This document shows positions 1 to 64,000 of a stretch of DNA of 64,000 bases, piece after piece. The DNA comes from Variovorax sp. GTDB taxonomy: Bacteria > Pseudomonadota > Gammaproteobacteria > Burkholderiales > Burkholderiaceae_C. The translations under genes and the position numbers were made by a program. The stretch is from positions 58,201 to 122,200 of the forward strand of contig JANOJL010000003.1 in assembly GCA_031418715.1 (NCBI GenBank), written 5' to 3'. Position 1 is the first letter of the stretch, and every line of letters begins with the position of its first letter. The notes under the pieces were generated by a model that made no database searches, had not been told where the DNA came from, and saw only the letters and a list, made by a program, of their open reading frames with translations.

Positions 1-258
1 GGCAAATGCGTGAGCCACGGCTTCACTTTGCCCGATGGTACGAAGAAATCAGCGGGCGTTATTTTGCCCAGCAGCTTGGTGTTTAACACTGGCGCGGCCG
101 AGATCATGGAATGCGTGGCTGGCTCATGCGAATACAAACTCGCGGGCTCAGATGCGTGGGTGAAATCTTCTGCGGGTGAGAAATTTAGCGTGCCGGCCAA
201 CAGCAAATTTGATATCCGCTGCAGTGAGCCATATCACTACATTTGCCATTTTTCTTGA
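1..258 (+). CDS. ppnP: Pyrimidine/purine nucleoside phosphorylase PpnP (DUF1255/YaiE family), 3' part; start lies left of the window
   Basis: The frame is open from nt 1. The tail ...GEKFSVPANSKFDIRCSEPYHYICHFS resembles the conserved cupin C-terminus of PpnP/YaiE. Confidence 0.7.
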   Translation, partial: GKCVSHGFTLPDGTKKSAGVILPSSLVFNTGAAEIMECVAGSCEYKLAGSDAWVKSSAGEKFSVPANSKFDIRCSEPYHYICHFS

Positions 259-320
259 TCATCACGTTCTGTACTTACTACTTATTTAATAGCATTCGGC
301 ACAGTATTCATGCCGGCTAG

Positions 321-1664
<1,344 letters not shown>

Positions 1665-1696
1665 GTATGCGTGTCAGCAGATTCTGCTAAACTCAA

Positions 1697-1731
1697 ACAC
1701 CGGGCCCAAGCAATTGTGTCCGGTTTTTTTT
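1697..1731 (+). terminator. Rho-independent terminator after argG
   Basis: caccggg...tccggt stem followed by tttttttt. Confidence 0.6.
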
Positions 1732-1822
1732 GGTTTTCGTTTTTACGCAAGGCACAAGAAAACCGGGTCAGTTCCAAGCGCTCAAATCAATCTGAGATGG
1801 TTTTTTTGAAAGACTTGTGAAC

Positions 1823-2800
1823 ATGGAAATTTTTGACTACGACAATGTTTTGCTATTGCCGCGTAAGTGCCGCGTTGAGAGCCGCAGCGAGTGTGATGCC
1901 AGCGTGGAGCTGGGCGGGCGCAGTTTTAAGCTGCCGGTGGTTCCTGCCAATATGAAGACGGTGGTGAACGAAGAGATTTGCGTTTGGATGGCCAAGGCGG
2001 GTTATTTTTACGTGATGCATCGCTTTGACATTGACAACGTGGCTTTCGTTAAAGCGATGGCTGCGCAGGGCGTATATTCATCGATTTCGCTAGGTGTGAA
2101 ACAGCCTGATTACGACACAGTTGATGCTTTTGTAGCGCGAGGTTTGAGCCCTGACTACATCACCATCGATATCGCCCATGGCCATGCCGACAGCGTGAAA
2201 AACATGATCGGTTGTTTGAAAGAGAAGCTGCCCAAATCCTTCATCATTGCAGGCAACGTCGGCACGCCCGAAGCCATCATTGATCTGGAAAACTGGGGTG
2301 CAGACGCGACCAAAGTGGGTATTGGCCCTGGCAAGGTGTGCATCACAAAGATGAAAACGGGTTTTGGTACGGGTGGCTGGCAGCTCTCGGCGCTCAAGTG
2401 GTGTGCCCGCGTGGCGACCAAGCCGATCATTGCTGATGGCGGCATTCGTGAGCATGGCGATATTGCTAAATCGATCCGCTTCGGCGCAACGATGGTGATG
2501 ATTGGCTCGATGCTGGCAGGCCACGAAGAATCGCCGGGCAAGACGGTGGAAGTCGATGGCAAGCTCTTCAAAGAATACTACGGCTCAGCGAGCGATTTCA
2601 ACAAAGGCGAATACAAACACGTTGAAGGCAAGCGCATTTTGGAACCGATCAAAGGCAATCTGCTCAACACGCTGGTAGAGATGGAGCAAGACGTGCAAAG
2701 CTCGATCAGCTATTCCGGCGGCAAAAAGCTCATGGATATCCGCAAGGTGAATTATGTGATTTTGGGTGGGGACAATGCGGGTGAGCATTTGCTGATGTGA
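1823..2800 (+). CDS. guaC: GMP reductase
   Basis: IMPDH/GMPR TIM-barrel without a CBS insert. N-terminus [22 protein letters not shown] and catalytic loop [11 protein letters not shown] are present. ATG 1823 is preferred over the track's GTG 1817. Confidence 0.9.
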
Positions 2801-2832
2801 TGGCATAAAAATTCTATTCACATCAACCCATT

Positions 2833-2860
2833 AAAAAGCACCTTAAAAAGGTGCTTTTTT
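2833..2860 (+). terminator. Rho-independent terminator after guaC
   Basis: aaaaagcacc ttaaaaa ggtgctttttt. Confidence 0.85.
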
Positions 2861-3085
2861 CATTTTGATCATTCATGCCCACGCTAGGGTATGTACTTCG
2901 GGTATGCACAGAGGTTCGTGCTCGATTGGACAGGACTCGATGAGCCGGGCAACTTGATCGTGGGTCGCCGCGCGCTTGATCTCCACAGACGACAAATACC
3001 CGCGCAGCCGCTGCCAATGGCTGACAAAGATCAGATTTTTATACGCGAGTGCGATCAGATGAGTTAATCAGCAAAGAATCGAAAA

Positions 3086-3134
3086 TGCTACTAATTAAAT
3101 AGCACTCTGCGCAATTTCTATAACGGCTACAGCC
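3086..3134 (+). repeat. Family-A dispersed intergenic repeat, copy 1
   Basis: tgctactaattaaatagca ctctgcgcaatttctataacgg ctacagcc. The 3' end abuts the stop of the hydrolase gene. Confidence 0.8.
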
Positions 3135-4031
3135 CTACTTCATCAATAATTCCAGTGCCAACGCATGCGCTCTGTGCCCTGGTTTGCACAGTGCTTCCAG
3201 CACGCTGAAATGATTCAGACCGAGCAGCGCTTCGCGTACGCGCACACAGCGGCTGCCCCAGACGTGCTCGATCAAAGCGTTATGCCGCAGGAATTCATCG
3301 CTCTCATCTGCGCCACACAGCGCGACAAACTCACCAGGCGGTGCGGGAAAGTGTGCGGGGCTGCAGCGCTGCACTTGGGCTGCCGTAAGCCGCACATCGT
3401 TTTGCAGAAACGGGCTGGCCATGATGGGCGCGAGGTCGTATAGGCCAGACAGGCTGAGTGCATTGCGCACCAACCGCCGAGGCAGATCAGTAGCCACGGC
3501 CTTCCAATCGCAAGCCAGCAGCATCGCCGCCAGATGCCCGCCAGCGGAATGGCCTATCACCGTGATGCGCCTCGGGTCTGCACCATGCTGCGCGATGTTG
3601 CGATACACCCAAACCAACGCCTGCACCTGCTGCAACACGATCTGCTCCATGCTGGCGGTCGGGCACAGCGCGTAATTGGGCACGACAACACACGCGCCCG
3701 CCTGTGTGAGCGAGGGTGCGATGAAGCTGTGGTCTGACTTGTCCAAACTGCGCCAGTAGCCGCCATGAATAAACACCAGAACCGGCGCGCTTTCTTGCGC
3801 ACGCTGACGCGCAGAAGGCGCAGAAGGCGCAGCAGGGAAAATATCCAAAGTCTCAGCCTGTCCGCCTGCGCCATATGGCAAGTCCAACACGCAAGTCTGG
3901 GAAGCGCGCACCTGCGCAGAATCCGTCTGCCATCGCTTGAAGTGTGTCATGAACCATGGCACACGCAGGCGGTTGTTGTATTGCGCGTCGAGGTAGGCGG
4001 GATCAGGATTGAAATCAGTCAGTCGGTTCAT
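3135..4031 (-). CDS. Alpha/beta-fold hydrolase (arylformamidase/esterase-like)
   Basis: Oxyanion motif HGGYW and nucleophile elbow GHSAGGH are present. The substrate cannot be assigned. Confidence 0.75.
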   Translation of the reverse strand: MNRLTDFNPDPAYLDAQYNNRLRVPWFMTHFKRWQTDSAQVRASQTCVLDLPYGAGGQAETLDIFPAAPSAPSARQRAQESAPVLVFIHGGYWRSLDKSDHSFIAPSLTQAGACVVVPNYALCPTASMEQIVLQQVQALVWVYRNIAQHGADPRRITVIGHSAGGHLAAMLLACDWKAVATDLPRRLVRNALSLSGLYDLAPIMASPFLQNDVRLTAAQVQRCSPAHFPAPPGEFVALCGADESDEFLRHNALIEHVWGSRCVRVREALLGLNHFSVLEALCKPGHRAHALALELLMK

Positions 4032-4073
4032 CGTGCTAATTTAACGGCTGCTGCCCTATTTCACTCTAAATAA

Positions 4074-4913
4074 TCAATGCAAACCACGCTCTTCCGGTTC
4101 ATCCTTAGAAGTCGCGATCATGCTGGTTTGCATGCCTTTGGCTTTGCGGTAAGCGTAGATCACATATCCGCTCAAACCATAAGCGATGAAGATGCCGAAG
4201 AGGACAGTGGGTGGGTCGATGTTGATCACGGCGATGCCCAAAGCGATGAGCACGATCACGGCAAAGGGTACGCTGCGTTTCATGTTCAAATCTTTGAAGC
4301 TGTAAAACGGCACATTGGTCACCATCGTCAAGCCCGTGTAGAGCGCGAGTGCAAACATGAGCCAGCGCACCTTGATCTCTATTTGCCCCAAAAGCACGAG
4401 CGTGTCGCTGCCAGCAATGCCCAGGTCAGTCATGAGCCAAATAAATCCCATCACCAGAGCCGCCGCGGCTGGGCTCGGCAGGCCTTGAAAATAGCGTTTG
4501 TCCACCACAGCGGTGTTGACGTTGAAGCGCGCCAAGCGCAGCATCGCGCAAGAGACGTACACGAAAGCAGCGATCCAGCCCCAGCGGCCTAAATCTTTCA
4601 GCGCCCACATATAAGCAATCAGCGCGGGCGCAGCGCCAAAGCTGACCATGTCTGAGAGCGAATCCATCTGTTCGCCAAAGGCCGATTGCGTGTTCGTCAT
4701 CCGCGCGACGCGGCCGTCCAAGCTATCGAGCACCATCGCGCAAAAGATGCCAATAGCCGCTTCATGAAAGCGCCCATTCACAGCCATCACGATGCCATAA
4801 AAGCCGCCAAACAGTGCTGCCAAGGTAAACAGATTGGGCAAAATATAAATGCCCTTGCGGCGCGGCTTCGCGGGAGCCAATTCAGCGGGGTGGGTGTCGT
4901 TTCCGTCGTGCAT
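4074..4913 (-). CDS. pssA: CDP-diacylglycerol--serine O-phosphatidyltransferase
   Basis: CDP-alcohol phosphatidyltransferase motif DGRVARMTNTQSAFGEQMDSLSD in a polytopic membrane protein. Confidence 0.9.
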   Translation of the reverse strand: MHDGNDTHPAELAPAKPRRKGIYILPNLFTLAALFGGFYGIVMAVNGRFHEAAIGIFCAMVLDSLDGRVARMTNTQSAFGEQMDSLSDMVSFGAAPALIAYMWALKDLGRWGWIAAFVYVSCAMLRLARFNVNTAVVDKRYFQGLPSPAAAALVMGFIWLMTDLGIAGSDTLVLLGQIEIKVRWLMFALALYTGLTMVTNVPFYSFKDLNMKRSVPFAVIVLIALGIAVINIDPPTVLFGIFIAYGLSGYVIYAYRKAKGMQTSMIATSKDEPEERGLH

Positions 4914-4943
4914 GGGTGCAGTGTAATGTGAATCGCTATAAAA

Positions 4944-4975
4944 ACAAAAAAACCGCTTGGTTGCCCAAGCGGTTT
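4944..4975 (-). terminator. Rho-independent terminator after ilvC (ilvIHC operon)
   Basis: Minus strand: aaaccgcttgg gcaa ccaagcggttttttt. Confidence 0.8.
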
Positions 4976-4983
4976 ACTACTGA

Positions 4984-5039
4984 TTTGATAGCACTCTACG
5001 CAGATTCTATAAAGGCAAAGTACTGATTTCTCTTAAAAA
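4984..5039 (+). repeat. Family-A repeat, copy 2
   Basis: tttgatagcactctacgcagattctataaaggcaaagtactgatttctcttaaaaat. It ends at the ilvC stop codon. Confidence 0.8.
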
Positions 5040-6080
<1,041 letters not shown>

Positions 6081-6159
6081 TCAGCACTTGTCAATATAGA
6101 GATGAGACCTTGGCAGCGGCTGACAAAGGGCTGTCAAGGCTCATCGTGAAATCAGAGGC

Positions 6160-6651
6160 TCACACTCGCAAAATACGTTCGCCCCGCCCAATGCCGCTGG
6201 CGCCGGTGCGTACGGTTTCTAGGATGGCAGTGCGGTCGATGGCTTCCAAGAAAGCATCGAGCTTGGTGTGGTCGCCGGTCAGCTCCACGGTGTAGCTCTT
6301 CTCGGTCACGTCGATGATACGGCCACGGAAGATTTCGGCCATGCGCTTCATTTCTTCGCGTTCTTTGCCCACCGCCCGTACCTTGACCATCATCAGCTCA
6401 CGCTCGGTGTAGCTGCCTTCCGTCAAATCGACGACTTTGACGACTTCGATCAGGCGGTTCAGATGTTTGGTGATTTGCTCGATGACTTCGTCCGAGCCGC
6501 TGGTGACAATCGTCATGCGCGAGAGCGAAGAGTCCTCGGTGGGGGCGACAGTGAGAGATTCAATGTTGTAGCCACGGGCTGAAAACAAGCCGACCACGCG
6601 AGAAAGCGCACCGGGTTCGTTTTCGATCAAAACTGCAATAATATGTTTCAT
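6160..6651 (-). CDS. ilvH: Acetolactate synthase small (regulatory) subunit
   Basis: ACT-domain N-terminus IIAVLIENEPGALSRVVGLFSARGYNIESLTV, 163 aa, between ilvI and ilvC. Confidence 0.95.
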   Translation of the reverse strand: MKHIIAVLIENEPGALSRVVGLFSARGYNIESLTVAPTEDSSLSRMTIVTSGSDEVIEQITKHLNRLIEVVKVVDLTEGSYTERELMMVKVRAVGKEREEMKRMAEIFRGRIIDVTEKSYTVELTGDHTKLDAFLEAIDRTAILETVRTGASGIGRGERILRV

Positions 6652-6739
6652 GATGATTCCTCATTTCTACAGCCCTCCTCCGGTGACGGTAATCAACGGA
6701 CTTGGCTGCAAATAGATTGATCGTTAAGGTTAAAGATGA

Positions 6740-6756
6740 GGTAACGCAGAAAGCGC
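6740..6756 (+). repeat. Family-B half-site (solo arm)
   Basis: ggtaacgcagaaagcgc, in the ilvI-ilvH spacer. Confidence 0.4.
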
Positions 6757-6765
6757 TAAATGGTT

Positions 6766-8571
6766 TTAGAGCTCTTCCGAGCCCAAAAGCATCTCAGTGA
6801 TGCCCTTGCCAGCTTTCACCATCGGCCAGACGTTTTCTGTCGGGTCGGTGCGGAAATCCATGAAAACGGTGCGATCTTTGAGTTTGCGAGCTTCGCGCAA
6901 AGCGGGCTCCACGTCCTCAGGGCGTTCTATCAACATGCCAACGTGGCCGTAGGCTTCGGCGAGTTTCACGAAATCGGGCAACGCATCCATGTAGCTGCTG
7001 GAATAGCGGCCTTCGTAGTCAATCTCTTGCCACTGACGGACCATACCGAGATAGCGGTTATTTAAGCTGACGATCTTGATCGGGGTGTTGTATTGCAAGC
7101 AGGTAGAAAGCTCTTGAATACACATCTGCACCGAGCCTTCGCCGGTAATGCAAAAAACTTCCGCTTCTGGCTTGGCCATTTTGATACCCATGGCATATGG
7201 AATGCCCACGCCCATCGTGCCGAGGCCACCGGAGTTGATCCAGCGATTGGGATGGTCAAAGCGGTAGAACTGGGCGGCCCACATTTGGTGCTGACCGACA
7301 TCGGAAGTGATGTAGGTTTCGACATCTTTCGTCATATTCCAGAGCGTCTCAACCACCATTTGCGGCTTGATCACGTCTTTTGCAGCGCGATCAAACTTCA
7401 GGCAATCTTTGCTACGCCAAGCATCAATCGTGCTCCACCAGCTCGCCAAATCAGCAGGCGTGACGCGCTGAGGCATTTCTTTGACTTGGTTGATCATTTC
7501 AGTGAGCACGTCTTTCACGTCGCCCACAATCGGAATATCCACCTTCACGCGCTTGGAAATACTCGAAGGATCAATGTCGATATGAATGATCTTGCGCTCG
7601 TTTTGCGCGAAATGCTTGGGGTTGCCAATCACACGATCGTCAAAACGCGCACCGACGGCCAACAGTACATCGCAATTTTGCATCGCGTTATTGGCTTCAA
7701 CAGTGCCGTGCATGCCGAGCATACCGAGGAATTTCCTGTCCGATGCGGGATATGCGCCCAAGCCCATGAGCGTGTTCGTCACGGGGTAGCCGAGCATATC
7801 GACCAAGGTACGCAACTCATTGCTCGCGCCGCCCAGAATCACGCCACCACCGGTGTAAATGTAGGGGCGCTTGGCTGTGAGCAGCAGCTGCAAAGCCTTG
7901 CGAATTTGACCGCCATGGCCTTTGACTTTGGGCTGATAACTGCGCATTTCCACTGGTTTTTTGTATTCAGCCAGATCAAACTTCACTTTGTTGAAGCTCA
8001 CGTCCTTCGGAATATCCACCACCACCGGGCCGGGGCGACCCGTGCGGGCGATGTGGAAAGCTTTGCGCAAGATGTCCGCCATATCGCGGACATCTTTCAC
8101 CAGAAAGTTGTGCTTCACGATTGGGCGGGTGATGCCTACGGTGTCGCATTCTTGGAAAGCATCGAGTCCAATGGCCGGCACAGGTACTTGACCGGTGATG
8201 ATCACCATCGGAATGCTATCCATGTAGGCTGTCGCAATACCTGTAATAGCGTTAGTCACACCGGGGCCGCTGGTAACGAGTGCTACGCCGACATCGCCTG
8301 TGGCGCGGGCGTAGCCGTCAGCCGCGTGCACCGCAGCTTGCTCGTGGCGCACCAAGATGTGCCGCATACTTTGCTGCTTGTAGAGCGCATCGTAAATGTG
8401 CAAAACAGCGCCGCCGGGATAGCCCCAGACGTATTTCACGCCTTCTGCAGCCAGAGCGGCGCACAAAATTTCTGCACCGCGAAGTTCGGGCAGGTGGGAG
8501 GAATTTGGGGTAGCTTGGGCAGCGCTAGAAGCAGCAGCAGCCGAGGCCAATTCGGCCTTGTTGATTTCCAT
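6766..8571 (-). CDS. ilvI: Acetolactate synthase large subunit
   Basis: ThDP enzyme with GYPGGAVLHIYDAL and the ThDP-binding region GLGTMGVGIPYAMG...GEGS...NN. 601 aa. Confidence 0.95.
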   Translation of the reverse strand: MEINKAELASAAAASSAAQATPNSSHLPELRGAEILCAALAAEGVKYVWGYPGGAVLHIYDALYKQQSMRHILVRHEQAAVHAADGYARATGDVGVALVTSGPGVTNAITGIATAYMDSIPMVIITGQVPVPAIGLDAFQECDTVGITRPIVKHNFLVKDVRDMADILRKAFHIARTGRPGPVVVDIPKDVSFNKVKFDLAEYKKPVEMRSYQPKVKGHGGQIRKALQLLLTAKRPYIYTGGGVILGGASNELRTLVDMLGYPVTNTLMGLGAYPASDRKFLGMLGMHGTVEANNAMQNCDVLLAVGARFDDRVIGNPKHFAQNERKIIHIDIDPSSISKRVKVDIPIVGDVKDVLTEMINQVKEMPQRVTPADLASWWSTIDAWRSKDCLKFDRAAKDVIKPQMVVETLWNMTKDVETYITSDVGQHQMWAAQFYRFDHPNRWINSGGLGTMGVGIPYAMGIKMAKPEAEVFCITGEGSVQMCIQELSTCLQYNTPIKIVSLNNRYLGMVRQWQEIDYEGRYSSSYMDALPDFVKLAEAYGHVGMLIERPEDVEPALREARKLKDRTVFMDFRTDPTENVWPMVKAGKGITEMLLGSEEL

Positions 8572-8743
8572 GATGAACCTTTAAGAGTTAAACGTAACTT
8601 TGCAGGTACCTCTCACGCACGCCGGAAAGCGCCGTTACGAGGTTTCGGATTTAGAACATAAGCTTGCCTAAAGACAGCCGGATCAAAACCCTTTTGCAGT
8701 TAAGATTATGCCACCACAAAAAACCAGAGACTGAGCACACCCA

Positions 8744-9313
8744 TTGGCTACAGAGCAAGAACTCTCCGACTTCCTCAAATCTGTGGAAAAACGCGCCTTC
8801 AAACGCTCGGTCTATCATGTCCGGGATGAGGATGCTGCGCTCGATATTGTGCAAGACAGCATGATCAAGCTGACGGTGCATTACGCTGACAAACCACCCG
8901 CTGAGCTGCCGATGCTCTTCCAGCGGATTCTGCAAAACACCACACTCGATTGGTTTCGACGCCAAAAAACCCACAAAGCCCTGTTTTCCAACATGAGCAG
9001 CTTTGAAAAAGCGGGCGAGGATGGCGATTTTGATTTATTGGAAACTTTGGAGTCGCTAGACACCTCTGACCGAACAGAAAGTGCAGAAATGCAGGTTTCT
9101 CGCGGCCAAATTTTGAACGAAATTGACGACGCAGTGAAACTGCTTCCCGCACGTCAACGCGAAGCCTTCCTCATGCGTTACTGGGAGGAGATGGATGTGG
9201 CTGAAACGGCAGCGGCAATGGGATGTTCCGAGGGCAGCGTGAAAACGCACTGTTCTCGTGCAGTTCAGGCGCTTAGCAAAACGCTTCGAGCCAAGGGAAT
9301 TCAACTGAATTGA
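8744..9313 (+). CDS. ECF-type RNA polymerase sigma-70 family factor
   Basis: Region 2 (ALDIVQDSMIKL...) and region 4 HTH (MDVAETAAAMGCSEGSVKTHCSRA). TTG start per the ORF track. Confidence 0.85.
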   Translation: MATEQELSDFLKSVEKRAFKRSVYHVRDEDAALDIVQDSMIKLTVHYADKPPAELPMLFQRILQNTTLDWFRRQKTHKALFSNMSSFEKAGEDGDFDLLETLESLDTSDRTESAEMQVSRGQILNEIDDAVKLLPARQREAFLMRYWEEMDVAETAAAMGCSEGSVKTHCSRAVQALSKTLRAKGIQLN

Positions 9314-9358
9314 AGCGAACATTTTTTCGTCAATCAATGCAATAAAACAAGCCAACAG

Positions 9359-9844
9359 GTGCAGATCATGATCAACGCAATTACTTTCCAGCACGAAGCG
9401 CAGATGGATCGTTTTGGCCTGAAAGTGGCTGCGATCCTTGATGATCAGCCTTTGTCGCATGATATTTCTGAACGCTTGCGGGTCGCTCGCCAACAAGCCT
9501 TGGCTCAGCGCAAAACGCAAGTCGCCTTACAAACTCAAACAGCAGGCGGCGTCTTTGCATCAGGCTCAGCAGCAGTTTTAAGCCAAGGCAATCAAGGGGG
9601 TGAAGGCCTCAATTGGCTCAGCCGCTTGCTTGGCTTCATTCCTTTGCTGGCTTTGGCCATCGGCTTGGTGGCGATCAGCATCAATGTGAGCGATGAGCGC
9701 GCCAATGAATTGGCCGAGGTCGACACCCAACTCCTGACCGACGATTTGCCGCCTGGCGCCCACACTGATCCCGGTTTTGCGCAGTTTCTGAAATTTGGCC
9801 CGCCTTCAGGGTCAACTTCTGCTGAACCAAGCTCTGGTCAATGA
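9359..9844 (+). CDS. DUF3619-like single-pass membrane protein (possible anti-sigma partner)
   Basis: Lies immediately after the ECF sigma and has one TM segment (LLGFIPLLALAIGLVAISI). Family name is from memory. The start is uncertain (GTG 9359 or ATG 9368). Confidence 0.55.
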   Translation: MQIMINAITFQHEAQMDRFGLKVAAILDDQPLSHDISERLRVARQQALAQRKTQVALQTQTAGGVFASGSAAVLSQGNQGGEGLNWLSRLLGFIPLLALAIGLVAISINVSDERANELAEVDTQLLTDDLPPGAHTDPGFAQFLKFGPPSGSTSAEPSSGQ

Positions 9845-9853
9845 GGTCAAGCG

Positions 9854-10555
9854 GTGATGCGGTTTTTACTCATCTTGGTGACCAGCTTGGTTTTTGCTGG
9901 GTTTGCGTTCGCGCAAAGCGCAGCCCAATCTGTAGCCCCCCAAAAGACTGCTTTACCTGCTGCGGCTAAACCAGCAGCCGCACAAACCAAATCTGAGCCC
10001 AATCAGCCGCTTTGGAAAGAGCTCAGCGCCAAAGAGCAAATCGCGCTTCGTCCTCTGGTTGCCACTTGGGATGGCATGGTCGTTGGGCAAAAGAACAAAT
10101 GGCTGTCTGTGGCAAATGATTTCGACAAGCTGCCTGCGCCTCAGCAAGCCAAAATGCATGCCCGCATGACGGAATGGACGGCTTTGAGCCCTCAGCAACG
10201 TGCATCAGCCCGAATGAATTTCGCCCAAAATCGCGAGCTAACTGACGGCCTCACCCCTGAGCAGCGCAAAGTTCAATGGGACGCTTACCAGCAACTCAGC
10301 CCCGCTGAAAAGCGCAAACTGGCAGACAGTGCGCCCAAAGCCAATCCCGCAGCTGCCGTCTTTGCTGCCAAACCTCAGCCTGTGCTCAGAAAAGAACCCA
10401 GCCCTGAGTTTGGTACAGGCAAAGTCTTGACACGCGCCCAAACAGCACCAAATGCTCAAGCGCCCGGGCATAAAATAGCTGTTCCTCGGCATGTGGCCTC
10501 ACAGGGCTTGATCTTGCCCGGCAATCCTGCACCTGAATCTGCCAATAAGCCCTGA
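9854..10555 (+). CDS. DUF3106-like secreted protein
   Basis: Signal peptide MRFLLILVTSLVFAGFAFA followed by repeated W..LS..Q/E.. motifs (WKELSAKEQ, WTALSPQQR, QQLSPAEKR). Confidence 0.6.
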   Translation: MMRFLLILVTSLVFAGFAFAQSAAQSVAPQKTALPAAAKPAAAQTKSEPNQPLWKELSAKEQIALRPLVATWDGMVVGQKNKWLSVANDFDKLPAPQQAKMHARMTEWTALSPQQRASARMNFAQNRELTDGLTPEQRKVQWDAYQQLSPAEKRKLADSAPKANPAAAVFAAKPQPVLRKEPSPEFGTGKVLTRAQTAPNAQAPGHKIAVPRHVASQGLILPGNPAPESANKP

Positions 10556-10616
10556 GCGTGTGCGGAAGGTTGCAGCGAGTGCTTCGCTGGCTCGCTTCCC
10601 GCTGACAGCAGTGCTT

Positions 10617-10686
10617 TAATTTTTAAGCCAAATCGGCCTCTACCCGTTATAGAATATGCGCAGAGTGCTATTTTTTTGATAGCATA
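10617..10686 (-). repeat. Family-A repeat, copy 3 (near-consensus)
   Basis: Reverse complement: tgctatcaaaaaaatagcactctgcgcatattctataacgggtagaggccgatttggcttaaaaat. Confidence 0.85.
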
Positions 10687-10715
10687 TACAATCATGGCTT
10701 GAACCTTCATTTGCC

Positions 10716-11267
10716 ATGACCCAACCCGCCTCCTCCTCCTCGACAGTAGCCCCAGCCTCGCCTGAGAGTCCATTCGTTCCGCCCAGCCTGCGCCGCCGTA
10801 TGGCTTGCTGGATGTATGAAGGCGTGTTGATGTTTGGTGTGATGTGGATTGCGGGTTACTTGTTTGGCGCACTCTCGCAAACGCGTCATGCGATGGACAA
10901 TCGGCTCGCTTTGCAGGTCTTTCTTTTCATCATCTTCGGTATTTATTTCGTCTGGTTTTGGCACAAAGGCCAAACGCTGGCGATGAAGACTTGGCATCTG
11001 CGGGTGGTCGATCTGGAGGGCAAAGCAATTTCGCAGCTTCGCGCGATGGCTCGTTATGCGCTTTCTTGGCTTTGGTTCGTGCCGCCGCTGGCCGTGATTG
11101 CTCCGTTCAAGCTCTCAGGCGCCGAGAGCGCGGTGATCGTGTTGGGCTGGGTGGCTTTCTATGCCCTGCTTTCGCGCTTTCATCCGCAGCGTCAGTTTAT
11201 GCATGATGCCTTGGCTGGGACGCGGTTGATTTCTCATGCGCCAATGAGCAAAACCATCCCTGCTTGA
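10716..11267 (+). CDS. RDD family membrane protein
   Basis: Three TM segments with GQTLAMKTWHLRVVD and ...HDALAGTRLI, typical of RDD proteins. Confidence 0.7.
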   Translation: MTQPASSSSTVAPASPESPFVPPSLRRRMACWMYEGVLMFGVMWIAGYLFGALSQTRHAMDNRLALQVFLFIIFGIYFVWFWHKGQTLAMKTWHLRVVDLEGKAISQLRAMARYALSWLWFVPPLAVIAPFKLSGAESAVIVLGWVAFYALLSRFHPQRQFMHDALAGTRLISHAPMSKTIPA

Positions 11268-11281
11268 AGCACAATCGCCGG

Positions 11282-11674
11282 ATGTCAATCTCCCAAGAAT
11301 CCCCCACCGCGCAAAAATCCCGCTCCGGCATCGCGCGTATCCTGCATGCCACGGGCTACTCTGTGGCTGGATTACGCGTCGGGCTGAAAGAGCCCGCGTT
11401 TCGCCAAGAAGTGCTGCTCGCTTGTTTGCTGATTCCAGCTTCTTTCTGGCTTGGTCGCAATTGGCTTGAAACCTCATTTCTCATCGCCACCCTTGTCATC
11501 GTGATGATCACTGAGTTGCTCAACACGGGTATTGAGCGCTCCATCGACCGCATTGGCCCAGAGTGGCACGAGCTGTCAAAAACGGCGAAAGATTTAGGTT
11601 CAGCGGCCGTTTTGCTCTCCCTCATTCTGTGCAGTGGCGTGTGGGCCGGCGCTTTATATTCACGTTTCTTCTAA
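11282..11674 (+). CDS. dgkA: Diacylglycerol kinase
   Basis: ARILHATGYSVAGLRVGLKEPAFRQE parallels the E. coli DgkA N-terminus. ~130 aa with 3 TM segments. ATG 11282 chosen inside track ORF 11264..11674. Confidence 0.85.
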   Translation: MSISQESPTAQKSRSGIARILHATGYSVAGLRVGLKEPAFRQEVLLACLLIPASFWLGRNWLETSFLIATLVIVMITELLNTGIERSIDRIGPEWHELSKTAKDLGSAAVLLSLILCSGVWAGALYSRFF

Positions 11675-11678
11675 AGCC

Positions 11679-12266
11679 ATGACAACAAAACCGAATTTCT
11701 CCATCTGCGTCTATTGCGGCTCTCGCGAAGGCAATCAACCTGCTTTTGCCTATGCCGCCGGCGAAGTCGGCCGCTGGATCGGCCAGCACGGCGGCCAGCT
11801 CGTCTATGGCGGCGGCAACAACGGCTTGATGGGCATCCTTGCCCAAGCCACGCTCGATGCGGGCGGCCTCGTCAAAGGCATCATCCCCACCGCTTTGGTT
11901 GAAAAAGAATGGGCCAAACTCGATTGCACCGAGCTGCACATCGTCGAAACCATGCACGAACGCAAAGCCATGATGGCCGAGCATGCCGATGTGTTTCTCG
12001 CCCTGCCTGGCGGGATTGGCACCTTTGAAGAACTCTTTGAAACTTGGACATGGAAGCAACTCGGCTACCACGACAAACCGATTGGCATCTTAAATGTCAA
12101 CGGCTGCTACGACGCTTTCATGGAAATGATGCGCGGCACGGTAAACGACGGTTTTGTGGGCGAATTCCAAATGGAAATGATCCAAATCGCCGAAGAGCCA
12201 GCGGGCTTGCTGCGCGAATTGGTCACAGCAGCTGGGTTATCGGAGCAACTCAAGCGCTTGGATTGA
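11679..12266 (+). CDS. LOG family protein (TIGR00730; nucleotide 5'-monophosphate nucleosidase-like)
   Basis: Motifs GGGNNGLMG and PGGIGTFEE. ATG 11679 (MTTKPNFSICVYCGSR) chosen. Confidence 0.85.
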   Translation: MTTKPNFSICVYCGSREGNQPAFAYAAGEVGRWIGQHGGQLVYGGGNNGLMGILAQATLDAGGLVKGIIPTALVEKEWAKLDCTELHIVETMHERKAMMAEHADVFLALPGGIGTFEELFETWTWKQLGYHDKPIGILNVNGCYDAFMEMMRGTVNDGFVGEFQMEMIQIAEEPAGLLRELVTAAGLSEQLKRLD

Positions 12267-12315
12267 TTGGCGGTGTATCCCACTTTCATCGCCGCATCCA
12301 TTGCAGCGATTCGCT

Positions 12316-12672
<357 letters not shown>

Positions 12673-12739
12673 CTATGCAATAGCTAAACTTTAACGTAGT
12701 TTCGCCCCAATCCTGCCGACCTCGTCCCAAGGAAAACCC

Positions 12740-13108
12740 ATGCCCTCAGCCGCCACCCTCGAACATTTCATTTCCTGCGTGGAATCCAATGCGCATGTGA
12801 AAGCGATTGAAGACTTTTACACCGATGATTCCAGCATGCAAGAAAATCAGCAAACGCCACGCGTAGGCAAGCTGGCGAACATGGCACGCGAGCAAGCCGT
12901 GTTGGACAGGATGCAATCAGTGCAATCAAAATGTGTACGCCCGGTGCTCTTGAACGGCGATCATGTGGGGATTCGCTGGGTGTTTGATTTTGAATCAAAA
13001 CAAGGCCAGCGGATGCGCATTGAAGAGCTAGCTTGGCAGCGCTGGGAAGGAGAGAAGATTGCGCAAGAGACGTTTTTCTACGATCCGGCGCAGATGAAGA
13101 TGGTTTGA
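12740..13108 (+). CDS. SnoaL/NTF2-like small protein
   Basis: 122 aa with the size and pattern of NTF2-fold SnoaL-like proteins. Weak assignment. Confidence 0.5.
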   Translation: MPSAATLEHFISCVESNAHVKAIEDFYTDDSSMQENQQTPRVGKLANMAREQAVLDRMQSVQSKCVRPVLLNGDHVGIRWVFDFESKQGQRMRIEELAWQRWEGEKIAQETFFYDPAQMKMV

Positions 13109-13140
13109 ATTGCTTGACTTAGAAAAGTATTTTTTAAATC

Positions 13141-13204
13141 AATTTTTAAGAAAAATCAGCCTTTCCCCGTTATATATTAAGCGTAGTTTGCTATTAATTT
13201 AATA
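13141..13204 (-). repeat. Family-A repeat, copy 4
   Basis: Reverse complement: attaaattaatagcaaactacgcttaatatataacggggaaaggctgatttttcttaaaaatt. It abuts the greB stop. Confidence 0.75.
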
Positions 13205-13771
13205 CTAACCATCAAGTGTTGGCGCAGGGTAACTCACGTTCACGATCTCCAAGGTCTGCACACCCAGAGGTGTGACAAAACGCACTTCATCACCTTCACG
13301 GCTTTTGAGCAAGGCGCGGGCAATCGGCGATATCCAGCTCACCTGAGCTTGCGTGCTCTCTGCCTCATCAATCCCCAAAATCGTGATCGTGCGCTTAGCG
13401 CCAAGAGCGTCGGCATACGTCACCGTTGCACCAAAAAACACCTGGTCGCTGCCTTGGTGTTTTGAAGAGTCCACCACCTGGGCAATCTCCAGCCGCTTGG
13501 TGAGAAAGCGCAGGCGACGATCTATCTCACGCAGACGTTTTTTCCCGTAGAGATAGTCGCCATTTTCACTGCGGTCGCCGTTCTTCGCCGCCCAGTGCAC
13601 GGCTTCCACCACTTTTGGGCGCTCATCATCGACGAGGATTTTCAGTTCAAGCTGCAGGCGGTCGTAGCCTGCTTGGGTGATGTAATTCTTTGCTCCAGGA
13701 GGAATCGGCGGCGCGCCTTGCAGATCTTCGTCATCGTCTGCATCGGTCTCTTTGGTGAAGGCTTTGCTCAT
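13205..13771 (-). CDS. greB: Transcription elongation factor GreB (with acidic N-terminal extension)
   Basis: NYITQAGYDRLQLEL...AAKNGDRSENGDYLYGKKRLREIDRRLRFL is the Gre coiled-coil with acidic tip, followed by the C-terminal globular domain. Confidence 0.9.
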   Translation of the reverse strand: MSKAFTKETDADDDEDLQGAPPIPPGAKNYITQAGYDRLQLELKILVDDERPKVVEAVHWAAKNGDRSENGDYLYGKKRLREIDRRLRFLTKRLEIAQVVDSSKHQGSDQVFFGATVTYADALGAKRTITILGIDEAESTQAQVSWISPIARALLKSREGDEVRFVTPLGVQTLEIVNVSYPAPTLDG

Positions 13772-13799
13772 CGAGTCACCTCATGAATCGTTTCTTGAC

Positions 13800-14708
13800 T
13801 CACTTCGATTTCGCTTCAATCAACGCTTTGAGCTGCGCAATTTGCCGCTGCATCGCCAACTTTCCTGCGTCAATCGAGCGGCGCTTAGCCGTGAAATCAC
13901 CGCTCTTCACGCCCACCAACTCAGGCCGGATCACCACATCTGCGCCTTGCAAGGCATATTCATTGATGCTCTTGCCCATGATCGCAAAGGTTTGCAGCAG
14001 CACAGCCAGCGTGCCATCCGAAGCGTTGCCCTCCGGCGCAGCAGAAATATCCACCGCAATGATCAGCTCTGCGCCCATCTGCTTGGCATAGCGCACAGGC
14101 ACTGGCGCGACCAAACCCCCGTCGACAAACTCACGCTCGCCAATCTTCACCGGATTGAACACCGAAGGCACCGAGCTGCTCGCTCGCACAGCTCGTCCGG
14201 TATCGCCCTGCTGAAAGAGTACACCTTGCCCACTGCGCAAATCCGTAGCCACGATGCCCAGCGGCATGGGCAAGCTCTCAATCAACTTGTTATTGACCTG
14301 TCGATTGACGTAATTCGATAGCGCCTCGCCGCGCAAAATGCCTCGGCTGAAAAAGGGCAGCGTCCAATCCGTGATCTCAGCCTCTTCCATCTTGAGCGCA
14401 ATCTCTTGCAACTGCGCGGCACTCTTGCCCGAAGCGTAAATCGCGCCCACGAGCGAGCCAGCCGACGTGCCCACCACCAAATCCACCTTAATACCCGCCT
14501 CTTCCAACGCCGCTATCACGCCCACATGCGCAAACCCGCGCGCCGCGCCGCCACCTAGCGCGAGGCCGATCTTAGGCGGACGCTTGATCGCTGCCGGCTC
14601 AGGCGCAATCACCGGCGGATCAGCAGGCTTCACAGGCGCGGTCGTGCAGGCGGCCAAAGTCGCCACAAAGGCCATCAAAAGCCAGAATTTCAGTTTCACA
14701 AAAAGCAT
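13800..14708 (-). CDS. Patatin-like phospholipase, lipoprotein
   Basis: Oxyanion GGGAARG, lipase motif GTSAGS and a DGG Asp. Lipobox LAAC sits after ATG 14708, which was chosen inside the longer track ORF. Confidence 0.85.
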   Translation of the reverse strand: MLFVKLKFWLLMAFVATLAACTTAPVKPADPPVIAPEPAAIKRPPKIGLALGGGAARGFAHVGVIAALEEAGIKVDLVVGTSAGSLVGAIYASGKSAAQLQEIALKMEEAEITDWTLPFFSRGILRGEALSNYVNRQVNNKLIESLPMPLGIVATDLRSGQGVLFQQGDTGRAVRASSSVPSVFNPVKIGEREFVDGGLVAPVPVRYAKQMGAELIIAVDISAAPEGNASDGTLAVLLQTFAIMGKSINEYALQGADVVIRPELVGVKSGDFTAKRRSIDAGKLAMQRQIAQLKALIEAKSK

Positions 14709-14748
14709 GGCGCAATTATCAGGCTTAGAAAATCGCAGATAATTGATA

Positions 14749-14770
14749 TTGACGTTTACGTTAACGTCAA
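14749..14770. promoter_or_regulatory. Near-perfect 22-bp palindrome (candidate operator)
   Basis: ttgacgtttacgttaacgtcaa with the perfect core acgttaacgt. It lies ~40 nt upstream of the patatin-lipoprotein ATG. Confidence 0.4.
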
Positions 14771-14779
14771 CAAATACGA

Positions 14780-14857
14780 GGTAACGCAAAAAGACCACGA
14801 AAAAAAATGCTACTGGCTTTCAGTATTTTTTAGCATTTTTTTGCGTTTTTTGCGTTA
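14780..14857. repeat. Family-B A-tract inverted-repeat element (arms ~27-33 nt, 18-nt spacer)
   Basis: The left arm is ggtaacgcaaaaagaccacgaaaaaaaatgcta. The reverse complement of the right arm is taacgcaaaaaacgcaaaaaaatgcta. It lies in the divergent region between the patatin and SDR genes. Confidence 0.75.
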
Positions 14858-14910
14858 AATAAACTGCATCAACGCGCACAGTTTCGTCACTCATACTTAG
14901 AAAGATCATC

Positions 14911-15669
14911 ATGCAAATCAAAGACAACGTTTTCATCGTCACTGGCGGCGCATCTGGCTTGGGCGAAGGCACGGCGCGTATGCTGGCCGCGCAGGGCGGC
15001 AAAGTGGTGATTGCCGATATGCAAGCTGAAAAAGGTGAAGCAGTGGCCAAGGAAATCGGCGGCGCTTTCGTGAAATGCGACGTGACGAGCGAGGCTGATG
15101 GCCAAGCCGTCGTGGCCAAGGCAACTGAAATGGGTAAGTTGATGGGCTTGGTCAATTGCGCAGGCATCGCCAGCGCCGAGCGCACCGTGGGCAAAAATGG
15201 GCCACACAATTTTGATGCCTTCAAAAAGACCGTCACCATCAACCTCTTTGGCAGCTTCAACATGCTGCGCCTGGCCGCTGATGCGATGAGCAAAAACGAG
15301 CCAGAATCCACCAAAGAGCGCGGCTGCATCATCAACACGGCTTCAGTAGCCGCCTACGACGGTCAGATCGGCCAAGCGGCCTACGCAGCCTCCAAAGGCG
15401 GCATCGTCGGCATGACGCTCCCGATCGCCCGAGATCTGTCAAAAATCGGCATCCGCGTCTGCACCATCGCCCCAGGCATCATGGGCACGCCGATGATGTT
15501 TGGCATGCCGCAAGATGTGCAAGACGCTCTCGCCGCCGCTGTTCCATTTCCGAGCCGCCTAGGCACGCCGCAAGACTACGCAAAACTCGCCCTGCACATT
15601 TTCGACAATGATTTGCTCAATGGCGAGACGATTCGTTTGGATGGGGCGATACGCTTAGCGCCGAAATAA
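14911..15669 (+). CDS. Short-chain dehydrogenase (3-hydroxyacyl-CoA dehydrogenase type-2-like)
   Basis: SDR motifs TGGASGLG, NCAG and YAASKGG. 252 aa. Confidence 0.85.
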   Translation: MQIKDNVFIVTGGASGLGEGTARMLAAQGGKVVIADMQAEKGEAVAKEIGGAFVKCDVTSEADGQAVVAKATEMGKLMGLVNCAGIASAERTVGKNGPHNFDAFKKTVTINLFGSFNMLRLAADAMSKNEPESTKERGCIINTASVAAYDGQIGQAAYAASKGGIVGMTLPIARDLSKIGIRVCTIAPGIMGTPMMFGMPQDVQDALAAAVPFPSRLGTPQDYAKLALHIFDNDLLNGETIRLDGAIRLAPK

Positions 15670-15688
15670 TTTTTACGTCTCGCACAAG

Positions 15689-15721
15689 AGCCCGCAGGTG
15701 ATGAGTCTGCAGGCTTTTTTA
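15689..15721 (+). terminator. Rho-independent terminator after the SDR gene
   Basis: agcccgcag gtgatgagt ctgcaggctttttt. Confidence 0.7.
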
Positions 15722-15747
15722 TTGAAATTTACAGTGAAAATGGCAGA

Positions 15748-15795
15748 TAGTCGGCATATTTATTGCGCAAGCAGCTATGGAATTAATAGTAAGCA
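15748..15795 (-). repeat. Family-A repeat, copy 5 (degenerate)
   Basis: Reverse complement: ctattaattccatagctgcttgcgcaataaatatgccgact. Only the hairpin and GCGCA core are retained. Confidence 0.5.
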
Positions 15796-15835
15796 GCAAC
15801 GCTCACTAGGCTCAATCTGAAGTACGGTGGTCGTA

Positions 15836-17293
15836 TCAAACCGGCAAAGCCACGAGGTCGTGGCCTTGCGTGCCCACAATCCGCGCTGCAGTGAATTCGC
15901 CCACACGCAGCTGCTTGCTAATCTTCTCGGGCGGCAGTAAGTGGACGATGCCGTCGATCTCCGGGGCGTCCGCATACGAGCGGCCTTTGCCGCCTTTTTT
16001 GCCCAGCCCAGGTGCGTGATCAATCAGCACCTGCATCGTCATGCCAACGCGGCTCTTCAGCTTCTCGGCTGATACTTCTTCAGCCACCGCCATAAAGCGC
16101 GCCAAGCGCTCATCGCGCACCTCTTGCGGCAGCATGCCTTCTAGCTCATTCGCCGCAGCGCCCTTCACTGCGCTATAGGCAAAGCAGCCTGCACGGTCAA
16201 TTTTTGCTTCGCGCAAAAAGTCCAGCAGATGCTGAAACTCCTCTTCTGTCTCACCCGGAAAGCCGGCAATAAACGTAGAGCGAATCACGATCTCAGGGCA
16301 AATCTCTCTCCAGCGCTCAATGCGCGCCAGATTCTTCTCGCCGCTCGCCGGGCGCTTCATGCGCTTCAATACATCAGGGTGGCTGTGCTGAAACGGCACG
16401 TCCAGATACGGCAGGATGCGCCCCGTCGCCATCAGCGGCACGATCTCGTCCACATGCGGATACGGGTACACATAATGCAGGCGAATCCACGCACCATGCG
16501 GCTCAGCCAGCTTCGATAGCTCTTCGCACAATTCAAACATGCGCGTTTTCACCGGCTTGCCATCAAAGAAACCGGTGCGGTATTTCACATCCACGCCATA
16601 GGCCGACGTGTCTTGGCTGATTACCAGCAGTTCGCGTACGCCGCCTTCAAACAGCGCCTTCGCCTCTTTCAGCACATCGCCCACCGGGCGGCTCACCAAA
16701 TCGCCACGCATGCTCGGGATGATGCAAAACGTGCAGCGATGGTTGCAACCTTCGCTGATTTTTAAGTAGGCGTAATGTTTTGGAGTCAGTTTGATGCCAA
16801 AAGCAGGCACCAAATCAACAAACGGATCGTGCGGCTTAGGCAAATGCTTGTGCACCGCATCCATCACCTCCTGCGTCGCATGCGGGCCCGTGACGGCGAG
16901 CACGCTGGGGTGAATGCTGCGCACCAAGTTTTGAGTATCATTTGTGCCACTCGCCGTTATATTTCCTGTGCGAGCAGCTATCATTTCAGGAGCATCTGAC
17001 GGCTTCATATCCACCGTCTTCGCGCCCAAACAGCCCGTGACGATCACGCGGCCATTGGCGGCGAGTGCCTCGCCAATCGTATCCAAGCTTTCCTTCACGG
17101 CATCGTCAATGAAGCCGCAGGTGTTCACAATCACCAAATCCGCGCCCTCAAAGGTCTTAGAAGTCTCGTAGCCCTCCGCAGCAAGCTGCGTGAGGATCAG
17201 CTCAGAGTCAGTCAAAGCCTTCGGGCAGCCCAGGCTCACGAAGCCGACTTTTGGGATTTTGGTGGGGGTAATTTCAAGGGTAGCAGCTGTCAT
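15836..17293 (-). CDS. rimO: Ribosomal protein S12 methylthiotransferase
   Basis: UPF0004 N-domain ([11 protein letters not shown]), radical-SAM CNHRCTFC and a C-terminal TRAM domain. Confidence 0.92.
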
Positions 17294-17330
17294 GCCGCTA
17301 TTGTCTCAGATGGGAACAAGAGCATTTGAC

Positions 17331-17774
17331 TCAAAGCACTGCGCCGCGCCACATTTGCACTCCTCCCATCCCAAAAAATAAGGTGAAGAAAAACCAGAAA
17401 ATGGGCCGCCACAATGGAATTTTTCTATCGAGCACAGCATCTTGTGGATTGCTCGGGTTGTAGCAAACCCGGGCTATTTTTCCAGCGGGATAGCTGGCCA
17501 GCTGCTGTTTAGCGTAACCCTCGGTGCCACTGTTAGGCGTGTAGAAGCCGATCTGCTTGCCTGTGTAATCCTGTTGATCAACGGTATACCTATAGCGAAT
17601 ATGTGGAATCCAGCCATCGGAATCCTCTTGAATGTTGCTTTGAAGAATTTCGCCTTGGGTTGTGAGCCACCTCTTCGATGCATGCTGACGAGCCATTGAC
17701 CATGCCAACATACCACCGCAGCCCAAGCCAACAAGCATGCTAATGAAGCCAGCGATTTGAGGGCTAAGTTCCAT
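17331..17774 (-). CDS. DUF3592-like membrane protein
   Basis: An N-terminal TM segment, then G.I...........Y.Y.V....Y.G, then a C-terminal TM segment. Family name is from memory. Confidence 0.5.
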   Translation of the reverse strand: MELSPQIAGFISMLVGLGCGGMLAWSMARQHASKRWLTTQGEILQSNIQEDSDGWIPHIRYRYTVDQQDYTGKQIGFYTPNSGTEGYAKQQLASYPAGKIARVCYNPSNPQDAVLDRKIPLWRPIFWFFFTLFFGMGGVQMWRGAVL

Positions 17775-17886
17775 GATACTGGCTGCCTATTCAAAAAACC
17801 TTGAGAAGCATGTCAACAGCCAGGTCACGCGATCAGAAATGCTCGCGCAGGCCATGTGAACCCTTCGCATGACCCGCCGACTTGCA

Positions 17887-18417
17887 TCACCGCTTCATCC
17901 CAAACGCCGTCAGCATCTGCTCCTGCATCTGCGCGGCCATGGTTTGGCTTTGCTCCATGAAGCTGCCCATGAATTGGCTGGCATTGGGTACGGTGCCTAG
18001 CGTGGGCAAGGCACCTGCGCCGAATTTTTTTTGTAGATCCGTGAAGGCTTGCATGTTTTTCTCCAACATGCTGCCCATGAAGCCTTGCATGTTGTGGCCA
18101 TAAAACCGAATCATATTGGCCAGCGCAGCTTCGCTAAACATGGGTACACCGCCACTTTCTTCTTCCAAAATGATCTGCAAGAGGATCGCGCGCGTGAGGT
18201 CTTCGCTGGTTTTGGCATCCAACACAGCAAACGGCTTGCCATCGATCACGAGTTGCTTGACTTCAGACAAGGTGATGTAGGACGAACTGGTGGTGTCATA
18301 CAGCCTGCGGTTGGGGTATTTTTTGATGGTGCGCAGCTTGGGGGGAGCTGCGGGAGAGGCCTTGGAGTTGCTGGCATCAGCCGAAGCTGAGCTAGCGGCT
18401 TTTTTTGTGGTGACCAA
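17887..18417 (-). CDS. phaR: Polyhydroxyalkanoate synthesis repressor PhaR
   Basis: IKKYPNRRLYDTTSSSYITLSEVKQLV is the PhaR N-terminal DNA-binding signature. TTG start preceded by AGGAGA. Confidence 0.85.
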   Translation of the reverse strand: MVTTKKAASSASADASNSKASPAAPPKLRTIKKYPNRRLYDTTSSSYITLSEVKQLVIDGKPFAVLDAKTSEDLTRAILLQIILEEESGGVPMFSEAALANMIRFYGHNMQGFMGSMLEKNMQAFTDLQKKFGAGALPTLGTVPNASQFMGSFMEQSQTMAAQMQEQMLTAFGMKR

Positions 18418-18507
18418 AGAGTTCTCCTAAACTGATCGCAGTAAAAGATGCCTCAAAAAACTGCTGCATCGCAACAATATTCTAGGCAATTCATGCGGTA
18501 GGGCAAC

Positions 18508-18539
18508 AAAAAAGCCGCTAGGTTTACCCTTAGCGGCTT
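18508..18539 (-). terminator. Rho-independent terminator after tRNA-Val
   Basis: Minus strand: aagccgcta agggtaaacc tagcggctttttt. Confidence 0.8.
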
Positions 18540-18569
18540 AAGAATTTGTGTTGCCAATTTCAAAGAAAT

Positions 18570-18646
18570 TGGTAGGCGCAATTGGACTCGAACCAACGAC
18601 CCCCACCATGTCAAGGTGGTGCTCTAACCAGCTGAGCTATGCGCCT
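18570..18646 (-). tRNA. tRNA-Val (anticodon GAC)
   Basis: The reverse complement AGGCGCATAGCTCAGCTGGTTAGAGCACCACCTTGACATGGTGGGGGTCGTTGGTTCGAGTCCAATTGCGCCTACCA folds as a cloverleaf. It has a 7-bp acceptor stem, anticodon loop TTGACAT, TPsiC GTTCGAGTC, and an encoded CCA. Confidence 0.93.
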
Positions 18647-18693
18647 ATTGAAGCCCCAGATTATAGCATTGCTATCTGAGGCATTAAACGGGA

Positions 18694-19653
<960 letters not shown>

Positions 19654-19831
19654 TCAAGGGAATTGCTGTGGCGATATGGCGACGTTTGATGTACAGTCGC
19701 GGCGAGAGTGTCAAGAATTAAAGTGGATTATCGGGCGGTTTTTCGCAGGTCGCGTCGGTATCGTGAAATTCAAGACAACTTATGAATGCAATTGCACATA
19801 AAACAATCAAATGTCTGTAGAGGGACACCAC

Positions 19832-20506
19832 ATGTCAATGTTGTCAAATCTTGAGCTGATCCGCCGCGTGCCCTTGTTTGCCATGCTCACGCCTTCTCAG
19901 GCGGAGTCGGTGTCTGAAGCGGTGATCAAGCGCCGTTTCAAGCGCGGCGAACTGGTGGTGGAGCAAGGTAAAAAATCCAATGCACTTTTTATTATCCTGA
20001 CCGGCCGCTGCCGCGTATTTACCTCCGATGCCCGTGGCCGCGAGGTGATTTTGGCCAACATGCAGCCAGGCGACTACATCGGTGAAATGAGTCTGATCGA
20101 CAACGAGCCGCATTCGGCTTCGGTGCGCGCGGAGGTGCAAACCGATGTGTTGATGCTGGGTCGCCTTGAGTTTGCGCGCTGCTTGCCTGAGAACACATCC
20201 ATGGCTTATGCTGTGATGAAGGGCTTGGTGCAACGCCTGCGCAGCGCGGATCGCAAGATCGAATCGCTGGCTTTGATGGATGTGTATGGCCGCGTGGCGC
20301 GGGCTTTGTTGGAGGCTTCTGAGTTGAATGCCGAAGGCTTGAATATCATCAAAGACAAAGTGTCTCGGCAAGATTTGGCCAAAATGGTGGGCGCTTCGCG
20401 CGAGATGGTGAGCCGGGTGATGAAAGATTTGGAAGAGCGCGGTTTCATTGAAACGCAATCTTCTGGCTCGGTGATCATTCGCGAACGCTTGAACGCCTTA
20501 GGCTAA
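19832..20506 (+). CDS. Crp/Fnr family transcriptional regulator
   Basis: cNMP-binding domain (GDYIGEMSLID) and C-terminal HTH (RQDLAKMVGASREMVSRVMKDLE). ATG 19832 follows GAGGGA; the track start is 19811. Confidence 0.85.
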   Translation: MSMLSNLELIRRVPLFAMLTPSQAESVSEAVIKRRFKRGELVVEQGKKSNALFIILTGRCRVFTSDARGREVILANMQPGDYIGEMSLIDNEPHSASVRAEVQTDVLMLGRLEFARCLPENTSMAYAVMKGLVQRLRSADRKIESLALMDVYGRVARALLEASELNAEGLNIIKDKVSRQDLAKMVGASREMVSRVMKDLEERGFIETQSSGSVIIRERLNALG

Positions 20507-20607
20507 ATCCCTGCGCTTGGCCTATCTCCGCCTTCATTCTCTGCTCTAACACAAGCCTGAAAGTCGCTTTTTCCGCCTTGAGCAGAAGTGCGCTATCATT
20601 TTGATAG

Positions 20608-22986
20608 ATGGCCTATTCTCTTGACACTCTCAATTCGCCCACGGGCGCGCGCAGCAATGCGCCTCCCTCATCCCAGATGAGCAAGCCACGGCGATTTACG
20701 CAGGAGTTGGCTCTGAGCTTGGGGGCGCTGGCCTTGGTTTTCTGGATTCTGGCCTTGCTCACGCATTCAGCCTCCGATGCGGCTTGGTCAACCTCGGGTT
20801 CAAATTTGGCTGGCGCGGGTGCTCGCAACTGGGCGGGACGCTTGGGCGCTTGGCTATCGGATGCTTCTTTTTATCTGCTGGGTTATTCGGTCTGGTGGCT
20901 GGTGGCGGCGGGCTTGCGCACCTGGCTTTCTAGCTTGGCACGTTGGCTGCGCGGCACATCCAAGCCAGCTTCTCACAGCCGCCTCTTTTTCTGGCTCGGC
21001 ATGGCTCTGCTTCTAGCGGCCAGCTGTACCTTGGAATGGACGCGCCTGTATCGCTTTGAAGCGCGTTTGCCTTCGCATTCAGGCGGTGTGCTGGGCTATG
21101 GGCTGGGCGCGATGTCGATTCAATGGCTGGGCTTCAATGGCTCAGCCTTGCTGGCGATAGTGATGGGTTTGCTGGGTGCTGCTTGGGCGCTTCGCTTTTC
21201 ATGGAGTGCATGGGCGGAGAGCTTAGGTGGCTTCATTCTGAATTGGATTGAAAAACGCCGCGAGAAGAAAGAAAAAGCACAAGATTTGGCCTTTGGCACG
21301 CAGGCCGCACGCGAGCGCGAGGAAACTGTGAACGTCGAGCGGGCGGAGAGCGAAGAGCTGCATGTCGCGCCGATGATTTTCCCCAAAGCAGCGCCATTGC
21401 AGATTGAGCCTGTGTTGACCGATATGTTTGTCGATGTACCCACGAGTACGCGCGTGGCCAAGGAGCGGCAAAAAGGTTTGTTTGTGGAGCTGCCTGATAG
21501 CAAGCTGCCGCAGGTGGATTTGCTGGATGGTGCACCAGTTGGCAGACAAGAAACCGTATCGTCCGAAACGCTGGAGATGACTTCTCGCTTGATCGAGAAA
21601 AAGCTGAAGGATTTTGGCGTGAGCGTACAAGTAGTGGCAGCGATGCCAGGCCCTGTGATCACGCGCTACGAGATTGAGCCTGCAACGGGTGTGAAGGGTT
21701 CGCAGATTGTGGGCTTGGCGAAAGATTTGGCGCGTTCGCTCTCGCTCGTTTCTATTCGTGTCGTTGAGACAATTCCTGGCAAAAACTTTATGGCTCTTGA
21801 GTTGCCCAATGCCAGGCGCCAGACGATTCGCCTGTCCGAGATTCTTGGCTCACAGGTCTACAACGATGCAAAATCCATGCTCACGATGGGTTTGGGCAAA
21901 GACATCATTGGCAACCCGGTGGTGGCTGATTTGGCTAAGATGCCGCATTGCTTGGTGGCAGGAACGACCGGCTCTGGTAAGTCAGTGGGCATCAATGCCA
22001 CGATTCTCTCTCTCTTATACAAAGCCGAAGCGCGCGATGTCCGCCTGCTGCTGATTGATCCGAAGATGCTGGAGATGAGCGTGTATGAAGGCATTCCGCA
22101 TTTGCTCTGCCCTGTCGTCACCGATATGCGGCAAGCTGCACACGGCTTGAATTGGTGCGTCATGGAGATGGAGCGGCGCTACAAGCTGATGAGTAAGCTG
22201 GGTGTTCGAAATCTCGCGGGCTACAACGTGAAGATTGACGATGCGAAATCACGCGAAGAATTCATCTACAACCCGTTTTCCCTCACGCCGGATTCGCCTG
22301 AGCCACTGGAGAGATTGCCGCATATCGTGGTGGTGATTGACGAGCTGGCAGATTTGATGATGGTGGTGGGCAAGAAGATTGAAGAACTGATTGCGCGGCT
22401 GGCGCAGAAGGCGCGTGCTGCAGGTATTCATTTGATTTTGGCGACGCAGCGCCCGAGTGTGGACGTGATAACGGGCCTGATCAAAGCGAATATTCCGACC
22501 CGTATTGCCTTCCAAGTGAGCAGCAAGATCGACAGCCGCACCATCCTCGATCAAATGGGCGCAGAAGCCCTGCTGGGCATGGGCGACATGCTCTATATGC
22601 CTTCGGGCACTGGCTTTCCTGTGCGCGTACACGGCGCGTTTGTGAGCGATGAGGAAGTGCATCGCGTCGTGGCTTATCTCAAATCACAAGGCCCACCAAA
22701 CTACATTGAAGGCGTGCTGGAAGGCGGAACTGTTGACGATGAAGACGGTCTATCCCTCGATGGCTTGACCGGCGGCTCTTCAGGTGAGAAAGATCCGCTT
22801 TACGACAAAGCTGTGGAGATTGTTTTGAAAAACCAAAAAGCCAGTATTTCCCTCGTGCAACGCCATTTGGCGATTGGCTACAACAAAGCCGCCAATTTGC
22901 TCGAGGCCATGGAAAGAGCAGGTTTGGTCACATCCATGAACGGGCGCGGACAGCGTGAGATTTTGGTGCCACAGCGCAGTGAATAA
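20608..22986 (+). CDS. ftsK: DNA translocase FtsK
   Basis: N-terminal TM segments, a linker, motor domain with Walker A GTTGSGKS and DELADLMM, and a C-terminal gamma wHTH ([23 protein letters not shown]). Confidence 0.96.
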
Positions 22987-23025
22987 GCCGCGAAACAACG
23001 GCGTTTGCACAATGGGAGCGAACTG

Positions 23026-23682
23026 ATGAGACAACTTTTAAGGCCACTGGCTACTACGCTTTTGATAGCGCTTTACGCAGGATCTATAACGGCTAACGGC
23101 ATAGAAAGCTTAGAAAACTTCGTGAAAACCGTGAAATCTGGCAAATCCGAGTTCACGCAAACCGTAACCTCCCCTGCCCGCGCTGGCGAGGCGATGAGCC
23201 CAGCCCCGCGCATCAAAACCTCCAGCGGCAGCTTTGAATTTCTGCGCCCCGGCAAATTCAAATTCCAATACAAAAAACCGTTTGAACAGCTCATCTTGGC
23301 CGACGGCACCAACCTGTGGATTTACGATGCTGACTTGAATCAAGCTACCCAGCGCAAACAATCCACCGCATTTGCCAACACGCCGGTTGCCCTGATCGCC
23401 TCTTCCACCGATTTATCCGCACTGCGCAACGAATTTAGCCTCGAAAACGCCCCCAGCAGCGACGGCCTGAACTGGGTCAGCGCACGCCCCAAAGCCGCAG
23501 ACAGCACCCTACAAACCGTGCGCATCGGCTTCAAAGGCGACGCCCTGCATCAGCTCGACATCACGGACAGCTTCGGCCAACGCAGCGTGATTAGCTTTAA
23601 TGCTATGCAGATCAACACAGCATTGCCCGCAAGCAGTTTTCAATTCACGCCACCACCCAAGGCAGAGCTGCTCAAGCAGTGA
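23026..23682 (+). CDS. lolA: Outer-membrane lipoprotein carrier protein LolA
   Basis: Signal peptide plus a LolA fold pattern (FTQ...G.F...RPGKFKFQYKKPFEQLILADGTNLWIYD). It follows ftsK, as in many proteobacteria. Confidence 0.85.
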   Translation: MRQLLRPLATTLLIALYAGSITANGIESLENFVKTVKSGKSEFTQTVTSPARAGEAMSPAPRIKTSSGSFEFLRPGKFKFQYKKPFEQLILADGTNLWIYDADLNQATQRKQSTAFANTPVALIASSTDLSALRNEFSLENAPSSDGLNWVSARPKAADSTLQTVRIGFKGDALHQLDITDSFGQRSVISFNAMQINTALPASSFQFTPPPKAELLKQ

Positions 23683-23696
23683 AATTGAGCGCTCAC

Positions 23697-23764
23697 TTGC
23701 TATTAATTCAGTAGCAAACTTTACTTATTTTATAACGAGTACTGCCCGATTTCTCTTCAAAATC
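23697..23764 (+). repeat. Family-A repeat, copy 6
   Basis: ttgctattaattcagtagcaaactttacttattttataacgagtactgcccgatttctcttcaaaatc, just after the lolA stop. Confidence 0.75.
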
Positions 23765-24213
23765 TGCTGCCAAGCGTGCCTCTATGCGTTTGACATGCCA
23801 GATCATTTCCGATCAGCGCACAACGCGCAGCAGTGCCAATGCATTACCGCGGAGCGCGGCGGCATCGCCCTGTGAGAGGCCACGTGATTCGGCAGCGCGC
23901 TCGAGCAATTGGCGTGCAGCACCCGCGTTGTTGCGGCGGTTCAGGAGGGAGGCGAAAAATGTCTTCAAGGCGTTCATGGTGTTCTTTCACAAGACCTGTT
24001 GCTGCGTTCGGAATGAAGCAATACAGCAGGTAAAAACTCAATGACTGTAGAATAAGGGTAAACCCTATTAATGCAAACCCTTGACTATGCATTCCTTGCA
24101 TAAAGCCGCTCTGGACGCACATAACCGAGTCCCTCCTCTAAACCTCATCACGATCAAAACAGGATCATAGAGCGCAGGATTCATACCGCCATGGCAAGAA
24201 CCGATTCAAGCAT

Positions 24214-24237
24214 TAAAAAAGCCACCCGAAGGTGGCT
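24214..24237 (-). terminator. Rho-independent terminator after the orphan lipoprotein gene
   Basis: Minus strand: aagccacc ttcg ggtggctttttt. Confidence 0.8.
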
Positions 24238-24274
24238 TGATCTATAGCTGGCCAATCGCCAGCTAGGCAGATTC

Positions 24275-25210
24275 TTACAGGTTGTTGCCGCCGTTAAAAC
24301 TGAATCTGCGGCCATTTCCTGCGTTGCTTGAAGGATTCGCATAGCGGGTGTATCGCACATCAATGTTGTCGTACTGGAATTCAATCTCCTTATCGCCATT
24401 GGAGTAGAGATATTCTTCGTAATAGCCATCGACAACTGCGCCAGGCAGGGGCAATGCGAATGCCACCGGGGTGTGCGTACTTGGGTTGAGCGAATTACCT
24501 TGCCCAAATTGCGCCGTATCTAGGTTAAAGCTGATGAATTGAGCGAAGGTGCCCGTGCGGCCCGAATCCCAGCTCACAATGCTGCCGGTTTGCGTGTAAG
24601 AACCGTTATTGTTCACACTGAGAGCCACAGTCCCGGTGCTGCCCGTAACAATATTGCTGACCACACGCGCTTGGCTCAATGGCTGCTCAAGCGTCATGGT
24701 GGCCGTTGTGGGGCCTACCGTGCAAGAGTCAGAGTTGTATGCGGCACCAGAGGCTGGATAACTGGCGAACCCACTGTTGTTGTACATGTACATATATCTG
24801 GCATCTGCCGTACTGTAGTCCACTTCAAGATAAGTGCTTGAACCAGCGTCGCCGTAGACTTGGCGGTAATTGGTGTCTGCAAAGTTGATGCGTCCCAACT
24901 CAGCGACCGTGGCCGTGCCCAGCGCGCCGGAAAACACCATATCGCCGTTGCTTGAAATAACAAGCGTTGCCGATGTGATGGGGGTATTACCCACACCCAC
25001 ATAGCGCGCGCAACCCGATAAGGCAAAACTCTTTGAAGCTTCGCCCGTGGGCACAAACATATTGGCGCTAGCAAATGGCGATTCTGCTCGAACGGGTGGC
25101 TGGACACCCCCGCCCCCACCGGCAGCGGTTGTATCCCCACCACCACCGCAAGCGGCAAGCACAGCCGCAGCGCAAGCCACAAGCCAAGATTTATAAAAAG
25201 ATGAATGCAT
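24275..25210 (-). CDS. Hypothetical lipoprotein (no recognisable family)
   Basis: Lipobox LAAC-GGGG after MHSSFYKSWLVACAAAV. G/S/T/N/Y-rich and probably beta-rich. A hairpin plus T-run terminator lies downstream. Confidence 0.6.
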   Translation of the reverse strand: MHSSFYKSWLVACAAAVLAACGGGGDTTAAGGGGGVQPPVRAESPFASANMFVPTGEASKSFALSGCARYVGVGNTPITSATLVISSNGDMVFSGALGTATVAELGRINFADTNYRQVYGDAGSSTYLEVDYSTADARYMYMYNNSGFASYPASGAAYNSDSCTVGPTTATMTLEQPLSQARVVSNIVTGSTGTVALSVNNNGSYTQTGSIVSWDSGRTGTFAQFISFNLDTAQFGQGNSLNPSTHTPVAFALPLPGAVVDGYYEEYLYSNGDKEIEFQYDNIDVRYTRYANPSSNAGNGRRFSFNGGNNL

Positions 25211-25337
25211 GGCAATCCTTTGAGTAAGTGAATGAAAACTGGGTTGGCCTTGTTGACAAACCGCAGCGCAATATTAATCGCGCAACGAGTAAAAATACCA
25301 TTTACCCATGCCTCTTACCTATGAAAAACACAATATT

Positions 25338-25376
25338 TGTGAAATATTCCCAAATTTATGTGAAATATTCCCAAAT
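25338..25376. promoter_or_regulatory. Tandem direct repeat (2 x 18 nt, 21-bp phasing), candidate regulator-binding site
   Basis: tgtgaaatattcccaaat tta tgtgaaatattcccaaat, 130-165 nt upstream of the 24275..25210 lipoprotein gene. Confidence 0.5.
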
Positions 25377-25584
25377 CTTTGAGCTCCAAAGAAGCCTTGT
25401 AAATCAAGCAGGCGCAGCGATGCTGCGTCGATCACACGATGCAGATTTCTTGATTTGATGTTTCGGCGAGGTCTGTCGCCAAGCGCATCCTATGGCCATG
25501 GCATAGCCCGCGCGCGCACATGCGCACGCACGCCTGAGACGATTCGTCGCTTCAGGGCAAGAGAGATACCGCCGCGGTGGCGGC

Positions 25585-26793
25585 TTATTTGCGCTCGATG
25601 CTGGTGGCTACAACCAGACCGTCTTTTTTGACCCCAACGATGCGCACGCGCATGCCCGCGCGCAGGCCATCGAGCGCGACTTCATAGACAGGGATAACGG
25701 CAAGTCCAGTCGCGTCAAAGCGTTGCCCGCGTACGGTGATATTGCCGATACCAGCCATCGCTTCGATCACGCCTTCCACATCCACGGTTTTGAGTTCTTG
25801 CTCTGTGATGATCTTCACTTGGCTGGCAAGCAGCACACCACTGCTCCACTCGCCCTGCACCTGAATGCGCATGCCTTGCGTGATGGTTGTGCCTGCTGGC
25901 AAGACGCTGGCGCTGCTGATATCCACCACGCTGGCGCCTAGGGTCAAGCGCGTGCCCGAAATGTTTGACACGATGCCTTGGGATTCTGCGTAACCGGCGC
26001 TCAGCGCGGTGCTGCCGGCTTCGGCCAGCAAGGTGGTTTGAGTGACAGTCAACACCACAGGGCCCGTACCGCTCAATGTGCCCTGCACGCGGACCAACTG
26101 GCCATCCATCAAGCCATCGGGCACATTAGCCAGCGTCAGGCCATTGAGCGTCCATTGGCCTCTGCTCAAAATGGCTTTGCCTGTGCTCACGGTTTCCAGC
26201 GTCGGCTTCAGGAGCTCCAGCCGGGTGACCGTCCACTGCGTGAAATCAACACTGCTGGGCAAGCCCCAGGCCTTGACTACAGAATCGCTGCGCAAACCAG
26301 CGAGAGACTCAACGCCAACGAACACCGTGCCCGCATCCACCACCAGCGTCATGCCCGCCACGGTGATCGTGCCCGGTAATTGGATGTTGCTCACGACTCC
26401 CTGAGCAGCAGACCAAATTTCAATGCTGTTGGCTGCGCCCGAGGTGATGGCGGTGGGTGATACGCTTGAAGTCGTAGTTGCGAGCGTGCCCAGCACTTTA
26501 GCAGTCATGCCTAGCCGCAGAGCGCCGGGGTCGCCCGGCAAATCATCAAGGCGCACATCAGCGCCCGAATCTTCAAAACGGATGCCGTTGACAATCACGC
26601 TGCCAAAGCCTCTCACAGGCCCCATGGCGGTAACGGACGTCGGGCCGACAATGCCCGTGCCGCCCGTGCCAGGGAGAAACGCAGTGATCGTGCCACCTCC
26701 GCAACTGCTCAACAAAATAAACGCCAGCCCACAGACGGCTTGGCTCGCAAACCGATGCAATCGTTGGCTGCCCAACACAGAAGTGAGATTCAT
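25585..26793 (-). CDS. Lipoprotein with five DUF5666-like beta repeats
   Basis: Lipobox LSSC-GGG. Five repeats of G.V..I......tv.G..v...........L..G..V.V.G (for example QGVVSNIQLPGTITVAGMTLVVD, QGIVSNISGTRLTLGASVVD, EGVIEAMAGIGNITVRGQRFD). Its start overlaps the upstream stop (ATGA). Confidence 0.65.
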   Translation of the reverse strand: MNLTSVLGSQRLHRFASQAVCGLAFILLSSCGGGTITAFLPGTGGTGIVGPTSVTAMGPVRGFGSVIVNGIRFEDSGADVRLDDLPGDPGALRLGMTAKVLGTLATTTSSVSPTAITSGAANSIEIWSAAQGVVSNIQLPGTITVAGMTLVVDAGTVFVGVESLAGLRSDSVVKAWGLPSSVDFTQWTVTRLELLKPTLETVSTGKAILSRGQWTLNGLTLANVPDGLMDGQLVRVQGTLSGTGPVVLTVTQTTLLAEAGSTALSAGYAESQGIVSNISGTRLTLGASVVDISSASVLPAGTTITQGMRIQVQGEWSSGVLLASQVKIITEQELKTVDVEGVIEAMAGIGNITVRGQRFDATGLAVIPVYEVALDGLRAGMRVRIVGVKKDGLVVATSIERK

Positions 26794-27791
26794 GATTCGC
26801 TCTTATTCGAAGGTGTTTTGGGTTTTGCCTTGGTTTTCGTCACTGCAGGCATCTCCGCGCTATGAAAATACATGCCAAACCGCACCCGGTGGTTGGCCTC
26901 AGGCTTCTTGCGGCTGCGCTTCTCAGCGACGGTGGCTTTTTGCAGGAATTGCTGGAGCACGCGCGTCCACAAGAGGCGCGCGGTCTGCTCCAGTTCGCTC
27001 GCATCCTCGGCAGACAAGGTTTGCGAAAACGCACTTTGCTCCAGCATCGGCGGTCCCGCGCGATCCGGCTGAAGATTATGAACAGCGGTGGCCAAATGAT
27101 CGCTCACATTGGCGGCCAAGAAATGAAAGCTCTCGCTCAGGCCTTCTTGCGGCACAAACGCATCGCTTTGCAATTGCACGTGCGTCTCACTGGATTTGCT
27201 CACGATGCCCAAGCGCTCTAACTCATCGAGCACCGCGCGAGCGCCGATATCGCGGCTGACTTCAGCCACCAAACCCGTGAAATCGGGCTCGCCTGCGCTG
27301 GCGTAACGCGGCGTGCGCGCGAGAGCGCGGGCTTTGTTTTGGCTATTGAGGTAGGCGGGCTCACTGATCCAGCGGGCCACCACTTGTGCGCCAATCGACA
27401 TCAATGGGTCATAGCTTTCAAGCGCGGTTTTCGGCGCTTCCGTTTCGCGCAGCCGGCGCACATCTTTGCGGTGTACGCCCGTGAGGATGGCGATGCGGCT
27501 ATCGGTCATGGCGCGATCGGATGCCGATTGCTTCAGCGCGGCATCCACCATGGCTTTTTTAAGCATTTCCGTGATCGAGCCCAATTGCAAACTGTGGCTG
27601 ATGATGAGCTGCGCCAAGGGCTGCAAGAGCTGCTCCACCGCAGTGGCAGCATGCCCGGTGCCCATGGCATTCACGGCCAAAGCTTTGCCGCGCAGCTCGG
27701 CTCTGGCTTTGCGTTCGGGGGGAGATGCGGGCAGTCTTGGCACGGTGGGTTTGAGGGAAAGGGGTGTGGAACAGGGTATTTTCCACGACAC
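26790..27791 (-). CDS. Hypothetical HTH-containing protein (DUF6502-like; name from memory)
   Basis: Has an HTH-like segment MTDSRIAILTGVHRKDVRRLRE and a basic K-rich tail. It is translationally coupled to the lipoprotein gene. The start is uncertain (27791 or the internal MGTGH). Confidence 0.55.
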   Translation of the reverse strand: MSWKIPCSTPLSLKPTVPRLPASPPERKARAELRGKALAVNAMGTGHAATAVEQLLQPLAQLIISHSLQLGSITEMLKKAMVDAALKQSASDRAMTDSRIAILTGVHRKDVRRLRETEAPKTALESYDPLMSIGAQVVARWISEPAYLNSQNKARALARTPRYASAGEPDFTGLVAEVSRDIGARAVLDELERLGIVSKSSETHVQLQSDAFVPQEGLSESFHFLAANVSDHLATAVHNLQPDRAGPPMLEQSAFSQTLSAEDASELEQTARLLWTRVLQQFLQKATVAEKRSRKKPEANHRVRFGMYFHSAEMPAVTKTKAKPKTPSNKSES

Positions 27792-27866
27792 CGCCAGCGC
27801 AGCTGACTAGTTTGCTTGCCCTGTGCGTGCCCATGTTGGCATTTTTTGCGCCAAAAGTCAAAATTA

Positions 27867-27885
27867 CGTGAAAAATTCCCAAAAT
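27867..27885. promoter_or_regulatory. Third copy of the GTGAAAnATTCCCAAA motif
   Basis: cgtgaaaaattcccaaaat, ~75-95 nt upstream of the HTH-protein/DUF5666-lipoprotein operon. It is flanked by the imperfect inverted repeat gtcaaaatt...aaatttgac. Confidence 0.5.
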
Positions 27886-28007
27886 TTGACTGAGGATACC
27901 CATGCCTGCCCCATTGCGGCAAAGCTCTCGCAGGTCGATATACCAATCACGCCAACGGCTTCAAGCAGCTGGGTAGACAGCGGACTCCGGTCATCTTCAA
28001 CTCTTAA

Positions 28008-28058
28008 TTTGATAGCATGCTACGCATATTCTATAACGGCAAGAAGTCGAAAAAGCAT
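28008..28058 (+). repeat. Family-A repeat, copy 7
   Basis: tttgatagcatgctacgcatattctataacggcaagaagtcgaaaaagcatgaaaaaa. It lies next to the rpoD terminator. Confidence 0.8.
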
Positions 28059-28093
28059 GAAAAAACCGCCTCTGGGCAGCCCAGGGCGGTTTT
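28059..28093 (-). terminator. Rho-independent terminator after rpoD
   Basis: Minus strand: aaaaccgccctgg gctg cccagaggcggtttttt. Confidence 0.8.
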
Positions 28094-28112
28094 CTCGGAG
28101 GCGATCAGCGGA

Positions 28113-30314
28113 TTACTGATTGTCGACAAAGCTGCGCAGCTTGTCCGAGCGGCTTGGGTGCTTGAGCTTGCGCAGCGCCTTGGCTTCGATTTGGCGGATG
28201 CGCTCGCGCGTCACGTCAAATTGTTTGCCCACTTCTTCCAGCGTGTGATCAGTGGACATTTCAATACCGAAGCGCATGCGCAGCACCTTGGCTTCACGTG
28301 GTGTGAGAGAGTCCAAAATGTCTTTCACCACATCGCGCAGACCCGCTTGCATCGCAGCTTCCAGCGGCGCAGTGTTGGCGCTGTCTTCGATGAAATCACC
28401 CAAATGGCTGTCATCATCGTCGCCAATCGGTGTTTCCATCGAGATCGGCTCTTTGGCGATCTTCATGATCTTGCGAATCTTGTCTTCTGGAATTTCCATC
28501 TTCTCAGCGAGCAAGGCTGCATCTGGCTCAAAGCCAAACTCCTGCAAATGCTGACGGCTGATGCGGTTCATCTTGTTGATAGTTTCGATCATGTGCACCG
28601 GGATGCGGATCGTACGCGCTTGATCTGCGATGCTTCGCGTGATGGCTTGGCGAATCCACCAAGTCGCGTAGGTCGAGAATTTATAGCCACGACGGTATTC
28701 AAACTTATCCACCGCTTTCATCAAACCGATGTTGCCTTCTTGGATCAAATCCAAAAATTGCAAGCCACGATTCGTGTACTTTTTAGCAATCGAAATCACC
28801 AGGCGCAAATTGGCCTCGATCATCTCTTTCTTGGCATCGCGTGAGTTGCGCTCGCCATCGTTCATGCGCTTGTTGATGTCTTTCAAATCTTCCAGCGGCA
28901 CCACCACGCGCGACTGCAGGCTGATCAGCTTGTTCTGCAACTCTTGCACTGGCGGCACATAGCGAGCCATGGTCACAGACCAGTTTTTACCCGCTTTAGA
29001 TTGCGTCTCGATCCATTTCAAATCAAGCAAATGGCTGGTGACTTTCTTACCCATCTTGTCGCGGCCAGAAAACTCTTCTGCGAATTTTTCTTGCGGGTAG
29101 CCGCACTTTTCCACAATGATCTTGCGCATCTCACGCTCCACCTTGCGCACATCCGACACCTGACCGCGAACCATTTCACAGAGGCGCTCAATCGTCTTCG
29201 CGGTAAAGCGAATCAGCATCAGCTCATCCGTGACGGCTTTTTGCGCCTTCATGTAGGCGGTCGTACCGTAGCCTTCTTTGTCGTACGATTTGTGCAATTT
29301 CTCAAAGTGACCACGAATCACTTCAAAGCGGCTAAAAGCTTCAACTTGCAGCTCTTCCAAGCGCTTGGTCATGGCCTTGTTGGCTTTTGCTTCTTCGTCG
29401 CCTTCGCTATCGTCGTATTCGTCAAAATCCTCTTCAGCCACGAAGTCATCTGCGGCGTTCGGATTGGCAAAGCCATCCACCACGGCAGAAATCAAGACTT
29501 TCTTGATCTGCACTTCGCTCATCATGTTGAAGATTTCTTGGATCGTGGCTGGGCTGTGCGAGATGGCTTCCATCATCGCGTTCAGGCCACCCTCAATGCG
29601 CTTGGCAATCTCAATCTCGCCTTCGCGCGTGAGCAGCTCTACCGTACCCATCTCGCGCATGTACATGCGCACGGGATCCGTGGTGCGGCCAAATTCGGAA
29701 TCTACTGTAGAAAGTGCCGCCTCGGCTTCTTCTTCGGCTTCCTCTTCTGTGGAGGCGGTCGGCGTGTTGTTGTTGAGCAGCAGGGTTTCAGCGTCTGGGG
29801 TTTGCTCGTAGACAGCAATGCCCATGTCATTGAGAAGCGAATAGACCACTTCCAATGTTTCGGCATCGACCAGCTTGTCGGGCAAGTGATCGTTGATCTC
29901 GGAATGCGTCAGGAAGCCGCGTGTTTTGCCGAGTTTGATCAGGGCTTTCAGGCGCACGCGGCGCTTGGCCAAATCTTCCTCTGAGAGCACCGTTTCGTCT
30001 AAACCGAATTCTTTCATCAAGGCGCGTTCTTTCGCCTTGGAAAGCTTCATGCGCAGCGGCTTGACCTTCTCGCCATCCTCACCGATGACGACAGCGACCG
30101 GCTCTGGCGCTTCGTCGATATACGCGTCTATTTCAACATCATCTTCCGTGTTGATACTTCCCTTTGGCTTAGGGCCACGCTTAGCGCCCATCTTCTTCTC
30201 GGGCGCTGCTTTGGCGGCAGGCTTAGCCGCTGGCTTGACCACCACGACTTTGGCCTTTGGATCAGCCTTGGCAGGTACTTTTACGGCGGGTTTGGCGGGG
30301 GGTTTGCTCGGCAT
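28113..30314 (-). CDS. rpoD: RNA polymerase sigma factor RpoD
   Basis: Regions 1.2-4.2 are present ([27 protein letters not shown]; [27 protein letters not shown]). It has a K/A/P-rich N-terminal extension. ATG 30314 chosen. Confidence 0.96.
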
Positions 30315-30570
30315 GCGAAGACCTTTGGGAATAACCATCAAAACAGATACGTAAGCCAAGGCAAATCAGAGCCAAGGCAGCAAGTATCAAGGGGGCAGCA
30401 CAAACTTTTTGGGGCGAACATTTGGTGTGCAGTCCTTGCGTGTGAGGCGTTGACACGGGGGTCATTTGAGCAAAATGCTCGATGCCTACGGAGGTGCTGC
30501 TGTCGCGTTTATGCTGTTGTTACAAGGATTATACCAAGCGCCTGCTCTTTGCGCTGATCAAAGGCGGGGC

Positions 30571-31203
30571 TTACGTCTCAAACTGCGCTTCATTCTTGCC
30601 TTTGAACGGTGCATAAAACGCCTTGATGGCCGTCATGTCTTTTTCAATATCACCAGTGGGATAAAACAAAGGCCCCAAGCCACTGCGCTTTTGCGAATAA
30701 TCCATATAGGCCATCATGATCGGCACTTTGGCCGTTTGAGCGATGTAGTAAAAGCCCGTTTTCCAATAGCGCGTTTTGCTGCGCGTGCCCTCCGGCGGCA
30801 CGATCAGCTGGACCGAGCCATCTGCATCTAGCAAAGCCTGCGCAGAACTCGCCACGAGGTTGGTGGATTGCTCCCGGTTCACAGGAACACCGCCTAGCCA
30901 CATCATGATGCCGCGAAACGGCGGTTTGAAAATACTGCTCTTGCCCATCCAATAAATATTCAACCGCAAGGCAAAGCAAACCATCAGCGTGTAGGGCAGA
31001 TCCCAATTGCTGGTGTGGGGCGCAGCGATCAAAACGCTCTTGCTGGCCTCTGGTGGAAGGCTTCCCTCAATCTTCCAGCCTGTGATTTTTAGAAAGGCAA
31101 TGGAGCCTAGGCGCAAGAGAGTGTTGACCACAGGTGTGGTGAAGATAGTGCGATGCATGGATTGAGTATCGTTGTTTTGAATGACCCAGTTTTTAACGGC
31201 CAT
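30571..31203 (-). CDS. Lysophospholipid (1-acyl-sn-glycerol-3-phosphate) acyltransferase family protein
   Basis: HX4D motif HTSNWD and PEGTRS. The start is ambiguous (31260, 31203 or 31158). Confidence 0.7.
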   Translation of the reverse strand: MAVKNWVIQNNDTQSMHRTIFTTPVVNTLLRLGSIAFLKITGWKIEGSLPPEASKSVLIAAPHTSNWDLPYTLMVCFALRLNIYWMGKSSIFKPPFRGIMMWLGGVPVNREQSTNLVASSAQALLDADGSVQLIVPPEGTRSKTRYWKTGFYYIAQTAKVPIMMAYMDYSQKRSGLGPLFYPTGDIEKDMTAIKAFYAPFKGKNEAQFET

Positions 31204-31302
31204 TGTGTGGGCACGCTGTATCTGGGCTCGCGATAGCCCATATCGCCTCTTGCGCCTCAAGCTGGCGCTTTGAGCTTGGGCTCGCGACTGGCCAACCCAG
31301 TG

Positions 31303-31839
31303 TTATTTTTTATCCGCTAAATAAGCCGCCATGCCATCGGTGATTTCTTTGTGCGCAGAATCCACGCCTTCCCAACCGAGCACTTTGACCCACTTGCCCT
31401 CTTCCAAATCTTTGTAGTGCTCAAAGAAATGCGAGATGGTTTTCAGGCGCAGGGGGTTCATGTCTTCGGGGGTTTTCCATTGCGTGTACAGGCTGCATTT
31501 TTTGTCAATCGGCACCGCCAACAATTTCCCGTCTTCACCCGCTTCATCTTCCATCTTCAAAATGCCAATCGCACGGCAGGTAATCACCACGCCGGGGATC
31601 AAAGGCACGGGTGTGATCACCAACACATCGACTGGATCGCCATCGCCAGAAAGCGTTTTGGGGATGTAGCCGTAGTTGGTCGGGTAATGCATGGCGGTGC
31701 TCATGAAACGATCTACGAAGATCGCGCCAGATTCTTTGTCGACCTCGTATTTGATCGGGTCGGCATTCATCGGAATTTCGATGATCACGTTGAACTCATG
31801 CGGGGCGTTTTTTCCTGGATTGACTGCGTCGAGGGACAT
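31303..31839 (-). CDS. ppa: Inorganic pyrophosphatase, soluble family I
   Basis: 178 aa with [19 protein letters not shown], the family I PPase signature. Confidence 0.95.
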
Positions 31840-32064
31840 GTTGGTCTCTTTATAAAAATAATGACAAAACTAAGCTGGTATTAACCCTGATTTTACTGAT
31901 GCAAAGCTTGTAAAAGCGCGAATCTGTCACGTTTTCAGGCTAAATTCCGCTCGTTGGCCAATTGTCTGCGATTTCTTGGATGAATGTGGATGAGGAAGCA
32001 ACGCGGCGGGTGTGATACCTCACGTGTTGCGCCCTCTACGTAAAACCAAATGGAGATACTTAAT

Positions 32065-34605
32065 ATGACAGGCAATACAGCACTGATCCTTGTGCTTCTT
32101 TGCGGTCTGGCCGCCGTGGTCTACGGCGTTTGGGCGCGAAGCTGGATTCTTTCTCAAGACGCAGGCAATGCCCGCATGCAAGAGATTGCAGCGGCTATCC
32201 AATCTGGTGCAGCTGCCTATCTGGCGCGGCAATACAAAAGCATCACCATCGTGGGCGTTGTGCTAACGATTCTGATTGGCTTGTTCCTTGATGGCATGTC
32301 GGCTTTAGGCTTTGTGGTAGGCGCGGTGCTCTCGGGCGCTTGCGGCTTTATCGGCATGAATGTGTCGGTGCGCGCTAACGTGCGCACAGCACAAGCAGCC
32401 ACCAAAGGCATTGGCCCCGCGCTTGACGTTGCCTTCCGTGGCGGCGCAATCACCGGCATGCTGGTGGTGGGCTTAGGTCTGCTTGGCGTGACCATTTTTT
32501 ATTGGTTCTTGGTCGGTAATGGCGCGATGACGCCGGATAAAAACCTCGCTAAATTGCTCAACCCTCTGATCGGCTTTGCCTTTGGCTCATCGCTGATCTC
32601 CATCTTCGCCCGTCTGGGTGGCGGCATTTTCACCAAGGGCGCTGATGTGGGCGCAGATCTGGTCGGCAAAGTGGAAGCTGGCATCCCAGAAGATGATCCA
32701 CGTAACCCCGCCGTGATTGCCGATAACGTGGGCGACAACGTGGGCGATTGCGCCGGCATGGCCGCTGACTTGTTTGAAACCTATGCAGTGACGCTGATCG
32801 CCACCATGGTGCTGGGCGCTTTACTGCTCACCAGCTCCGGTACAGCTGCTGTGATCTACCCGCTGATGTTGGGCGGCGTGTCGATCATCGCTTCCATCAT
32901 TGGTTGCTTCTTCGTCAAGGCCTCGCCCGGCATGAAGAACGTGATGCCTGCGCTTTACAAAGGCTTGGCAGTGGCTGGCGGCTTGTCGCTGATCGCCTTT
33001 TATTTCGTGACCGTGGCCATCATGCCCGACAACGCGATCAAGGCCAGCGGCACGCAAATGGCGCTGTTTGCTTCTTGCGCAGTTGGCTTGATTTTGACGG
33101 GCGCTTTGGTCTGGGTGACTGAGTACTACACCGGAACGCAGTACGCACCTGTGAAGCACATTGCACAAGCCTCGACCACCGGCCACGGCACCAACATCAT
33201 TGCTGGGTTGGGCGTATCCATGCGCTCGACTGCATGGCCTGTGATTTTTGTGTGTATCGCCATTTGGTGCTCTTATTCGCTCGCTGGACTGTATGGCATT
33301 GCGATTGCTGCTACCTCTATGCTGAGCATGGCCGGTATTGTTGTGGCGCTGGACGCATACGGCCCGATCACCGACAACGCGGGCGGCATTGCCGAGATGG
33401 CCGAGTTGCCAGCCTCTGTGCGCGAAGTGACTGACCCACTGGACGCCGTGGGTAACACCACCAAAGCCGTGACCAAGGGGTATGCGATTGGCTCAGCTGG
33501 TTTGGCTGCGCTGGTGCTGTTTGCTGACTACACCCACAAGCTGGAAGCTTATGGCAAGGTCATCAGCTTTGATTTGAGCAACCCGATGGTCATCATTGGC
33601 CTGTTTATCGGTGGCTTGATTCCTTACCTCTTTGGCGCGATGGCGATGGAGGCCGTGGGCCGCGCTGCGGGCTCTGTGGTGGTTGAAGTGCGTCGCCAGT
33701 TTGCTGACGGCCAAATCATGGCTGGCAAGCGCAAGCCAGATTACAGCGCTGCGGTAGACATGCTCACCACGGCTGCAATCAAAGAAATGATGATCCCTTC
33801 GCTGCTGCCCGTGGTGGTACCAGTCGTGGTGGGCTTGGCTTTGGGCCCTGCTGCGCTGGGCGGCTTGCTCATGGGCACGATTGTGACCGGCCTGTTTGTG
33901 GCGATTTCTATGTGTACCGGTGGCGGCGCTTGGGACAATGCCAAGAAACTCATCGAAGACAGCTTCGTTGACAAAGACGGCGTGGCCCACAAAAAGGGAG
34001 GAGACACCCACAAAGCCGCTGTCACGGGCGACACTGTGGGTGATCCATACAAAGACACTGCTGGCCCAGCCATCAACCCTTTGATCAAGATCATCAACAT
34101 CGTGGCGCTTCTGATCGTGCCATTGATGATGTCGATCCATGGCAAGCCAGCACCTGTGGCGGTTGTGGCTGCGCCTGTTGCAGCGGTTGCGGCGGCCGCG
34201 ACTCCGGCTGCTGTGGCTGCTCCAGTCGTTGCGGCTGCGGCGCCAGTGGCCTCAGCTGCTGCACCTGCTGGTGATGCAGCTAGCGTGAAGGTCGATGGCG
34301 GCGTGGTGAAGTTTTACTTCGCTCCCGGCAAAATGGAACTCGCTCAAGACGGTGCCAAAGCTTTGGCGCAGATCATCGAAGCCGCCAAGAGCGGTAAGAA
34401 GGTCGGTCTCAGCGGCTATGTGGATCCAAGCGGAGATGCTGCGAAAAATGCCGAGTTGGCCAAGCAACGCGCCTTCGCTGTGCGCGATCTGCTGAAAGCC
34501 TCCGGTGTGCCCGAAGGCCAAATCGTCTTGGTTCGCCCCAATGACATCAAAGAAGGCTCGACCTCTGCTGCCGAAGGCCGCCGGGTTGAAGTGTTCATGA
34601 TCTAA
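32065..34605 (+). CDS. hppA: Membrane-bound proton/sodium-translocating pyrophosphatase fused to a C-terminal OmpA-like domain
   Basis: M-PPase motifs [39 protein letters not shown] and [20 protein letters not shown]. The core is followed by an A/P/V-rich linker (34141-34290) and an OmpA_C-like module (34291-34602; [10 protein letters not shown]...[29 protein letters not shown]...GRRVEV). ATG 32065 follows GGAGA. Confidence 0.9.
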
Positions 34606-34625
34606 AGCCCTCCAGCTTCAGCTCA

Positions 34626-34656
34626 AAGCCGCAGATTTATTTCTGCGGCTTTTTTG
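34626..34656 (+). terminator. Rho-independent terminator after hppA
   Basis: aaagccgcaga tttatt tctgcggctttttt. Confidence 0.85.
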
Positions 34657-34713
34657 TTGTCTTTTAACGCATTCCTGCGTTAAATTCAGATCATTATTCT
34701 TAAGGAGATTGTT

Positions 34714-35292
34714 GTGCGTCGTATTGCCCTGATCGCCACACTCGTCGTCATCGCAGCCAGCTTACTGGGTTGTGCCACACCCAAGCCGCAGCCCAAGACC
34801 CTGATGGTCTCTGAAGCCAAGCTGATGCAACTGATTAGCGGGCAGTTTCCCTTCAACAGCAAAATGCTGGATGCATTGGATGTGAGCGTAGGCTCACCGA
34901 AGATCAGTTTTGATGGGGTCAACAACAGAATCAACACCACGCTGGATTTGAATGTTGCCGGCAGCGGCATTGTTGGTTTGCTTGTGCAGCGCGAATACAA
35001 AGGCGGCATAGATTTGAGCTATGGCCTGCGCTTCGAGCCCAGCGACAACTCCGTGCGCATGACAGATGTGAAACTGGGCAAACTCAGTATCGATGGTGCA
35101 CCTGAGCTGATGCAACGCCCGATTTCCCGCCTTGGCGTCGCGCTTGCGCAAAAGCTACTGGCCGAACAAGTGCTCTACAAAGTCAGTGCGCAAGATTTGG
35201 AAGCGGCCAAGGGCTGGGGTTATAAGCCAGGCGCATTCAAGATCGCACCGGGCGGCTTAGCGATCACGCTCGATCCGATCGAGAAAAAATAA
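34714..35292 (+). CDS. DUF1439-like lipoprotein (YceB family)
   Basis: Lipobox LLGC after MRRIALIATLVVIAAS. ~190 aa. Family name is from memory. Confidence 0.6.
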   Translation: MRRIALIATLVVIAASLLGCATPKPQPKTLMVSEAKLMQLISGQFPFNSKMLDALDVSVGSPKISFDGVNNRINTTLDLNVAGSGIVGLLVQREYKGGIDLSYGLRFEPSDNSVRMTDVKLGKLSIDGAPELMQRPISRLGVALAQKLLAEQVLYKVSAQDLEAAKGWGYKPGAFKIAPGGLAITLDPIEKK

Positions 35293-35354
35293 AGCGGCAG
35301 GATAGCCGCTTAGCTCGAAACTGGCCGCCCTGCCTTCCAGCAGCGCGGCCTTCT

Positions 35355-36440
35355 TTACATCACTTCGTGCAGCGCCTGCATATAGGCCTGCGAGACCATC
35401 AACTCATCCCAAGCCAATGGCGCCATTTGCGGTAACAGATTCAACCGGCGCTGCTCACTCATCTCACTCAGTTTGAATTTCTTTTTGCTACTCGCTAATT
35501 CCAAGCCTTCGAGTAATTCGTCTACCGCCCTGCCCTCATCGCCCACGCTTTGGTTGCACAGCAGAACCATATCGCAGCCCGCATTGAGTGCTTCCACGGC
35601 CGCTTGTGTGTAACTCACGCGCTTGCCATCGATCAAGCGAGCGCCTTCCATGCTCAGATCGTCGCTGAAAATCGCGCCGGTAAAGCCAAAATCACCACGC
35701 AAAATCTCTTGCAGCCAGCGTTTAGAAAACCCCGCTGGCCGACCATCCACTTTCGGGTAGATCACATGCGCAGGCATCACTGAATGCAAACCGTGGCTAA
35801 GCCACTGATAAGGCGCAGCATCATCCGCCAAAATCGCTTTCAAACTGCGCTTGTCCACCGGAATCTCGGTGTGTGAATCAGCCTTCACAAAACCATGCCC
35901 CGGAAAATGCTTGCCGCAACTGCTCATTCCCGCCAGCAGCAGCCCATGCATCAAACTCTTGGCCAAGAGCGTAGCCACGCGCGGATCACGGTGGAATGCG
36001 CGGTCTCCAATCACCGAGCTGCCGCCGTAGTCCAAATCGAGCACGGGTGTGAAGCTCATGTCCACACCGCAAGCGCGCAGCTCAGCCGCGAGCACATAAC
36101 CGCAAGCCGTGGCGGCATTTGTCGCTTTCATCGCACCGCTACCGGAGGGGAGCTTTCCATCCTGCATCCATAGCTCGCCCAGCTTGCGCATCGGCGGCAA
36201 ATGCGTGAAGCCATCCGTCTTGAAGCGCTGCACGCGCCCGCCCTCATGATCCACAAGGATGAGCAAATCTGAGCGCACCGCTTTGATCTCAGCGCACAAA
36301 TGCGTCAGCTGCATGCGGTCTTGCCAATTGCGCGCAAACAAAATCACGCCTCCTGTGAGCGGATGCGCAAGGCGGCGGCGATCATGCGCATTCAGCGTGA
36401 GGGCAGCCACGTCAAGGATGATGGGGGCGTGATGGGTCAT
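35355..36440 (-). CDS. nagZ: Beta-N-acetylhexosaminidase (GH3)
   Basis: KHFPGHG and the D...GG GH3 motifs, ~360 aa. ATG 36440 chosen because the track's N-terminal extension reads through a repeat element. Confidence 0.9.
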   Translation of the reverse strand: MTHHAPIILDVAALTLNAHDRRRLAHPLTGGVILFARNWQDRMQLTHLCAEIKAVRSDLLILVDHEGGRVQRFKTDGFTHLPPMRKLGELWMQDGKLPSGSGAMKATNAATACGYVLAAELRACGVDMSFTPVLDLDYGGSSVIGDRAFHRDPRVATLLAKSLMHGLLLAGMSSCGKHFPGHGFVKADSHTEIPVDKRSLKAILADDAAPYQWLSHGLHSVMPAHVIYPKVDGRPAGFSKRWLQEILRGDFGFTGAIFSDDLSMEGARLIDGKRVSYTQAAVEALNAGCDMVLLCNQSVGDEGRAVDELLEGLELASSKKKFKLSEMSEQRRLNLLPQMAPLAWDELMVSQAYMQALHEVM

Positions 36441-36457
36441 GGTTTTCTTTCTATGAA

Positions 36458-36512
36458 TTTGATAGCATCTTGCGCATATCTTATAACGGCCAGAGGCCGA
36501 TTTGGCACTTAA
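36458..36512 (+). repeat. Family-A repeat, copy 8
   Basis: tttgatagcatcttgcgcatatcttataacggccagaggccgatttggcacttaatt. Its tail contains the acpS stop codon on the opposite strand. Confidence 0.85.
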
Positions 36513-36907
36513 TTTGAAGCGGTTTCCACCACACAAAACGAAGCCGCGTAATCTGTCTCATCCGTCACGGTGATGTGCGCCTTCAATTGTTTGGCTTCAA
36601 ACCACTCTTTCAAACCGCCATGCAAGACGATGCGCGGCTCACCTGAAGGCAGCTTGGCGATTTCGCAGAGCCGCCAAGTCATGGGCATGCGCATGCCCAA
36701 TCCAATCGCTTTGGAAAACGCTTCCTTCGCAGAAAACCGCGTAGCCAGATAACGCACCCCCCGCTCAGGCCAACGCGCAGTGCGCTGCTTCCAAGTGATC
36801 AGCTCAGCATCGCTCAAAATCTTGCTTGCAAAGCGCTCGCCATGCTTATCCAAGCTGGCTTTGATGCGGCGAATGTCGCAGATGTCGGTGCCGATGCCGT
36901 AGATCAA
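36509..36907 (-). CDS. acpS: Holo-[acyl-carrier-protein] synthase
   Basis: [15 protein letters not shown]...AKEAFSKA are 4'-phosphopantetheinyl transferase motifs. It overlaps the pdxJ stop by 4 nt. Confidence 0.93.
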
Positions 36908-37659
36908 GACGCACCTTGGAGTAAGCAGGCGAGATATGCCCTCACAGCCGCTGCATACCCTACCTCCAGCGCATCTGAGACAAAAGCATGCCCAATCGAG
37001 ACTTCTGCCATGAAAGGCATGGCGGCAATGAAGGGCTTGAGGTTAGCCTGCGTCAAATCATGGCCTGCATTCACCAGCAGCCCAGCATCTCGCGCAGCCT
37101 CTGCCGTGGTTTTGAATTGCGCAAGCACTTGCGCCTCTGAAGCCGCACCAAACGCACTTGCCCAGGTCTCGGTGTAAAGCTCAACCCGATCTGCGCCAAT
37201 CGCTTTGCAAGCAGTCATCTGCTCAGGAACAGGATCCATGAATAAGCTCACGCGCACGCCCAGCGCATGGCATTCATCAATCAGTGGCCTCAAGCGATCG
37301 GCATCTTGCGGGAAACTCCAGCCGTGATCAGAGGTACTCTGCCCTTCGGTATCTGGCACAAAAGTGGCTTGATGCGGTTTCACGGCGCGGATGAATTCCA
37401 TCAAGTTATGAAACGGATTGCCTTCAATGTTGTATTCCCGCCCCGGCCAAAGGCGCATCAGCTCAGCAATTTCAAATACATCTTGCTTGCGGATATGCCG
37501 CTCATCTGGGCGCGGATGTACCGTGATGCCAGCCGCGCCTGCTTTGAGGCAAAGCTCAGCGGCGCGCGTCACGCTGGGGTAGCCCACATGCCGCGTGTTG
37601 CGCACGAGCGCCACTTTGTTGACATTCACGGAAAGTGCTGTGTGAACTGAATTTTTCAT
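36904..37659 (-). CDS. pdxJ: Pyridoxine 5'-phosphate synthase
   Basis: [15 protein letters not shown]...[12 protein letters not shown]...NIEGNP is the PdxJ signature. Confidence 0.95.
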
Positions 37660-37719
37660 GCCAAATCGCCTGTTACCCGTTATAGAACCTGCGCAGATTG
37701 CTATTAATACAATAGCATA
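37651..37719 (-). repeat. Family-A repeat, copy 9
   Basis: Reverse complement: tatgctattgtattaatagcaatctgcgcaggttctataacgggtaacaggcgatttggcATGaaaaat. The pdxJ ATG lies inside the tail. Confidence 0.85.
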
Positions 37720-37725
37720 TAGAAA

Positions 37726-38484
37726 TCAAGCCAGCGCCTGCGCATCCATCATCAGCTGCCGCGTGCGGAAACCCCGGCTTCCAGCATGGTAGTTTAGCAA
37801 GCTACGAAGTAATTGCTTGAGTGCAGATTTGTCTGCGGGTCTCAAAGCCTGCACCGCCTCACGCGCTGGGAAAATCGCCGCGCGCTGATCCAGCGCGGCT
37901 TGCAAGCTGCGCCAAGCTGCTGCACTCATCGCCGCCTCTTCAAAAGACGAACCCGTGGTCTCGCGCAACCCCACTTCTGGCACCAAGCTGTAAAGCAGAT
38001 CATCTTCTAGCTCACCCATGGAAAGGCTGTCGATATCCAAAGAAGGCAGCAAGCCAATCTCGCGCAACAGCACCAATTCAAACGCCCGCAGTGTTGCATC
38101 CAGCTGCGCCGCATCACGCAACCATGTGCAGGCTTGCGCATAAGCATCGAAAAGCAGCTCATGCGGATCGTCTCGCGCCAGCAGCTTCATCATCAGCTCA
38201 TTGAGGTAATAGCCCGAGAGCAGCGCATCGCCAGAAGGCATCGTGAGGCCACCTTGCCACTCCGCGCCCTTGAGCGTATGCACCTCCGCATCGCCCGAAT
38301 AGCTGATGGAAAGCAACTGCAGTGGCAGCAAAATCGCCCGAAACTGCGAGCTAGGCCTCTTCACACCCTTCGCCACAATCGCCACCCGCCCATGATGCCG
38401 CGTGAGCACCTCCAAGATCAAGCTGCTCTCGCTCCAATCGTAGCGATGCAAGACGAAAGCGGGTTCGTGGGCGATGCGCTTCAT
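37726..38484 (-). CDS. recO: DNA repair protein RecO
   Basis: An OB-fold N-terminus (AFVLHRYDWSESSLILEVLTRHHGRVAIVAKG) in conserved era-recO-pdxJ synteny. Confidence 0.9.
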   Translation of the reverse strand: MKRIAHEPAFVLHRYDWSESSLILEVLTRHHGRVAIVAKGVKRPSSQFRAILLPLQLLSISYSGDAEVHTLKGAEWQGGLTMPSGDALLSGYYLNELMMKLLARDDPHELLFDAYAQACTWLRDAAQLDATLRAFELVLLREIGLLPSLDIDSLSMGELEDDLLYSLVPEVGLRETTGSSFEEAAMSAAAWRSLQAALDQRAAIFPAREAVQALRPADKSALKQLLRSLLNYHAGSRGFRTRQLMMDAQALA

Positions 38485-38492
38485 GAGAATTT

Positions 38493-38560
38493 ATGCTACG
38501 AATTAGTGAGCACTCTGCGCATATTCTATAAGGGGGATAGGGTGATTTTGTTTAAAAATT
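38493..38560 (+). repeat. Family-A repeat, copy 10
   Basis: atgctacgaattagtgagcactctgcgcatattctataagggggatagggtgattttgtttaaaaatt. The tail abuts or overlaps the era stop. Confidence 0.8.
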
Positions 38561-39731
38561 ACTCATACCCGAAGCTTTTCACCCGCTCCGCGTTATCTGC
38601 CCAGCCGCCCTGCACTTTGACCCAGAGCTGGAGGAAGACTTTGGCGTCCATCAGGCGCTCTAGCTCTTGGCGGGCTTCGGTGCCCATGCGCTTGAGGCCT
38701 TCGCCCCCTGCGCCGATCACCATGGCTTTGTGGGAGTCGCGCTCGACAATGATGGTGGCGGCGATTTTGACGAAACGACCGACCGTTTTACCGGGCTCTT
38801 CGGTGAATTTATCAATGACTACGGTGCTGGTGTAGGGCAGCTCATCGCCAGTGAAGCGAAAGAGCTTTTCGCGCACGATTTCGCCCGCCATGAAGCGCTC
38901 GGATTTGTCGGTGATGTCGTCTGCAGCATGAATCCAAGGCTGCTCGGGCAGGTATTTTTCGCAGATCACGAGCAGGCGCTCGATGTCTTTTTTCTGCTTG
39001 GCGCTCATGGGGATGATTTCAGCAAACTGGATGGTTTTGACGACCTCAAGGTCTTCCGCGCTGAACTCTGTCGTGTCGATACCTTCTGCCTCTGTATTTG
39101 CGCCCTCTTCGCCATCTTCTGCTGGCTTGGCATCGCTCTGCACTTTGGGCTCACTGCTGCGCTCTGTGGCAGGCTCGAATTTGATCGCGCCCATGCCTTT
39201 GGCATGCACCTCTTGCAACCAAGGCGCAATATCAGCGCGGCGGTTGACGGTATCGAGCTTGTTCGCCACGAGGATCACCGGCACGCCTTTGGCTTGCTTG
39301 CCCAAGAGCGAAAGCACCTTGGCATCCGCGCCGGACAAGCGCCCGGCTTCGACGACGAGCAAGATCAAATCCACGCCACTCACAGCGCCGCTGACGGTTT
39401 TATTCAGCGAGCGATTGAGCGCTGTGCCGTGGCGCGTTTGGAAACCGGGCGTGTCTGCAAAGACAAATTGCGCAGCGCCTTGTGTACGAATGCCCAGGAT
39501 GCGGTGGCGCGTGGTTTGCGCTTTACGCGAAGTGATGCTAACTTTCTGGCCAACGAGGGCGTTGAGTAATGTCGATTTGCCGACGTTGGGTTTACCAACG
39601 ATGGCGATCAAGCCACAACGCTTGGCAACGCCATCAAGAGCCGAAGCGACTGGCGCAGAATCCGCAGACTTCTGGAAAAACGCATCCAATAGTGGATCGC
39701 TCGGAGCGTTGTTAGGGATAGATTTTTTCAT
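38559..39731 (-). CDS. era: GTPase Era (with ~55-aa acidic insertion in the G domain and a long N-terminus)
   Basis: G1 [10 protein letters not shown]3 DTPG, G4 NKLD, G5 SAK and a KH domain ([19 protein letters not shown]). The insertion [55 protein letters not shown] lies between G4 and G5. Confidence 0.92.
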
Positions 39732-39789
39732 GCTTTTTAGGCCATTTGCCGTTATAAAATATGCATTGTTTGCTATCTAATAAATAGCA
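39722..39789 (-). repeat. Family-A repeat, copy 11
   Basis: Reverse complement: tgctatttattagatagcaaacaatgcatattttataacggcaaatggcctaaaaagcATGaaaaaat. The predicted era ATG lies inside the tail. Confidence 0.8.
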
Positions 39790-39797
39790 AAAAAAGG

Positions 39798-40493
39798 TCA
39801 GGCTACTGTCTTCAGTAACTTGAGCATCGCTGTTGCAGCTTCTTGCTCAGCCGCTCGACGCGAACCGCCAAAGCCCCGCGCCTCGCGCTGCATTTGCTCG
39901 ATGGCGCACTGCACTTCAAAGTTTTGCCGATGTGCAGCGCCAGTGATACTCATCACGTTGTAGGCCGGTAGCTTGAGCTTTTTACCTTGCAACAGCTCTT
40001 GCAGCTCGGTTTTAGCATCTTTGGCTGCGGCGGGCATCTCTGGATTGATTTCGACCTTGTCAAACAATCGGTGCACCAAGCTGGCGGCTTTTTCAAAACC
40101 AGCATCGAGATAGACCGCACCAATCACCGCTTCCAGCGCGTCCGCAAGAATAGAAGGCCGCTTGCTGCCACCTGAGCGCAGCTCACCCTCGCCTAAGCGA
40201 AGCAGGTTGCCCAGGTGTAGCTCTTGGGCAATTTTGTGCAAGGTGTCTTGCTTAACCAAATTGGCTCGAACACGCGAGAGCTCGCCTTCTTGCAAGGTGC
40301 CCAAAGCTTGGAAAAGCATGCCTGAGACAGCCAAATTCAAAACAGAGTCGCCCAAAAACTCCAAGCGCTCGTTGTGGTCAGCACTGAAACTTCGGTGCGT
40401 CAGCGCCTGTGCGAGGAGGACAGGCTTGAGAAACTCATACTGCAGGCGTTTCTGGAGCTGTTGTACGTCATCACTCAAGGGAGTAGCCCGCAA
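39798..40493 (-). CDS. rnc: Ribonuclease III
   Basis: RNase III signature [11 protein letters not shown] plus a C-terminal dsRBD. Confidence 0.95.
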
Positions 40494-40508
40494 AAAAACG
40501 GCACGGCA

Positions 40509-40856
40509 TCACTTGTCGCTGCTGCCTGCATACTTGAGCAGCAAATAAGCGGGGCCGCCCAAAGGAATTTCTTTGTTGTAAGCAAAGCTGACGACCACTT
40601 TGTCGCCGTTTTTTGTGACTTCAATATCTTTAGGGCCAATCGCTTTGAAATCATCGATGTTTTGCGCCTTGTCGAAGGCCGTGCGAATTTCGGGAATCGT
40701 ACCGCCTGAAGCTGCCACTTTCTTGACAGCTTTGACGATTGCAAAGTATTCAAGCACCGTAGGAAATACCTGCGCACCCACCACGCCCGTAAACGCCAGC
40801 ACGATGCCAACAAAAAGCAAGCCGACCAGAGAGAGACCGCGTTGTTGAGTTTTCAT
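40509..40856 (-). CDS. DUF4845-like small membrane-anchored protein
   Basis: An N-terminal TM segment (GLSLVGLLFVGIVLAFTGVV). It sits in the conserved position between lepB and rnc in Burkholderiales. Confidence 0.6.
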   Translation of the reverse strand: MKTQQRGLSLVGLLFVGIVLAFTGVVGAQVFPTVLEYFAIVKAVKKVAASGGTIPEIRTAFDKAQNIDDFKAIGPKDIEVTKNGDKVVVSFAYNKEIPLGGPAYLLLKYAGSSDK

Positions 40857-40880
40857 TGGATGCCTTGTAAGTGTAAAGAG

Positions 40881-41885
40881 TCAATCAAACGAACCAATTC
40901 TGCGTAGATTACCAAAATTCATCCACACATAAAAGGCTTTGCCTACGATATTTTGCTCTGGTACGAAGCCCCAGTAGCGAGAATCTTGAGAATTATCACG
41001 GTTGTCGCCCATCATGAAGTAATGCCCAGCGGGCACTTTGCAGCTTACGCCTTCAATGCTGTAGTTGCAATTTTCAAAAAATGGAAACTGCATCAGTGGC
41101 GTGTTGCCCATGCCAGAGTTTGGGTAGATCAGCAGCTTATGCGGCTTGTCGTAGCCGGGGAGTTTCTCTTCAAACTGCGGAATGTAGGTTGTTTGCGTTT
41201 CATCAAAAAACTCGGGCAACACGGTACGTGGCACGAGTTGCCCGTTGATGCGCAACTCTTTGTTGGTGTAGCTCACCTGATCCCCCGGCAGCCCGATCAC
41301 ACGCTTGATGTAGTCCACATTCGGGTTGGGAGGATAGCGAAACACCATGGCATCCCCGCGCTGCGGGTTGTTCACATCGATGATTTTTTTGTTGATCACT
41401 GGCAGGCGCACACCGTAGGTGAATTTGTTCACCAAAATCAAATCCCCAATATGCAGCGTTGGAATCATCGAACCCGTGGGAATTTTGAAAGGTTCAAACA
41501 AAAACGAACGCAGCAAAAACACAATGCAAATCACGGGGAAAAGCCCTGCCGTCCAGTCCAACCACCAAGGCTGCTGCAACACCACGTCTTTCGAAGCGAC
41601 CAGCTCTTGATGGTGCATCTCTGTTTTGCTGATGCCCATTTTGGCCAACTCGGCTTGACGCGCAATGGCCTGCTCTTCAATCGCGGTCGCAGCTTGGTTA
41701 CGTTCGGGAAGGAAAATAAATCTTTCTAAGAGCCAGTAAATGCCTGTGGTGATAGTGGCGATGAACAAGATCAACGAGAAGTTACTCTCCACAGCATTGA
41801 AATACCAAGCCACGCAATAAGCTACAAACGCGCCGAGTACACCGGCTGTGATGCCGGGCATGAATTTCGTCAAAGAGTTGGACAT
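40881..41885 (-). CDS. lepB: Signal peptidase I
   Basis: Catalytic Ser box PTGSMIPTL, Lys box VNKF/YIKRV and GDNRDNSQDSRYWGFV. Confidence 0.95.
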   Translation of the reverse strand: MSNSLTKFMPGITAGVLGAFVAYCVAWYFNAVESNFSLILFIATITTGIYWLLERFIFLPERNQAATAIEEQAIARQAELAKMGISKTEMHHQELVASKDVVLQQPWWLDWTAGLFPVICIVFLLRSFLFEPFKIPTGSMIPTLHIGDLILVNKFTYGVRLPVINKKIIDVNNPQRGDAMVFRYPPNPNVDYIKRVIGLPGDQVSYTNKELRINGQLVPRTVLPEFFDETQTTYIPQFEEKLPGYDKPHKLLIYPNSGMGNTPLMQFPFFENCNYSIEGVSCKVPAGHYFMMGDNRDNSQDSRYWGFVPEQNIVGKAFYVWMNFGNLRRIGSFD

Positions 41886-41889
41886 GCGA

Positions 41890-43716
<1,827 letters not shown>

Positions 43717-43793
43717 CAACAAAATTCTCAAACTAATTCTTTAAGTGCTTGATCCGTATGACACTTGCATCAAAGCAATTCACGACGCGCAAG

Positions 43794-43824
43794 AAAAAGG
43801 GCGCGTCGTTTGTATGACGCGCCC
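43794..43824 (-). terminator. Orphan terminator-like hairpin in the lepA upstream region
   Basis: Minus strand: gggcgcgtc atacaaac gacgcgccc ttttt, ~80 nt upstream of the lepA ATG. No minus-strand gene lies upstream of it. Confidence 0.5.
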
Positions 43825-43941
43825 CGAAACCAACAATCTATTGGCAACTGCGATAGTTGGACTTTCATTGTAGGGCAAGCGCATCGTGAGCACACGGGGA
43901 AATTCTCTAATTTTGTGTCGTTGCGGACTTGCAACGGGAAA

Positions 43942-44020
43942 TTATCAACAGGTTATCCACAATTTCTGTGGGCAAGTGGTCTGCGTTCATGGGGATGGCC
44001 TGTGGATGGCTGGTGGATAG
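43942..44020. promoter_or_regulatory. Cluster of five DnaA-box-like 9-mers
   Basis: ttatcaaca (43942), TTATCCACA (43953, perfect consensus), tgtgggcaa (43967, reverse), tgtggatgg (44001, reverse) and ggtggatag (44012, reverse). Two are forward and three reverse, in a convergent arrangement. Confidence 0.55.
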
Positions 44021-44363
44021 CCTGTACGCATCCCATATCGTGAACTTCAACGACGTTGATATACCCAAATGAGTGTATCAGCGGGCTTGATTTTAACGGT
44101 TTTAGATATGAAGCTCCGCTCTTTGTTGGCTTTCACTAACTTTCTCAAGGTTTTGGACTGAAAGGTGTGCCGTTGTATTACTGTCAAAACTTTAAAGCCA
44201 GTAGGGTTATTTCAAAAACCTGCACAGAATGACTTGACAAGCCTCGTTTCGTGATTTTTTTGACTTTTTCATCACAACCCGACTGCGCCGCAAGCCCATC
44301 AGCAGATCAGCTTGCAAGAGCCCTGGTTTAAGAGCAAGATATTCTTCTCATTGGAGAAATTTC

Positions 44364-45437
44364 ATGCTAAAACCGCGCTCCACCCTCGCCTCACTCAAGC
44401 TGCGCAGCACCTTTGCCGTGCTGATCACTGCGCTGTGCACAAGCCTCGCGCATGCAGCAAGCCCTGCTGCACCTGCGGGCAACTCAGGCGCGAGTGCGCA
44501 AGACACCATCAACGCACTTTCTAAAGCGCAGATGGCTGTGGTGGGTGTGCAAGTCACCGCCGCAGAAGGCGCTCGTTCAGCAGAAACGCTTGGCAAGCAA
44601 CGCTCTGGCTCGGGTGTGGTGATTGGCGCAGATGGTTTGGTGGTCACCATTGGTTATTTGATTCTGGAAGCCGACAACATCCAAATCACGACCACGGACA
44701 AGAAAACAGTACCCGCTCGCGTGGTGGCCTACGATTTGGCCACTGGCTTTGGTCTGATTCGCCCTGTGGTGCCCTTGCGCGGCATCGCCCCAGTCTCATT
44801 GGGCGGCAGTACCGATATCAAAACAGGCGAAGCCTTGATGGCCAGCACTGGCGCGTCACCTGACGACGATGCTGATGTCAACATGACCCAACTCGTCAGC
44901 AAACGCGCCTTTTCCGGCTACTGGGAATATCACATCGAGAGCGCCCTCTTCACCAGCCCGCCGATGCAAAACCACTCCGGCGCACCGCTGTTCAACCAAA
45001 AAGGCGAGCTTCTGGGCATTGGCAGCCTGTTTGTGATGGATGCGATGGGTCAAAATGTGCGCTTGCCTGGCAACATGTTTGTTCCGGTTGATCTGCTCAA
45101 GCCGATCATGGCTGAAATGCTGCAAAACGGCAGCAGCAAACTCTCCAAGCGCCCTTGGATTGGCTTGACCTCTAGCGAGCAAGGTGGCCGCGTACAAATC
45201 ATGCGCGTCAACAAAGATGGCCCAGCGCAGGCAGCAGGTTTGCAGCCCGGAGACGTGGTGCTCGCGGTTGACGATGCGAAGGTCGCCAACCTAGAAACTT
45301 TTTATAAAAAAATCTGGGATCGAGCCACCCCCGAAGCTGAAATCAAGCTCACCGTGTTGCAAGGCGCAGATTTGAAAACCATTCTGCTCAAACCCGTGGA
45401 TCGCATGAGCACGATGATGAAGCCTGCGGGGATTTGA
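44364..45437 (+). CDS. S1C (HtrA-like) trypsin-fold protein with one PDZ domain; canonical His motif not evident
   Basis: Signal peptide, then GSGVVIGADGLVVTIGYLI where HtrA has TNxHV. The Asp box YDLATGFGLI and Ser box NHSGAPL are present. A PDZ domain follows (GLQPGDVVLAVDD). Confidence 0.7.
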   Translation: MLKPRSTLASLKLRSTFAVLITALCTSLAHAASPAAPAGNSGASAQDTINALSKAQMAVVGVQVTAAEGARSAETLGKQRSGSGVVIGADGLVVTIGYLILEADNIQITTTDKKTVPARVVAYDLATGFGLIRPVVPLRGIAPVSLGGSTDIKTGEALMASTGASPDDDADVNMTQLVSKRAFSGYWEYHIESALFTSPPMQNHSGAPLFNQKGELLGIGSLFVMDAMGQNVRLPGNMFVPVDLLKPIMAEMLQNGSSKLSKRPWIGLTSSEQGGRVQIMRVNKDGPAQAAGLQPGDVVLAVDDAKVANLETFYKKIWDRATPEAEIKLTVLQGADLKTILLKPVDRMSTMMKPAGI

Positions 45438-45730
45438 ATTTACTAGCCTGAACGGCATGGACACGCACGCACTACAAGCCGCTCGGTAAAAACTTAGCAT
45501 TTGGCGAGATCGACATTTGCGGCGCAGATGGCAAAAGCGTGTGTCGGGCGACGACGACTTACGCGTTGCTTTAAATCCCTGAGAAGCTTTCGGGCTGAGC
45601 CTTCGAAGCCTCTTTCTCATGGCCTGCCCCCCTCACGCCGCCCGCGCGCCAAATCGGCAAGCTGAGGCCTAGGCTCGTGCCTATGACTGCGCAGGCTGTG
45701 AACAGCGCAGCAACCTCCAATGCGATCCCA

Positions 45731-45795
45731 ATTTTTAAGCCAAATCGACTTATTCCCGTTATAGAATATGCGCTGATAGCTATACTATTGATAGT
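45731..45795 (-). repeat. Family-A repeat, copy 12
   Basis: Reverse complement: ctatcaatagtatagctatcagcgcatattctataacgggaataagtcgatttggcttaaaaat. Confidence 0.85.
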
Positions 45796-46186
45796 AAAAG
45801 ACGGCGAAGTGGTCAAGCGAAGTTGCGTGTGTACAGCAGCTCTGATGTGACATGGCGGAGAGAATGTCACGCGATGACAGGCTAGCCGTCCACACGACAG
45901 GTTACAGGTAGTTAGGCTTCAGTCTTTTCATTGAGTTTTGCCACCAGTAATTCTTAAGTATTCAAAAACACCCTTCGTGCTTGAATGGTCTCTCAAATTA
46001 TTGGAAAAGAACACGAAAAGGGGATTCCCTCTTGCCTCCAATTCGTTTCTAATGACGTTAATGAGTGTGCAGGTGCATTGAGTGTTATTTTTTGCACTAT
46101 CGCAAGATGCCAAGCTGCCCAGCTTTTATTTAAGTTTCAAGCCGTCGAGGAGTGTTATGCGTTATCACATCGAAGTTTCAAAAAAA

Positions 46187-47521
46187 ATGAAGCCCCAGCC
46201 CCATCTGCTGGCGATTGCAACGGCCATGGTCGTTGCGGGTCTATTCAGCGCCCCGGCACAGGCTGTGGTCGATGCACCCGTGCGCGAAGCCATGGAAGCG
46301 GTGAACGCCAAACAAGCGCAGAAAGCGTTTGATCTGCTTTCGCCGTTGGAAGGTACGCGCGCAGGCGATCCTGATTTCGACAGCGCCTTAGGCATTGCTG
46401 CCAATGACGTCGGTCAGTTCGCTCGAGCCATCTTCGCGCTAGAGCGCGTTCTTGCGGTACAGCCCAACAACAACCGAGCGCGTGCAGAGCTTGCAAGAGC
46501 CATGTTTGCCGTGGGCGATACCGCCAATGCTCGCAAGTTGTTGCAAGAAACCAAAGAGCAAGGTGTGCCAGACAGCGTTGGCCGCACCATTGATGAGTTT
46601 TTGCAGGCGATTGACAAGGTAGACGAAGCGGGTCGCTCTTCAATGAAGTTGCATCTGGAAGCTGGCATCGGGTATGACTCGAATGTGAACAGTGGTCCAT
46701 CGAGCAACAGTTTTGCCGTTCCTTTGTTTGGCGGTGCGGTATTTACGCTTTTGCCTGCTGCACAAAAAACCGATGCATCCTATCTGCACTTAGGCGCAGG
46801 TGTTTCTGGCCGAGCCAACTTAGCCCCACGCTGGTCTTTCATTGGTAATGCGAGCGCCAGCATCCGCAAGCATGGCAACAGCGCCAGCGCCTTCAACATC
46901 GATCAGATCGACGGCAGCGTAGGCGCGAGTTATCGCGAAGAGCGCAACGAGTTCTCTGGCGTGTTCAACCTTGGCCAAACCGCGATCGGTGGCAGCACAC
47001 TGCGCCAAATCACGGGTCTGACTGGCGAATGGACGCATCGCCCAGACGGCACACGGCAATGGGGCACCTATTTACAACTGTCCAACCTCGACTACCCATC
47101 ACAACCCATTCGAGATGCGCGCCGCACAGTGCTCGGCACCAGTTATGCTCAGCAGCTCAAGAGCGGCATGATTTATTATGTGGGCGGCTATGTCGGGCAA
47201 GAAAGCGAGAAAAGTGCATTGGCGCCACACCTCGGGCACAAGCTTTCAGGACTGCGTGCGGGTTTCCAGATGCCCATCCATCCACAATGGAGCATCTATA
47301 CGTCTGCTGCAATTGAAAGTCGCAACTACGGTGGCCTCGAACCACTTTTTCTGATCACTCGGCGTGACATTCAATTCGATCTGAGCATAGGCGCCTCTTG
47401 GAAAATGAGCGAGAACTGGAATATCAAACCCCAGATCAATTTCAATCGCAGCGACTCCAACATCCCCACCAACGACAGCAGCAAATCCAGCGTGAGCGTC
47501 ATTGCTCGCCGTGAGTTTTAA
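46187..47521 (+). CDS. Slam-like outer-membrane protein (periplasmic TPR region + DUF560-type beta-barrel)
   Basis: Signal peptide MKPQPHLLAIATAMVVAGLFSAPAQA. A TPR-like helical region spans ~30-170. Alternating beta-strand segments follow, starting LHLEAGIGYDSNVNSGP and ending in an aromatic terminus (...ARREF). The size and architecture match surface lipoprotein assembly modifier proteins. Confidence 0.65.
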   Translation: MKPQPHLLAIATAMVVAGLFSAPAQAVVDAPVREAMEAVNAKQAQKAFDLLSPLEGTRAGDPDFDSALGIAANDVGQFARAIFALERVLAVQPNNNRARAELARAMFAVGDTANARKLLQETKEQGVPDSVGRTIDEFLQAIDKVDEAGRSSMKLHLEAGIGYDSNVNSGPSSNSFAVPLFGGAVFTLLPAAQKTDASYLHLGAGVSGRANLAPRWSFIGNASASIRKHGNSASAFNIDQIDGSVGASYREERNEFSGVFNLGQTAIGGSTLRQITGLTGEWTHRPDGTRQWGTYLQLSNLDYPSQPIRDARRTVLGTSYAQQLKSGMIYYVGGYVGQESEKSALAPHLGHKLSGLRAGFQMPIHPQWSIYTSAAIESRNYGGLEPLFLITRRDIQFDLSIGASWKMSENWNIKPQINFNRSDSNIPTNDSSKSSVSVIARREF

Positions 47522-47543
47522 ATTCAGTCCAGGAGAACATATC

Positions 47544-49811
47544 ATGCGCCGCACTCCCAGTCTTCAGACCACCGCCCTCATTGCCGCTTTGGCGAGTATT
47601 TATCCGTTGCAAGTGTTTGCCAATGCTGGCGTGACGCAATTTAGCATTGGAGATGTGAGCGTCCAGCGCTCCGCTGCAAGCACTCCCTTGGCAAACGGCA
47701 GCCGCATCGACAGTGGTGATCTGATCACCACCGGCAGTTCTGGTCGCACCCAATTGCGCTTCACAGACGGCGGCATGGTCTCGCTGCAGCCCAACTCGCA
47801 ATTCAAAATCACCAGCTACAGCGATGCGAGTGCGGGTAAGCAAGACAGCTTCTTGGTAGATCTCGCTCGCGGAGGTATGCGCGCCCTCACCGGCCTGATC
47901 GGCAAACGCAATCGCGATAACTACAAAGTCACCACCACCACCGCCACTATCGGCATCCGTGGCTCAGGCTTTTCTATGGCCTACAACCCCGATGGCACTC
48001 TAGGCGTGACCACCGAGCAAGATGCCATTGAAGTTTGCACGCAAGCGGGCTGTATCGGCCTTAACTTAGGTGAATCTGCCCTCGTCACTTCCGCCAACGC
48101 CCTACCCACCCGCACCAACCAACGTGCGCACTGGAATCCACCCAACCCACGCCGCCTCATCACGGCACGCAACGATGACACCGATAACGAAGGTAGAAAC
48201 AAATACATCGTCAATACAGGTTTGGCCTTCACTGGCGCTGGTATCGGCGAGTCCGGAGGCGATCCTCGTGTATTTTTAAACGGCGCGGCTGTACGAGACG
48301 CCAATGGCAACATCGTCGGCTATTTAGGCCGCAACAATGACCGCGCACAAGGTGGTACGGCAACTGAATTTGAAAACGGAACAACCGGAACTCAAGCTGG
48401 AGGCGACTTGATGATTCTCGGCTCTTGGGAAAACGTCAGCTGGGGCGGTACCAGCCCTGGCACGCTATCGCAATCGGGTTTTGTGCTTGGGCAACCGACC
48501 CCCGAGTCAGCATTTTCTACTGCTGTAGATCGCAGAGCTCGGTATGACCTAACCATCGGCACGCCCGTTTATTCCTCAAATGGAGTCTCAGGAATGCTGC
48601 TGAGTTCAAGCAACGTGATTGTCGATTTCAGAAGTGCCTTTGGTGCGATGGACATCAATTTGGATGTCAGGATGCCCTCTGGCTTTGAAATACTCGACGG
48701 TCAATCTTTGCCTCCCCCCTTAGCCCAAGATTACAACCTGCGCGGCTCTGCTACAGCTACCAGCGCAGGCTTTTCCAGTGTATTAGGCGTCACGGCAGTG
48801 GGTAGAGGATATGAAAACCCGATTGTAGAAATTGCAGGGCCCGCGAACACCGCAGGGACAGGCTCTGTTACGGGCTTCTTCGGCGGCCCACAAGCAGGCA
48901 CAATTGGCTTGAGTTACAACGCGACTATTGGCAGCAATGGATACAACAGCTCAATCGCGGGCGCAGGTATATTCACACGAGGCAGTGGATCGAGCACTAT
49001 TGCCCAAGAGACTGTCGCGTTGCCAGCTTCCGGCCCTTTCTCTAGTCAATTGCACGCCTTGGATGGCTCGGACTTCTTCTCTGTGGATGCCGGTGAAGGC
49101 AACAGTGTTTTCTTTCCTAGCTCTTCATGCTGCTCATCTAGCTCGACAGGCAGCGTAGTTTTCTCAGGAACTCAGCTGCGCAGCTGGGAGAGCGGATCGA
49201 TTGGTTTTAACGAGGGAAATATAAGTGCTTCCCCCGCTCCTTCAGGCGCTTCTGTCCTACAGTATGGCGCTTTTGGCCAGCCGACTGATAGCCATTTTTT
49301 AGGTTGGGGAGCTTGGCAAACAGGCGTTACAGAGAAATTGAATGTCAACAGCGGATATTCTCAAAATCTAACGGCTGTGCATTATGTGATTGGTAAGCCT
49401 AGTTACAACAGTGATGGTTGGACAGGTTCAGCCACCTACAGTTTCATCGGAGGCACGAATCCCACGGCGACCAACTCCAGTGGCACGGCTGTTGGCAATA
49501 TCTCTTCCGCAAGCAATCTGGCAATTAACTTTGGTTCCAGTCCAACAGTCACAGCTAATATATTTCTGTCCTTCAATGGCACACCTGTAACGATCAATCA
49601 AACAGGTACTTTGGGTGGCAACTCTGGCTCCTCTGGAAACATTTATTCAACTGGCAATTCAGCCGACGGCCAGTTTTCTGGCATTCTGTCTGGCAGCCAA
49701 GCAGAACGAGCCGGCATTGTTTACGGCATCAACCACAGCACATTAGGAGCGGTTCGAGGAGCGGCAGCGTTTCAAACAGCCACACCTCCATCAAGAAATA
49801 ATTTGAATTAA
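47544..49811 (+). CDS. Secreted FecR-domain protein with two TbpB-like (handle/8-strand barrel) modules; S/T/G-rich
   Basis: AGGAGA lies upstream of the ATG. The SPase I-type signal peptide (...PLQVFA-NAG) has no lipobox. A FecR-like domain is present (GDVSVQR...GDLITTGSSGRTQLRFTDGGMVSLQPNSQF...ATIGIRGSGF). Two segments end in the TbpB/fHbp-type barrel pattern: GSVTGFFGGPQAGTIGLSY...IAGAGIFTR and GQFSGILSGSQAERAGIVYGI...VRGAAAFQ. Confidence 0.6.
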   Translation: MRRTPSLQTTALIAALASIYPLQVFANAGVTQFSIGDVSVQRSAASTPLANGSRIDSGDLITTGSSGRTQLRFTDGGMVSLQPNSQFKITSYSDASAGKQDSFLVDLARGGMRALTGLIGKRNRDNYKVTTTTATIGIRGSGFSMAYNPDGTLGVTTEQDAIEVCTQAGCIGLNLGESALVTSANALPTRTNQRAHWNPPNPRRLITARNDDTDNEGRNKYIVNTGLAFTGAGIGESGGDPRVFLNGAAVRDANGNIVGYLGRNNDRAQGGTATEFENGTTGTQAGGDLMILGSWENVSWGGTSPGTLSQSGFVLGQPTPESAFSTAVDRRARYDLTIGTPVYSSNGVSGMLLSSSNVIVDFRSAFGAMDINLDVRMPSGFEILDGQSLPPPLAQDYNLRGSATATSAGFSSVLGVTAVGRGYENPIVEIAGPANTAGTGSVTGFFGGPQAGTIGLSYNATIGSNGYNSSIAGAGIFTRGSGSSTIAQETVALPASGPFSSQLHALDGSDFFSVDAGEGNSVFFPSSSCCSSSSTGSVVFSGTQLRSWESGSIGFNEGNISASPAPSGASVLQYGAFGQPTDSHFLGWGAWQTGVTEKLNVNSGYSQNLTAVHYVIGKPSYNSDGWTGSATYSFIGGTNPTATNSSGTAVGNISSASNLAINFGSSPTVTANIFLSFNGTPVTINQTGTLGGNSGSSGNIYSTGNSADGQFSGILSGSQAERAGIVYGINHSTLGAVRGAAAFQTATPPSRNNLN

Positions 49812-49854
49812 TAAATTCATTCAGGGCGACTTCAGATGACGTGATGCAGGCATC

Positions 49855-51963
49855 TTGTTTTCTTTAGAACAGCAATTCACACAAGCCAAGGATTTCCAGC
49901 AAGCAGGTCATTTTGCTGAGGCCTTGGCTTTATTTGGCATACTCGCCAAAAATAACCCCCACCACGCTAGATTTCAGTTCGAACAAGGCAACTTATTGAA
50001 TGCTTTGGCTCATTCTGAGCAGGCCTTAGATTGCTATACCAAGGCTCTTGCCTTGGATGAGAATTTTCCCGGCCTCAAAAACAATCTGGGCAACACTTGG
50101 CTAGATCTAGGTCAGCCTGCCAAAGCATTGCAATGTTTTGATGAAATTTTGGCGAAGCAACCGCAAGATGCCAATGCCTTGAATAACCGAGGCACGGCAC
50201 TTCGCGACCTCAAGCAACCAGAATTGGCATTGGTCAGTTATGAAAAAGCTCTAGCCATTGCGCCGAACAACGTCGAAGCGTTGAACAATCACGGAAATCA
50301 GTTGCTAGAACTCAATCAGCCGGAGCAAGCACTCAAGAGCTATCAGCGCGCTTACCGACTATCACCTCATTTTCACATCACCCATCGTAATGCTGCGAGA
50401 GCATTGCTAGCGATTCATCGCCCCAATGAGGCCATGAAGTTGTTGGACCTTGCTCTTCAAACACTGTCTCAAGATGCGTTCACTTGGATGTATCGTGGGG
50501 ATGCATTGCGCCAAATGCAGCGCTTTGAGGAAGCCATTGCTTCCTATGAGCGTGCGCTGAGCATCCAACCTGCACTTGACTTCCTCCCGGGTCTGAAGCT
50601 TTATCTAAAAATGCAGATTTGCGATTGGAACGATTGGCCTCAGGCCATCGAAGATCTTAAAACTGCGCTCAAAGAAGGTAGGCGCTACACAGTGCCCATG
50701 CCCATGCTTGGTTTCTTGGACATTCCTGCTCTGCAACTGGCGGCTTCACATATTTATATGTCTGGCCATACCGCCCCAGTAAGCATGAAGAAAGAATCGG
50801 CGGTCTCTCCGCATTTAAGCAGCGTTAAACAGGCAACCAAGAAAATTAAATTGGGCTACTTTTCTGCTCATTTCCATGAGCACCCAACAGGCAGGCTGAT
50901 GGCTGAAATCTTTGAGCGGCATGATCGAAGTCAATTTGAAGTTTATGCATTCTCATTCGGCGTGCCTGCACGGGATTCAGTCCGTCAGAGACTCATTGCC
51001 GCATTTGATGAGTTCATCGATGTGACAACCCAAAGTGACGAGCAAGTTGTCCGGCTCTCTCAACAGATGGGTATTGACATCGCGATTGATCTTACGGGCT
51101 ACTACGATCAGTCACGACCCGGTTTATTTGCTCGCCGATGCGCACCGATTCAAGTGAGTTATTTGATCACTCCCGGCACTTTGGGCATGTCATATTGGGA
51201 TTACTTGATAGCGGATTCCGTCGTTGTTCCACCAGCGTCTTTCCCTCACTTTTCTGAGCAAATCGTACATCTACCGAGTTGCTACTTCACTTTTGATTCC
51301 AAGCAAACCATCTCCGAACGGATCTTCACACGCAAAGAACTAGGTCTACCCGATGACGGTTTTGTATTTTGCTGTTTCAATAACAGCTACAAAATCACCC
51401 CGCCAGTATTCGATATTTGGATGCGAATTCTACATAGTGCGCCAGATAGTGTGCTTTGGCTGTTTGAGTCGAATCACAGTGTTCCTCACCAGCTCAAACG
51501 AGAGGCCACTCTGAGAGGTATTGATCCAGAGAGACTCATTTTCTCCAAGGTCGCGAAACTCGATGAGCATTTAGCCAGGCAGCAATTGGCTGATTTGTTT
51601 TTAGACACATGGCCATGTAATGCGCACACCACAGCTTGTGATGCTCTATTTTCAGGTCTACCTGTGTTAACCCACCCAGGGCAATCCTTTGCGAGCAGAG
51701 TGGCAGCAAGCATGCTGACCACGCTGAACTTGCCTCAACTCATTGCTGAATCTCCTCAAGCCTATGAGTCAATGGCTCTAGAGTATGCCAATCAACCCAG
51801 TCGACTCGTCGCCATGAGAGAGCAGCTTCTTCAATCTCGCCATCATAGTCCGCTGTTCTCAGGAGCAATCAAGGCGCGCGAGCTAGAGTCTGCCTATATC
51901 GCCATGACAGAGCGACAAAGAAAAGGGCTTGATCCAGCCCATTTCCAAGTAGCGCGTTGCTAA
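49855..51963 (+). CDS. TPR-repeat protein with C-terminal GT41 (O-GlcNAc-transferase/SPINDLY-like) glycosyltransferase domain
   Basis: N-terminal TPRs (repeated ...A...Y.KAL...P....A.NN.G). The C-terminal half has KIKLGYFSAHFHEHPTGRLM, IQVSYLITPGTLGMSYWDYLIAD and FVFCCFNNSYKITPPVFDIWMRIL, typical of bacterial OGT-like enzymes. No signal peptide. TTG start per the track. Confidence 0.75.
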   Translation: MFSLEQQFTQAKDFQQAGHFAEALALFGILAKNNPHHARFQFEQGNLLNALAHSEQALDCYTKALALDENFPGLKNNLGNTWLDLGQPAKALQCFDEILAKQPQDANALNNRGTALRDLKQPELALVSYEKALAIAPNNVEALNNHGNQLLELNQPEQALKSYQRAYRLSPHFHITHRNAARALLAIHRPNEAMKLLDLALQTLSQDAFTWMYRGDALRQMQRFEEAIASYERALSIQPALDFLPGLKLYLKMQICDWNDWPQAIEDLKTALKEGRRYTVPMPMLGFLDIPALQLAASHIYMSGHTAPVSMKKESAVSPHLSSVKQATKKIKLGYFSAHFHEHPTGRLMAEIFERHDRSQFEVYAFSFGVPARDSVRQRLIAAFDEFIDVTTQSDEQVVRLSQQMGIDIAIDLTGYYDQSRPGLFARRCAPIQVSYLITPGTLGMSYWDYLIADSVVVPPASFPHFSEQIVHLPSCYFTFDSKQTISERIFTRKELGLPDDGFVFCCFNNSYKITPPVFDIWMRILHSAPDSVLWLFESNHSVPHQLKREATLRGIDPERLIFSKVAKLDEHLARQQLADLFLDTWPCNAHTTACDALFSGLPVLTHPGQSFASRVAASMLTTLNLPQLIAESPQAYESMALEYANQPSRLVAMREQLLQSRHHSPLFSGAIKARELESAYIAMTERQRKGLDPAHFQVARC

Positions 51964-51983
51964 AACCTTCTACTTGAGTAATA

Positions 51984-52031
51984 AATTCAATAGCAATCTG
52001 CGCAGTCTCTACAGCCACCTTTGTTTGAAGA
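51984..52031 (+). repeat. Family-A repeat, copy 13 (degenerate)
   Basis: aaattcaatagcaatctgcgcagtctctacagccacctttgtttgaagatc, between the GT41 and polA stops. Confidence 0.5.
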
Positions 52032-54800
52032 TCAATGCGCCTGATCCCAATTCGCTCCGACACCCACTTCCGCCAGCAGCGGCACTTTGAGCTGCGCGAC
52101 GCTGGCCATGAGGCGGGGGATTTCCACCTTCAACCAATCCAGCTCTGATTCGGGCACTTCAAAGACCAATTCGTCATGCACCTGCATGATCATCTTGGTT
52201 TTGAGGGCGAGTCTATCGAGCTCGCGCTGCACGGCGTTCATGCTGAGTTTGATGAGATCGGCGGCTGTGCCTTGCATCGGTGCGTTGATCGCGGCGCGCT
52301 CTGCGCCAGCACGGCGTGGGCCATTGGGGCTGTTGATCTCAGGAAGGTAGAGGCGGCGGCCAAGCACGGTTTCGACGTAGCCTTTGGCTTTGGCAGACAG
52401 GCGCGTCTCGTCCATGTATTGCTTCACACCTGCAAAGCGAGCAAAGTAACGCTCGATGTAATTCTTTGCAGCCGTGTTGTCGATGCTGAGCGCTTTGGCC
52501 AAGCCGAAAGCGCTCATGCCGTAGATCAGGCCGAAGTTGATCACCTTGGCATAGCGGCGTTGCTCGCTGCTCACATCGCTGGCGGATAAGCCGAATACTT
52601 CAGCTGCTGTGGCGCGGTGGACGTCAATGCCATCGGTAAACGCCTTGATCAGCGCTTCATCGCCGCTGATGTGCGCCATGATGCGCAGCTCGATTTGAGA
52701 GTAATCTGCGCTGGCGATCAGGCAGCCTGGAGGCGCAACGAAAGCTTCGCGCACGCGGCGGCCTTCCGCTGTTTTGACGGGGATGTTTTGCAGATTGGGG
52801 TCATTGCTCGACAAACGGCCTGTGACTGCCACTGCTTGCGCGTAATGCGTGTGCACGCGGCCTGTGCGCGGATGGGCGAGTTGGCCGAGTTTGTCGGTGT
52901 ACGTACCTTTGAGCTTGGAAATGCCTCGGTGCTCCAAGATTTTTGCGGGCAGCGGGTAATCTTCTGCGAGTTTTTCTAAGACTTCTTCGTCGGTGCTCGG
53001 TGCGCCGGTAGCGGTTTTCTTCACGATGGGCAAGCCCAGTTTGGTGAAGAAAATTTCGCCGATTTGCTTTGGAGAAGCGAGGTTAAAAGGCTGCCCGGCC
53101 AGATCATGCGCCTCAGATTCGAGCTGCATGATGCGCTGCCCTAGTTCGTGGCTCTGCGCGGCAAGCAGCTGCGCATCAATCATCACGCCGTTGCGTTCAA
53201 TGCGATACAGGCTTTCCGAACTTTCGATTTCCAGCTCATAAATCCCGCGCAGCTTCTCATTGGCCTGCAGCTTCGGCCAGAGCGCCAGATGCACATCCAG
53301 CGTTTGATCGGAATCTTCGCAGGAGTATTCAGAAGCTTTCTCAATATCGACCTGCGAGAAAGAAATCTGATGCACCCCTTTGCCGCACAGATCTTCATAG
53401 CTGATGCCACTCCGCCCCACATGCCGCTCTGCAAGGCTGGTTAAGTTATGCGGCCTATGTACTTCCAACACGTAGCTTTGCAGCATCGTGTCATGCACAT
53501 AGCCCTGCACTTCAACACCGTGGTTGGCAAACACATGACGGTCGTATTTCACATGCTGGCCAAGTTTTGGGTGTTTTGCATCTTCCAGCCAAGGCTTGAG
53601 TTTGGCGAGCACCTCGTTGATGGGCAGCTGATCTGGCGCATCGGCGTAGGTGTGGGCGAGCGGAATATAAGCCGCCTCGCCGGGCGTGATACTGAAGCTG
53701 ATGCCTACGATCTGCGCCTGCATTTCGTGCAGCGAAGTGGTTTCGGTATCTAGCGCCGTGAGCTCAGCCGCTTTGATTTTTTCATGCCAAGCATCGAAGG
53801 CTTCCCAAGTGAGGATGGTGTCGTATTTTTTATCACTCACCGCAGATACGACGGGCGCTTCCTCTGCAAACAAATCATCCATCGCTGGGGCGGGAGCGTA
53901 GGCAGCAGATTTCTTGCCCAGGCCTGCCACCAGTCCCTTGAACCCATATTTTAAGTAAAAATCGCCTAATTCCGTTGTATTATCTGCGCCAAGTGCTACT
54001 GAATTCATAGCGGGCAGGCCTTCTACATGCCCCGCGAGATCACAATCCGTTTTGATCTTCAGCAACTCGCGACCCTTTGGCAACCATTCCCGAGCCTTGC
54101 GCAAGTTCTCTCCTGCCACACCTTTGATCTCGTCAGCGTGCGCCATCAGATTCTCCAGCGAGCCGTATTCGTTCAGCCATTTCGCTGCGGTCTTGGGCCC
54201 CACTTTTTCCACACCGGGCACGTTGTCCACCGTATCGCCTACGAGGTTTTGATAGTCCAGCATCAGGCTGGGCGGCACGCCGAATTCAGTGGTCACACCG
54301 GCGATATCGCGCTTCTTGCCATTCATCGTGTCGATGATGGTGATGTGTTCGTTCACCAGTTGCGATAAATCTTTGTCGCCACTGGAGATGATCACCTCCA
54401 TGCCTTGTTCTGCACCGATCCGCGCCATCGTGCCGATCACATCATCCGCCTCCACACCCGGCACAGCCACCACCGGCCAGCCCAGCAACCGCATCACCTC
54501 ATGAATCGGCGCAATCTGGCTGCGCAGATCATCGGGCATGGGCGAGCGGTTGGCTTTGTATTCGGGATACAGCGCATCGCGGAAGGTGGGGCCGCTCGCA
54601 TCAAAAATACACACGGCATACGTTGATGGAAACTGTGTGCGAAGCGCCGCCATCATATTGATCATGCCGCGAATCGCTCCCGTGGCCGCGCTGCTCGGAT
54701 CACCGGCCACAGCGCGCAAATCGGGCATCGCATGGAAAGCGCGGTACAGGTAGCTGGAGCCATCCACGAGCAGGAGGCGGTTTTCGGGAGTTTGTGTCAT
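52032..54800 (-). CDS. polA: DNA polymerase I
   Basis: 5'-nuclease domain (LLLVDGSSYLYRAFHA), 3'-5' exonuclease domain and polymerase motifs (DYSQIELRIMAH; QVHDELVFEV). ATG 54800 chosen. Confidence 0.97.
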   Translation of the reverse strand: MTQTPENRLLLVDGSSYLYRAFHAMPDLRAVAGDPSSAATGAIRGMINMMAALRTQFPSTYAVCIFDASGPTFRDALYPEYKANRSPMPDDLRSQIAPIHEVMRLLGWPVVAVPGVEADDVIGTMARIGAEQGMEVIISSGDKDLSQLVNEHITIIDTMNGKKRDIAGVTTEFGVPPSLMLDYQNLVGDTVDNVPGVEKVGPKTAAKWLNEYGSLENLMAHADEIKGVAGENLRKAREWLPKGRELLKIKTDCDLAGHVEGLPAMNSVALGADNTTELGDFYLKYGFKGLVAGLGKKSAAYAPAPAMDDLFAEEAPVVSAVSDKKYDTILTWEAFDAWHEKIKAAELTALDTETTSLHEMQAQIVGISFSITPGEAAYIPLAHTYADAPDQLPINEVLAKLKPWLEDAKHPKLGQHVKYDRHVFANHGVEVQGYVHDTMLQSYVLEVHRPHNLTSLAERHVGRSGISYEDLCGKGVHQISFSQVDIEKASEYSCEDSDQTLDVHLALWPKLQANEKLRGIYELEIESSESLYRIERNGVMIDAQLLAAQSHELGQRIMQLESEAHDLAGQPFNLASPKQIGEIFFTKLGLPIVKKTATGAPSTDEEVLEKLAEDYPLPAKILEHRGISKLKGTYTDKLGQLAHPRTGRVHTHYAQAVAVTGRLSSNDPNLQNIPVKTAEGRRVREAFVAPPGCLIASADYSQIELRIMAHISGDEALIKAFTDGIDVHRATAAEVFGLSASDVSSEQRRYAKVINFGLIYGMSAFGLAKALSIDNTAAKNYIERYFARFAGVKQYMDETRLSAKAKGYVETVLGRRLYLPEINSPNGPRRAGAERAAINAPMQGTAADLIKLSMNAVQRELDRLALKTKMIMQVHDELVFEVPESELDWLKVEIPRLMASVAQLKVPLLAEVGVGANWDQAH

Positions 54801-54847
54801 GCCAGTATTGTCGGTAAATCTGCAAGTCGGAGGCTGAGTATTTTCTA

Positions 54848-54967
54848 GGTAACGCGAAAAACGCAAAAAAACCGCGAAAATCGCCAAAGCAAATTCATTC
54901 ACGACTCTATCTGAACTCAAAACACTTTTTGCGCTTTTCGCGTTCTTTTCGCGTTTTTCGCGTTACC
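54848..54967. repeat. Family-B A-tract inverted-repeat element (37-nt arms, 46-nt spacer)
   Basis: The left arm is ggtaacgcgaaaaacgcaaaaaaaccgcgaaaatcgc. The reverse complement of the right arm is ggtaacgcgaaaaacgcgaaaagaacgcgaaaagcgc. The arms match at 33 of 37 positions. It fills the polA/thrB divergent region. Confidence 0.85.
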
Positions 54968-54975
54968 ACTTCCAC

Positions 54976-55935
54976 ATGGCTGTTTACACCGAAGTTCCAC
55001 TCCAAGAAGCACAAAGCCTGTTGACCCAACTGGGCTTAGGCGAAGTCTCAGACCTTCAAGGCTGCAAAGGCGGCATTGAAAACACCAATTATTTTGTGGA
55101 CGCAAGCAGTGGCCGTTATGTGCTCACGCTCTTTGAGCGCCTCACGCATGAGCAATTGCCGTTTTATCTGTATCTGATGAAGCATCTGGCGCAACGAGGC
55201 ATTCCTGTGCCCGATCCACAGGCAGATAAGAGCGGAGATATTTTGCTGACAGTGCTCAGCAAACCCGCCTGCGTGGTCAACTGCCTGCGCGGAGGCAGCG
55301 AGCTCGCCCCCACAGCCGCACACTGCGCCACCGTGGGCGCGATGCTCGCGCGTATGCACCTGGCAGGAAGAGATTTCAATCGCAGCCAACCCAATTTGCG
55401 CAGCCTGCTTTGGTGGAACCAGACGATTCCTGTGGTGCTGCCCTTTTTGAGCGCAGATCAAGCGGCCCTCATCCGCAGTGAACTGGCCTATCAAAACCAC
55501 ATCGCCAAGAGCAGCCCATATACCGCCCTGCCACGCGGTCCGGTCCATGCGGATCTGTTTCGTGACAACGTGATGTTTGAAGGCGGAGAGCTCACCGGCT
55601 TCTTTGATTTTTACTTCGCGGGTGTGGACAGCTTTTTGTTTGACATCGCCGTTTGCCTGAACGATTGGTGCATTGATCTGGCCACTGGCATTCCCAACGA
55701 AGAACGCCAAAGCGCCTTCTTGCATGCCTATCAATCAGAGCGGCCTTTTGAAGCTGCTGAGCGTCAACTCCTCCCCGCCCAGCTGAGAGCAGGCGCTTTG
55801 CGCTTTTGGACTTCGCGTTTATGGGATTTTCATCTGCCGCGCGAAGCCAGTTTGCTCAAAGCACATGACCCGGAGCATTTCGAGCGCGTGCTGCGAGAGC
55901 GTCTGGCCAGTCATCCTAAAGCCTTGCTTTCGTGA
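54976..55935 (+). CDS. thrB: Homoserine kinase, type II (APH-fold, Pseudomonas-type ThrB)
   Basis: GIENTNYFV...VLTLFER...HADLFRDNVMF...GFFDFYFA parallels Pseudomonas ThrB. It is divergent from polA, as in many beta/gamma-proteobacteria. Confidence 0.85.
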   Translation: MAVYTEVPLQEAQSLLTQLGLGEVSDLQGCKGGIENTNYFVDASSGRYVLTLFERLTHEQLPFYLYLMKHLAQRGIPVPDPQADKSGDILLTVLSKPACVVNCLRGGSELAPTAAHCATVGAMLARMHLAGRDFNRSQPNLRSLLWWNQTIPVVLPFLSADQAALIRSELAYQNHIAKSSPYTALPRGPVHADLFRDNVMFEGGELTGFFDFYFAGVDSFLFDIAVCLNDWCIDLATGIPNEERQSAFLHAYQSERPFEAAERQLLPAQLRAGALRFWTSRLWDFHLPREASLLKAHDPEHFERVLRERLASHPKALLS

Positions 55936-55994
55936 AGTAGATCACGCAAAGCCTAAGGTCTTCACGACCATTTACGACACAATAGAAACTCACC

Positions 55995-56795
55995 ATGCGT
56001 CTTCAAATCTTATCTGCCGGCACCGGCATCACCTGGGTCAAACTCGGTGTCAAAACTTTTTTCAAACAACCTCTGGCCTTGGGCGGCCTCTTTTTCATGT
56101 TCATGGCATTGACGAGCTTTCTCTCGATCATCCCGGTGTTGGGCACGGTGATGGCATTGGCTATTGTCCCAGCAGCCACGCTGGGGCTGATGGTGGCGTC
56201 GCTAGAGGCTTTGCGCGGTAAATTCCCAATGCCCTCCGTCTTGCTCACGGCATTCAAAGCAGACAAACCGCGAATCAAAGCGATGCTCGCACTGGGCGTG
56301 ATGTATGCAACTTGCTTTCTGGGTATTGTGCTTCTGGTGAGCGCAATCGATGGCGGCACGCTTGACAAGCTTGATCTCGCCGACCCCGAGAAAGCACGCG
56401 CTGTGATGGACAACCCAGATTTCCAAACCGCTTTGCTGGTGGGCATCTCGCTATACAGCGTGCTTTCTGTGATGTTTTGGCATGCGCCAGGCTTGGTGCA
56501 TTGGTATGGCATGAGCCCGACCAAGGCCATCTTTTTCAGTATTGTGGCCTGCATGCGCAATGTGGGCGCTTATGTGATGTATGGCTTGACGTGGATGGCG
56601 CTGCTGATGGGCGCGAGTGTTTTACTCGCCGTCGTGTTAGGTACTTTTGGCTTGGCAGCATTCGGCAGGCCGATTCTTATGGCCTTTGCTTTGAGCATGG
56701 CTGCGATGGTTTCTACTTCCGTTTATTTCACATTTCGCGACAGCTTCGTGCATACTGAGGAATCACCCGCAGAAATGCATCCGCCAGCGGCTTAA
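55995..56795 (+). CDS. BPSS1780-like polytopic membrane protein
   Basis: N-terminus GITWVKLGVKTFFKQPLALGGLFFMFMAL plus several TM segments. Family name is from memory. Confidence 0.55.
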   Translation: MRLQILSAGTGITWVKLGVKTFFKQPLALGGLFFMFMALTSFLSIIPVLGTVMALAIVPAATLGLMVASLEALRGKFPMPSVLLTAFKADKPRIKAMLALGVMYATCFLGIVLLVSAIDGGTLDKLDLADPEKARAVMDNPDFQTALLVGISLYSVLSVMFWHAPGLVHWYGMSPTKAIFFSIVACMRNVGAYVMYGLTWMALLMGASVLLAVVLGTFGLAAFGRPILMAFALSMAAMVSTSVYFTFRDSFVHTEESPAEMHPPAA

Positions 56796-56832
56796 ACGCG
56801 TATTTGTATCAGCATCAATCCAGGAGAACAAT

Positions 56833-57591
56833 ATGGAACAACACACCTTGCAAGGCCGAACGGAAGACGAAGTGCTGTGGTTTCAACGCCGCAGCTTCGC
56901 AAAAGCTGCGGCCGCGTGGACGGCCATGGGCGGCTTTGGTGCGGCGCAAGCGCAGCAACGCAGCAATATTGTGGAGTTGGTGGGTGATGCCACCGTCAAT
57001 GGCAGCCGAATGTCACCACAAAACATTTTGCAAACTGGCGACAGCGTCGAAACCGGTCCAGGCTCTAATTTGATCTTTGTCGTGGGCAATGCATCTTTTC
57101 AAGTACGCCAAAACTCGCGCCTCAGAGTCGAGCGCGGAGCATCTCTGAATGCAGTAAGCGTACTTCGATTGCTCACAGGTGCAGTGGCCAGCGTGTGGGG
57201 AAGGGGAAGCAGTCGCCAGATCGTCACGCCCACGCTGACTGCCGGCATTCGCGGCACGGGCGTGTACACCGAAGTGCGCCCACAACAAAACTTTCGCAGC
57301 TATTTCTGCAATTGCTATGGCACAGTGGACATGGCCGCAGGCGATGACAGAGCACTGTCTCGTGCAGACTATCACCAAGCTTTCTGGGGCGAGGCCGCTC
57401 CCGTCAATGGCCGCACCCTCACACCCGCAGGCGCGATCAACCACTCCGACGAAGAGCTCGAAGTGCTCGCTCGCCTGATCGGCCAACGCACCAACTGGCA
57501 AGTCATGGGCAAAAAAGGCACGAAGGATGGCAAAGGCTATATGGACGAATCGCCTAGCAATGTGCATCCTGCGATGCAGCCAACGCGCTGA
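56833..57591 (+). CDS. Tat-exported FecR-domain protein
   Basis: AGGAGA lies upstream of the ATG. Twin-arginine motif QRRSFAKAAAAWTAMGGFGAAQA. FecR-like core (GDATVNGSRM...GDSVETGPGSNLIFVVGNASFQVRQNSRL...GIRGTGVY). Confidence 0.65.
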   Translation: MEQHTLQGRTEDEVLWFQRRSFAKAAAAWTAMGGFGAAQAQQRSNIVELVGDATVNGSRMSPQNILQTGDSVETGPGSNLIFVVGNASFQVRQNSRLRVERGASLNAVSVLRLLTGAVASVWGRGSSRQIVTPTLTAGIRGTGVYTEVRPQQNFRSYFCNCYGTVDMAAGDDRALSRADYHQAFWGEAAPVNGRTLTPAGAINHSDEELEVLARLIGQRTNWQVMGKKGTKDGKGYMDESPSNVHPAMQPTR

Positions 57592-57687
57592 TCAAGGGTT
57601 ATTCCCCTGCCCCAAAGCCCGCCAGATTCGCTCTGCCGGGCTTTTTTGTTTAGACTGCACTGTGACAATAATTTCTTGGAGCATCTC

Positions 57688-59550
57688 ATGAGCCCTCTTC
57701 GCCGCAGTTTTACTCTCTCCACGCTCGCCAGCGCCGCCCTGCTCGCAGCCTGCGTCACCGCTCCCACCCATTTCGCTTACCAGCCCTTCCAGCAGCCCGA
57801 AGGCGCTTCCGGCATCACGGAAAAGCCAGGCTGGGCCACTTCTAAATTCGCCGTGGCAGCATCAAACCCATTGGCAGCAGATGCCGGATATCAAGTCTTG
57901 AGAGCAGGCGGTAGCGCAGTAGATGCCGCGATTGCCGTGCAGCTGGTGATCGGACTGGTGGAGCCGCAATCCAGCGGTATTGCAGGCGGCGCATTCCTTT
58001 TGCATCATGATGGCAAAAAGACGGAAGCTTTTGATGGCCGCGAGACCGCACCAGCCGGCGTCGATGAAAACCTTTTCATAAAAGATGGCAAGCCGATGGC
58101 CTTCTATGAAGGCGTGGTGGGCGGTCGTTCGGTAGGGGTACCTGGCACGATGCGCATGCTGGAGTTGGCGCACAAACAGCATGGCAAGTTACCATGGGCG
58201 AAATTGTTTGAGCCTGCGATTGCCTTGGCCGAAGGCGGCTTCAAAGTGAGCCCGCGTCTGAATACGTTGGTGAAAGCCGATGCGCATCTGAAGAAAGACC
58301 CAGTTGCAACGGCCTACTTCTTCAAGCCAGACGGCGATGCACGCGATGTAGGCTTTAACCTGCGCAACCAAGCCTATGCGGACGTTCTCAAACGCCTAGC
58401 TGCCGAGGGCAGCAAAGCCCTGCACGAAGGCGCAATTGCCCAAGCGATTGTGAGCAAAGTTCAAGGCCACAAAGAGAATCCCGGCAAGCTCACCATGGCA
58501 GATATGGCGGGCTATCAGCCTAAAAAGCGAGATCCGATCTGCGCTGATTACAAAGCCTCGGGGGGTAAAGATTACGTAATCTGCGGCATGCCACCGCCAT
58601 CTTCAGGGATGATCGCCGTCGGCCAAATTTTGGGTACGCTGGCGCAGACGAATGCTGGCAATATCCAGCTTGAATCCGATGGCCTGCCCGGCCCAGGCTG
58701 GATGCATCTCTACACCGAGGCATCACGCCTCGCGTTTGCAGACCGTGCCATGTATTTGGGCGATCAAGATTTTGTACCTGCACCTGACGGCAAAATCGGA
58801 GGCAATTGGAGCGCTATGCTCGCCCCCGCGTATCTAGCTCAGCGCGCCAGCTTGATCAAAGCCACCAGCATGAAGGGCGATGCCAAGCCCGGTGAGCCCT
58901 CCGCTATGCGCTCAGCCTTTGGCAAAGCCGCTGATCAGCCTGAATTCGGTACAAGTCAAATCAGCATTGTGGATGCCTACGGCAATGCCTTGGCGATGAC
59001 TTCGTCTATTGAAGATGCCTTTGGCGCACGCCAAATGGTTAATCCGGGTAACCCGACTGTAGGGGGAGGTTTCCTTCTCAACAATCAATTGACCGACTTC
59101 AACTTTAACCCCATCAGCGCCAGCGGTCAGCCCACAGCCAACCGCGTGCAACCCAACAAGCGCCCGCGCAGCTCAATGAGCCCCACCATTGTTTTTGAAA
59201 AAGCTAATGGCAAGGTGACAATGGTCGGCGGCAGTATGGGCGGAGCAATGATCATTCATTACACCTCCAAAACGATCTACGGCATGCTCAACTGGGGCAT
59301 GAATGCGCAACAAGCGATCAATTTACCCAACTTTGGCGCTACGGGCGCGCCAACAGTGCTTGAAGACAAACGCTTTCCAGCCAGCACGGTAGAAAGCCTC
59401 AAAGGTCGAGGTCACGAAGTACGCGAACAAACCTTAACGAGCGGTATCGAGGCCATTGGCCGCGCTAACTTAAACCCAGCTTCAGGCGGCGGCTCTGGTT
59501 GGTTTGGCGGCGCAGATCCACGGCGCGAAGGCGTGGTGCGCGGGGATTGA
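57688..59550 (+). CDS. ggt: Gamma-glutamyltransferase
   Basis: Lipoprotein/secretory signal (LLAAC). Ntn-hydrolase cleavage/nucleophile region GTSQISIVD. The GGSMGGAMII-type C-terminal small subunit is present. Confidence 0.93.
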   Translation: MSPLRRSFTLSTLASAALLAACVTAPTHFAYQPFQQPEGASGITEKPGWATSKFAVAASNPLAADAGYQVLRAGGSAVDAAIAVQLVIGLVEPQSSGIAGGAFLLHHDGKKTEAFDGRETAPAGVDENLFIKDGKPMAFYEGVVGGRSVGVPGTMRMLELAHKQHGKLPWAKLFEPAIALAEGGFKVSPRLNTLVKADAHLKKDPVATAYFFKPDGDARDVGFNLRNQAYADVLKRLAAEGSKALHEGAIAQAIVSKVQGHKENPGKLTMADMAGYQPKKRDPICADYKASGGKDYVICGMPPPSSGMIAVGQILGTLAQTNAGNIQLESDGLPGPGWMHLYTEASRLAFADRAMYLGDQDFVPAPDGKIGGNWSAMLAPAYLAQRASLIKATSMKGDAKPGEPSAMRSAFGKAADQPEFGTSQISIVDAYGNALAMTSSIEDAFGARQMVNPGNPTVGGGFLLNNQLTDFNFNPISASGQPTANRVQPNKRPRSSMSPTIVFEKANGKVTMVGGSMGGAMIIHYTSKTIYGMLNWGMNAQQAINLPNFGATGAPTVLEDKRFPASTVESLKGRGHEVREQTLTSGIEAIGRANLNPASGGGSGWFGGADPRREGVVRGD

Positions 59551-59562
59551 TTCTCTGCTTAC

Positions 59563-59628
59563 TTTTATGATGATTTAGCCTGGTAGCCGTTATAAAATAT
59601 ACGTGGGGTGCTACTATTTTTGTAGCAC
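59563..59628 (-). repeat. Family-A repeat, copy 14
   Basis: Reverse complement: tgctacaaaaatagtagcaccccacgtatattttataacggctaccaggctaaatcatcataaaa, after the ggt stop. Confidence 0.75.
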
Positions 59629-59664
59629 CCTGTTTTTATTGAGATCGATTGCGCTGTACATTCA

Positions 59665-59988
59665 TCACCGACGCAATCGCGCGATGAGCCACGCTGCAGC
59701 AAGCACGGGTATCAAGATGATCACGTTTGAGACGAGCCCAGCAAGAATCGCGTCTTTCAGGCTCACCGAGCTGCTTGGCATCGTGGTGGGCAGCATCACG
59801 GCGACGAAGACAACACCTAAAACCAAAGGAATGACGCGCCCCGTCACGGCTGCTGTACGCTGCATGGTGACGACCAAGGCAATGAGCAGACCGATTCTAA
59901 AAAGGTCCATCAACTGAGAAGTGACGAGATCGATCAATTGATTTCCAATACCGAATGAATTAAAAAAAGCCACAGTCTTGGCTAACAA
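59665..59988 (-). CDS. Hypothetical small membrane protein
   Basis: 107 aa with ~3 hydrophobic segments, 27 nt downstream of the MFS gene on the same strand. No family recognised. Confidence 0.4.
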   Translation of the reverse strand: MLAKTVAFFNSFGIGNQLIDLVTSQLMDLFRIGLLIALVVTMQRTAAVTGRVIPLVLGVVFVAVMLPTTMPSSSVSLKDAILAGLVSNVIILIPVLAAAWLIARLRR

Positions 59989-60015
59989 AACTGTGGCCCA
60001 GCGGAGATTATGGAT

Positions 60016-61833
60016 TTATCTCTTATCCATGTCGCCAGCAAAGATGTCTTTCTTGTGGGTGCCACCCGGGACGAAAAGCACGCCAATGACCACCGTCATG
60101 ACAGCAATCACGATGGCATACCACAGGCCGGAGTAAATGTTGCCCGTCTGCGCTGAGATCGCAAAAGCAGTCGCAGGCATCAGGCCACCAAACCAGCCAT
60201 TACCGATGTGATATGGCAAAGACAATCCAGAGTAGCGGATACGGGTGGGGAACATTTCAACCAGCATGGCTGCGATCGGGCCGTAAACCATCGTCACCAG
60301 AATAACCAAATAGGTCAGGATAGCGATGATGGTTAACTTCTGTGTATTGAAGATGTCAAAGAAGTGCTGAGCCTTGGCAATCGTGGTGTTATCAGCCGCC
60401 ACCATGGGGTAGCCCGCCTTTTTCAGTGCAGCGTTGAGGCTGCCATCAAATGCGGCCTTTGCCTTTTTCAGGTCGTCGCCAGTCAACTTAGCAGCGTCGT
60501 AGGATTGAATCTCTGTTTCACCAACCTTCACCACAGCAAACGTGCCAGCAGCAGCGCCTTCAATCGTGGAGTAGTTCACCGAAGTGCGAGCGAGCTGCGC
60601 CTTGGCAATGTCGCAAGATGAGCTGAATTTCACAGTTCCGGTTGGGTTGAACTGGAACGAGCAATCCTCTGCATTCACCTTCACGGACACTGCTGTCTGG
60701 TGTGCTGCATAAATCGCTGGATTGGCAGTCTTGGTCAGCAAATTGAATACCGGCAGGAAGGTCATCGCTCCCAACAAACAGCCAACCAAGATGATGGGCT
60801 TGCGGCCAATTCGGTCAGACAAAGCGCCAAACACAAGGAAACCGCCCGTACCCAAGATCAGCGACCAAGCGACCATCACGTTAGCGGTGAAGCTGTCGAT
60901 CTTGATGACGTTCTGCATGAAGAACAGCGCATAGAACTGGCCGGTGTACCAAACCACGGCCTGACCGGCAACGAGGCCGAGCAGAGCAATCAAAGCAATC
61001 TTGCCGTTTTTCCAATTGCCAAAGGCCTCAGACAGCGGCGCTTTGGAGGTGCGGCCTTCTTCTTTCATTTTCTTGAAAGCTGGGCTCTCGTTCATTTGCA
61101 GGCGGATATACAGAGAAATCGCCAACAGGAAGATCGAACCAATGAAAGGAACGCGCCAGCCCCAAGCATTGAACGCCTTGACCATGGAGGGCTTGCCGTC
61201 AGCCAACAGCACTGCAACGCCATCCTTCATCAAGGGCACGTCGGGGAAGTTACCGTTCACGTAGCCTTGCACGGAGAGAATCACGATCAACGAGAGCAGC
61301 AGGCCCAGCGTCGCGGTGGTTTGAATAAAGGCCGTGAAATAGCCGCGTTGGTTGGCGGGAGCGTGCTCGGCCACATAAATTGCAGCACCGCCGTATTCAC
61401 CGCCCAAAGCCAAGCCTTGCGCCATGCGCAGCAAGATCAAGATGATCGGCGCGGCAGTGCCCCAGCTTTCGTAGTTGGGCAAGATGCCGACCAAGAAAGT
61501 CGAAATGCCCATGATCACAATCGTCATCAAGAATGTGTATTTGCGGCCGATCATGTCACCGAGCATGCCGAATACCAAGGCGCCGAACGGGCGCACGATA
61601 AAGCCCGCAGCAAAGGCGAGCAAAGCAAATACGTTGCGGGTGTTTTCCGGGAACGCAGTGAAAAATTGTGCACCGATGATGGCGGCAAGTGCGCCATAAA
61701 GGTAGAAGTCGTACCACTCGAAGATGGTGCCTGCAGATGACGCTGCAATCACTTTTTTCTCTTCTCGCGTCATTGGGCGAGATCGTTCTCGAACGTTGTT
61801 TGTCATGTCAGTCGCCATGTGTTTTGTATCCAT
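60016..61833 (-). CDS. MFS transporter, metabolite:H+ symporter (MHS) family, with a ~130-aa periplasmic insertion
   Basis: FEWYDFYLYG and GDMIGRK(Y) are MHS signatures, and 12 TM segments are present. An extra soluble segment with two Cys lies between TM9 and TM10 (nt 60337-60735). The start is uncertain (several Met codons from 61770 to 61833). Confidence 0.85.
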   Translation of the reverse strand: MDTKHMATDMTNNVRERSRPMTREEKKVIAASSAGTIFEWYDFYLYGALAAIIGAQFFTAFPENTRNVFALLAFAAGFIVRPFGALVFGMLGDMIGRKYTFLMTIVIMGISTFLVGILPNYESWGTAAPIILILLRMAQGLALGGEYGGAAIYVAEHAPANQRGYFTAFIQTTATLGLLLSLIVILSVQGYVNGNFPDVPLMKDGVAVLLADGKPSMVKAFNAWGWRVPFIGSIFLLAISLYIRLQMNESPAFKKMKEEGRTSKAPLSEAFGNWKNGKIALIALLGLVAGQAVVWYTGQFYALFFMQNVIKIDSFTANVMVAWSLILGTGGFLVFGALSDRIGRKPIILVGCLLGAMTFLPVFNLLTKTANPAIYAAHQTAVSVKVNAEDCSFQFNPTGTVKFSSSCDIAKAQLARTSVNYSTIEGAAAGTFAVVKVGETEIQSYDAAKLTGDDLKKAKAAFDGSLNAALKKAGYPMVAADNTTIAKAQHFFDIFNTQKLTIIAILTYLVILVTMVYGPIAAMLVEMFPTRIRYSGLSLPYHIGNGWFGGLMPATAFAISAQTGNIYSGLWYAIVIAVMTVVIGVLFVPGGTHKKDIFAGDMDKR

Positions 61834-61898
61834 CTAGTCCGCGCCCGAAACTAGGCGCTCGCTGATTGTGCAAAACAGCCCTTGCCTCGCTCTGACGT

Positions 61899-61961
61899 GA
61901 AACCAACGCCGGCTTGCTTGAAACCAACCCCAGCTTGCGCGAAACCAACGGAGGCTTACTT
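61899..61961. repeat. Three tandem 21-bp direct repeats upstream of the MFS transporter gene
   Basis: gaaaccaacgccggcttgctt / gaaaccaaccccagcttgcgc / gaaaccaacggaggcttactt, 65-130 nt upstream of the MFS ORF start. Confidence 0.8.
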
Positions 61962-62070
61962 CGTGCTTTGTCGTATCTCGCGGCGGGGTGAGCAGGAAAC
62001 GGCAAACATCCCAAGCGTGGCCGAGGCCGAGGCCGATCTATGCAAAAAGCAATCTTCAAAACGCTACCAA

Positions 62071-62130
62071 ATTTATAGCATTCCGCGCAATAAATACAAC
62101 GGCTACATACCCAAAAGGCTTATAAATATC
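62071..62130 (+). repeat. Family-A repeat, copy 15 (degenerate)
   Basis: atttatagcattccgcgcaataaatacaacggctacatacccaaaaggcttataaatatc. It ends at the SIMPL stop. Confidence 0.55.
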
Positions 62131-62878
62131 ACTTCATCTGCACCGCACCCGACACCGTCACCACCACCGTGCTGCGCCCCGCTTCTACAGGCACTGAAGC
62201 GTCTGCCGACATGGATTTGGCCTCCATCGCCATCATGCGCGGACGGCCCACAAAGCCTTGGTCGTTGGCGTTCATGCTGACCTCGCGCACCGTGTAACCG
62301 GCAAAACCAAAACCTTTGCTGATGTCCTGCGCCTTGGCTTTGAAGCGCTCAATCGCTTGCGCTGTCACTTCCGCCTCGACACGGGCACGCGCCTCGCGCG
62401 AGAGGCCAAAGCTCACGTTACCGAGGGTCAGGCTGTTGATCTTGCCCGCCAATTGGCTGATGCGCGCAAAATCGCGTCCTTCCAGCACCAGCTCTGTACT
62501 TCCTTGCCAGCCATTGATTTTTCCGTCGCGGCCATAGCGCGGGTAGAGCGAGAAAGCGCCGGTGCGTACATCGAGTTGCCCTGCTTGCGCGACCTTCTTG
62601 GCTTCGGTCAACGCCGCATCTAGTGCAGTTTTGAGCTGGGTTTGCACGGTGGCTGCATCTGCGCCATCGCGGGTCGTGTTCATGCTGATGGTGAGCAAAT
62701 CTTGCTGCACCTCCAGGCTGCCCTGGGCTTGAAGGGAGACGACATTTTGCGGTGTTTCTGTGCGAATATTTTGAGATAAGGCGGGATTTGCCGTTATAAA
62801 ACCTGCGCACATTGCTATTGAAATCATAGCGTTTTTGGTGTAGACCGAAAAGGAACGGGACTGGGTGCGCAATATCAT
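62129..62878 (-). CDS. SIMPL/DUF541 periplasmic protein
   Basis: The pattern ...VSLQAQGSLEVQQDLLTISMN....A...V...L...L....K and a ~230-aa mature length fit SIMPL/DUF541. The N-terminal ~35 codons overlap a family-A repeat copy. Confidence 0.7.
   Translation of the reverse strand: MILRTQSRSFSVYTKNAMISIAMCAGFITANPALSQNIRTETPQNVVSLQAQGSLEVQQDLLTISMNTTRDGADAATVQTQLKTALDAALTEAKKVAQAGQLDVRTGAFSLYPRYGRDGKINGWQGSTELVLEGRDFARISQLAGKINSLTLGNVSFGLSREARARVEAEVTAQAIERFKAKAQDISKGFGFAGYTVREVSMNANDQGFVGRPRMMAMEAKSMSADASVPVEAGRSTVVVTVSGAVQMK
62770..62832 (-). repeat. Family-A repeat, copy 16 (inside the 5' end of the SIMPL ORF)
   Basis: Reverse complement: cgctatgatttcaatagcaatgtgcgcaggttttataacggcaaatcccgccttatctcaaaata. 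In the ORF it is translated as ...AMISIAMCAGFITANPALSQN. Confidence 0.75.
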
Positions 62879-63171
62879 GGCTTGATCCTAAAGAGAAGTT
62901 TCAACGATGCAGCAAAACTTGCGGATGCGGGTTTTGCTGTGGCTTGGAGGTTTAAACGCAGCAATTTGCTAAGAGGGGTGAAAGGGGGTGAAACGATTTT
63001 ACTTTCGGTACAAATCCTCTCAACAAGCCCACATTGTCTTCGAAAAGACAGAAAATCATCGCAAATCCTGCAAATTCTGTAACAAAACAGTGGTTTCGTG
63101 CATTTTTCACGAGATTTTTCAAAAAACTGGGTGTACATTTCGCTTATGTTACATATTTACAGGAGTAACTC

Positions 63172-63903
63172 ATGAACCAATCCGTGAAATCTGCTGACCG
63201 CATTATGGTTGTTGACGACGATGCTCGCATTCGCGATCTGCTGCGCCGTTATCTAACGCAAGAGGGCTTTGAAGTCATTGTGGCTGAAGACGGCAAAGCG
63301 CTGTCCCGCGCCATGATTCGCGAGCCGATCAACCTGATCGTGCTGGATCTGATGCTGCCCGGTGAAGATGGGCTCTCGATTTGCCGCCGCCTGCGCGCCA
63401 GCGGTGATCGCACCCCTATCATCATGCTGACCGCCAAAGGCGAAGATGTCGATCGCATCGTGGGCCTGGAAGTGGGTGCAGATGATTATTTGGGCAAGCC
63501 TTTCAATCCCCGTGAGCTGCTGGCGCGCGTGCATGCCGTGCTGCGTCGCCGCCCTGCCATGGAAGCGCCGGGTGCGCCTTCTTCTGAGAGCGAGAATGTG
63601 AATTTTGGCCCGTTTGATTTTGATCTCGGTCAACGGACTCTGAAGAAAAGCGGCGAAGAAATCGCACTCACCACAGGCGAATTTGCCATGCTCAAAGCGC
63701 TGGTGCGCCATCCTCGCCAGCCACTCTCGCGCGAGAAACTCGCCCAGCTGGCACGTGGTCGTGAATTCGAGCCTTTTGACCGCAGTTTGGATGTGCAGAT
63801 CTCGCGTCTGCGCAAGATGATTGAGAATGATGTGGCTCAGCCGCGCTATATTCAAACCGTGTGGGGCGTGGGTTACGTGTTTGTGCCGGATGGCAAGAGC
63901 TGA
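63172..63903 (+). CDS. ompR: Two-component response regulator OmpR
   Basis: Receiver domain (IMVVDDD...LIVLDLMLPGEDG...MLTAKG) and winged-helix domain (LTTGEFAMLKALVRHPRQPLSREKL...IQTVWGVGYVFVPDG), closely OmpR-like. Confidence 0.92.
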   Translation: MNQSVKSADRIMVVDDDARIRDLLRRYLTQEGFEVIVAEDGKALSRAMIREPINLIVLDLMLPGEDGLSICRRLRASGDRTPIIMLTAKGEDVDRIVGLEVGADDYLGKPFNPRELLARVHAVLRRRPAMEAPGAPSSESENVNFGPFDFDLGQRTLKKSGEEIALTTGEFAMLKALVRHPRQPLSREKLAQLARGREFEPFDRSLDVQISRLRKMIENDVAQPRYIQTVWGVGYVFVPDGKS

Positions 63904-64000
63904 TCAGCGCAAACACATCTGCAAACGGCGGCGTTGTTCGGTGTCCTTGTGATCCCAAGCAACTCCGCTTTTTTATGACTCTCTATTTGTGAAACTCTAG

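What the first reader, a model, noticed from the sequence alone, without database searches (positions are those of the whole stretch)
34141..34605. Membrane pyrophosphatase fused to a C-terminal OmpA-like peptidoglycan-binding domain
**Seen in the sequence.** After the last M-PPase helix (…[16 protein letters not shown]) the ORF continues for 154 aa. The first ~50 aa form an Ala/Pro/Val linker. An OmpA_C-type module follows: [20 protein letters not shown]…[45 protein letters not shown]…GRRVEV.

**Established knowledge.** As I recall it, 16-helix M-PPases have both termini on the non-cytoplasmic side (periplasm or lumen). The appended domain would therefore face the peptidoglycan.

**Inference.** The pump would be tethered to the cell wall, in the way MotB, Pal and OmpA use this domain. 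I am not aware of such a fusion being characterised.
Basis: partly seen in the sequence, partly recalled or inferred. Interest (0 to 1): 0.66.

Follow-up and report, generated by a model that had tools for sequence, protein, structure and literature searches.

The report
Proton-pumping pyrophosphatase with cell-wall anchor
A membrane proton pump driven by pyrophosphate carries a conserved extra tail that probably anchors it to the bacterial cell wall; this fusion is real and common in one bacterial family, was already noted in a 2024 review, and has never been tested in the laboratory.

Summary
ORF 32050..34605 (+) encodes 851 aa. It has a complete M-PPase (Pfam H_PPase, 885 bits), a 47-aa Ala/Val/Pro spacer, and an OmpA-family module scoring 46-51 bits against a gathering cutoff of 27.2.

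The pump has K12.46, T12.49 and E6.53, which marks it as a K+-independent H+-PPase despite the database label "sodium-translocating".

The fusion is not an artefact. 54 species-representative loci (about 45 complete, the rest contig-end fragments) from Variovorax, Polaromonas, Rhodoferax, Ideonella, Rhizobacter, Sphaerotilus and related MAGs carry it in one frame. The module is under purifying selection (dN/dS 0.07-0.20). A terminator follows the stop codon.

- **PG-binding features:** the module keeps the Asp/Arg pair (D792, R807) that binds diaminopimelate in A. baumannii OmpA. Its model matches only OmpA-like peptidoglycan-binding structures.
- **Topology:** 16 helices with a cytoplasmic loop 5-6 put the C-terminus in the periplasm. 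The spacer is not a conserved 17th helix. The same module is also fused to a periplasmic cytochrome c.

Cell-wall tethering is therefore well supported in silico but untested.

It is not new. A 2024 review (PMC11210485) reported the same architecture in Paucibacter and relatives, with its role "to be elucidated". Interest is modest.

The parts
32050..34605 (+). Complete hppA::ompA-like fusion ORF (851 aa plus TAA stop)
   Evidence: ORF; H_PPase plus OmpA in one protein; same single frame in 54 related loci
32110..34116 (+). M-PPase core (residues 21-689, Pfam H_PPase). Contains the catalytic motifs DVGADLVGK (32644-32670) and DNVGDNVGD (32722-32748)
   Evidence: 885 bits, profile 2-645 of 645; NF001951, 1169 bits; TIGR01104, 870 bits; end-to-end alignment to PaPPase 8b37, VrPPase 4a01 and TmPPase 4av3; motif coordinates
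33463..33474 (+). K472 (position 12.46) and T475 (position 12.49) within [10 protein letters not shown]: the signature of K+-independent H+-PPases. E243 (position 6.53) lies at 32776-32778
   Evidence: alignment: query [10 protein letters not shown], PaPPase GNTTKATTKG, Vigna GNTTAAIGKG; PMC10897367: A12.46K and G/A12.49T define K+-independence, which arose only in H+-PPases
34060..34146 (+). Last transmembrane helix (TM16) and its exit: ...[24 protein letters not shown]
   Evidence: hydropathy segment 671-699; Wimley-White -9.2 kcal/mol; aligned to the C-terminal helix of the solved M-PPases; conserved in all fused homologs
34141..34281 (+). Ala/Val/Pro-rich flexible spacer (residues 698-744; 25 A, 9 V, 7 P)
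   Evidence: composition; Wimley-White +3.4 to +4.9 and Hessa +4.6 or more, so membrane insertion is unfavourable; no predicted secondary structure, low pLDDT; length 21-84 aa across 53 homologs; insertion unfavourable in 49 of 54, too short in 3
34282..34602 (+). Compact OmpA-like (peptidoglycan-binding type) module, residues 745-851; Pfam OmpA match at residues 756-828 (34315-34533)
   Evidence: 46-51 bits against GA 27.2; profile against PDB: TagL 6.6e-10, YiaD 1.7e-9, Pal, OmpA, MotY; Foldseek hits are OmpA-like domains only, TM up to 0.72; dN/dS 0.07-0.20
34423..34425 (+). D792 (in SGYVD), equivalent to AbOmpA D271, a diaminopimelate-binding residue
   Evidence: Asp in at least 90% of 81 modules; aligned to the TD of TagL and YiaD; PMC6572160: D271 and R286 are critical for DAP binding
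34468..34470 (+). R807 (in [10 protein letters not shown]), equivalent to AbOmpA R286, a diaminopimelate-binding residue
   Evidence: [10 protein letters not shown] invariant in 81 modules
34625..34652 (+). Intrinsic terminator: 11-bp stem with 6 G-C pairs, followed by a T-run, 20 nt after the stop codon
   Evidence: the sequence is shown
31303..31839 (-). Divergently transcribed soluble family I inorganic pyrophosphatase (ppa), 210 bp upstream of hppA. A conserved neighbour of the fusion gene
   Evidence: PF00719, 189.6 bits; ppa in the same position in 44 fused loci; 210-bp intergenic gap

Best explanation
The gene encodes a K+-independent, H+-translocating membrane pyrophosphatase (HppA). 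Its 16th helix exits into the periplasm and continues through a ~45-residue flexible Ala/Pro/Val spacer into a compact OmpA-like module.

The module keeps the Asp/Arg pair that holds the meso-diaminopimelate of peptidoglycan stem peptides. It most likely anchors the pump non-covalently to the sacculus, as MotB, TagL/TssL, Pal and OmpA anchor their partners. M-PPases are homodimers, so each pump would carry two such modules.

The likely consequence is an immobilised pump that also acts as an inner-membrane-to-wall tether.

- **Shown here:** domain identities, single-frame conservation, purifying selection, conservation of the ligand-binding residues.
- **Inferred here:** periplasmic placement, from the topology of solved homologs and the properties of the spacer.
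- **Not shown:** actual peptidoglycan binding and the physiological benefit.
For: **Architecture.** One ORF carries full-length H_PPase plus OmpA above the Pfam cutoff.

**Pump subclass.** K12.46, T12.49 and E6.53 are present, and the best PDB match is the K+-insensitive H+ pump 8b37.

**Real and conserved.**
- 54 related loci (about 45 complete, the rest contig-end fragments) carry the fusion in one frame, including the cultured strains Variovorax paradoxus NBRC 15149, V. boronicumulans, Variovorax sp. PCZ-1 and Ideonella sp. A288.
- Module dN/dS is 0.07 and 0.20 in two clades.
- A terminator follows the stop codon, and there is no comparable signal at the junction.

**Peptidoglycan-binding type.**
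- [10 protein letters not shown] and RRVE are invariant in 81 modules, and the Asp is present in at least 90%.
- These positions align with the DAP-binding D271/R286 of AbOmpA.
- The AF2 model has a beta/alpha OmpA-like order of elements, and Foldseek returns only OmpA-like PG-binding domains: PA0833, YiaD, OprF, TagL, Pal, MotB, AbOmpA.

**Periplasmic location.**
- M-PPases have 16 TMHs, and loop 5-6 closes the cytoplasmic active site (PMC5150537). The end of TM16 therefore lies on the opposite, periplasmic side.
- The query aligns end to end with the solved pumps.
- Spacer length varies from 21 to 84 aa. Insertion is energetically unfavourable in 49 of 54 homologs, and 3 spacers are too short to span a membrane.
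- The same module is fused to a c-type cytochrome domain in Methylibium.
Against: - No experiment exists, and none was found in the literature.
- No dedicated topology predictor was available. By Kyte-Doolittle the window's spacer is borderline hydrophobic (1.94), and 2 of 54 homolog spacers have a marginally favourable insertion energy.
- The structure model has only moderate confidence (mean pLDDT 58.9).
- The module is a shortened OmpA variant. Its Pfam match covers profile positions 1-77 of 98, and about five residues are missing before the last strand. Its binding behaviour could therefore differ.
- The stand-alone paralogs have an acidic N-tail and basic residues after their TM helix. 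By the positive-inside rule this would put their module in the cytoplasm, which is an unexplained inconsistency.
- Nothing indicates why a PPi-driven proton pump should benefit from wall anchoring.
Confidence: 0.65

Rival explanations
1. The module binds peptidoglycan, but its purpose is to serve the envelope and not the pump. An abundant 16-helix inner-membrane protein is used as an anchor for an inner-membrane-to-wall tether. This would duplicate the role of the stand-alone single-helix-anchored paralog, and pump activity would be unaffected.
For: - The same module family occurs mostly as ~175-aa proteins with just a TM anchor.
- It is also found on other carriers: cytochrome c and YidB-like proteins.
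- Fused and stand-alone modules are interleaved in the tree, which suggests a portable anchoring unit.
Against: - Genomes that have the stand-alone paralog still keep the fusion: three MAGs have both.
- The fusion partner is specifically HppA across more than 50 species, which suggests a pump-specific benefit.
- The physical mechanism is the same as in the best explanation, so this rival differs only in who benefits.
Confidence: 0.2
2. The tail is regulatory. Engagement of the module with peptidoglycan pulls on TM16, an inner-ring helix carrying ion-gate residues, and so modulates the exit channel. This would be analogous to stator activation when MotB binds the wall.
For: - The tail is attached directly to TM16, which carries the gate residues 16.46 and 16.50 (PMC5150537).
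- Exit-channel loops influence ion selectivity (PMC10897367).
- MotB-type domains are among the structural matches.
Against: - A floppy spacer of 21-84 aa with variable length transmits force poorly.
- No plug-like conserved segment is visible in the spacer.
- There is no direct evidence.
Confidence: 0.08
3. The OmpA-like module binds something other than peptidoglycan, for example a periplasmic or outer-membrane protein partner. Alternatively the spacer is cleaved, so that the pump merely serves as an export vehicle for a soluble periplasmic module.
For: - The module is a shortened OmpA variant.
- Ala/Pro-rich spacers are typically protease-accessible (general knowledge).
- The module has no signal peptide of its own.
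Against: - The DAP-binding Asp and Arg and the NxxLxxxRA core are strictly conserved.
- The closest solved relatives are experimentally established PG binders: TagL, YiaD, Pal, AbOmpA.
Confidence: 0.1
4. The Ala/Val/Pro stretch forms a 17th transmembrane helix and the module is cytoplasmic.
For: - Kyte-Doolittle hydropathy of the window spacer is 1.94, above the usual 1.6 threshold.
- The charge distribution around the TM helix of the stand-alone paralogs would favour a cytoplasmic C-terminal part.
Against: - Wimley-White and Hessa scales give unfavourable insertion, +3.4 to +4.9 and +4.6 or more.
- There are seven prolines in 47 residues.
- In 49 of 54 homologs insertion is unfavourable, and 3 spacers are too short to span a membrane.
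- 35 of 54 spacers contain interior charged residues.
- A cytochrome c fusion of the same module must be periplasmic.
- An OmpA-like domain has no known cytoplasmic ligand.
Confidence: 0.03
5. The fusion is an assembly or sequencing artefact (a lost stop codon or a frameshift) that joins two adjacent genes.
For: Most close homologs of the tail in the protein database are separate ~175-aa proteins.
Against: - Those proteins have their own N-terminal TM anchor.
- They lie elsewhere in the genome, between chaC and edd-eda, with no hppA within 6 kb.
- 54 independent assemblies, including complete genomes, carry the same in-frame fusion.
- The module is under purifying selection.
Confidence: 0.01

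Closest known systems
M-PPase with C-terminal OmpA-like domain from Paucibacter sp. KCTC 42545 (UniProt A0A0U2VTE8, WP_058719013.1), described in silico in PeerJ 2024;12:e17496 (PMC11210485)
   Same: Same architecture: a K+-insensitive M-PPase plus a ~110-residue C-terminal OmpA-like domain. Same order (Burkholderiales). The review also names examples from Polaromonas, Rhizobacter, Acidovorax and Rubrivivax.
   Different: - 810 aa against 851 aa here, and a different genus (the window is closest to Variovorax-like MAGs).
- The review did not analyse topology, ligand-binding residues, distribution, selection or paralogs.
- It left the role 'to be elucidated'.
K+-independent H+-PPases without a tail: Pyrobaculum aerophilum PaPPase (PDB 8b37) and the Rhodospirillum rubrum type
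   Same: The pump core aligns end to end (query 13-694, 504 bits). It has K12.46, T12.49, E6.53 and all catalytic Asp motifs.
   Different: Those enzymes end a few residues after TM16. The window protein adds 152 residues of spacer plus OmpA-like module.
MotB/PomB and the TagL / long-form TssL of type VI secretion: inner-membrane proteins with a C-terminal periplasmic OmpA-like domain
   Same: - An inner-membrane anchor, a periplasmic linker and an OmpA-like PG-binding domain that fixes a membrane machine to the wall.
- TagL is the best sequence match in the PDB (6.6e-10), and MotB is among the fold matches.
   Different: - Those are one- to few-helix subunits of multi-protein machines, and MotB has a plug and a proton-channel Asp.
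- Here the anchor is a complete 16-helix primary ion pump.
- NCBIfam scores for MotB and TssL models are far below their cutoffs.
Stand-alone TM-anchored 'OmpA family protein' paralogs of Comamonadaceae (for example Variovorax sp. PCZ-1 protein P0103, and loci L007-L012)
   Same: The same Ala/Pro spacer and the same module, 82-88% identical to the window tail. Three MAGs carry both the paralog and the fusion.
   Different: - They have their own single N-terminal TM helix in place of the pump.
- They occupy a separate conserved locus, between chaC and edd-eda.
Pal, OmpA C-terminal domain, YiaD and PA0833: outer-membrane-anchored OmpA-like PG binders
   Same: The same fold and the same DAP-binding Asp/Arg pair.
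   Different: - They are anchored in the outer membrane by a lipid or a beta-barrel.
- Their domain is longer. The window module lacks about five residues before the last strand, and its Pfam match stops at profile position 77 of 98.

Membership tests
Membrane-bound pyrophosphatase (Pfam PF03030 H_PPase) | Full-length match to the family profile above the curated cutoff | tested here: met
   885 bits against a cutoff of 29.7, profile positions 2-645 of 645. NF001951 scores 1169 bits against 859, and TIGR01104 scores 870 against 652.
Membrane-bound pyrophosphatase (Pfam PF03030 H_PPase) | Sixteen transmembrane helices and conserved cytoplasmic Asp/Lys catalytic motifs | tested here: met
   - End-to-end alignment without large gaps to the 16-TMH structures 8b37, 4a01 and 4av3.
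- Hydrophobic segments run throughout residues 3-699.
- DVGADLVGK and DNVGDNVGD are present.
- The helices were not counted with a dedicated predictor.
Membrane-bound pyrophosphatase (Pfam PF03030 H_PPase) | PPi hydrolysis coupled to cation transport | not testable with these tools
   Requires an enzyme assay or vesicle acidification.
K+-independent H+-PPase subclass | Lys at 12.46 and Thr at 12.49 (GNTTKAxT), with Glu at 6.53 | tested here: met
   K472, T475 and E243. The rule and the restriction of K+-independence to H+-PPases come from PMC10897367. The database name 'sodium-translocating' is therefore probably a generic label.
OmpA-like / OmpA_C peptidoglycan-binding domain (Pfam PF00691) | Profile match above the gathering score | tested here: met
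   46.0 bits in the full protein and 49.8-51.3 bits on the tail alone, against 27.2. The match covers only profile positions 1-77 of 98, so this is a shortened variant.
OmpA-like / OmpA_C peptidoglycan-binding domain (Pfam PF00691) | Beta/alpha sandwich fold of OmpA-like domains | tested here: met
   - The AF2 model gives strands and helices in the order b-b-a-b-a-b-b.
- The 50 listed Foldseek PDB hits (88 with E <= 0.001) are OmpA-like domains, with target-normalised TM up to 0.72 for Pal.
- Caveat: mean pLDDT is only 58.9.
OmpA-like / OmpA_C peptidoglycan-binding domain (Pfam PF00691) | Conserved Asp and Arg that bind meso-diaminopimelate (AbOmpA D271 and R286) | tested here: met
   D792 and R807 align to the TD...RA positions of TagL, YiaD and PA0833. 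The Arg is invariant and the Asp is present in at least 90% of 81 modules. The residue roles come from PMC6572160.
OmpA-like / OmpA_C peptidoglycan-binding domain (Pfam PF00691) | Periplasmic location | tested here: inconclusive
   - Strong indirect support: 16 TMHs with a cytoplasmic loop 5-6 place the C-terminus outside.
- The spacer is not a conserved TM helix.
- The same module sits on a cytochrome c.
- No dedicated topology predictor or experiment was available, and the charge pattern of the stand-alone paralogs is anomalous.
OmpA-like / OmpA_C peptidoglycan-binding domain (Pfam PF00691) | Non-covalent binding to peptidoglycan | not testable with these tools
   Needs a sacculus pull-down, or ITC with DAP-containing muropeptides.
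MotB/PomB stator subunit | Single N-terminal TM helix with a proton-binding Asp, a plug segment, and partnership with MotA | tested here: not met
   - The membrane part is a 16-helix M-PPase.
- MotB/MotD NCBIfam models score 16-21 bits against cutoffs of 250-283.
- No conserved plug-like segment is present in the spacer.
- It resembles MotB only in how it is anchored.
Peptidoglycan-associated lipoprotein Pal | Lipobox signal peptide, outer-membrane lipid anchor, TolB partnership | tested here: not met
   TIGR02802 scores 25.7-30 bits against a cutoff of 125. There is no lipobox, because the module is internal to a polytopic inner-membrane protein.

The most novel reading that the evidence does not exclude
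Wall anchoring is functionally coupled to pumping. The two OmpA-like modules of the HppA dimer would engage peptidoglycan and then do one of two things. They could position the pump at defined envelope sites, for example zones of wall synthesis where PPi-generating reactions are intense. Or they could mechanically bias TM16 and the exit channel, making this a wall-gated primary ion pump analogous to MotB-activated stators. The conserved divergent pairing with the soluble ppa would then reflect a switch between energy-conserving and energy-dissipating PPi disposal.
Probability: 0.1. Interest if true: 0.7.

Novelty: already known. Interest (0 to 1): 0.33.

Why it matters
M-PPases are usually treated as free-standing, self-sufficient pumps. 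This lineage-wide fusion shows that in one large family of environmental Betaproteobacteria (Comamonadaceae and neighbours) the pump is built to be attached to the cell wall. It is a primary ion pump carrying its own wall anchor.

If binding is confirmed, the fusion offers a simple natural system for asking what immobilising an inner-membrane transporter does to its activity, its localisation and the mechanics of the envelope.

It also has a practical consequence for annotation. These proteins are labelled 'sodium-translocating pyrophosphatase' although their signature residues indicate K+-independent proton pumps.

The architecture has already been pointed out in a 2024 review, and the mechanism proposed is a conventional use of the OmpA-like domain. 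The finding is therefore a solid but modest lead, not a surprise.

Tried and rejected
1. **Artefact or split gene: rejected.** Close homologs of the tail are mostly separate ~175-aa proteins. These have their own TM anchor and lie in a different locus with no hppA nearby. 54 loci carry the in-frame fusion.

2. **Spacer as a 17th helix: rejected as a conserved feature**. My first charged-residue count ('50 of 53') was flawed because it included the boundary His, Lys and Asp. I redid it with interior residues only.

3. **Survey through the 50%-identity representative library: uninformative for fusion frequency.** None of the 150 listed hits is longer than 771 aa. The likely reason is that fused proteins are represented by other M-PPases. 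The search only showed that the module family is dominated by small stand-alone proteins.

4. **Recent gene conversion between tail and paralog: not supported.** DNA identity is only 75-81% over ~390 bp.

5. **Explicit open-access statement that both M-PPase termini are periplasmic or lumenal: not found**. I used the deduction from 16 TMHs plus a cytoplasmic loop 5-6 instead. That both termini face the lumen or periplasm in the crystal structures is my own recollection.

6. **Genomic context of the stand-alone paralog: gave no functional hint.** Its neighbours are chaC and edd-eda.

7. **Promoter scan: nothing above chance.** One site was found against 2.1 expected.

8. **Literature search for experimental work on the fusion: found none**.
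Full report
**1. Observation**

The window contains one uninterrupted ORF at 32050..34605 on the + strand, encoding 851 aa. Pfam places a complete H_PPase domain on residues 21-689 (885 bits, profile 2-645 of 645). It places an OmpA-family domain on residues 756-828. The OmpA match scores 46 bits in the full protein and 49.8-51.3 bits on the isolated tail, against a gathering score of 27.2.

NCBIfam confirms the pump (NF001951, 1169 bits). For the tail it gives a series of sub-threshold hits to YiaD, PdsO, TpgA, Pal, OmpA, MotB and TssL models. The tail is therefore an OmpA-like module that belongs to none of those named subfamilies.

The stretch between the last helix (...[11 protein letters not shown], ending at residue 699) and the module is 47 aa, with 25 Ala, 9 Val and 7 Pro. 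The only correction is that 152 residues, not 154, follow the Lys.

**2. Is the fusion real?**

A search with the tail first gave an apparent warning. Nearly all close homologs (75-91% identity) are separate proteins of 170-185 aa labelled 'OmpA family protein'. Only a few contig-end fragments contained the ...LMMSIHGK junction.

The separate proteins turn out to be paralogs. Each has its own N-terminal anchor (MFSQDD..., one hydrophobic helix, a Lys-rich patch), followed by the same Ala/Pro spacer and module.

A scan of one genome per species returned 80 loci, all Comamonadaceae or neighbouring Burkholderiales.

- In 54 of them the module lies in the same open frame as a full M-PPase that is 78-97% identical to the window's pump. 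About 45 of these are complete, and the rest are contig-end fragments that still carry the TM16 junction.
- These include complete or cultured genomes: Variovorax paradoxus NBRC 15149, V. boronicumulans, Variovorax sp. PCZ-1, Root473 and Ideonella sp. A288.
- They also include MAGs of Polaromonas, Rhodoferax, Rhizobacter and Sphaerotilus.
- The best match is a Variovorax MAG (L001: pump 96.7%, tail 93%).
- The stand-alone genes never have an hppA within 6 kb.
- In two distant genomes they sit between chaC and edd-eda.
- Three MAGs carry both forms.

The module is under purifying selection. dN/dS is 0.07 in the window clade, where dS is near saturation, and 0.20 in the V. paradoxus clade. The last 200 residues of the pump give 0.04 and 0.12.

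A strong intrinsic terminator follows the stop codon at 34625-34652, and there is no comparable signal at the junction. An artefact, a read-through or a split gene is excluded.

**3. What kind of pump?**

The alignment to solved structures shows [10 protein letters not shown], against PaPPase GNTTKATTKG and Vigna GNTTAAIGKG. This gives Lys at 12.46 (K472) and Thr at 12.49 (T475), with the semi-conserved Glu at 6.53 (E243).

According to PMC10897367, these two coupled changes define K+-independence, which evolved only in H+-PPases. The best PDB match is the K+-insensitive proton pump 8b37 (504 bits). The protein is therefore most likely a K+-independent H+-PPase. The 'sodium-translocating' name in NCBIfam and RefSeq is generic.

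**4. What kind of tail?**

Across 81 modules, fused and stand-alone, the core pattern is vkFyFa..AL..G..sG..d..Gd..[10 protein letters not shown]..v..RRVEv. Capitals mark invariant positions and lower case marks positions conserved in at least 90%.

A profile of 15 diverse modules hits the PDB chains of TagL (6.6e-10), YiaD, PA0833, Rv0899, OmpA, YfiB, Pal and MotY. The alignment puts 'SGyhDasGd..[10 protein letters not shown]' on TagL 'SGHTDNTGD..RNQALSLKRA'.

D792 and R807 thus correspond to A. baumannii OmpA D271 and R286. By mutagenesis and calorimetry, that pair is critical for binding the diaminopimelate of peptidoglycan (PMC6572160).

An AlphaFold2 model of the 154-aa tail has only moderate confidence (mean pLDDT 58.9, from a shallow alignment).

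- It gives an unstructured spacer (residues 1-47).
- It gives a b-b-a-b-a-b-b module.
- Foldseek against the PDB returns only OmpA-like peptidoglycan-binding domains, with target-normalised TM up to 0.72 for Pal.

The module is a compact variant. The Pfam match ends at profile position 77 of 98, and about five residues are missing before the last strand.

**5. Which side of the membrane?**

M-PPase protomers have 16 TMHs. The hydrolytic centre and the loop 5-6 that closes it are cytoplasmic (PMC5150537). It follows that the N-terminus and the end of TM16 lie on the other side, the periplasm. The query aligns end to end with these structures.

One caveat is that the window's spacer is hydrophobic by Kyte-Doolittle (1.94), so a naive predictor might call it a 17th helix. 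Several results argue against that.

| Test | Result |
|---|---|
| Wimley-White octanol energy, best 19-mers of the window spacer | +3.4 to +4.9 kcal/mol |
| Wimley-White octanol energy, peaks of the hydrophobic segments in the pump core | -0.4 to -12.4 kcal/mol |
| Hessa scale, window spacer | +4.6 or more |
| Spacer length across fused homologs | 21-84 aa, median 44 (n = 53) |
| Homologs with interior charged residues in the spacer | 35 of 54 |
| Homologs with unfavourable best 19-mer | 49 of 54 |
| Homologs with spacer interior shorter than 19 aa | 3 of 54 |
| Homologs with marginally favourable best 19-mer | 2 of 54 |

Independently, the same module is fused behind a c-type cytochrome domain (PF13442) in Methylibium. 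By general knowledge such a domain matures in the periplasm. I could not run a dedicated topology predictor, so I rate the periplasmic location as strongly inferred and not shown.

**6. Mechanism**

A proton-pumping pyrophosphatase is tethered through a flexible spacer to the peptidoglycan by a non-covalent, DAP-recognising OmpA-like module. This is how MotB, TagL/TssL, Pal and OmpA use the domain.

- A spacer of ~45 residues could extend over 100 angstroms if fully stretched (my estimate).
- Because M-PPases are homodimers, each pump would present two modules.
- What the cell gains is unknown. Options include an immobilised or positioned pump, an added inner-membrane-to-wall tether, or, least likely, mechanical regulation through TM16.
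- Rivals such as a different ligand, cleavage of the tail, or a cytoplasmic module have low support.

**7. Comparison with what is known, and novelty**

The fusion is not new as an observation. A 2024 review (PeerJ 12:e17496, PMC11210485) looked for unusually long M-PPases and found the 810-aa K+-insensitive enzyme of Paucibacter sp. KCTC 42545.

- It identified the extra 110 residues as OmpA-like by HMMER and AlphaFold2.
- It named examples from Burkholderiales, Rubrivivax, Rhizobacter, Acidovorax and Polaromonas.
- It stated that the role of the domain 'remains to be elucidated'.

I found no experimental study.

The present analysis adds the following:

- the breadth of the fusion (54 loci from species-representative genomes);
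- purifying selection on the module;
- the conserved DAP-binding residues;
- the topology argument;
- the subclass assignment of the pump;
- the existence of stand-alone and other-carrier versions of the same module;
- the conserved divergent ppa neighbour.

The window's protein is an ortholog within a described architecture, so I rate it 'already known', meaning known in silico but functionally uncharacterised.

**8. Verdict**

- The novelty claim is not upheld.
- Interest is 0.33. This is a tidy, conserved and experimentally tractable oddity, but it is a conventional use of a common anchoring domain and has already been pointed out in print.

Noticed in passing
window 31303-31839 (-), and 44 related loci: A soluble family I inorganic pyrophosphatase (ppa, PF00719) is transcribed divergently from the fused hppA, across a 210-bp intergenic region. 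This head-to-head pairing is conserved in 44 fused loci from many genera. It suggests coordinated or reciprocal regulation of PPi disposal that conserves energy (the pump) and PPi disposal that dissipates it (the soluble enzyme).
   Followed up: partly
loci L007, L008, L010-L012, L025-L029, L033, L035, L037, L041, L046, L047, L053, L056, L059, L061, L065, L067, L072; proteins P0003-P0120: Stand-alone ~175-aa paralogs carry the same spacer and module behind their own single TM helix. The N-tail is acidic (MFSQDDE...) and basic residues follow the helix (QKNKSAK...). By the positive-inside rule this would put the OmpA-like module in the cytoplasm, which contradicts the periplasmic placement implied by the pump and cytochrome c fusions. 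This is unexplained.
   Followed up: partly
L032:5176-6312 (Methylibium sp. NZG); L014:5140-6333 (Polaromonas MAG); protein P0121: The same compact OmpA-like module is attached to other carriers. One is a c-type cytochrome domain (PF13442). Another is a YidB-like domain (PF20159), and P0121 has three tandem modules after it. The module behaves as a portable unit.
   Followed up: partly
module tree of 81 sequences; pairs L002/L010, L005/L007, L003/L012, L013/L014: - Fused tails and stand-alone modules from the same lineage cluster together and do not group by architecture. The window tail is 82-88% identical to the stand-alone paralogs of its own clade, but only ~55% identical to V. paradoxus fused tails.
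- DNA identity within a genome is 75-81% over ~390 bp and runs ~50 bp past the stop codon.
- This suggests lineage-specific duplication or module replacement, or old gene conversion.
   Followed up: partly
window 32050-34605; NCBIfam hits: The curated best-hit name is 'sodium-translocating pyrophosphatase' (NF001951). The protein has K12.46, T12.49 and E6.53, the signature of K+-independent H+-PPases. This is probably a systematic naming problem for the whole clade.
   Followed up: yes
window 34714-35292 (+): A 192-aa ORF directly downstream begins MRRIALIATLVVIAASLLGC, a lipobox-like signal. It has no Pfam match at E <= 0.01. It is conserved downstream of the fusion only in the window's own clade, in seven loci. 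nagZ (GH3, 35355-36536, - strand) follows it.
   Followed up: partly
L049 (Variovorax sp. E3), about position 4090: The M-PPase match is split into two frames near residue 96. This is either a frameshift pseudogene or a sequencing error in that draft genome.
   Followed up: no
window 6654-6722 (-) and 18570-18646 (-): There is an ilvH cis-regulatory RNA (RF02993, 62.5 bits against a gathering score of 55.1) and a tRNA-Val(GAC). These are the only Rfam and ARAGORN hits in the 64-kb window.
   Followed up: no

Follow-up and report, generated by a model that had tools for sequence, protein, structure and literature searches.

A probable type 11 (Slam) secretion locus with a predicted soluble FecR-domain, two-lobed cargo and a linked OGT-like glycosyltransferase in an environmental Comamonadaceae bacterium

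A 64,000-nucleotide stretch of a Variovorax sp. contig (the window) carries three adjacent same-strand genes; the first two very probably form a type 11 secretion pair whose soluble cargo has a novel architecture. Gene 1 encodes a Slam-type outer-membrane protein, gene 2 an unlipidated protein with a FecR-like domain and two TbpB-like lobes, and gene 3 an OGT-like GT41 glycosyltransferase. The combination is conserved in relatives and, as the earlier note surmised, no description of it was found in the literature searched, including papers on type 11 cargo. We lean towards the full reading of the locus as a Slam secretion module, in which the GT41 enzyme O-glycosylates the precursor of the unlipidated cargo. 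Taken by itself, O-glycosylation of the cargo in the cytoplasm ahead of export is plausible, with about even chances, and gene linkage is its basis.

The three open reading frames are located at 46187-47521 (444 aa), 47544-49811 (755 aa) and 49855-51963 (702 aa) on the + strand, spaced by 22 nt between genes 1 and 2 and by 43 nt between genes 2 and 3. A DegP-like protease gene ending at 45437 precedes the operon, and polA (52032-54920, - strand) is convergent with it. This layout agrees with the one reported before, and the upstream non-coding gap, given as about 750 bp, measures 749 bp (45438-46186). The reading frame from 46187 also holds as an alternative; however, gene 1 more likely begins at 46157, because the public gene call (454 aa) starts there and GAGGAG sits just 5' of that ATG, leaving a gap of 719 bp. 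The gap is the presumed promoter region and has a GC of 0.48. It has no Rfam match at E <= 1, and no promoter-like site was found in it, the site frequency of the scanned region being no higher than in shuffles. Its best match to a Fur box (11/19) equals the background level of the window.

For gene 1 (46157-47521, alternative start 46187, + strand), the earlier note proposed the Slam (DUF560) architecture, and our searches confirm it. The Pfam SlipAM/DUF560 model matches with 31.1 bits (cut-off 22) over positions 7-288 of its 288, and TPR_19 matches with 36.2 bits; the Slam-specific TPR model gives 20.2 bits, under its cut-off of 35.2. Homologues of gene 1 bear the NCBI name 'surface lipoprotein assembly modifier'. 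The protein starts with a signal peptide, read from the sequence as MKPQPHLLAIATAMVVAGLFSAPAQA with V after the cut, contains the motif GYDSNVN and ends in REF, while its homologues end in RDF or REF. In the AF2 model (mean pLDDT 87.3), helices at residues 30-149 are accompanied by 14 long β-strands, the strand number anticipated for this protein. These regions correspond to a TPR domain, predicted to be periplasmic (residues about 30-149), and a 14-strand β-barrel (residues about 152-443; 444-aa numbering in each case).

Gene 2 begins with a signal peptide of the SPase I type (residues 1-26, 47544-47621, + strand), MRRTPSLQTTALIAALASIYPLQVFA, with the inferred cleavage site between LQVFA and NAG. 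The first 40 residues contain no Cys, and a lipobox is present in 0 of 47 homologues, in line with the proposed absence of lipidation. The FecR-like β-sandwich domain that had been recognized in this protein (residues about 27-192, 47622-48119, + strand) is matched by PF04773 with 44.7 bits, above the Pfam threshold, and in fold it resembles two periplasmic domains, that of a putative anti-sigma factor (4m0n) and that of PupR, an anti-sigma regulator (6ovk). It is the best-conserved part of the cargo, with a mean identity to homologues of 70% versus 35-37% for the lobes. The best NCBIfam matches of this domain are Leptospira LipL45 and Lsa33. The LipL45 model is matched by all 47 homologues (best E 1.7e-10), with scores far under cut-offs (36.6 bits vs 350). 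Similarity to retention_LapA (NF033682) appears in 46 of the 47 at about residues 36-94 (best E 1.2e-7), always below the curated cut-off (21.6 bits vs 50). A flexible linker follows (residues about 193-215, 48120-48188, + strand), with pLDDT < 50 for residues 195-212 and a mean identity among homologues of 34%.

The remainder, about 540 of the 755 residues, forms two TbpB-like lobes on the + strand, each consisting of a handle and a β-barrel. Lobe 1 spans residues about 216-482 (48189-48989), and lobe 2 spans residues 483-755 (48990-49811), contains the C-terminal barrel and ends in GAVRGAAAFQ; lobe 2 is presumably the Slam recognition domain. Two lobes of this build had been expected and are seen in the AF2 model (mean pLDDT 82.5), and hhalign identifies them as homologues of one another (probability 99.8%, E 9.5e-28). 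In a Foldseek search against the PDB, ranks 1-23 are all TbpB chains (E 1.8e-7 to 5e-5), and lower ranks include NHBA, HphA, fHbp, hemophilin and LbpB, all known Slam cargo. The earlier assignment of TbpB-like modules is thus supported by the fold, whereas the sequence tie to TbpB_B_D and to slam_lipo (NF041636, 'Slam-dependent surface lipoprotein') runs via relatives only. Neither model matches the window protein at E <= 0.1, and gene 2 family profiles retrieve no TbpB among PDB sequences. Of the 47 homologues, 10 have barrels that slam_lipo matches, down to E 1.8e-11, including one equivalent to lobe 1 (in P0090) and one equivalent to lobe 2 (in P0024). The lobe profile retrieves 1180 relatives, including P0447 (E 3.8e-24), which passes the Pfam TbpB_B_D cut-off (34.4 bits vs 26). 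The number of lobes in relatives ranges from one to three.

Gene 3 (49855-51963, + strand) encodes a predicted cytoplasmic glycosyltransferase of the OGT type, with a GT41 match of 291 bits and matches to TPR families. The TPR repeats fill roughly residues 1-300, followed by the catalytic domain at roughly residues 316-702, and inspection of the protein revealed no N-terminal signal sequence. It matches human OGT with E 2e-102 and XcOGT with E 1e-73. Its motifs FNNSYK and HTTACD align to the OGT active site and look intact, and the metazoan intervening domain is absent. The GC of the gene is 0.46-0.49, compared with 0.51-0.58 in the flanks. The description as a TPR-GT41 enzyme lacking a signal peptide stands. 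The enzyme is not of the HMW1C type, the NGT model scoring it at 16.5 bits (cut-off 1000), so that HMW1C serves as an analogy rather than a family assignment.

We compared 80 loci from Comamonadaceae and other Burkholderiales, and the co-occurrence that the earlier note asked about is found in most of them. Wherever the contig reaches far enough to show it (74 of the 80 loci), the Slam gene lies immediately 5' of the cargo gene, in the same orientation; the remaining six contigs stop at the cargo gene. Downstream sequence of 4 kb or more is available for 63 loci, and in 51 of them a TPR-GT41 gene follows the cargo gene in the same orientation. GT41 is accessory to the Slam-cargo pair, since the other 12 lack it, and no glycosyltransferase adjoins the pair there. 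In 45 of the 51 GT41 loci, a GT4 gene on the opposite strand separates the cargo gene from GT41, so that the two are not co-transcribed. Counted by flank, GT41 occurs in 57 downstream regions and in 0 upstream flanks. Of the gene 3 homologues, the four most similar (60-65% identity) all come immediately behind a cargo homologue. In close relatives, whose polA is 82-95% identical, the GT41 found at the corresponding position belongs to a different lineage (only 24-28% identity), which suggests that GT41 has been recruited repeatedly to the position after the cargo gene. The neighbours of the Slam-cargo pair vary and include 2-oxoglutarate dehydrogenase with acetyl-CoA synthetase, Sox/FCSD genes and polA. 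Because the loci are mostly from a single bacterial family and many have common upstream neighbours, inherited synteny accounts for part of the linkage.

In the mechanism we propose, gene 3 would most likely O-glycosylate Ser or Thr of the cargo precursor in the cytoplasm before Sec export, as a functional analogue of HMW1C acting on HMW1, and the GT4 encoded between the cargo gene and GT41 in most relatives might extend the glycan. The gene 2 protein would then leave the cytoplasm through Sec and, being processed by signal peptidase I, would not be lipidated. Gene 1, with its periplasmic TPR domain and 14-strand barrel, would act as the outer-membrane translocon. The TbpB-like barrels may provide for cargo recognition and outer-membrane crossing, as with hemophilin-type soluble cargo, and the cargo would be released or displayed on the surface. 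This cargo is built from a strongly conserved FecR-like domain and two lobes, each a handle plus a barrel, that diverge fast, with a flexible linker in between. As judged from sequence, the cargo itself shows no sign of being a GT41 acceptor: N-x-S/T sequons are neither enriched (12 observed vs 11.2 +/- 2.9 expected) nor conserved, and the Ser/Thr content shows no difference between loci with and without GT41.

The missing acceptor signature fits a different account, in which the Slam-cargo pair is real, while GT41 and GT4 act on other cytoplasmic proteins or glycans and their adjacency reflects inherited Comamonadaceae synteny. The 12 loci without an adjacent glycosyltransferase and the separate transcription unit of GT41 in the 45 loci with an opposite-strand GT4 point the same way, as does the abundance of TPR-GT41 proteins in environmental Proteobacteria (2213 matches at E <= 1e-10). 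There is also a precedent, since a bacterial OGT-type GT41, Yersinia pestis HmwC, is reported to have many intracellular targets (PMC11329713). However, synteny alone sits poorly with the exclusively downstream position of GT41, with at least two GT41 lineages at the same position in close relatives, with the placement of the closest gene 3 homologues, and with the same-strand gap of just 43 nt in the window. We regard this account as possible but doubtful, and continue to prefer a GT41 that acts on the cargo.

Two other explanations concern the pair itself, and we consider both highly improbable. Gene 1 might be a TPR-porin of the BcsC, PgaA or PelB type that exports glycan or exopolysaccharide; the polymer would then be made by the glycosyltransferases, and the FecR-domain protein would serve as a periplasmic accessory or sensor instead of cargo. 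The best PDB fold match of the gene 1 model is indeed BcsC (E 6.6e-12), with porins, OmpG and PelBC also among the matches of a search that returned no Slam structure and so cannot discriminate. However, the barrels of BcsC and PgaA have 16 strands and the gene 1 model has 14, which speaks against the BcsC-like fold named as an alternative for gene 1, and the model's best TM-scores are with OmpG and CymA, which are 14-stranded porins. The BBP2_2, EpsL, PgaA and BcsC models match gene 1 weakly, with all polysaccharide-porin models far under their cut-offs, while SlipAM passes. Grossman et al. (2021) found a mostly-PgaA cluster in their DUF560 network and noted parallels to exopolysaccharide secretion (PMC8406197), and in most relatives the locus comes with two linked glycosyltransferases. 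Nevertheless, no synthase, polymerase, flippase or inner-membrane export component was seen among the annotated neighbour genes, the adjoining protein folds like known Slam cargo, and in 12 loci the pair has no glycosyltransferase beside it. Gene 2 might instead be a periplasmic FecR-type signalling protein that senses an envelope signal and merely adjoins an outer-membrane protein gene. The PF04773 match and the resemblance to 4m0n and PupR agree with this idea, and published type 11 neighbourhood tables list FecR beside sigma-70 domain families, which suggests regulators rather than cargo (PMC12282271 supplement). Yet gene 2 has a cleavable signal peptide at its start and neither an N-terminal anti-sigma domain nor a membrane anchor, most of it consists of TbpB-like lobes, and no ECF sigma factor or TonB-dependent receptor was found in the large ORFs examined around the locus.

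Read as a Slam module, the locus resembles that of Neisseria Slam1 and Slam2 in its DUF560/SlipAM barrel with an N-terminal TPR domain, directly adjoining the cargo gene, and gene 2 is bilobed like TbpB, its best structural match. Unlike the Neisseria cargo TbpB, LbpB, fHbp and HpuA, which are surface lipoproteins, gene 2 lacks a lipobox and bears an extra FecR-like domain; its locus shows no nearby TonB-dependent receptor or iron-regulation signal, and its host is environmental, not animal-associated. Hemophilin-type cargo (A. baumannii HphA, Haemophilus Hpl, Xenorhabdus HrpC) is Sec-dependent and unlipidated, with a C-terminal 8-strand barrel and an adjacent DUF560 gene (PMC12282271). Gene 2 is predicted to share these traits, and HphA and hemophilin are among its fold matches. 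Hemophilins, however, are single-lobed, haem-binding proteins of about 250 aa, whereas gene 2 has two lobes and a FecR-like domain, and no iron-uptake or haem context was found near its locus.

In Haemophilus influenzae, the GT41 enzyme HMW1C is encoded beside HMW1 and glycosylates it in the cytoplasm, ahead of its export by Sec (PMC3983070). The predicted arrangement here, a cytoplasmic GT41 beside a Sec-exported protein and an outer-membrane transporter, is similar, but HMW1C has an AAD domain in place of the TPR repeats of gene 3, the HMW1 transporter is a TpsB protein of two-partner secretion, and the cargo here lacks N-x-S/T enrichment. Gene 3 is closer to Xanthomonas campestris XcOGT, human OGT and plant SPINDLY, with TPR repeats, GT41 and the conserved FNxxYK and HTTxxD motifs, and like XcOGT it lacks the intervening domain; unlike these enzymes, it is linked to a secretion module. 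To our knowledge, few physiological targets have been established for bacterial enzymes of the XcOGT kind.

The FecR-like N-terminal part with its subsequent linker also resembles the retention module of LapA-type adhesins, a resemblance that we treat as a lead rather than a family assignment. Those adhesins use a type 1 system, whereas Sec and Slam form the route proposed here, and annotation of parts of the window revealed neither LapG nor LapD genes. We know of no TbpB-like lobes or Slam partner for LipL45 and Lsa33, and LipL45 is, by family name, a lipoprotein, unlike gene 2. Both nonetheless carry the FecR domain in envelope or surface proteins, which indicates that FecR domains also occur beyond anti-sigma factors, in proteins named lipoproteins or surface adhesins.

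Three open reading frames lie close together on the forward strand: gene 1 (46187-47521, +, 444 aa), gene 2 (47544-49811, +, 755 aa) and gene 3 (49855-51963, +, 702 aa). They are separated by 22 nt and 43 nt, respectively, and are followed by a convergent polA (52032-54920, -), which bears out the three-gene operon described in the earlier note. For gene 1, an alternative start at 46157 is better supported, because it is used by the public gene call (454 aa) and its ATG is immediately preceded by GAGGAG. On the 5' side, 749 bp separate position 46187 from the gene of a DegP/HtrA-like S1C protease with one PDZ domain (44364-45437, +). This leader gave no Rfam match at E <= 1, and the promoter scan returned no promoter-like site in it. 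A 99-aa ORF with a hydrophobic stretch is located within the leader on the opposite strand (45571-45870, -), and given this ORF the leader may not be wholly non-coding.

The wider surroundings are of a housekeeping nature, with lepA, lepB, rnc and era upstream, and an ORF for an APH-family kinase (PF01636) and a gamma-glutamyltranspeptidase gene downstream of the operon. The DegP-like protease was considered as a member of the module and rejected, since none of the 80 related loci that we studied carries it. At 32050-34605 (+), we notice an 851-aa ORF that joins a complete H+-pyrophosphatase (PF03030, residues 21-689) to a C-terminal OmpA-family domain (residues 756-828), a fusion of which no earlier example is known to us.

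In the product of gene 1, a signal peptide precedes an N-terminal TPR domain of periplasmic location (TPR_19, 36.2 bits, cut-off 25), and residues 159-444 match positions 7-288 of the 288 in the SlipAM/DUF560 model (PF04575) with 31.1 bits, the gathering score being 22. PF24575, a TPR model specific to Slam proteins, stays under its cut-off (20.2 against 35.2 bits). In the AlphaFold2 model, built from 36 homologues with a mean pLDDT of 87.3, a signal helix leads into TPR-like helices (residues 30-149), and 14 long β-strands follow within residues 152-443. Both the DUF560 match and the predicted 14-strand barrel had been anticipated in the earlier note. Among the best 120 of 366 relatives, those named by NCBI are called either 'surface lipoprotein assembly modifier' or 'DUF560 domain-containing protein'.

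A BcsC-like barrel or a porin would be another identity for gene 1, and the fold search with the gene 1 model returned BcsC, porins, CymA and OmpG, the last of these, a 14-stranded protein, with the top TM-score of 0.70. No Slam structure was among the returns, so this search cannot separate a Slam protein from BcsC or a porin. The sequence models of polysaccharide porins (BcsC, PgaA, EpsL) and BBP2_2 all fall far under their cut-offs on gene 1. We therefore assign gene 1 to the Slam family on the basis of the Pfam match, the number of strands and the gene context, in which it adjoins, across the 22-nt gap, a cargo gene with a TbpB-like barrel.

Gene 2 opens with MRRTPSLQTTALIAALASIYPLQVFA followed by NAG, which reads as an SPase I type signal. 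A lipobox is found in none of its 47 full-length homologues. Judged by its sequence, the cargo is thus of the soluble class, carrying a Sec signal peptide and not being a lipoprotein, as had been proposed. A FecR domain (PF04773, residues 60-152, 44.7 bits, cut-off 24), also noticed before, is the sole Pfam domain found in the window protein. The AlphaFold2 model of gene 2, with the 47 homologues as input and a mean pLDDT of 82.5, places a β-sandwich roughly at residues 27-192 and a linker of low confidence at residues 195-212, together with two all-β modules. The two modules, lobe 1 and lobe 2, proved homologous when compared by hhalign (probability 99.8%, E 9.5e-28) and agree with the two-lobe structure expected for this protein.

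By Foldseek against the PDB, ranks 1-23 of the gene 2 model are all TbpB chains (E 1.8e-7 to 5e-5, probability 0.99-1.00), followed by the periplasmic domains of FecR-type anti-sigma factors (4m0n and PupR 6ovk) and, further down, by the NHBA C-domain, HphA, fHbp, hemophilin and the LbpB N-lobe. All of these matches except the anti-sigma domains are known Slam cargo proteins. The TM-scores reach 0.47-0.49 for the TbpB C-lobe (5kkx) and 0.53 for the NHBA C-domain. By fold match, then, the C-terminus of gene 2 is predicted to be an 8-strand β-barrel of the TbpB type.

The TbpB likeness claimed in the earlier note holds by fold and via relatives, and fails for the Pfam model on the window protein itself: neither PF01298 (TbpB_B_D) nor NF041636 matches the gene 2 product at E <= 0.1. 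PF01298 matches weakly in 4 of the 47 homologues (best E 0.0023), and NF041636, the 'Slam-dependent surface lipoprotein' model, matches the barrel of either lobe in 10 of the 47, at best with E 1.8e-11 and 44.5 bits, under its cut-off of 80. The lobe profile, run against 1.84 billion representative proteins, found 1180 relatives, among them P0447 (E 3.8e-24). P0447 itself scores 34.4 bits with PF01298, above the cut-off of 26, so that the sequence link of gene 2 to TbpB_B_D is an indirect, transitive one. Direct searches of the PDB sequences, by phmmer with the protein and by hmmsearch with the full-length and lobe profiles, gave no link to TbpB; the relationship is visible solely by fold and via relatives. 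Taking these data together, our conclusion is that the gene 2 product consists of a FecR-like domain and, after it, two lobes of the TbpB type, each made of a handle and a barrel.

Other identities were considered for gene 2. If it were a FecR-type anti-sigma factor, as the matches to 4m0n and PupR might suggest, it should have a cytoplasmic anti-sigma domain at its N-terminus as well as a transmembrane helix, and genes for an ECF sigma factor and a TonB-dependent transducer should adjoin it; its FecR domain comes directly after the signal peptide, this arrangement is missing, and neither sigma-70 nor TonB-dependent receptor families occur among the neighbours scanned. Iron regulation of the locus, or an uptake partner for it, is rejected: Fur-box matches do not rise above background, and the neighbours scanned encode neither a TonB-dependent receptor nor an ECF sigma factor. 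For the LapA-type retention module, the model NF033682 gives below-threshold matches in 46 of the 47 homologues. On gene 2 it reaches 21.6 bits, under the cut-off of 50, and the neighbours scanned include no type 1 secretion system genes, so gene 2 is not counted as a member of that group. The reading of gene 2 as Slam cargo is the one that we follow below.

To see how widely the arrangement is conserved, we scanned the GTDB species representatives, which yielded 484 confirmed stretches encoding a cargo relative; the best 80 loci were analysed. In a protein library clustered at 50% identity, 554 lobe relatives were found at E <= 1e-10. Almost all of the 80 loci belong to Comamonadaceae or other Burkholderiales (Polaromonas, Variovorax, Rhodoferax, Brachymonas, Ramlibacter), cultured strains included. 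The polA nearest to that of the window, at 95% identity, comes from a Variovorax metagenome-assembled genome. Of the 80 loci, 74 have a Slam homologue directly 5' of the cargo gene and in the same orientation, and in the remaining six the contig reaches no further than the cargo gene; the adjacency thus holds in all 74 testable loci. For the glycosyltransferases, we counted the 63 loci with at least 4 kb of downstream sequence, of which 51 carry a TPR-GT41 gene downstream on the same strand. The predicted co-conservation is therefore complete for the Slam-cargo pair and frequent for the GT41. The pair also stands alone amid unrelated housekeeping genes (L052, L009) or beside Sox/FCSD genes (L081, L085). 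Counting independent genomic contexts through clustering of flanking ORFs was dropped as noisy, because spurious long ORFs abound in this GC-rich DNA, and only individually checked contexts are cited here.

Four loci come from metagenome-assembled genomes labelled Synechococcus (L044), Candidatus Kapabacteria (L053), Asaia bogorensis (L073) and Acidovorax caeni (L080). Their loci resemble other, mostly Polaromonas, records. In three of them the Slam protein is 48-49% identical to gene 1, and L080 begins at the cargo gene. The Synechococcus, Candidatus Kapabacteria and Asaia bogorensis labels look like binning or labelling errors.

The cargo itself varies in its number of lobes. Per complete cargo gene, one lobe is commonest, and two-lobe forms, as in the window, and three-lobe forms exist as well; two or three cargo genes stand in tandem in 16 of 72 loci. 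Very long relatives (P0384, 1278 aa; P0442, 1515 aa; P0413, 1938 aa; P0467, 2105 aa) carry up to seven matches to the lobe profile. A FecR domain is present at the N-terminus of P0378 and P0384, and Pfam recognises no domain in P0442 and P0483. The lobe serves as a reusable module in many architectures. In the polA context, some relatives lack a GT41 and encode a shortened cargo: in L014 (8001-8558) it is about 233 aa long and consists of the FecR part alone, and in L006 (8001-9431) it has a single lobe. Such shortening suggests decay or turnover of the locus.

Gene 3 matches the GT41 family (PF13844, 291 bits) and at least five TPR families of Pfam. Its best relatives of solved structure are human OGT (E 2e-102), Drosophila OGT, XcOGT (E 1e-73) and SPINDLY. 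In the alignment to Drosophila OGT (5a01), gene 3 lacks the metazoan intervening domain, and its FNNSYK and HTTACD align with FNQLY(K) and HTTSMD, residues that bind the UDP-sugar in OGT. On account of the TPR-GT41 match, the OGT relatives and the aligned motifs, gene 3 is assigned as an OGT-type enzyme whose active-site motifs look intact. The earlier proposal of a TPR-GT41 enzyme is therefore upheld, and its comparison with HMW1C does not extend to family type: the model of HMW1C-type N-glycosyltransferases (NGT), NF049992, gives 16.5 bits against a cut-off of 1000.

N-glycosylation of the HMW1C/NGT type is rejected, because gene 3 fails this model and carries TPR repeats, and because the cargo shows no enrichment of N-x-S/T sequons (12 observed against 11.2 +/- 2.9 expected), none of which is conserved. 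An acceptor signature that follows the enzymes was sought as well: Ser/Thr content and Ser/Thr-rich tracts of the cargo are the same in loci with and without GT41, the tracts being, if anything, richer where GT41 is missing, and the idea of a signature tracking the glycosyltransferases is rejected. The GT41 is linked to glycosylation of the cargo by gene position only.

In 45 of the 51 loci with a downstream GT41, a GT4 gene (Glycos_transf_1) on the opposite strand intervenes between the cargo gene and the GT41, for example at 10837-11964 (-) in L040 and 9580-10572 (-) in L075. Cargo gene and GT41 cannot share a transcript there, since the intervening gene runs the other way. Neither glycosyltransferase is present in 12 of the 63 loci, no GT41 match was found in the upstream flank of any locus examined, and the window holds no homologue of the relatives' GT4.

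The GT41 of the window belongs to a small clade, and its four closest homologues (60-65% identical) each come directly after a cargo homologue. In other close relatives, with polA 82-95% identical, the GT41 at the same position is merely 24-28% identical to gene 3, and it looks like one non-orthologous GT41 was swapped for another in place, an observation drawn from the window together with loci L001-L005, L081 and L083-L085. Gene 3 also has a GC content of 0.46-0.49, against 0.51-0.58 in the flanks. The differences in GT41 lineage and the drop in GC point to repeated recruitment or replacement of GT41 at this site, which would be hard to explain if the adjacency were accidental. We notice that a 10-mer, AATAAATTCA, occurs just twice in the 64-kb window and brackets the low-GC gene 3, with one copy overlapping the stop codon of gene 2 (49810-49819) and the other 17 nt past the stop codon of gene 3 (51980-51989). 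The pair could be a recombination or insertion scar; this reading was set aside, because chance repeats of 10-15 nt are common in the stretch and relatives show no equivalent.

On the basis of these data, genes 1 and 2 very probably form a type 11 secretion pair, in which the soluble cargo is predicted to cross the outer membrane through the Slam protein and would be recognised by it through the TbpB-like barrels. There is an about even chance, judging from gene position, that the GT41 modifies the cargo precursor in the cytoplasm; in the relatives, the GT4 might extend the glycan.

The conservation of the two proteins is uneven. In the cargo, the mean identity is 70% for the FecR-like domain and 35-37% for the lobes; in gene 1 it is 69% for the periplasmic TPR domain and 54% for the barrel. 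Because the FecR-like and TPR domains are conserved, the lobes and the barrel diverge, and nearly every homologue has a below-threshold retention-module match, the sequences suggest that the FecR-like domain may be a periplasmic docking or tethering module standing in for the lipid anchor. The linker at residues 195-212, predicted to be disordered, is a further hint. Under such a tether model, the FecR-like domain would stay folded on the periplasmic side, possibly bound to the TPR domain of the Slam protein, and act as a plug in the manner of the LapA-type retention module; the flexible linker would thread the Slam barrel, leaving the variable TbpB-like lobes exposed on the exterior. Beforehand, while still in the cytoplasm, the cargo would be O-glycosylated by the OGT-type GT41, joined in most relatives by a GT4. 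We regard the joint model, a tether replacing the missing lipid anchor together with prior O-glycosylation by GT41/GT4, as speculative and unlikely.

Type 11 (Slam) secretion has been verified experimentally for just seven pores, all in one animal-associated cluster, and most members of the pore family have no known or predicted cargo (PMC12282271). FecR-domain cargo, Comamonadaceae and glycosyltransferases are absent from the main text of the network and cargo surveys of type 11 secretion (PMC8406197, PMC12282271) and of the Slam lipoprotein survey (PMC5449769). In the type 11 surveys, FecR appears solely in a supplementary co-occurrence table, beside sigma-70 domain families, and glycosylation of type 11 cargo is raised merely as a possibility in the 2025 cargo survey. 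Our literature search returned no paper with both FecR and surface lipoprotein assembly modifier, nor with FecR domain and TbpB. Public annotation already names the parts separately. What the searched papers do not describe is the cargo architecture, a FecR-like domain with one to three TbpB-like lobes and no lipid anchor.

The locus defines a large environmental group whose cargo can be predicted with confidence. It raises the questions of how Slam handles a soluble multi-lobe cargo, whether a FecR/retention-like domain can tether cargo, and whether type 11 cargo is glycosylated. If true, the tether model would give type 11 secretion a way of tethering cargo that needs no lipid, and the locus would be, as far as we know, the first type 11 secretion system with its own glycosylation partner. 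To our knowledge, most bacterial OGT-type GT41 enzymes have no known target, and the cargo would be a candidate physiological substrate for them. Since the module is carried by culturable Polaromonas and Variovorax strains (L012, L022-L026, L028, L040, L075), genetic work is feasible.

Known systems can be set beside this one. HMW1C works in the cytoplasm, ahead of Sec export, and its gene neighbours those of its substrate and transporter (PMC3983070); the likeness to gene 3 is a functional analogy only, as the HMW1C type has an AAD domain in place of the TPR repeats that gene 3 carries. In type 1 secretion, the retention module keeps adhesins anchored within the pore of the outer membrane (bioRxiv 10.1101/198937), and the FecR-like domain might do the same in a Slam barrel. 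Published type 11 cargo proteins combine a variable N-terminal effector domain with a shared C-terminal barrel (PMC12282271). In contrast, the N-terminal FecR-like domain is the conserved part of the cargo described here, and the lobes are the variable part.

Follow-up and report, generated by a model that had tools for sequence, protein, structure and literature searches.

A 755-aa protein, encoded free of internal stops at 47544–49811 (+) of the 64-kb window (the whole stretch of DNA that was analyzed), is likely a non-lipidated cargo dedicated to the Slam (DUF560, type XI secretion) outer-membrane protein whose gene ends 22 nt upstream. The protein contains a cleavable leader, a FecR-type head placed directly after it, a linker and two TbpB-like lobes, and its gene is followed by a glycosyltransferase gene. 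Secretion, surface exposure and glycosylation of this cargo are predicted from synteny and from the predicted fold. The features of the locus are as follows.

46157..47521, + strand: Slam/type XI secretion outer-membrane protein, 454 aa from ATG 46157 (Pfam SlipAM; TPR; synteny)
47531..47536, + strand: ribosome-binding site AGGAGA, 7 nt 5' of the cargo ATG (read in the sequence)
47544..47621, + strand: signal peptide of the cargo, aa 1–26, without a lipobox (translation; predicted cut after VFA)
47622..48125, + strand: FecR-type all-beta head, aa 27–194 (PF04773; Foldseek; conservation)
48126..48203, + strand: disordered linker, aa 195–220 (AlphaFold2 pLDDT; homologue lengths)
48204..48998, + strand: lobe 1, aa 221–485, with a handle at ~aa 222–316 and an 8-stranded barrel at ~aa 330–485 (AlphaFold2)
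48999..49808, + strand: lobe 2, aa 486–755, with a handle at ~aa 488–617 and a C-terminal 8-stranded barrel at ~aa 629–745 (AlphaFold2)
49855..51963, + strand: TPR and GT41 (OGT-like) glycosyltransferase without a signal peptide (Pfam; OGT similarity)

Leader of the cargo protein

The N-terminus of the cargo, MRRTPSLQTTALIAALASIYPLQVFA|NAG, reads as a Sec-type leader of the signal-peptidase-I kind with an n-h-c pattern, as is typical of type XI secretion cargo, and cleavage would be expected after VFA (VFA|NAG). Homologues share the leader consensus ...YP(L/M)Q..(F/L)A|(N/A)AG, which is Cys-free in 120 of 120 sequences. The lipobox with Cys at +1 that marks TbpB-type surface lipoproteins is absent from the cargo, in agreement with the initial annotation, and no lipobox-like motif was found within the first 45 residues of any of the 120 close homologues. 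The first Cys of the cargo protein is residue 165.

The upstream Slam gene

In the protein encoded upstream, a signal peptide and TPR repeats at the N-terminal end precede a DUF560 barrel at the C-terminus. The longest open reading frame of its gene opens at GTG 46082, and the 454-aa gene call is taken from L001. Pfam SlipAM (PF04575) was matched at 30.8 bits, against a cut-off of 22, over model positions 7–288 of 288. Among the TPR families, TPR_19 was matched with an E-value of 9e-9 and TPR_Slam weakly (20.2 versus a cut-off of 35.2). The low SlipAM score is indicative of a divergent Slam, the mechanism of which could differ from the Neisseria paradigm.

The gap from the Slam stop to the cargo start is 22 nt, the cargo gene thus being adjacent to a DUF560 gene as is characteristic of type XI secretion cargo. 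This arrangement was observed throughout: all 72 related loci for which upstream DNA is available have a same-strand Slam homologue ending 16–165 nt 5' of the first cargo gene. Some loci carry 2–3 tandem cargo genes behind one Slam gene. Distant members of the lobe family, namely the lipidated P0190 and the 1759-aa P0182, are each encoded directly behind a SlipAM gene as well. The Slam-cargo-type scaffold proposed in the initial annotation finds its strongest evidence in this upstream SlipAM gene, which had been overlooked there. Promoter and terminator scans upstream of the Slam gene gave background-level results, and the 640-nt intergenic region at that position, read by eye, contained nothing notable. 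An HtrA-like protease encoded at 44364–45437 was considered as a part of the system and rejected, since it adjoins in the window's genome only.

Two TbpB-like lobes

In the AlphaFold2 model of the whole protein (pLDDT 84), each lobe consists of a beta-sheet handle preceding a barrel, the arrangement expected of a bilobed TbpB-type protein. The C-lobe was also modeled separately, with a pLDDT of 91.9 and a pTM of 0.91. The protein is predicted to end in an 8-stranded barrel of the TbpBBD/lipoprotein-C type, as type XI secretion cargo do. This C-terminal barrel is presumed to be the Slam-targeting domain, and it closes with the conserved strand ...G.V.GAAAFQ. The initial annotation had singled out aa ~331–480 and ~626–746 as TbpB-like while allowing that structure prediction might reveal no 8-strand barrels in them; these segments coincide with the two predicted barrels, the strands of which span aa 330–485 and 629–745. 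A BLASTP comparison of lobe 1 with lobe 2 in the single protein was not significant (E 0.99), the relationship appearing with profiles only. Alignment of the family sub-alignments by hhalign gave a probability of 99.8% and an E-value of 1.2e-29 over 192 columns; at the level of sequence profiles, the two lobes are homologous far beyond chance.

The top 16 PDB matches of the full model in Foldseek were all TbpB (best E 7.7e-8, 550–630 columns aligned), in line with the bilobed TbpB-like body first read from the sequence. At E≤0.001, 22 TbpB chains and four FecR/PupR-type anti-sigma domains were retrieved, along with an unrelated chain of yeast fatty acid synthase (2uv8_G, E 9.1e-4, prob 0.44). 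HphA, hemophilin, NHBA and fHbp came next (E 1.8e-3 to 1e-2), and further unrelated chains occurred at ranks 28–44. For the C-lobe model, the top 41 matches were TbpB (C-lobe), hemophilin/HphA (7re4, 6om5, 8glo and 8gmm), NHBA and fHbp, with modest E-values (1e-4) and whole-lobe TM-scores of only 0.35–0.42; the NHBA C-domain reached a target-normalized TM-score of 0.70. TbpB, hemophilin/HphA, NHBA and fHbp are all described as cargo in the Slam/type XI secretion (T11SS) literature.

The sequence-based relation to TbpB is less direct. The cargo itself gave no match to Pfam TbpB_B_D (PF01298; threshold 26 bits) even at E≤1. Five of 50 close homologues matched weakly (best E 0.0023), and P0188, a seven-lobe relative with the same FecR head, scored 46.9 bits against the cut-off of 26. 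TbpB homology is therefore supported through the relatives and not by the cargo directly. A search of PDB sequences with the 50-member family profile returned nothing meaningful, the best match being an unrelated glycosidase (E 0.59).

An unusual Cys/Ser run, SSSCCSSSSTGS (aa 526–537, nt 49119–49154), had been placed between the lobes in the initial annotation; it actually lies within lobe 2, in a loop of the handle. The run is kept in the closest relatives only, with a CC pair in P0004 and P0011 and none in P0002.

FecR-type head and linker

The FecR domain initially read at ~30–145 was recovered by Pfam (PF04773) at aa 60–152, with an E-value of 1.9e-11 and 44.7 bits against a cut-off of 24. 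In Foldseek, the head matched BDI_1681 (4m0n) and PupR (6ovk) with a target-normalized TM-score of 0.50. The best NCBIfam matches of the head, LipL45 (E 2.7e-9) and Lsa33 (E 0.0024), were both far under the family cut-offs. The LapA retention module was also matched weakly (E 2e-4), at 21.6 bits under a cut-off of 50, in a region overlapping the FecR match. No cytoplasmic sigma-binding/anti-sigma domain and no STN/DUF4974 was found by Pfam in the cargo, and no transmembrane segment is present besides the cleavable leader. Given that the signaling parts of FecR are lacking, "FecR" here denotes a fold and not a signaling function. The head and the FecR-type regulators have a common fold only.

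Conservation within the family peaks in the head, where mean pairwise identity is 0.69 versus 0.31–0.41 in the lobes. All 172 sequences compared have Gly at position 140, followed at position 141 by Ser (135 sequences) or Thr (37); in the cargo, G140–S141 is encoded at nt 47961–47966. A Cys165/Cys170 pair is present in 150 of the 172. Gly-Thr is the site of self-cleavage in FecR and FoxR (PMC12036975, PMC9249621). G140–S141 was aligned with Gly181–Thr182 of E. coli FecR by hhalign against the single sequence, over 135 collinear columns but with weak statistics (Prob 0.1); in the HMMER profile alignment of the head with E. coli FecR, only 21 residues were aligned. The conservation of Gly-Ser in the head could be purely structural.

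The linker was modeled with pLDDT <50 at aa 195–212. Its length is near-constant, at 20–27 aa in 50 homologues, despite an identity of 0.36, and its family consensus is Pro-rich (PTPxPRQxP).

Glycosyltransferase gene downstream

The GT41 gene starts 43 nt past the cargo stop, so both genes probably belong to the same operon. Its product matched Pfam Glyco_transf_41 (PF13844, E 1.6e-86) and several TPR families, and resembles human OGT (E 2e-102) and XcOGT (E 1e-73). A GT41 gene follows the cargo gene in 46 of 58 loci and is absent in the other 12, and 49 loci contain a gene of the GT1 family. The window GT41 shares just 26% identity with the GT41 typical of the family, yet occupies the same position. 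Cargo and glycosyltransferase genes stay linked in two different chromosomal settings, one next to polA and the other flanked by the sox cluster and acs.

Gly, Ser, Thr and Asn are abundant in the cargo. Its N-X-S/T sequons are not enriched (12 observed versus 11.1 ± 2.8 in shuffles), nor are those of 11 homologues, and HMW1C-style N-glycosylation is consequently unsupported. No motif for glycosylation was identified in the cargo.

Proposed pathway and alternative explanations

By analogy with TbpB, fHbp and HphA, the cargo would be exported by Sec and then cleaved by signal peptidase I. The Slam protein would recognize the C-terminal barrel lobe, as in characterized Slam cargo, and the lobes would cross the outer membrane and then be released in the way of HphA or stay displayed on the cell surface. 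More tentatively, the cytoplasmic TPR-GT41 enzyme may O-glycosylate the Ser/Thr-rich cargo before export, resembling the action of HMW1C on HMW1, and the GT1-family enzyme may act together with it in most relatives. The conserved head could have a function common to the family, such as envelope attachment or binding of a partner, and might cleave itself at Gly140–Ser141, in the manner of FecR at Gly-Thr. The fast-evolving lobes, which vary in number, would carry the function that is exposed and variable.

Alternatively, the head may stay in the periplasm as a plug or anchor while the linker passes through the Slam barrel, or runs next to it, and tethers the otherwise anchorless lobes outside. 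The analogy is with LapA, the N-terminal module of which is held in LapE, and self-cleavage at Gly140–Ser141 or proteolysis could free the lobes. This arrangement appears rather unlikely, although several observations are consistent with it: the head sits where classical Slam lipoproteins have their lipid anchor, and across the wider lobe family the FecR head alternates with a lipobox (P0190, P0199) at the N-terminus. The strong conservation of the head relative to the lobes, the near-constant linker, the weak LapA match, the invariant Gly-Ser/Thr at the FecR cleavage position and the Cys165/Cys170 pair point the same way. However, the LapA match is sub-threshold and overlaps the FecR match. 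We know of no Slam cargo that stays threaded, and a plug would block the translocon one-for-one; secretion with turnover fits the loci with 2–3 tandem cargo genes per Slam gene more easily. In addition, surface-exposed FecR-domain proteins exist: Lsa33 of Leptospira was reported to be surface exposed and adhesive (PMC3444417). This precedent also bears on the initial suggestion that a FecR fold might sit at the cell surface, which would not be the first such case.

A more elaborate form of this arrangement, which we consider doubtful, would make the head a new hold for anchorless Slam cargo. The head would plug or dock on Slam from the periplasm, with the linker across the outer membrane, the glycosylated lobes outside, and self-cleavage at Gly140–Ser/Thr141 serving release or maturation. 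If so, a LapA-like logic of retention and release would have been carried over to type XI secretion.

The cargo may also capture a nutrient (metal, haem or siderophore) in the manner of TbpB or HphA and pass it to a TonB-dependent receptor encoded elsewhere. The fold matches to TbpB, hemophilin and HphA are in keeping with such a role, as is the frequent occurrence of FecR beside TonB_C and ECF sigma domains in the published neighborhood counts of cluster-1 T11SS. It is a doubtful proposition all the same. As anticipated in the initial annotation, neither a TonB-dependent receptor nor a FecI-type gene adjoins the cargo. With E. coli FecA as the query, tblastn, which has limited sensitivity here, detected no FecA-like receptor in the 64-kb window or within ±10 kb in 80 loci, and the only FecI-like match in the window (8843–9268) lies ~38 kb from the cargo. 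Annotated neighborhoods likewise contain no TonB-dependent receptor/transducer and no ECF sigma factor near the cargo, and carry instead glycosyltransferases, the sox cluster, acs or polA. Furthermore, the binding site would be expected in the lobes, yet these show the lowest conservation in the protein and occur in 1–7 copies, and the hosts are free-living Comamonadaceae from freshwater, soil and glacier. The lack of a receptor gene with the system makes a surface or adhesive glycoprotein likelier than a TbpB-style nutrient shuttle.

Very little speaks for an unsecreted periplasmic FecR-type regulator (anti-sigma factor/cell-surface signaling) with extra beta domains. The Pfam FecR match and the Foldseek matches to the PupR and BDI_1681 anti-sigma domains would suit it, but the cytoplasmic anti-sigma domain, a second transmembrane segment and STN/DUF4974 are missing, no ECF sigma factor or TonB-dependent transducer is nearby, the Slam linkage is invariant, and the body has the TbpB fold. 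Beta-helical repeats in the C-terminal segments, whether of the autotransporter, haemagglutinin or another type, a concern raised in the initial annotation and suggested by the Gly/Ser/Thr/Asn-rich composition, are extremely improbable, as no Pfam or NCBIfam autotransporter or haemagglutinin match appeared even at E≤1, the high-confidence models show handle-plus-barrel lobes, and the leading Foldseek matches are almost all TbpB, hemophilin/HphA, NHBA and fHbp, with none beta-helical.

Comparison with known systems

As a predicted Slam cargo, the protein most resembles TbpB of Neisseria, Haemophilus and Actinobacillus, its best fold match. Both are bilobed, with a handle and an 8-stranded barrel in each lobe, and both genes adjoin a Slam gene; TbpB is exported by Slam. 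TbpB is, however, a lipoprotein with an N-terminal anchor peptide that reaches the Pfam TbpB_B_D threshold, has TbpA as its partner and binds host transferrin, whereas the window cargo lacks a lipobox, a receptor partner and a Pfam TbpB match of its own, and has an additional FecR head. HphA/hemophilin is a precedent for non-lipidated Slam cargo (bioRxiv 10.1101/2023.03.29.534853), and shares with the window cargo the signal-peptidase-I leader, the adjacent Slam gene and the handle with an 8-strand barrel. Unlike the window cargo, HphA is a single lobe of ~250 aa that binds haem via a conserved His, is always clustered with a TonB-dependent receptor, and has neither a FecR head nor a glycosyltransferase neighbor.

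Predicted multi-TbpBBD T11SS cargo, among them surface proteins of Sphingomonas and Psychrobacter as well as Pls-like cargo, were described by Grossman et al. 2025 (PMC12282271), who also discuss possible glycosylation of cargo. These proteins have in common with the window cargo 2–3 handle-barrel pairs and a distinct N-terminal module, but their N-termini are Pro-Thr/PTD-repeat or alpha-helical Pls-repeat modules, and they belong to cluster-1 T11SS.

The likeness of the head to the FecR/PupR/FoxR regulators is confined to PF04773 and the fold of the juxtamembrane beta subdomain (PupR 6ovk, BDI_1681 4m0n); the regulators alone possess a cytoplasmic sigma-binding domain, a membrane anchor, a transducer-contacting STN subdomain, and sigma factor and transducer partners. 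Leptospira LipL45/Lsa33 are FecR-domain lipoproteins of the spirochaete outer membrane that have neither TbpB-like lobes nor a Slam, their likeness being limited to the domain. In the HMW1/HMW1C system of Haemophilus, a secreted adhesin is modified by a GT41 enzyme while still in the cytoplasm, ahead of its export. Both this system and the window locus combine a cytoplasmic GT41-family enzyme, an outer-membrane translocator and an exported substrate in one cluster. HMW1C, an N-glucosyltransferase, lacks the TPR repeats borne by the window enzyme, which is of the OGT type, and HMW1 crosses the outer membrane through a two-partner-secretion translocator.

Breadth of the family and significance

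In one-genome-per-species collections, 349 relatives were found, and the lobe profile search retrieved 1403 cluster representatives. Relatives with the same fusion to a FecR head, which the initial annotation had proposed to look for, contain 1–7 lobes per protein. FecR-headed Slam cargo are thus predicted to be a widespread class in environmental Betaproteobacteria.

FecR is absent from the main texts of Grossman 2025 (PMC12282271) and Grossman 2021 and also from the supplementary files of the latter. Those of 2025 list it solely in Pfam co-occurrence tables, next to Sigma70 and TonB_C, and none of the ~10 cargo architectures described in PMC12282271 has a FecR head. Full-text literature searches combining FecR with type XI secretion/Slam returned nothing relevant. 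Three predicted features do not occur in the published cargo catalogue that was consulted: a conserved FecR-fold head replacing the lipid anchor, a modular body of 1–7 TbpB-like lobes, and a tightly linked pair of cytoplasmic glycosyltransferases. According to the mBio 2021 survey, the T11SS clusters other than cluster 1, which are mostly associated with water and soil, hold no characterized proteins, and T11SS experiments have so far addressed animal-associated cluster-1 systems only. The locus provides a confident and testable cargo candidate for a divergent environmental Slam. It raises the questions of how a non-lipidated Slam substrate is retained or released and whether Slam cargo is glycosylated before export. 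In databases, the proteins of this family carry the label "FecR family protein," which wrongly implies iron signaling.

A FecR-headed protein encoded directly behind a Slam gene

The ORF at 47544-49811 encodes a predicted cargo of type XI secretion (T11SS), hereafter the cargo, in which a FecR-type head is followed by a linker and two lobes of predicted TbpB-type fold.

Features of the window around the cargo gene
37726-43731, minus strand: housekeeping block recO-era-rnc-lepB-lepA, upstream
44364-45437, plus strand: HtrA/DegP-like periplasmic serine protease with one PDZ domain, about 700 nt 5' of the Slam gene
46157-47521 (longest ORF from 46082), plus strand: Slam/DUF560 (SlipAM) gene; signal peptide, TPR repeats and SlipAM/DUF560 barrel
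47544-49811, plus strand: cargo ORF, 755 residues on translation
49119-49154 (aa 526-537), plus strand: loop SSSCCSSSSTGS with a vicinal Cys-Cys pair, in the lobe-2 handle
49855-51963, plus strand: TPR-GT41 glycosyltransferase, 3' of the cargo gene
52032-54920, minus strand: polA, downstream of the cargo gene

The protein encoded at 46157-47521 is a Slam outer-membrane protein of the type XI secretion system: it matches PF04575 over the full model length, with a low score (30.8 bits, cut-off 22) that marks it as divergent. The initial annotation had proposed a Slam-cargo-type scaffold but did not mention this gene, which ends 22 nt before the cargo ATG. Neighbourhoods were counted in 80 fetched loci, 72 of them with enough upstream DNA and 58 with enough downstream DNA. 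The adjacency is invariant: in 72/72 loci a same-strand Slam homologue ends between 16 and 165 nt 5' of the first cargo gene, and distant members of the lobe family, the lipidated P0190 and the 1759-aa P0182, are also encoded directly behind a SlipAM gene. In simple scans of the region 5' of the Slam gene (45438-46156, about 700 nt), promoter and terminator signals were not above background.

An AGGAGA ribosome-binding site was read 7 nt 5' of the cargo ATG. The N-terminus, MRRTPSLQTTALIAALASIYPLQVFA followed by NAG, shows by eye the charged, hydrophobic and small-residue order of a signal-peptidase-I leader. The first cysteine is residue 165 and a lipobox-like motif was seen in 0/120 cargo homologues, in agreement with the earlier statement that the protein has no lipobox. 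The expected N-terminal FecR domain was likewise recovered with Pfam at aa 60-152 (E 1.9e-11, 44.7 bits, cut-off 24), and no Pfam or NCBIfam match was obtained for residues 200-755. Proteins of this type carry the database label 'FecR family protein', which is misleading for the cargo family.

Predicted structure and homology of the lobes

An alignment of 50 full-length cargo homologues was used as AlphaFold2 input, and gave a confident model of the full protein (mean pLDDT 84, pTM 0.68).

Segments of the AlphaFold2 model (residues of the cargo)
27-192: all-beta head
195-212: disordered stretch
222-316 and 330-485: lobe 1, sheet strands and barrel strands
488-617 and 629-745: lobe 2, sheet strands and barrel strands

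The two modelled barrels coincide with the two barrel segments that had been flagged from sequence patterns. In a Foldseek search of the PDB, the top 16 matches of the full model were all TbpB (best E 7.7e-8, 550-630 aligned columns), followed by the FecR-type anti-sigma domains 4m0n and PupR 6ovk (target-normalised TM 0.50), and then by HphA, hemophilin, the NHBA C-domain and fHbp; fatty-acid-synthase chains of low probability were mixed in from rank 27 on. TM scores for the whole model are low because the three domains are not rigidly superposable, and lobe 2 (aa 486-755) was therefore modelled by itself. This model (pLDDT 91.9, pTM 0.91) matched the TbpB C-lobe (E 1.3e-4), hemophilin, HphA, NHBA (target-normalised TM 0.70) and fHbp. 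Thus, the body of the window protein is predicted to adopt a TbpB-type fold, and the bilobed TbpB-like body proposed by the initial annotation is borne out at the level of predicted structure. TbpB, fHbp and hemophilins are among the verified T11SS cargo (bioRxiv 10.1101/2023.03.29.534853; PMC12282271).

Lobes 1 and 2 were found to be homologous to each other when family sub-alignments were compared with hhalign (Prob 99.8%, E 1.2e-29). The window protein itself falls below the Pfam TbpB_B_D threshold, and weak matches to this family were seen in 5/50 cargo homologues. An exhaustive HMM search with the lobe-2 profile retrieved 1403 cluster representatives at E<=1e-3, each with 1 to 7 lobe matches. 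Among them, P0188 (2808 aa) shares the FecR head and has 7 lobe matches, and one of its lobes scores 46.9 bits against the TbpB_B_D threshold of 26. The fusion of a FecR head to TbpB-type barrels is thus established at the sequence level for P0188 and at the level of predicted structure for the window protein. The same search returned P0162 (1239 aa), in which TPR repeats, a SlipAM region and three lobe matches share one ORF; this may be a genuine fusion of Slam and cargo, or else an artefact of a frameshift or of gene calling.

The Cys/Ser run SSSCCSSSSTGS, earlier placed between the lobes, lies instead within the lobe-2 handle. Its CC pair is also present in some close relatives (P0004, P0011) and absent from the wider cargo family. 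The loop could form a vicinal disulfide, bind a metal or be a patch for glycosylation.

The FecR head and a candidate cleavage site

The head (aa 27-194) consists of the PF04773 fold only, and is devoid of the sigma-binding domain, membrane anchor and STN subdomain of true FecR regulators. Among curated NCBIfam families it best matches those of the Leptospira lipoproteins LipL45 and Lsa33, the latter reported to be surface exposed (PMC3444417). The head shows the highest mean pairwise identity in the family, 0.69 versus 0.31-0.41 for the handles and barrels, and the linker, at an identity of 0.36, still stays between 20 and 27 aa long.

FecR and FoxR cleave a Gly-Thr bond, Gly181-Thr182 in FecR, by an N-O acyl shift (PMC12036975; PMC9249621). 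Residues G140-S141 of the cargo (nt 47961-47966) fall on Gly181-Thr182 of E. coli FecR in an hhalign alignment that is collinear and statistically weak. Position 140 is Gly in 172/172 family heads, and position 141 is Ser in 135, Thr in 37 and nothing else. This pattern fits a conserved nucleophile and is no proof of cleavage; judged from sequence, the predicted secreted protein may cleave itself at G140-S141.

Linked glycosyltransferases

Glycosyltransferase genes are frequently linked to the cargo gene, itself encoding a Ser/Thr-rich protein (about 22% S+T). A TPR-GT41 gene follows the cargo in 46/58 loci with enough downstream DNA, and a GT1-family gene lies between the two in 49 loci; the window has no GT1 gene at this position. 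The window GT41 is 26% identical to the family-typical GT41 at the same position in related loci, and closely resembles eukaryotic OGT (human OGT, E 2e-102). From these comparisons, a different GT41 lineage appears to occupy the same slot, which looks like a replacement.

Comparison with known cargo and proposed role

HphA is a known Slam cargo that is not lipidated (bioRxiv 10.1101/2023.03.29.534853), and surface proteins of Sphingomonas and Psychrobacter are predicted cargo with several lobes (PMC12282271). For Pls-like T11SS cargo, glycosylation has been proposed (PMC12282271). The FecR head is absent from the about ten architectures of the published T11SS cargo catalogue, in which FecR occurs only in supplementary Pfam co-occurrence tables, beside Sigma70 and TonB_C domains (PMC12282271), and full-text literature searches found no description of a FecR-TbpB-type fusion. 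The window protein and its relatives are therefore regarded as a predicted class of T11SS cargo whose new features are the FecR head, a modular number of lobes and linked glycosyltransferases. An mBio 2021 survey of type XI secretion proteins noted that clusters in which organisms of water and soil prevail have no characterised members.

By analogy with the Slam cargo TbpB, fHbp and HphA, the cargo would be exported by Sec and cleaved by signal peptidase I, its C-terminal barrel would be recognised by Slam, and the lobes would be carried across the outer membrane. More tentatively, GT41 and GT1 may O-glycosylate the cargo in the cytoplasm before export, and the head may serve a common role in envelope attachment or partner binding. 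As had been stated earlier, no TonB-dependent receptor or FecI-type sigma factor was found near the cargo, as judged from a single FecA query for the receptor and from annotated neighbourhoods. A role as a surface or adhesive glycoprotein is judged, rather than shown, to be likelier than one as a nutrient shuttle, given that no receptor gene is nearby and that the lobes evolve fastest.

Distribution and chromosomal setting

A scan of one genome per species yielded 349 cargo relatives, almost all from Comamonadaceae and other Burkholderiales, including Polaromonas, Variovorax, Rhodoferax, Brachymonas and Ramlibacter. Family members with one, two and three lobes form length classes of about 450-520, 710-800 and 940-1000 aa, respectively. 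Two to three tandem FecR-headed paralogues lie behind a single Slam gene in loci of Polaromonas and others (L023-L026, L029, L031, L039, L058, L075), and a further cargo copy lies 3' of the GT41 gene in L070 and L071.

At least two chromosomal contexts were seen for the cassette. In the window and its nearest relatives it neighbours polA, and in Polaromonas and Variovorax terrae it is flanked by a sox cluster and acs; it thus travels as a unit. The window is placed in Comamonadaceae by its polA gene, which is 94% identical to that of the Variovorax MAG L003. The HtrA-like protease was considered as a member of the system and is probably unrelated, its adjacency being found in 0/80 related loci and in this genome only.

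Farther downstream, the plus strand at 56833-57591 encodes a 252-aa protein that matches the FecR domain weakly (E 9.5e-4) and has a leader of twin-arginine-like type (RRSFAKAAAAW...); its gene lies just 5' of one for gamma-glutamyltranspeptidase (57646-59550). Both genes are found together, in synteny, in related MAGs of Variovorax and Brachymonas (L003-L006, L015).
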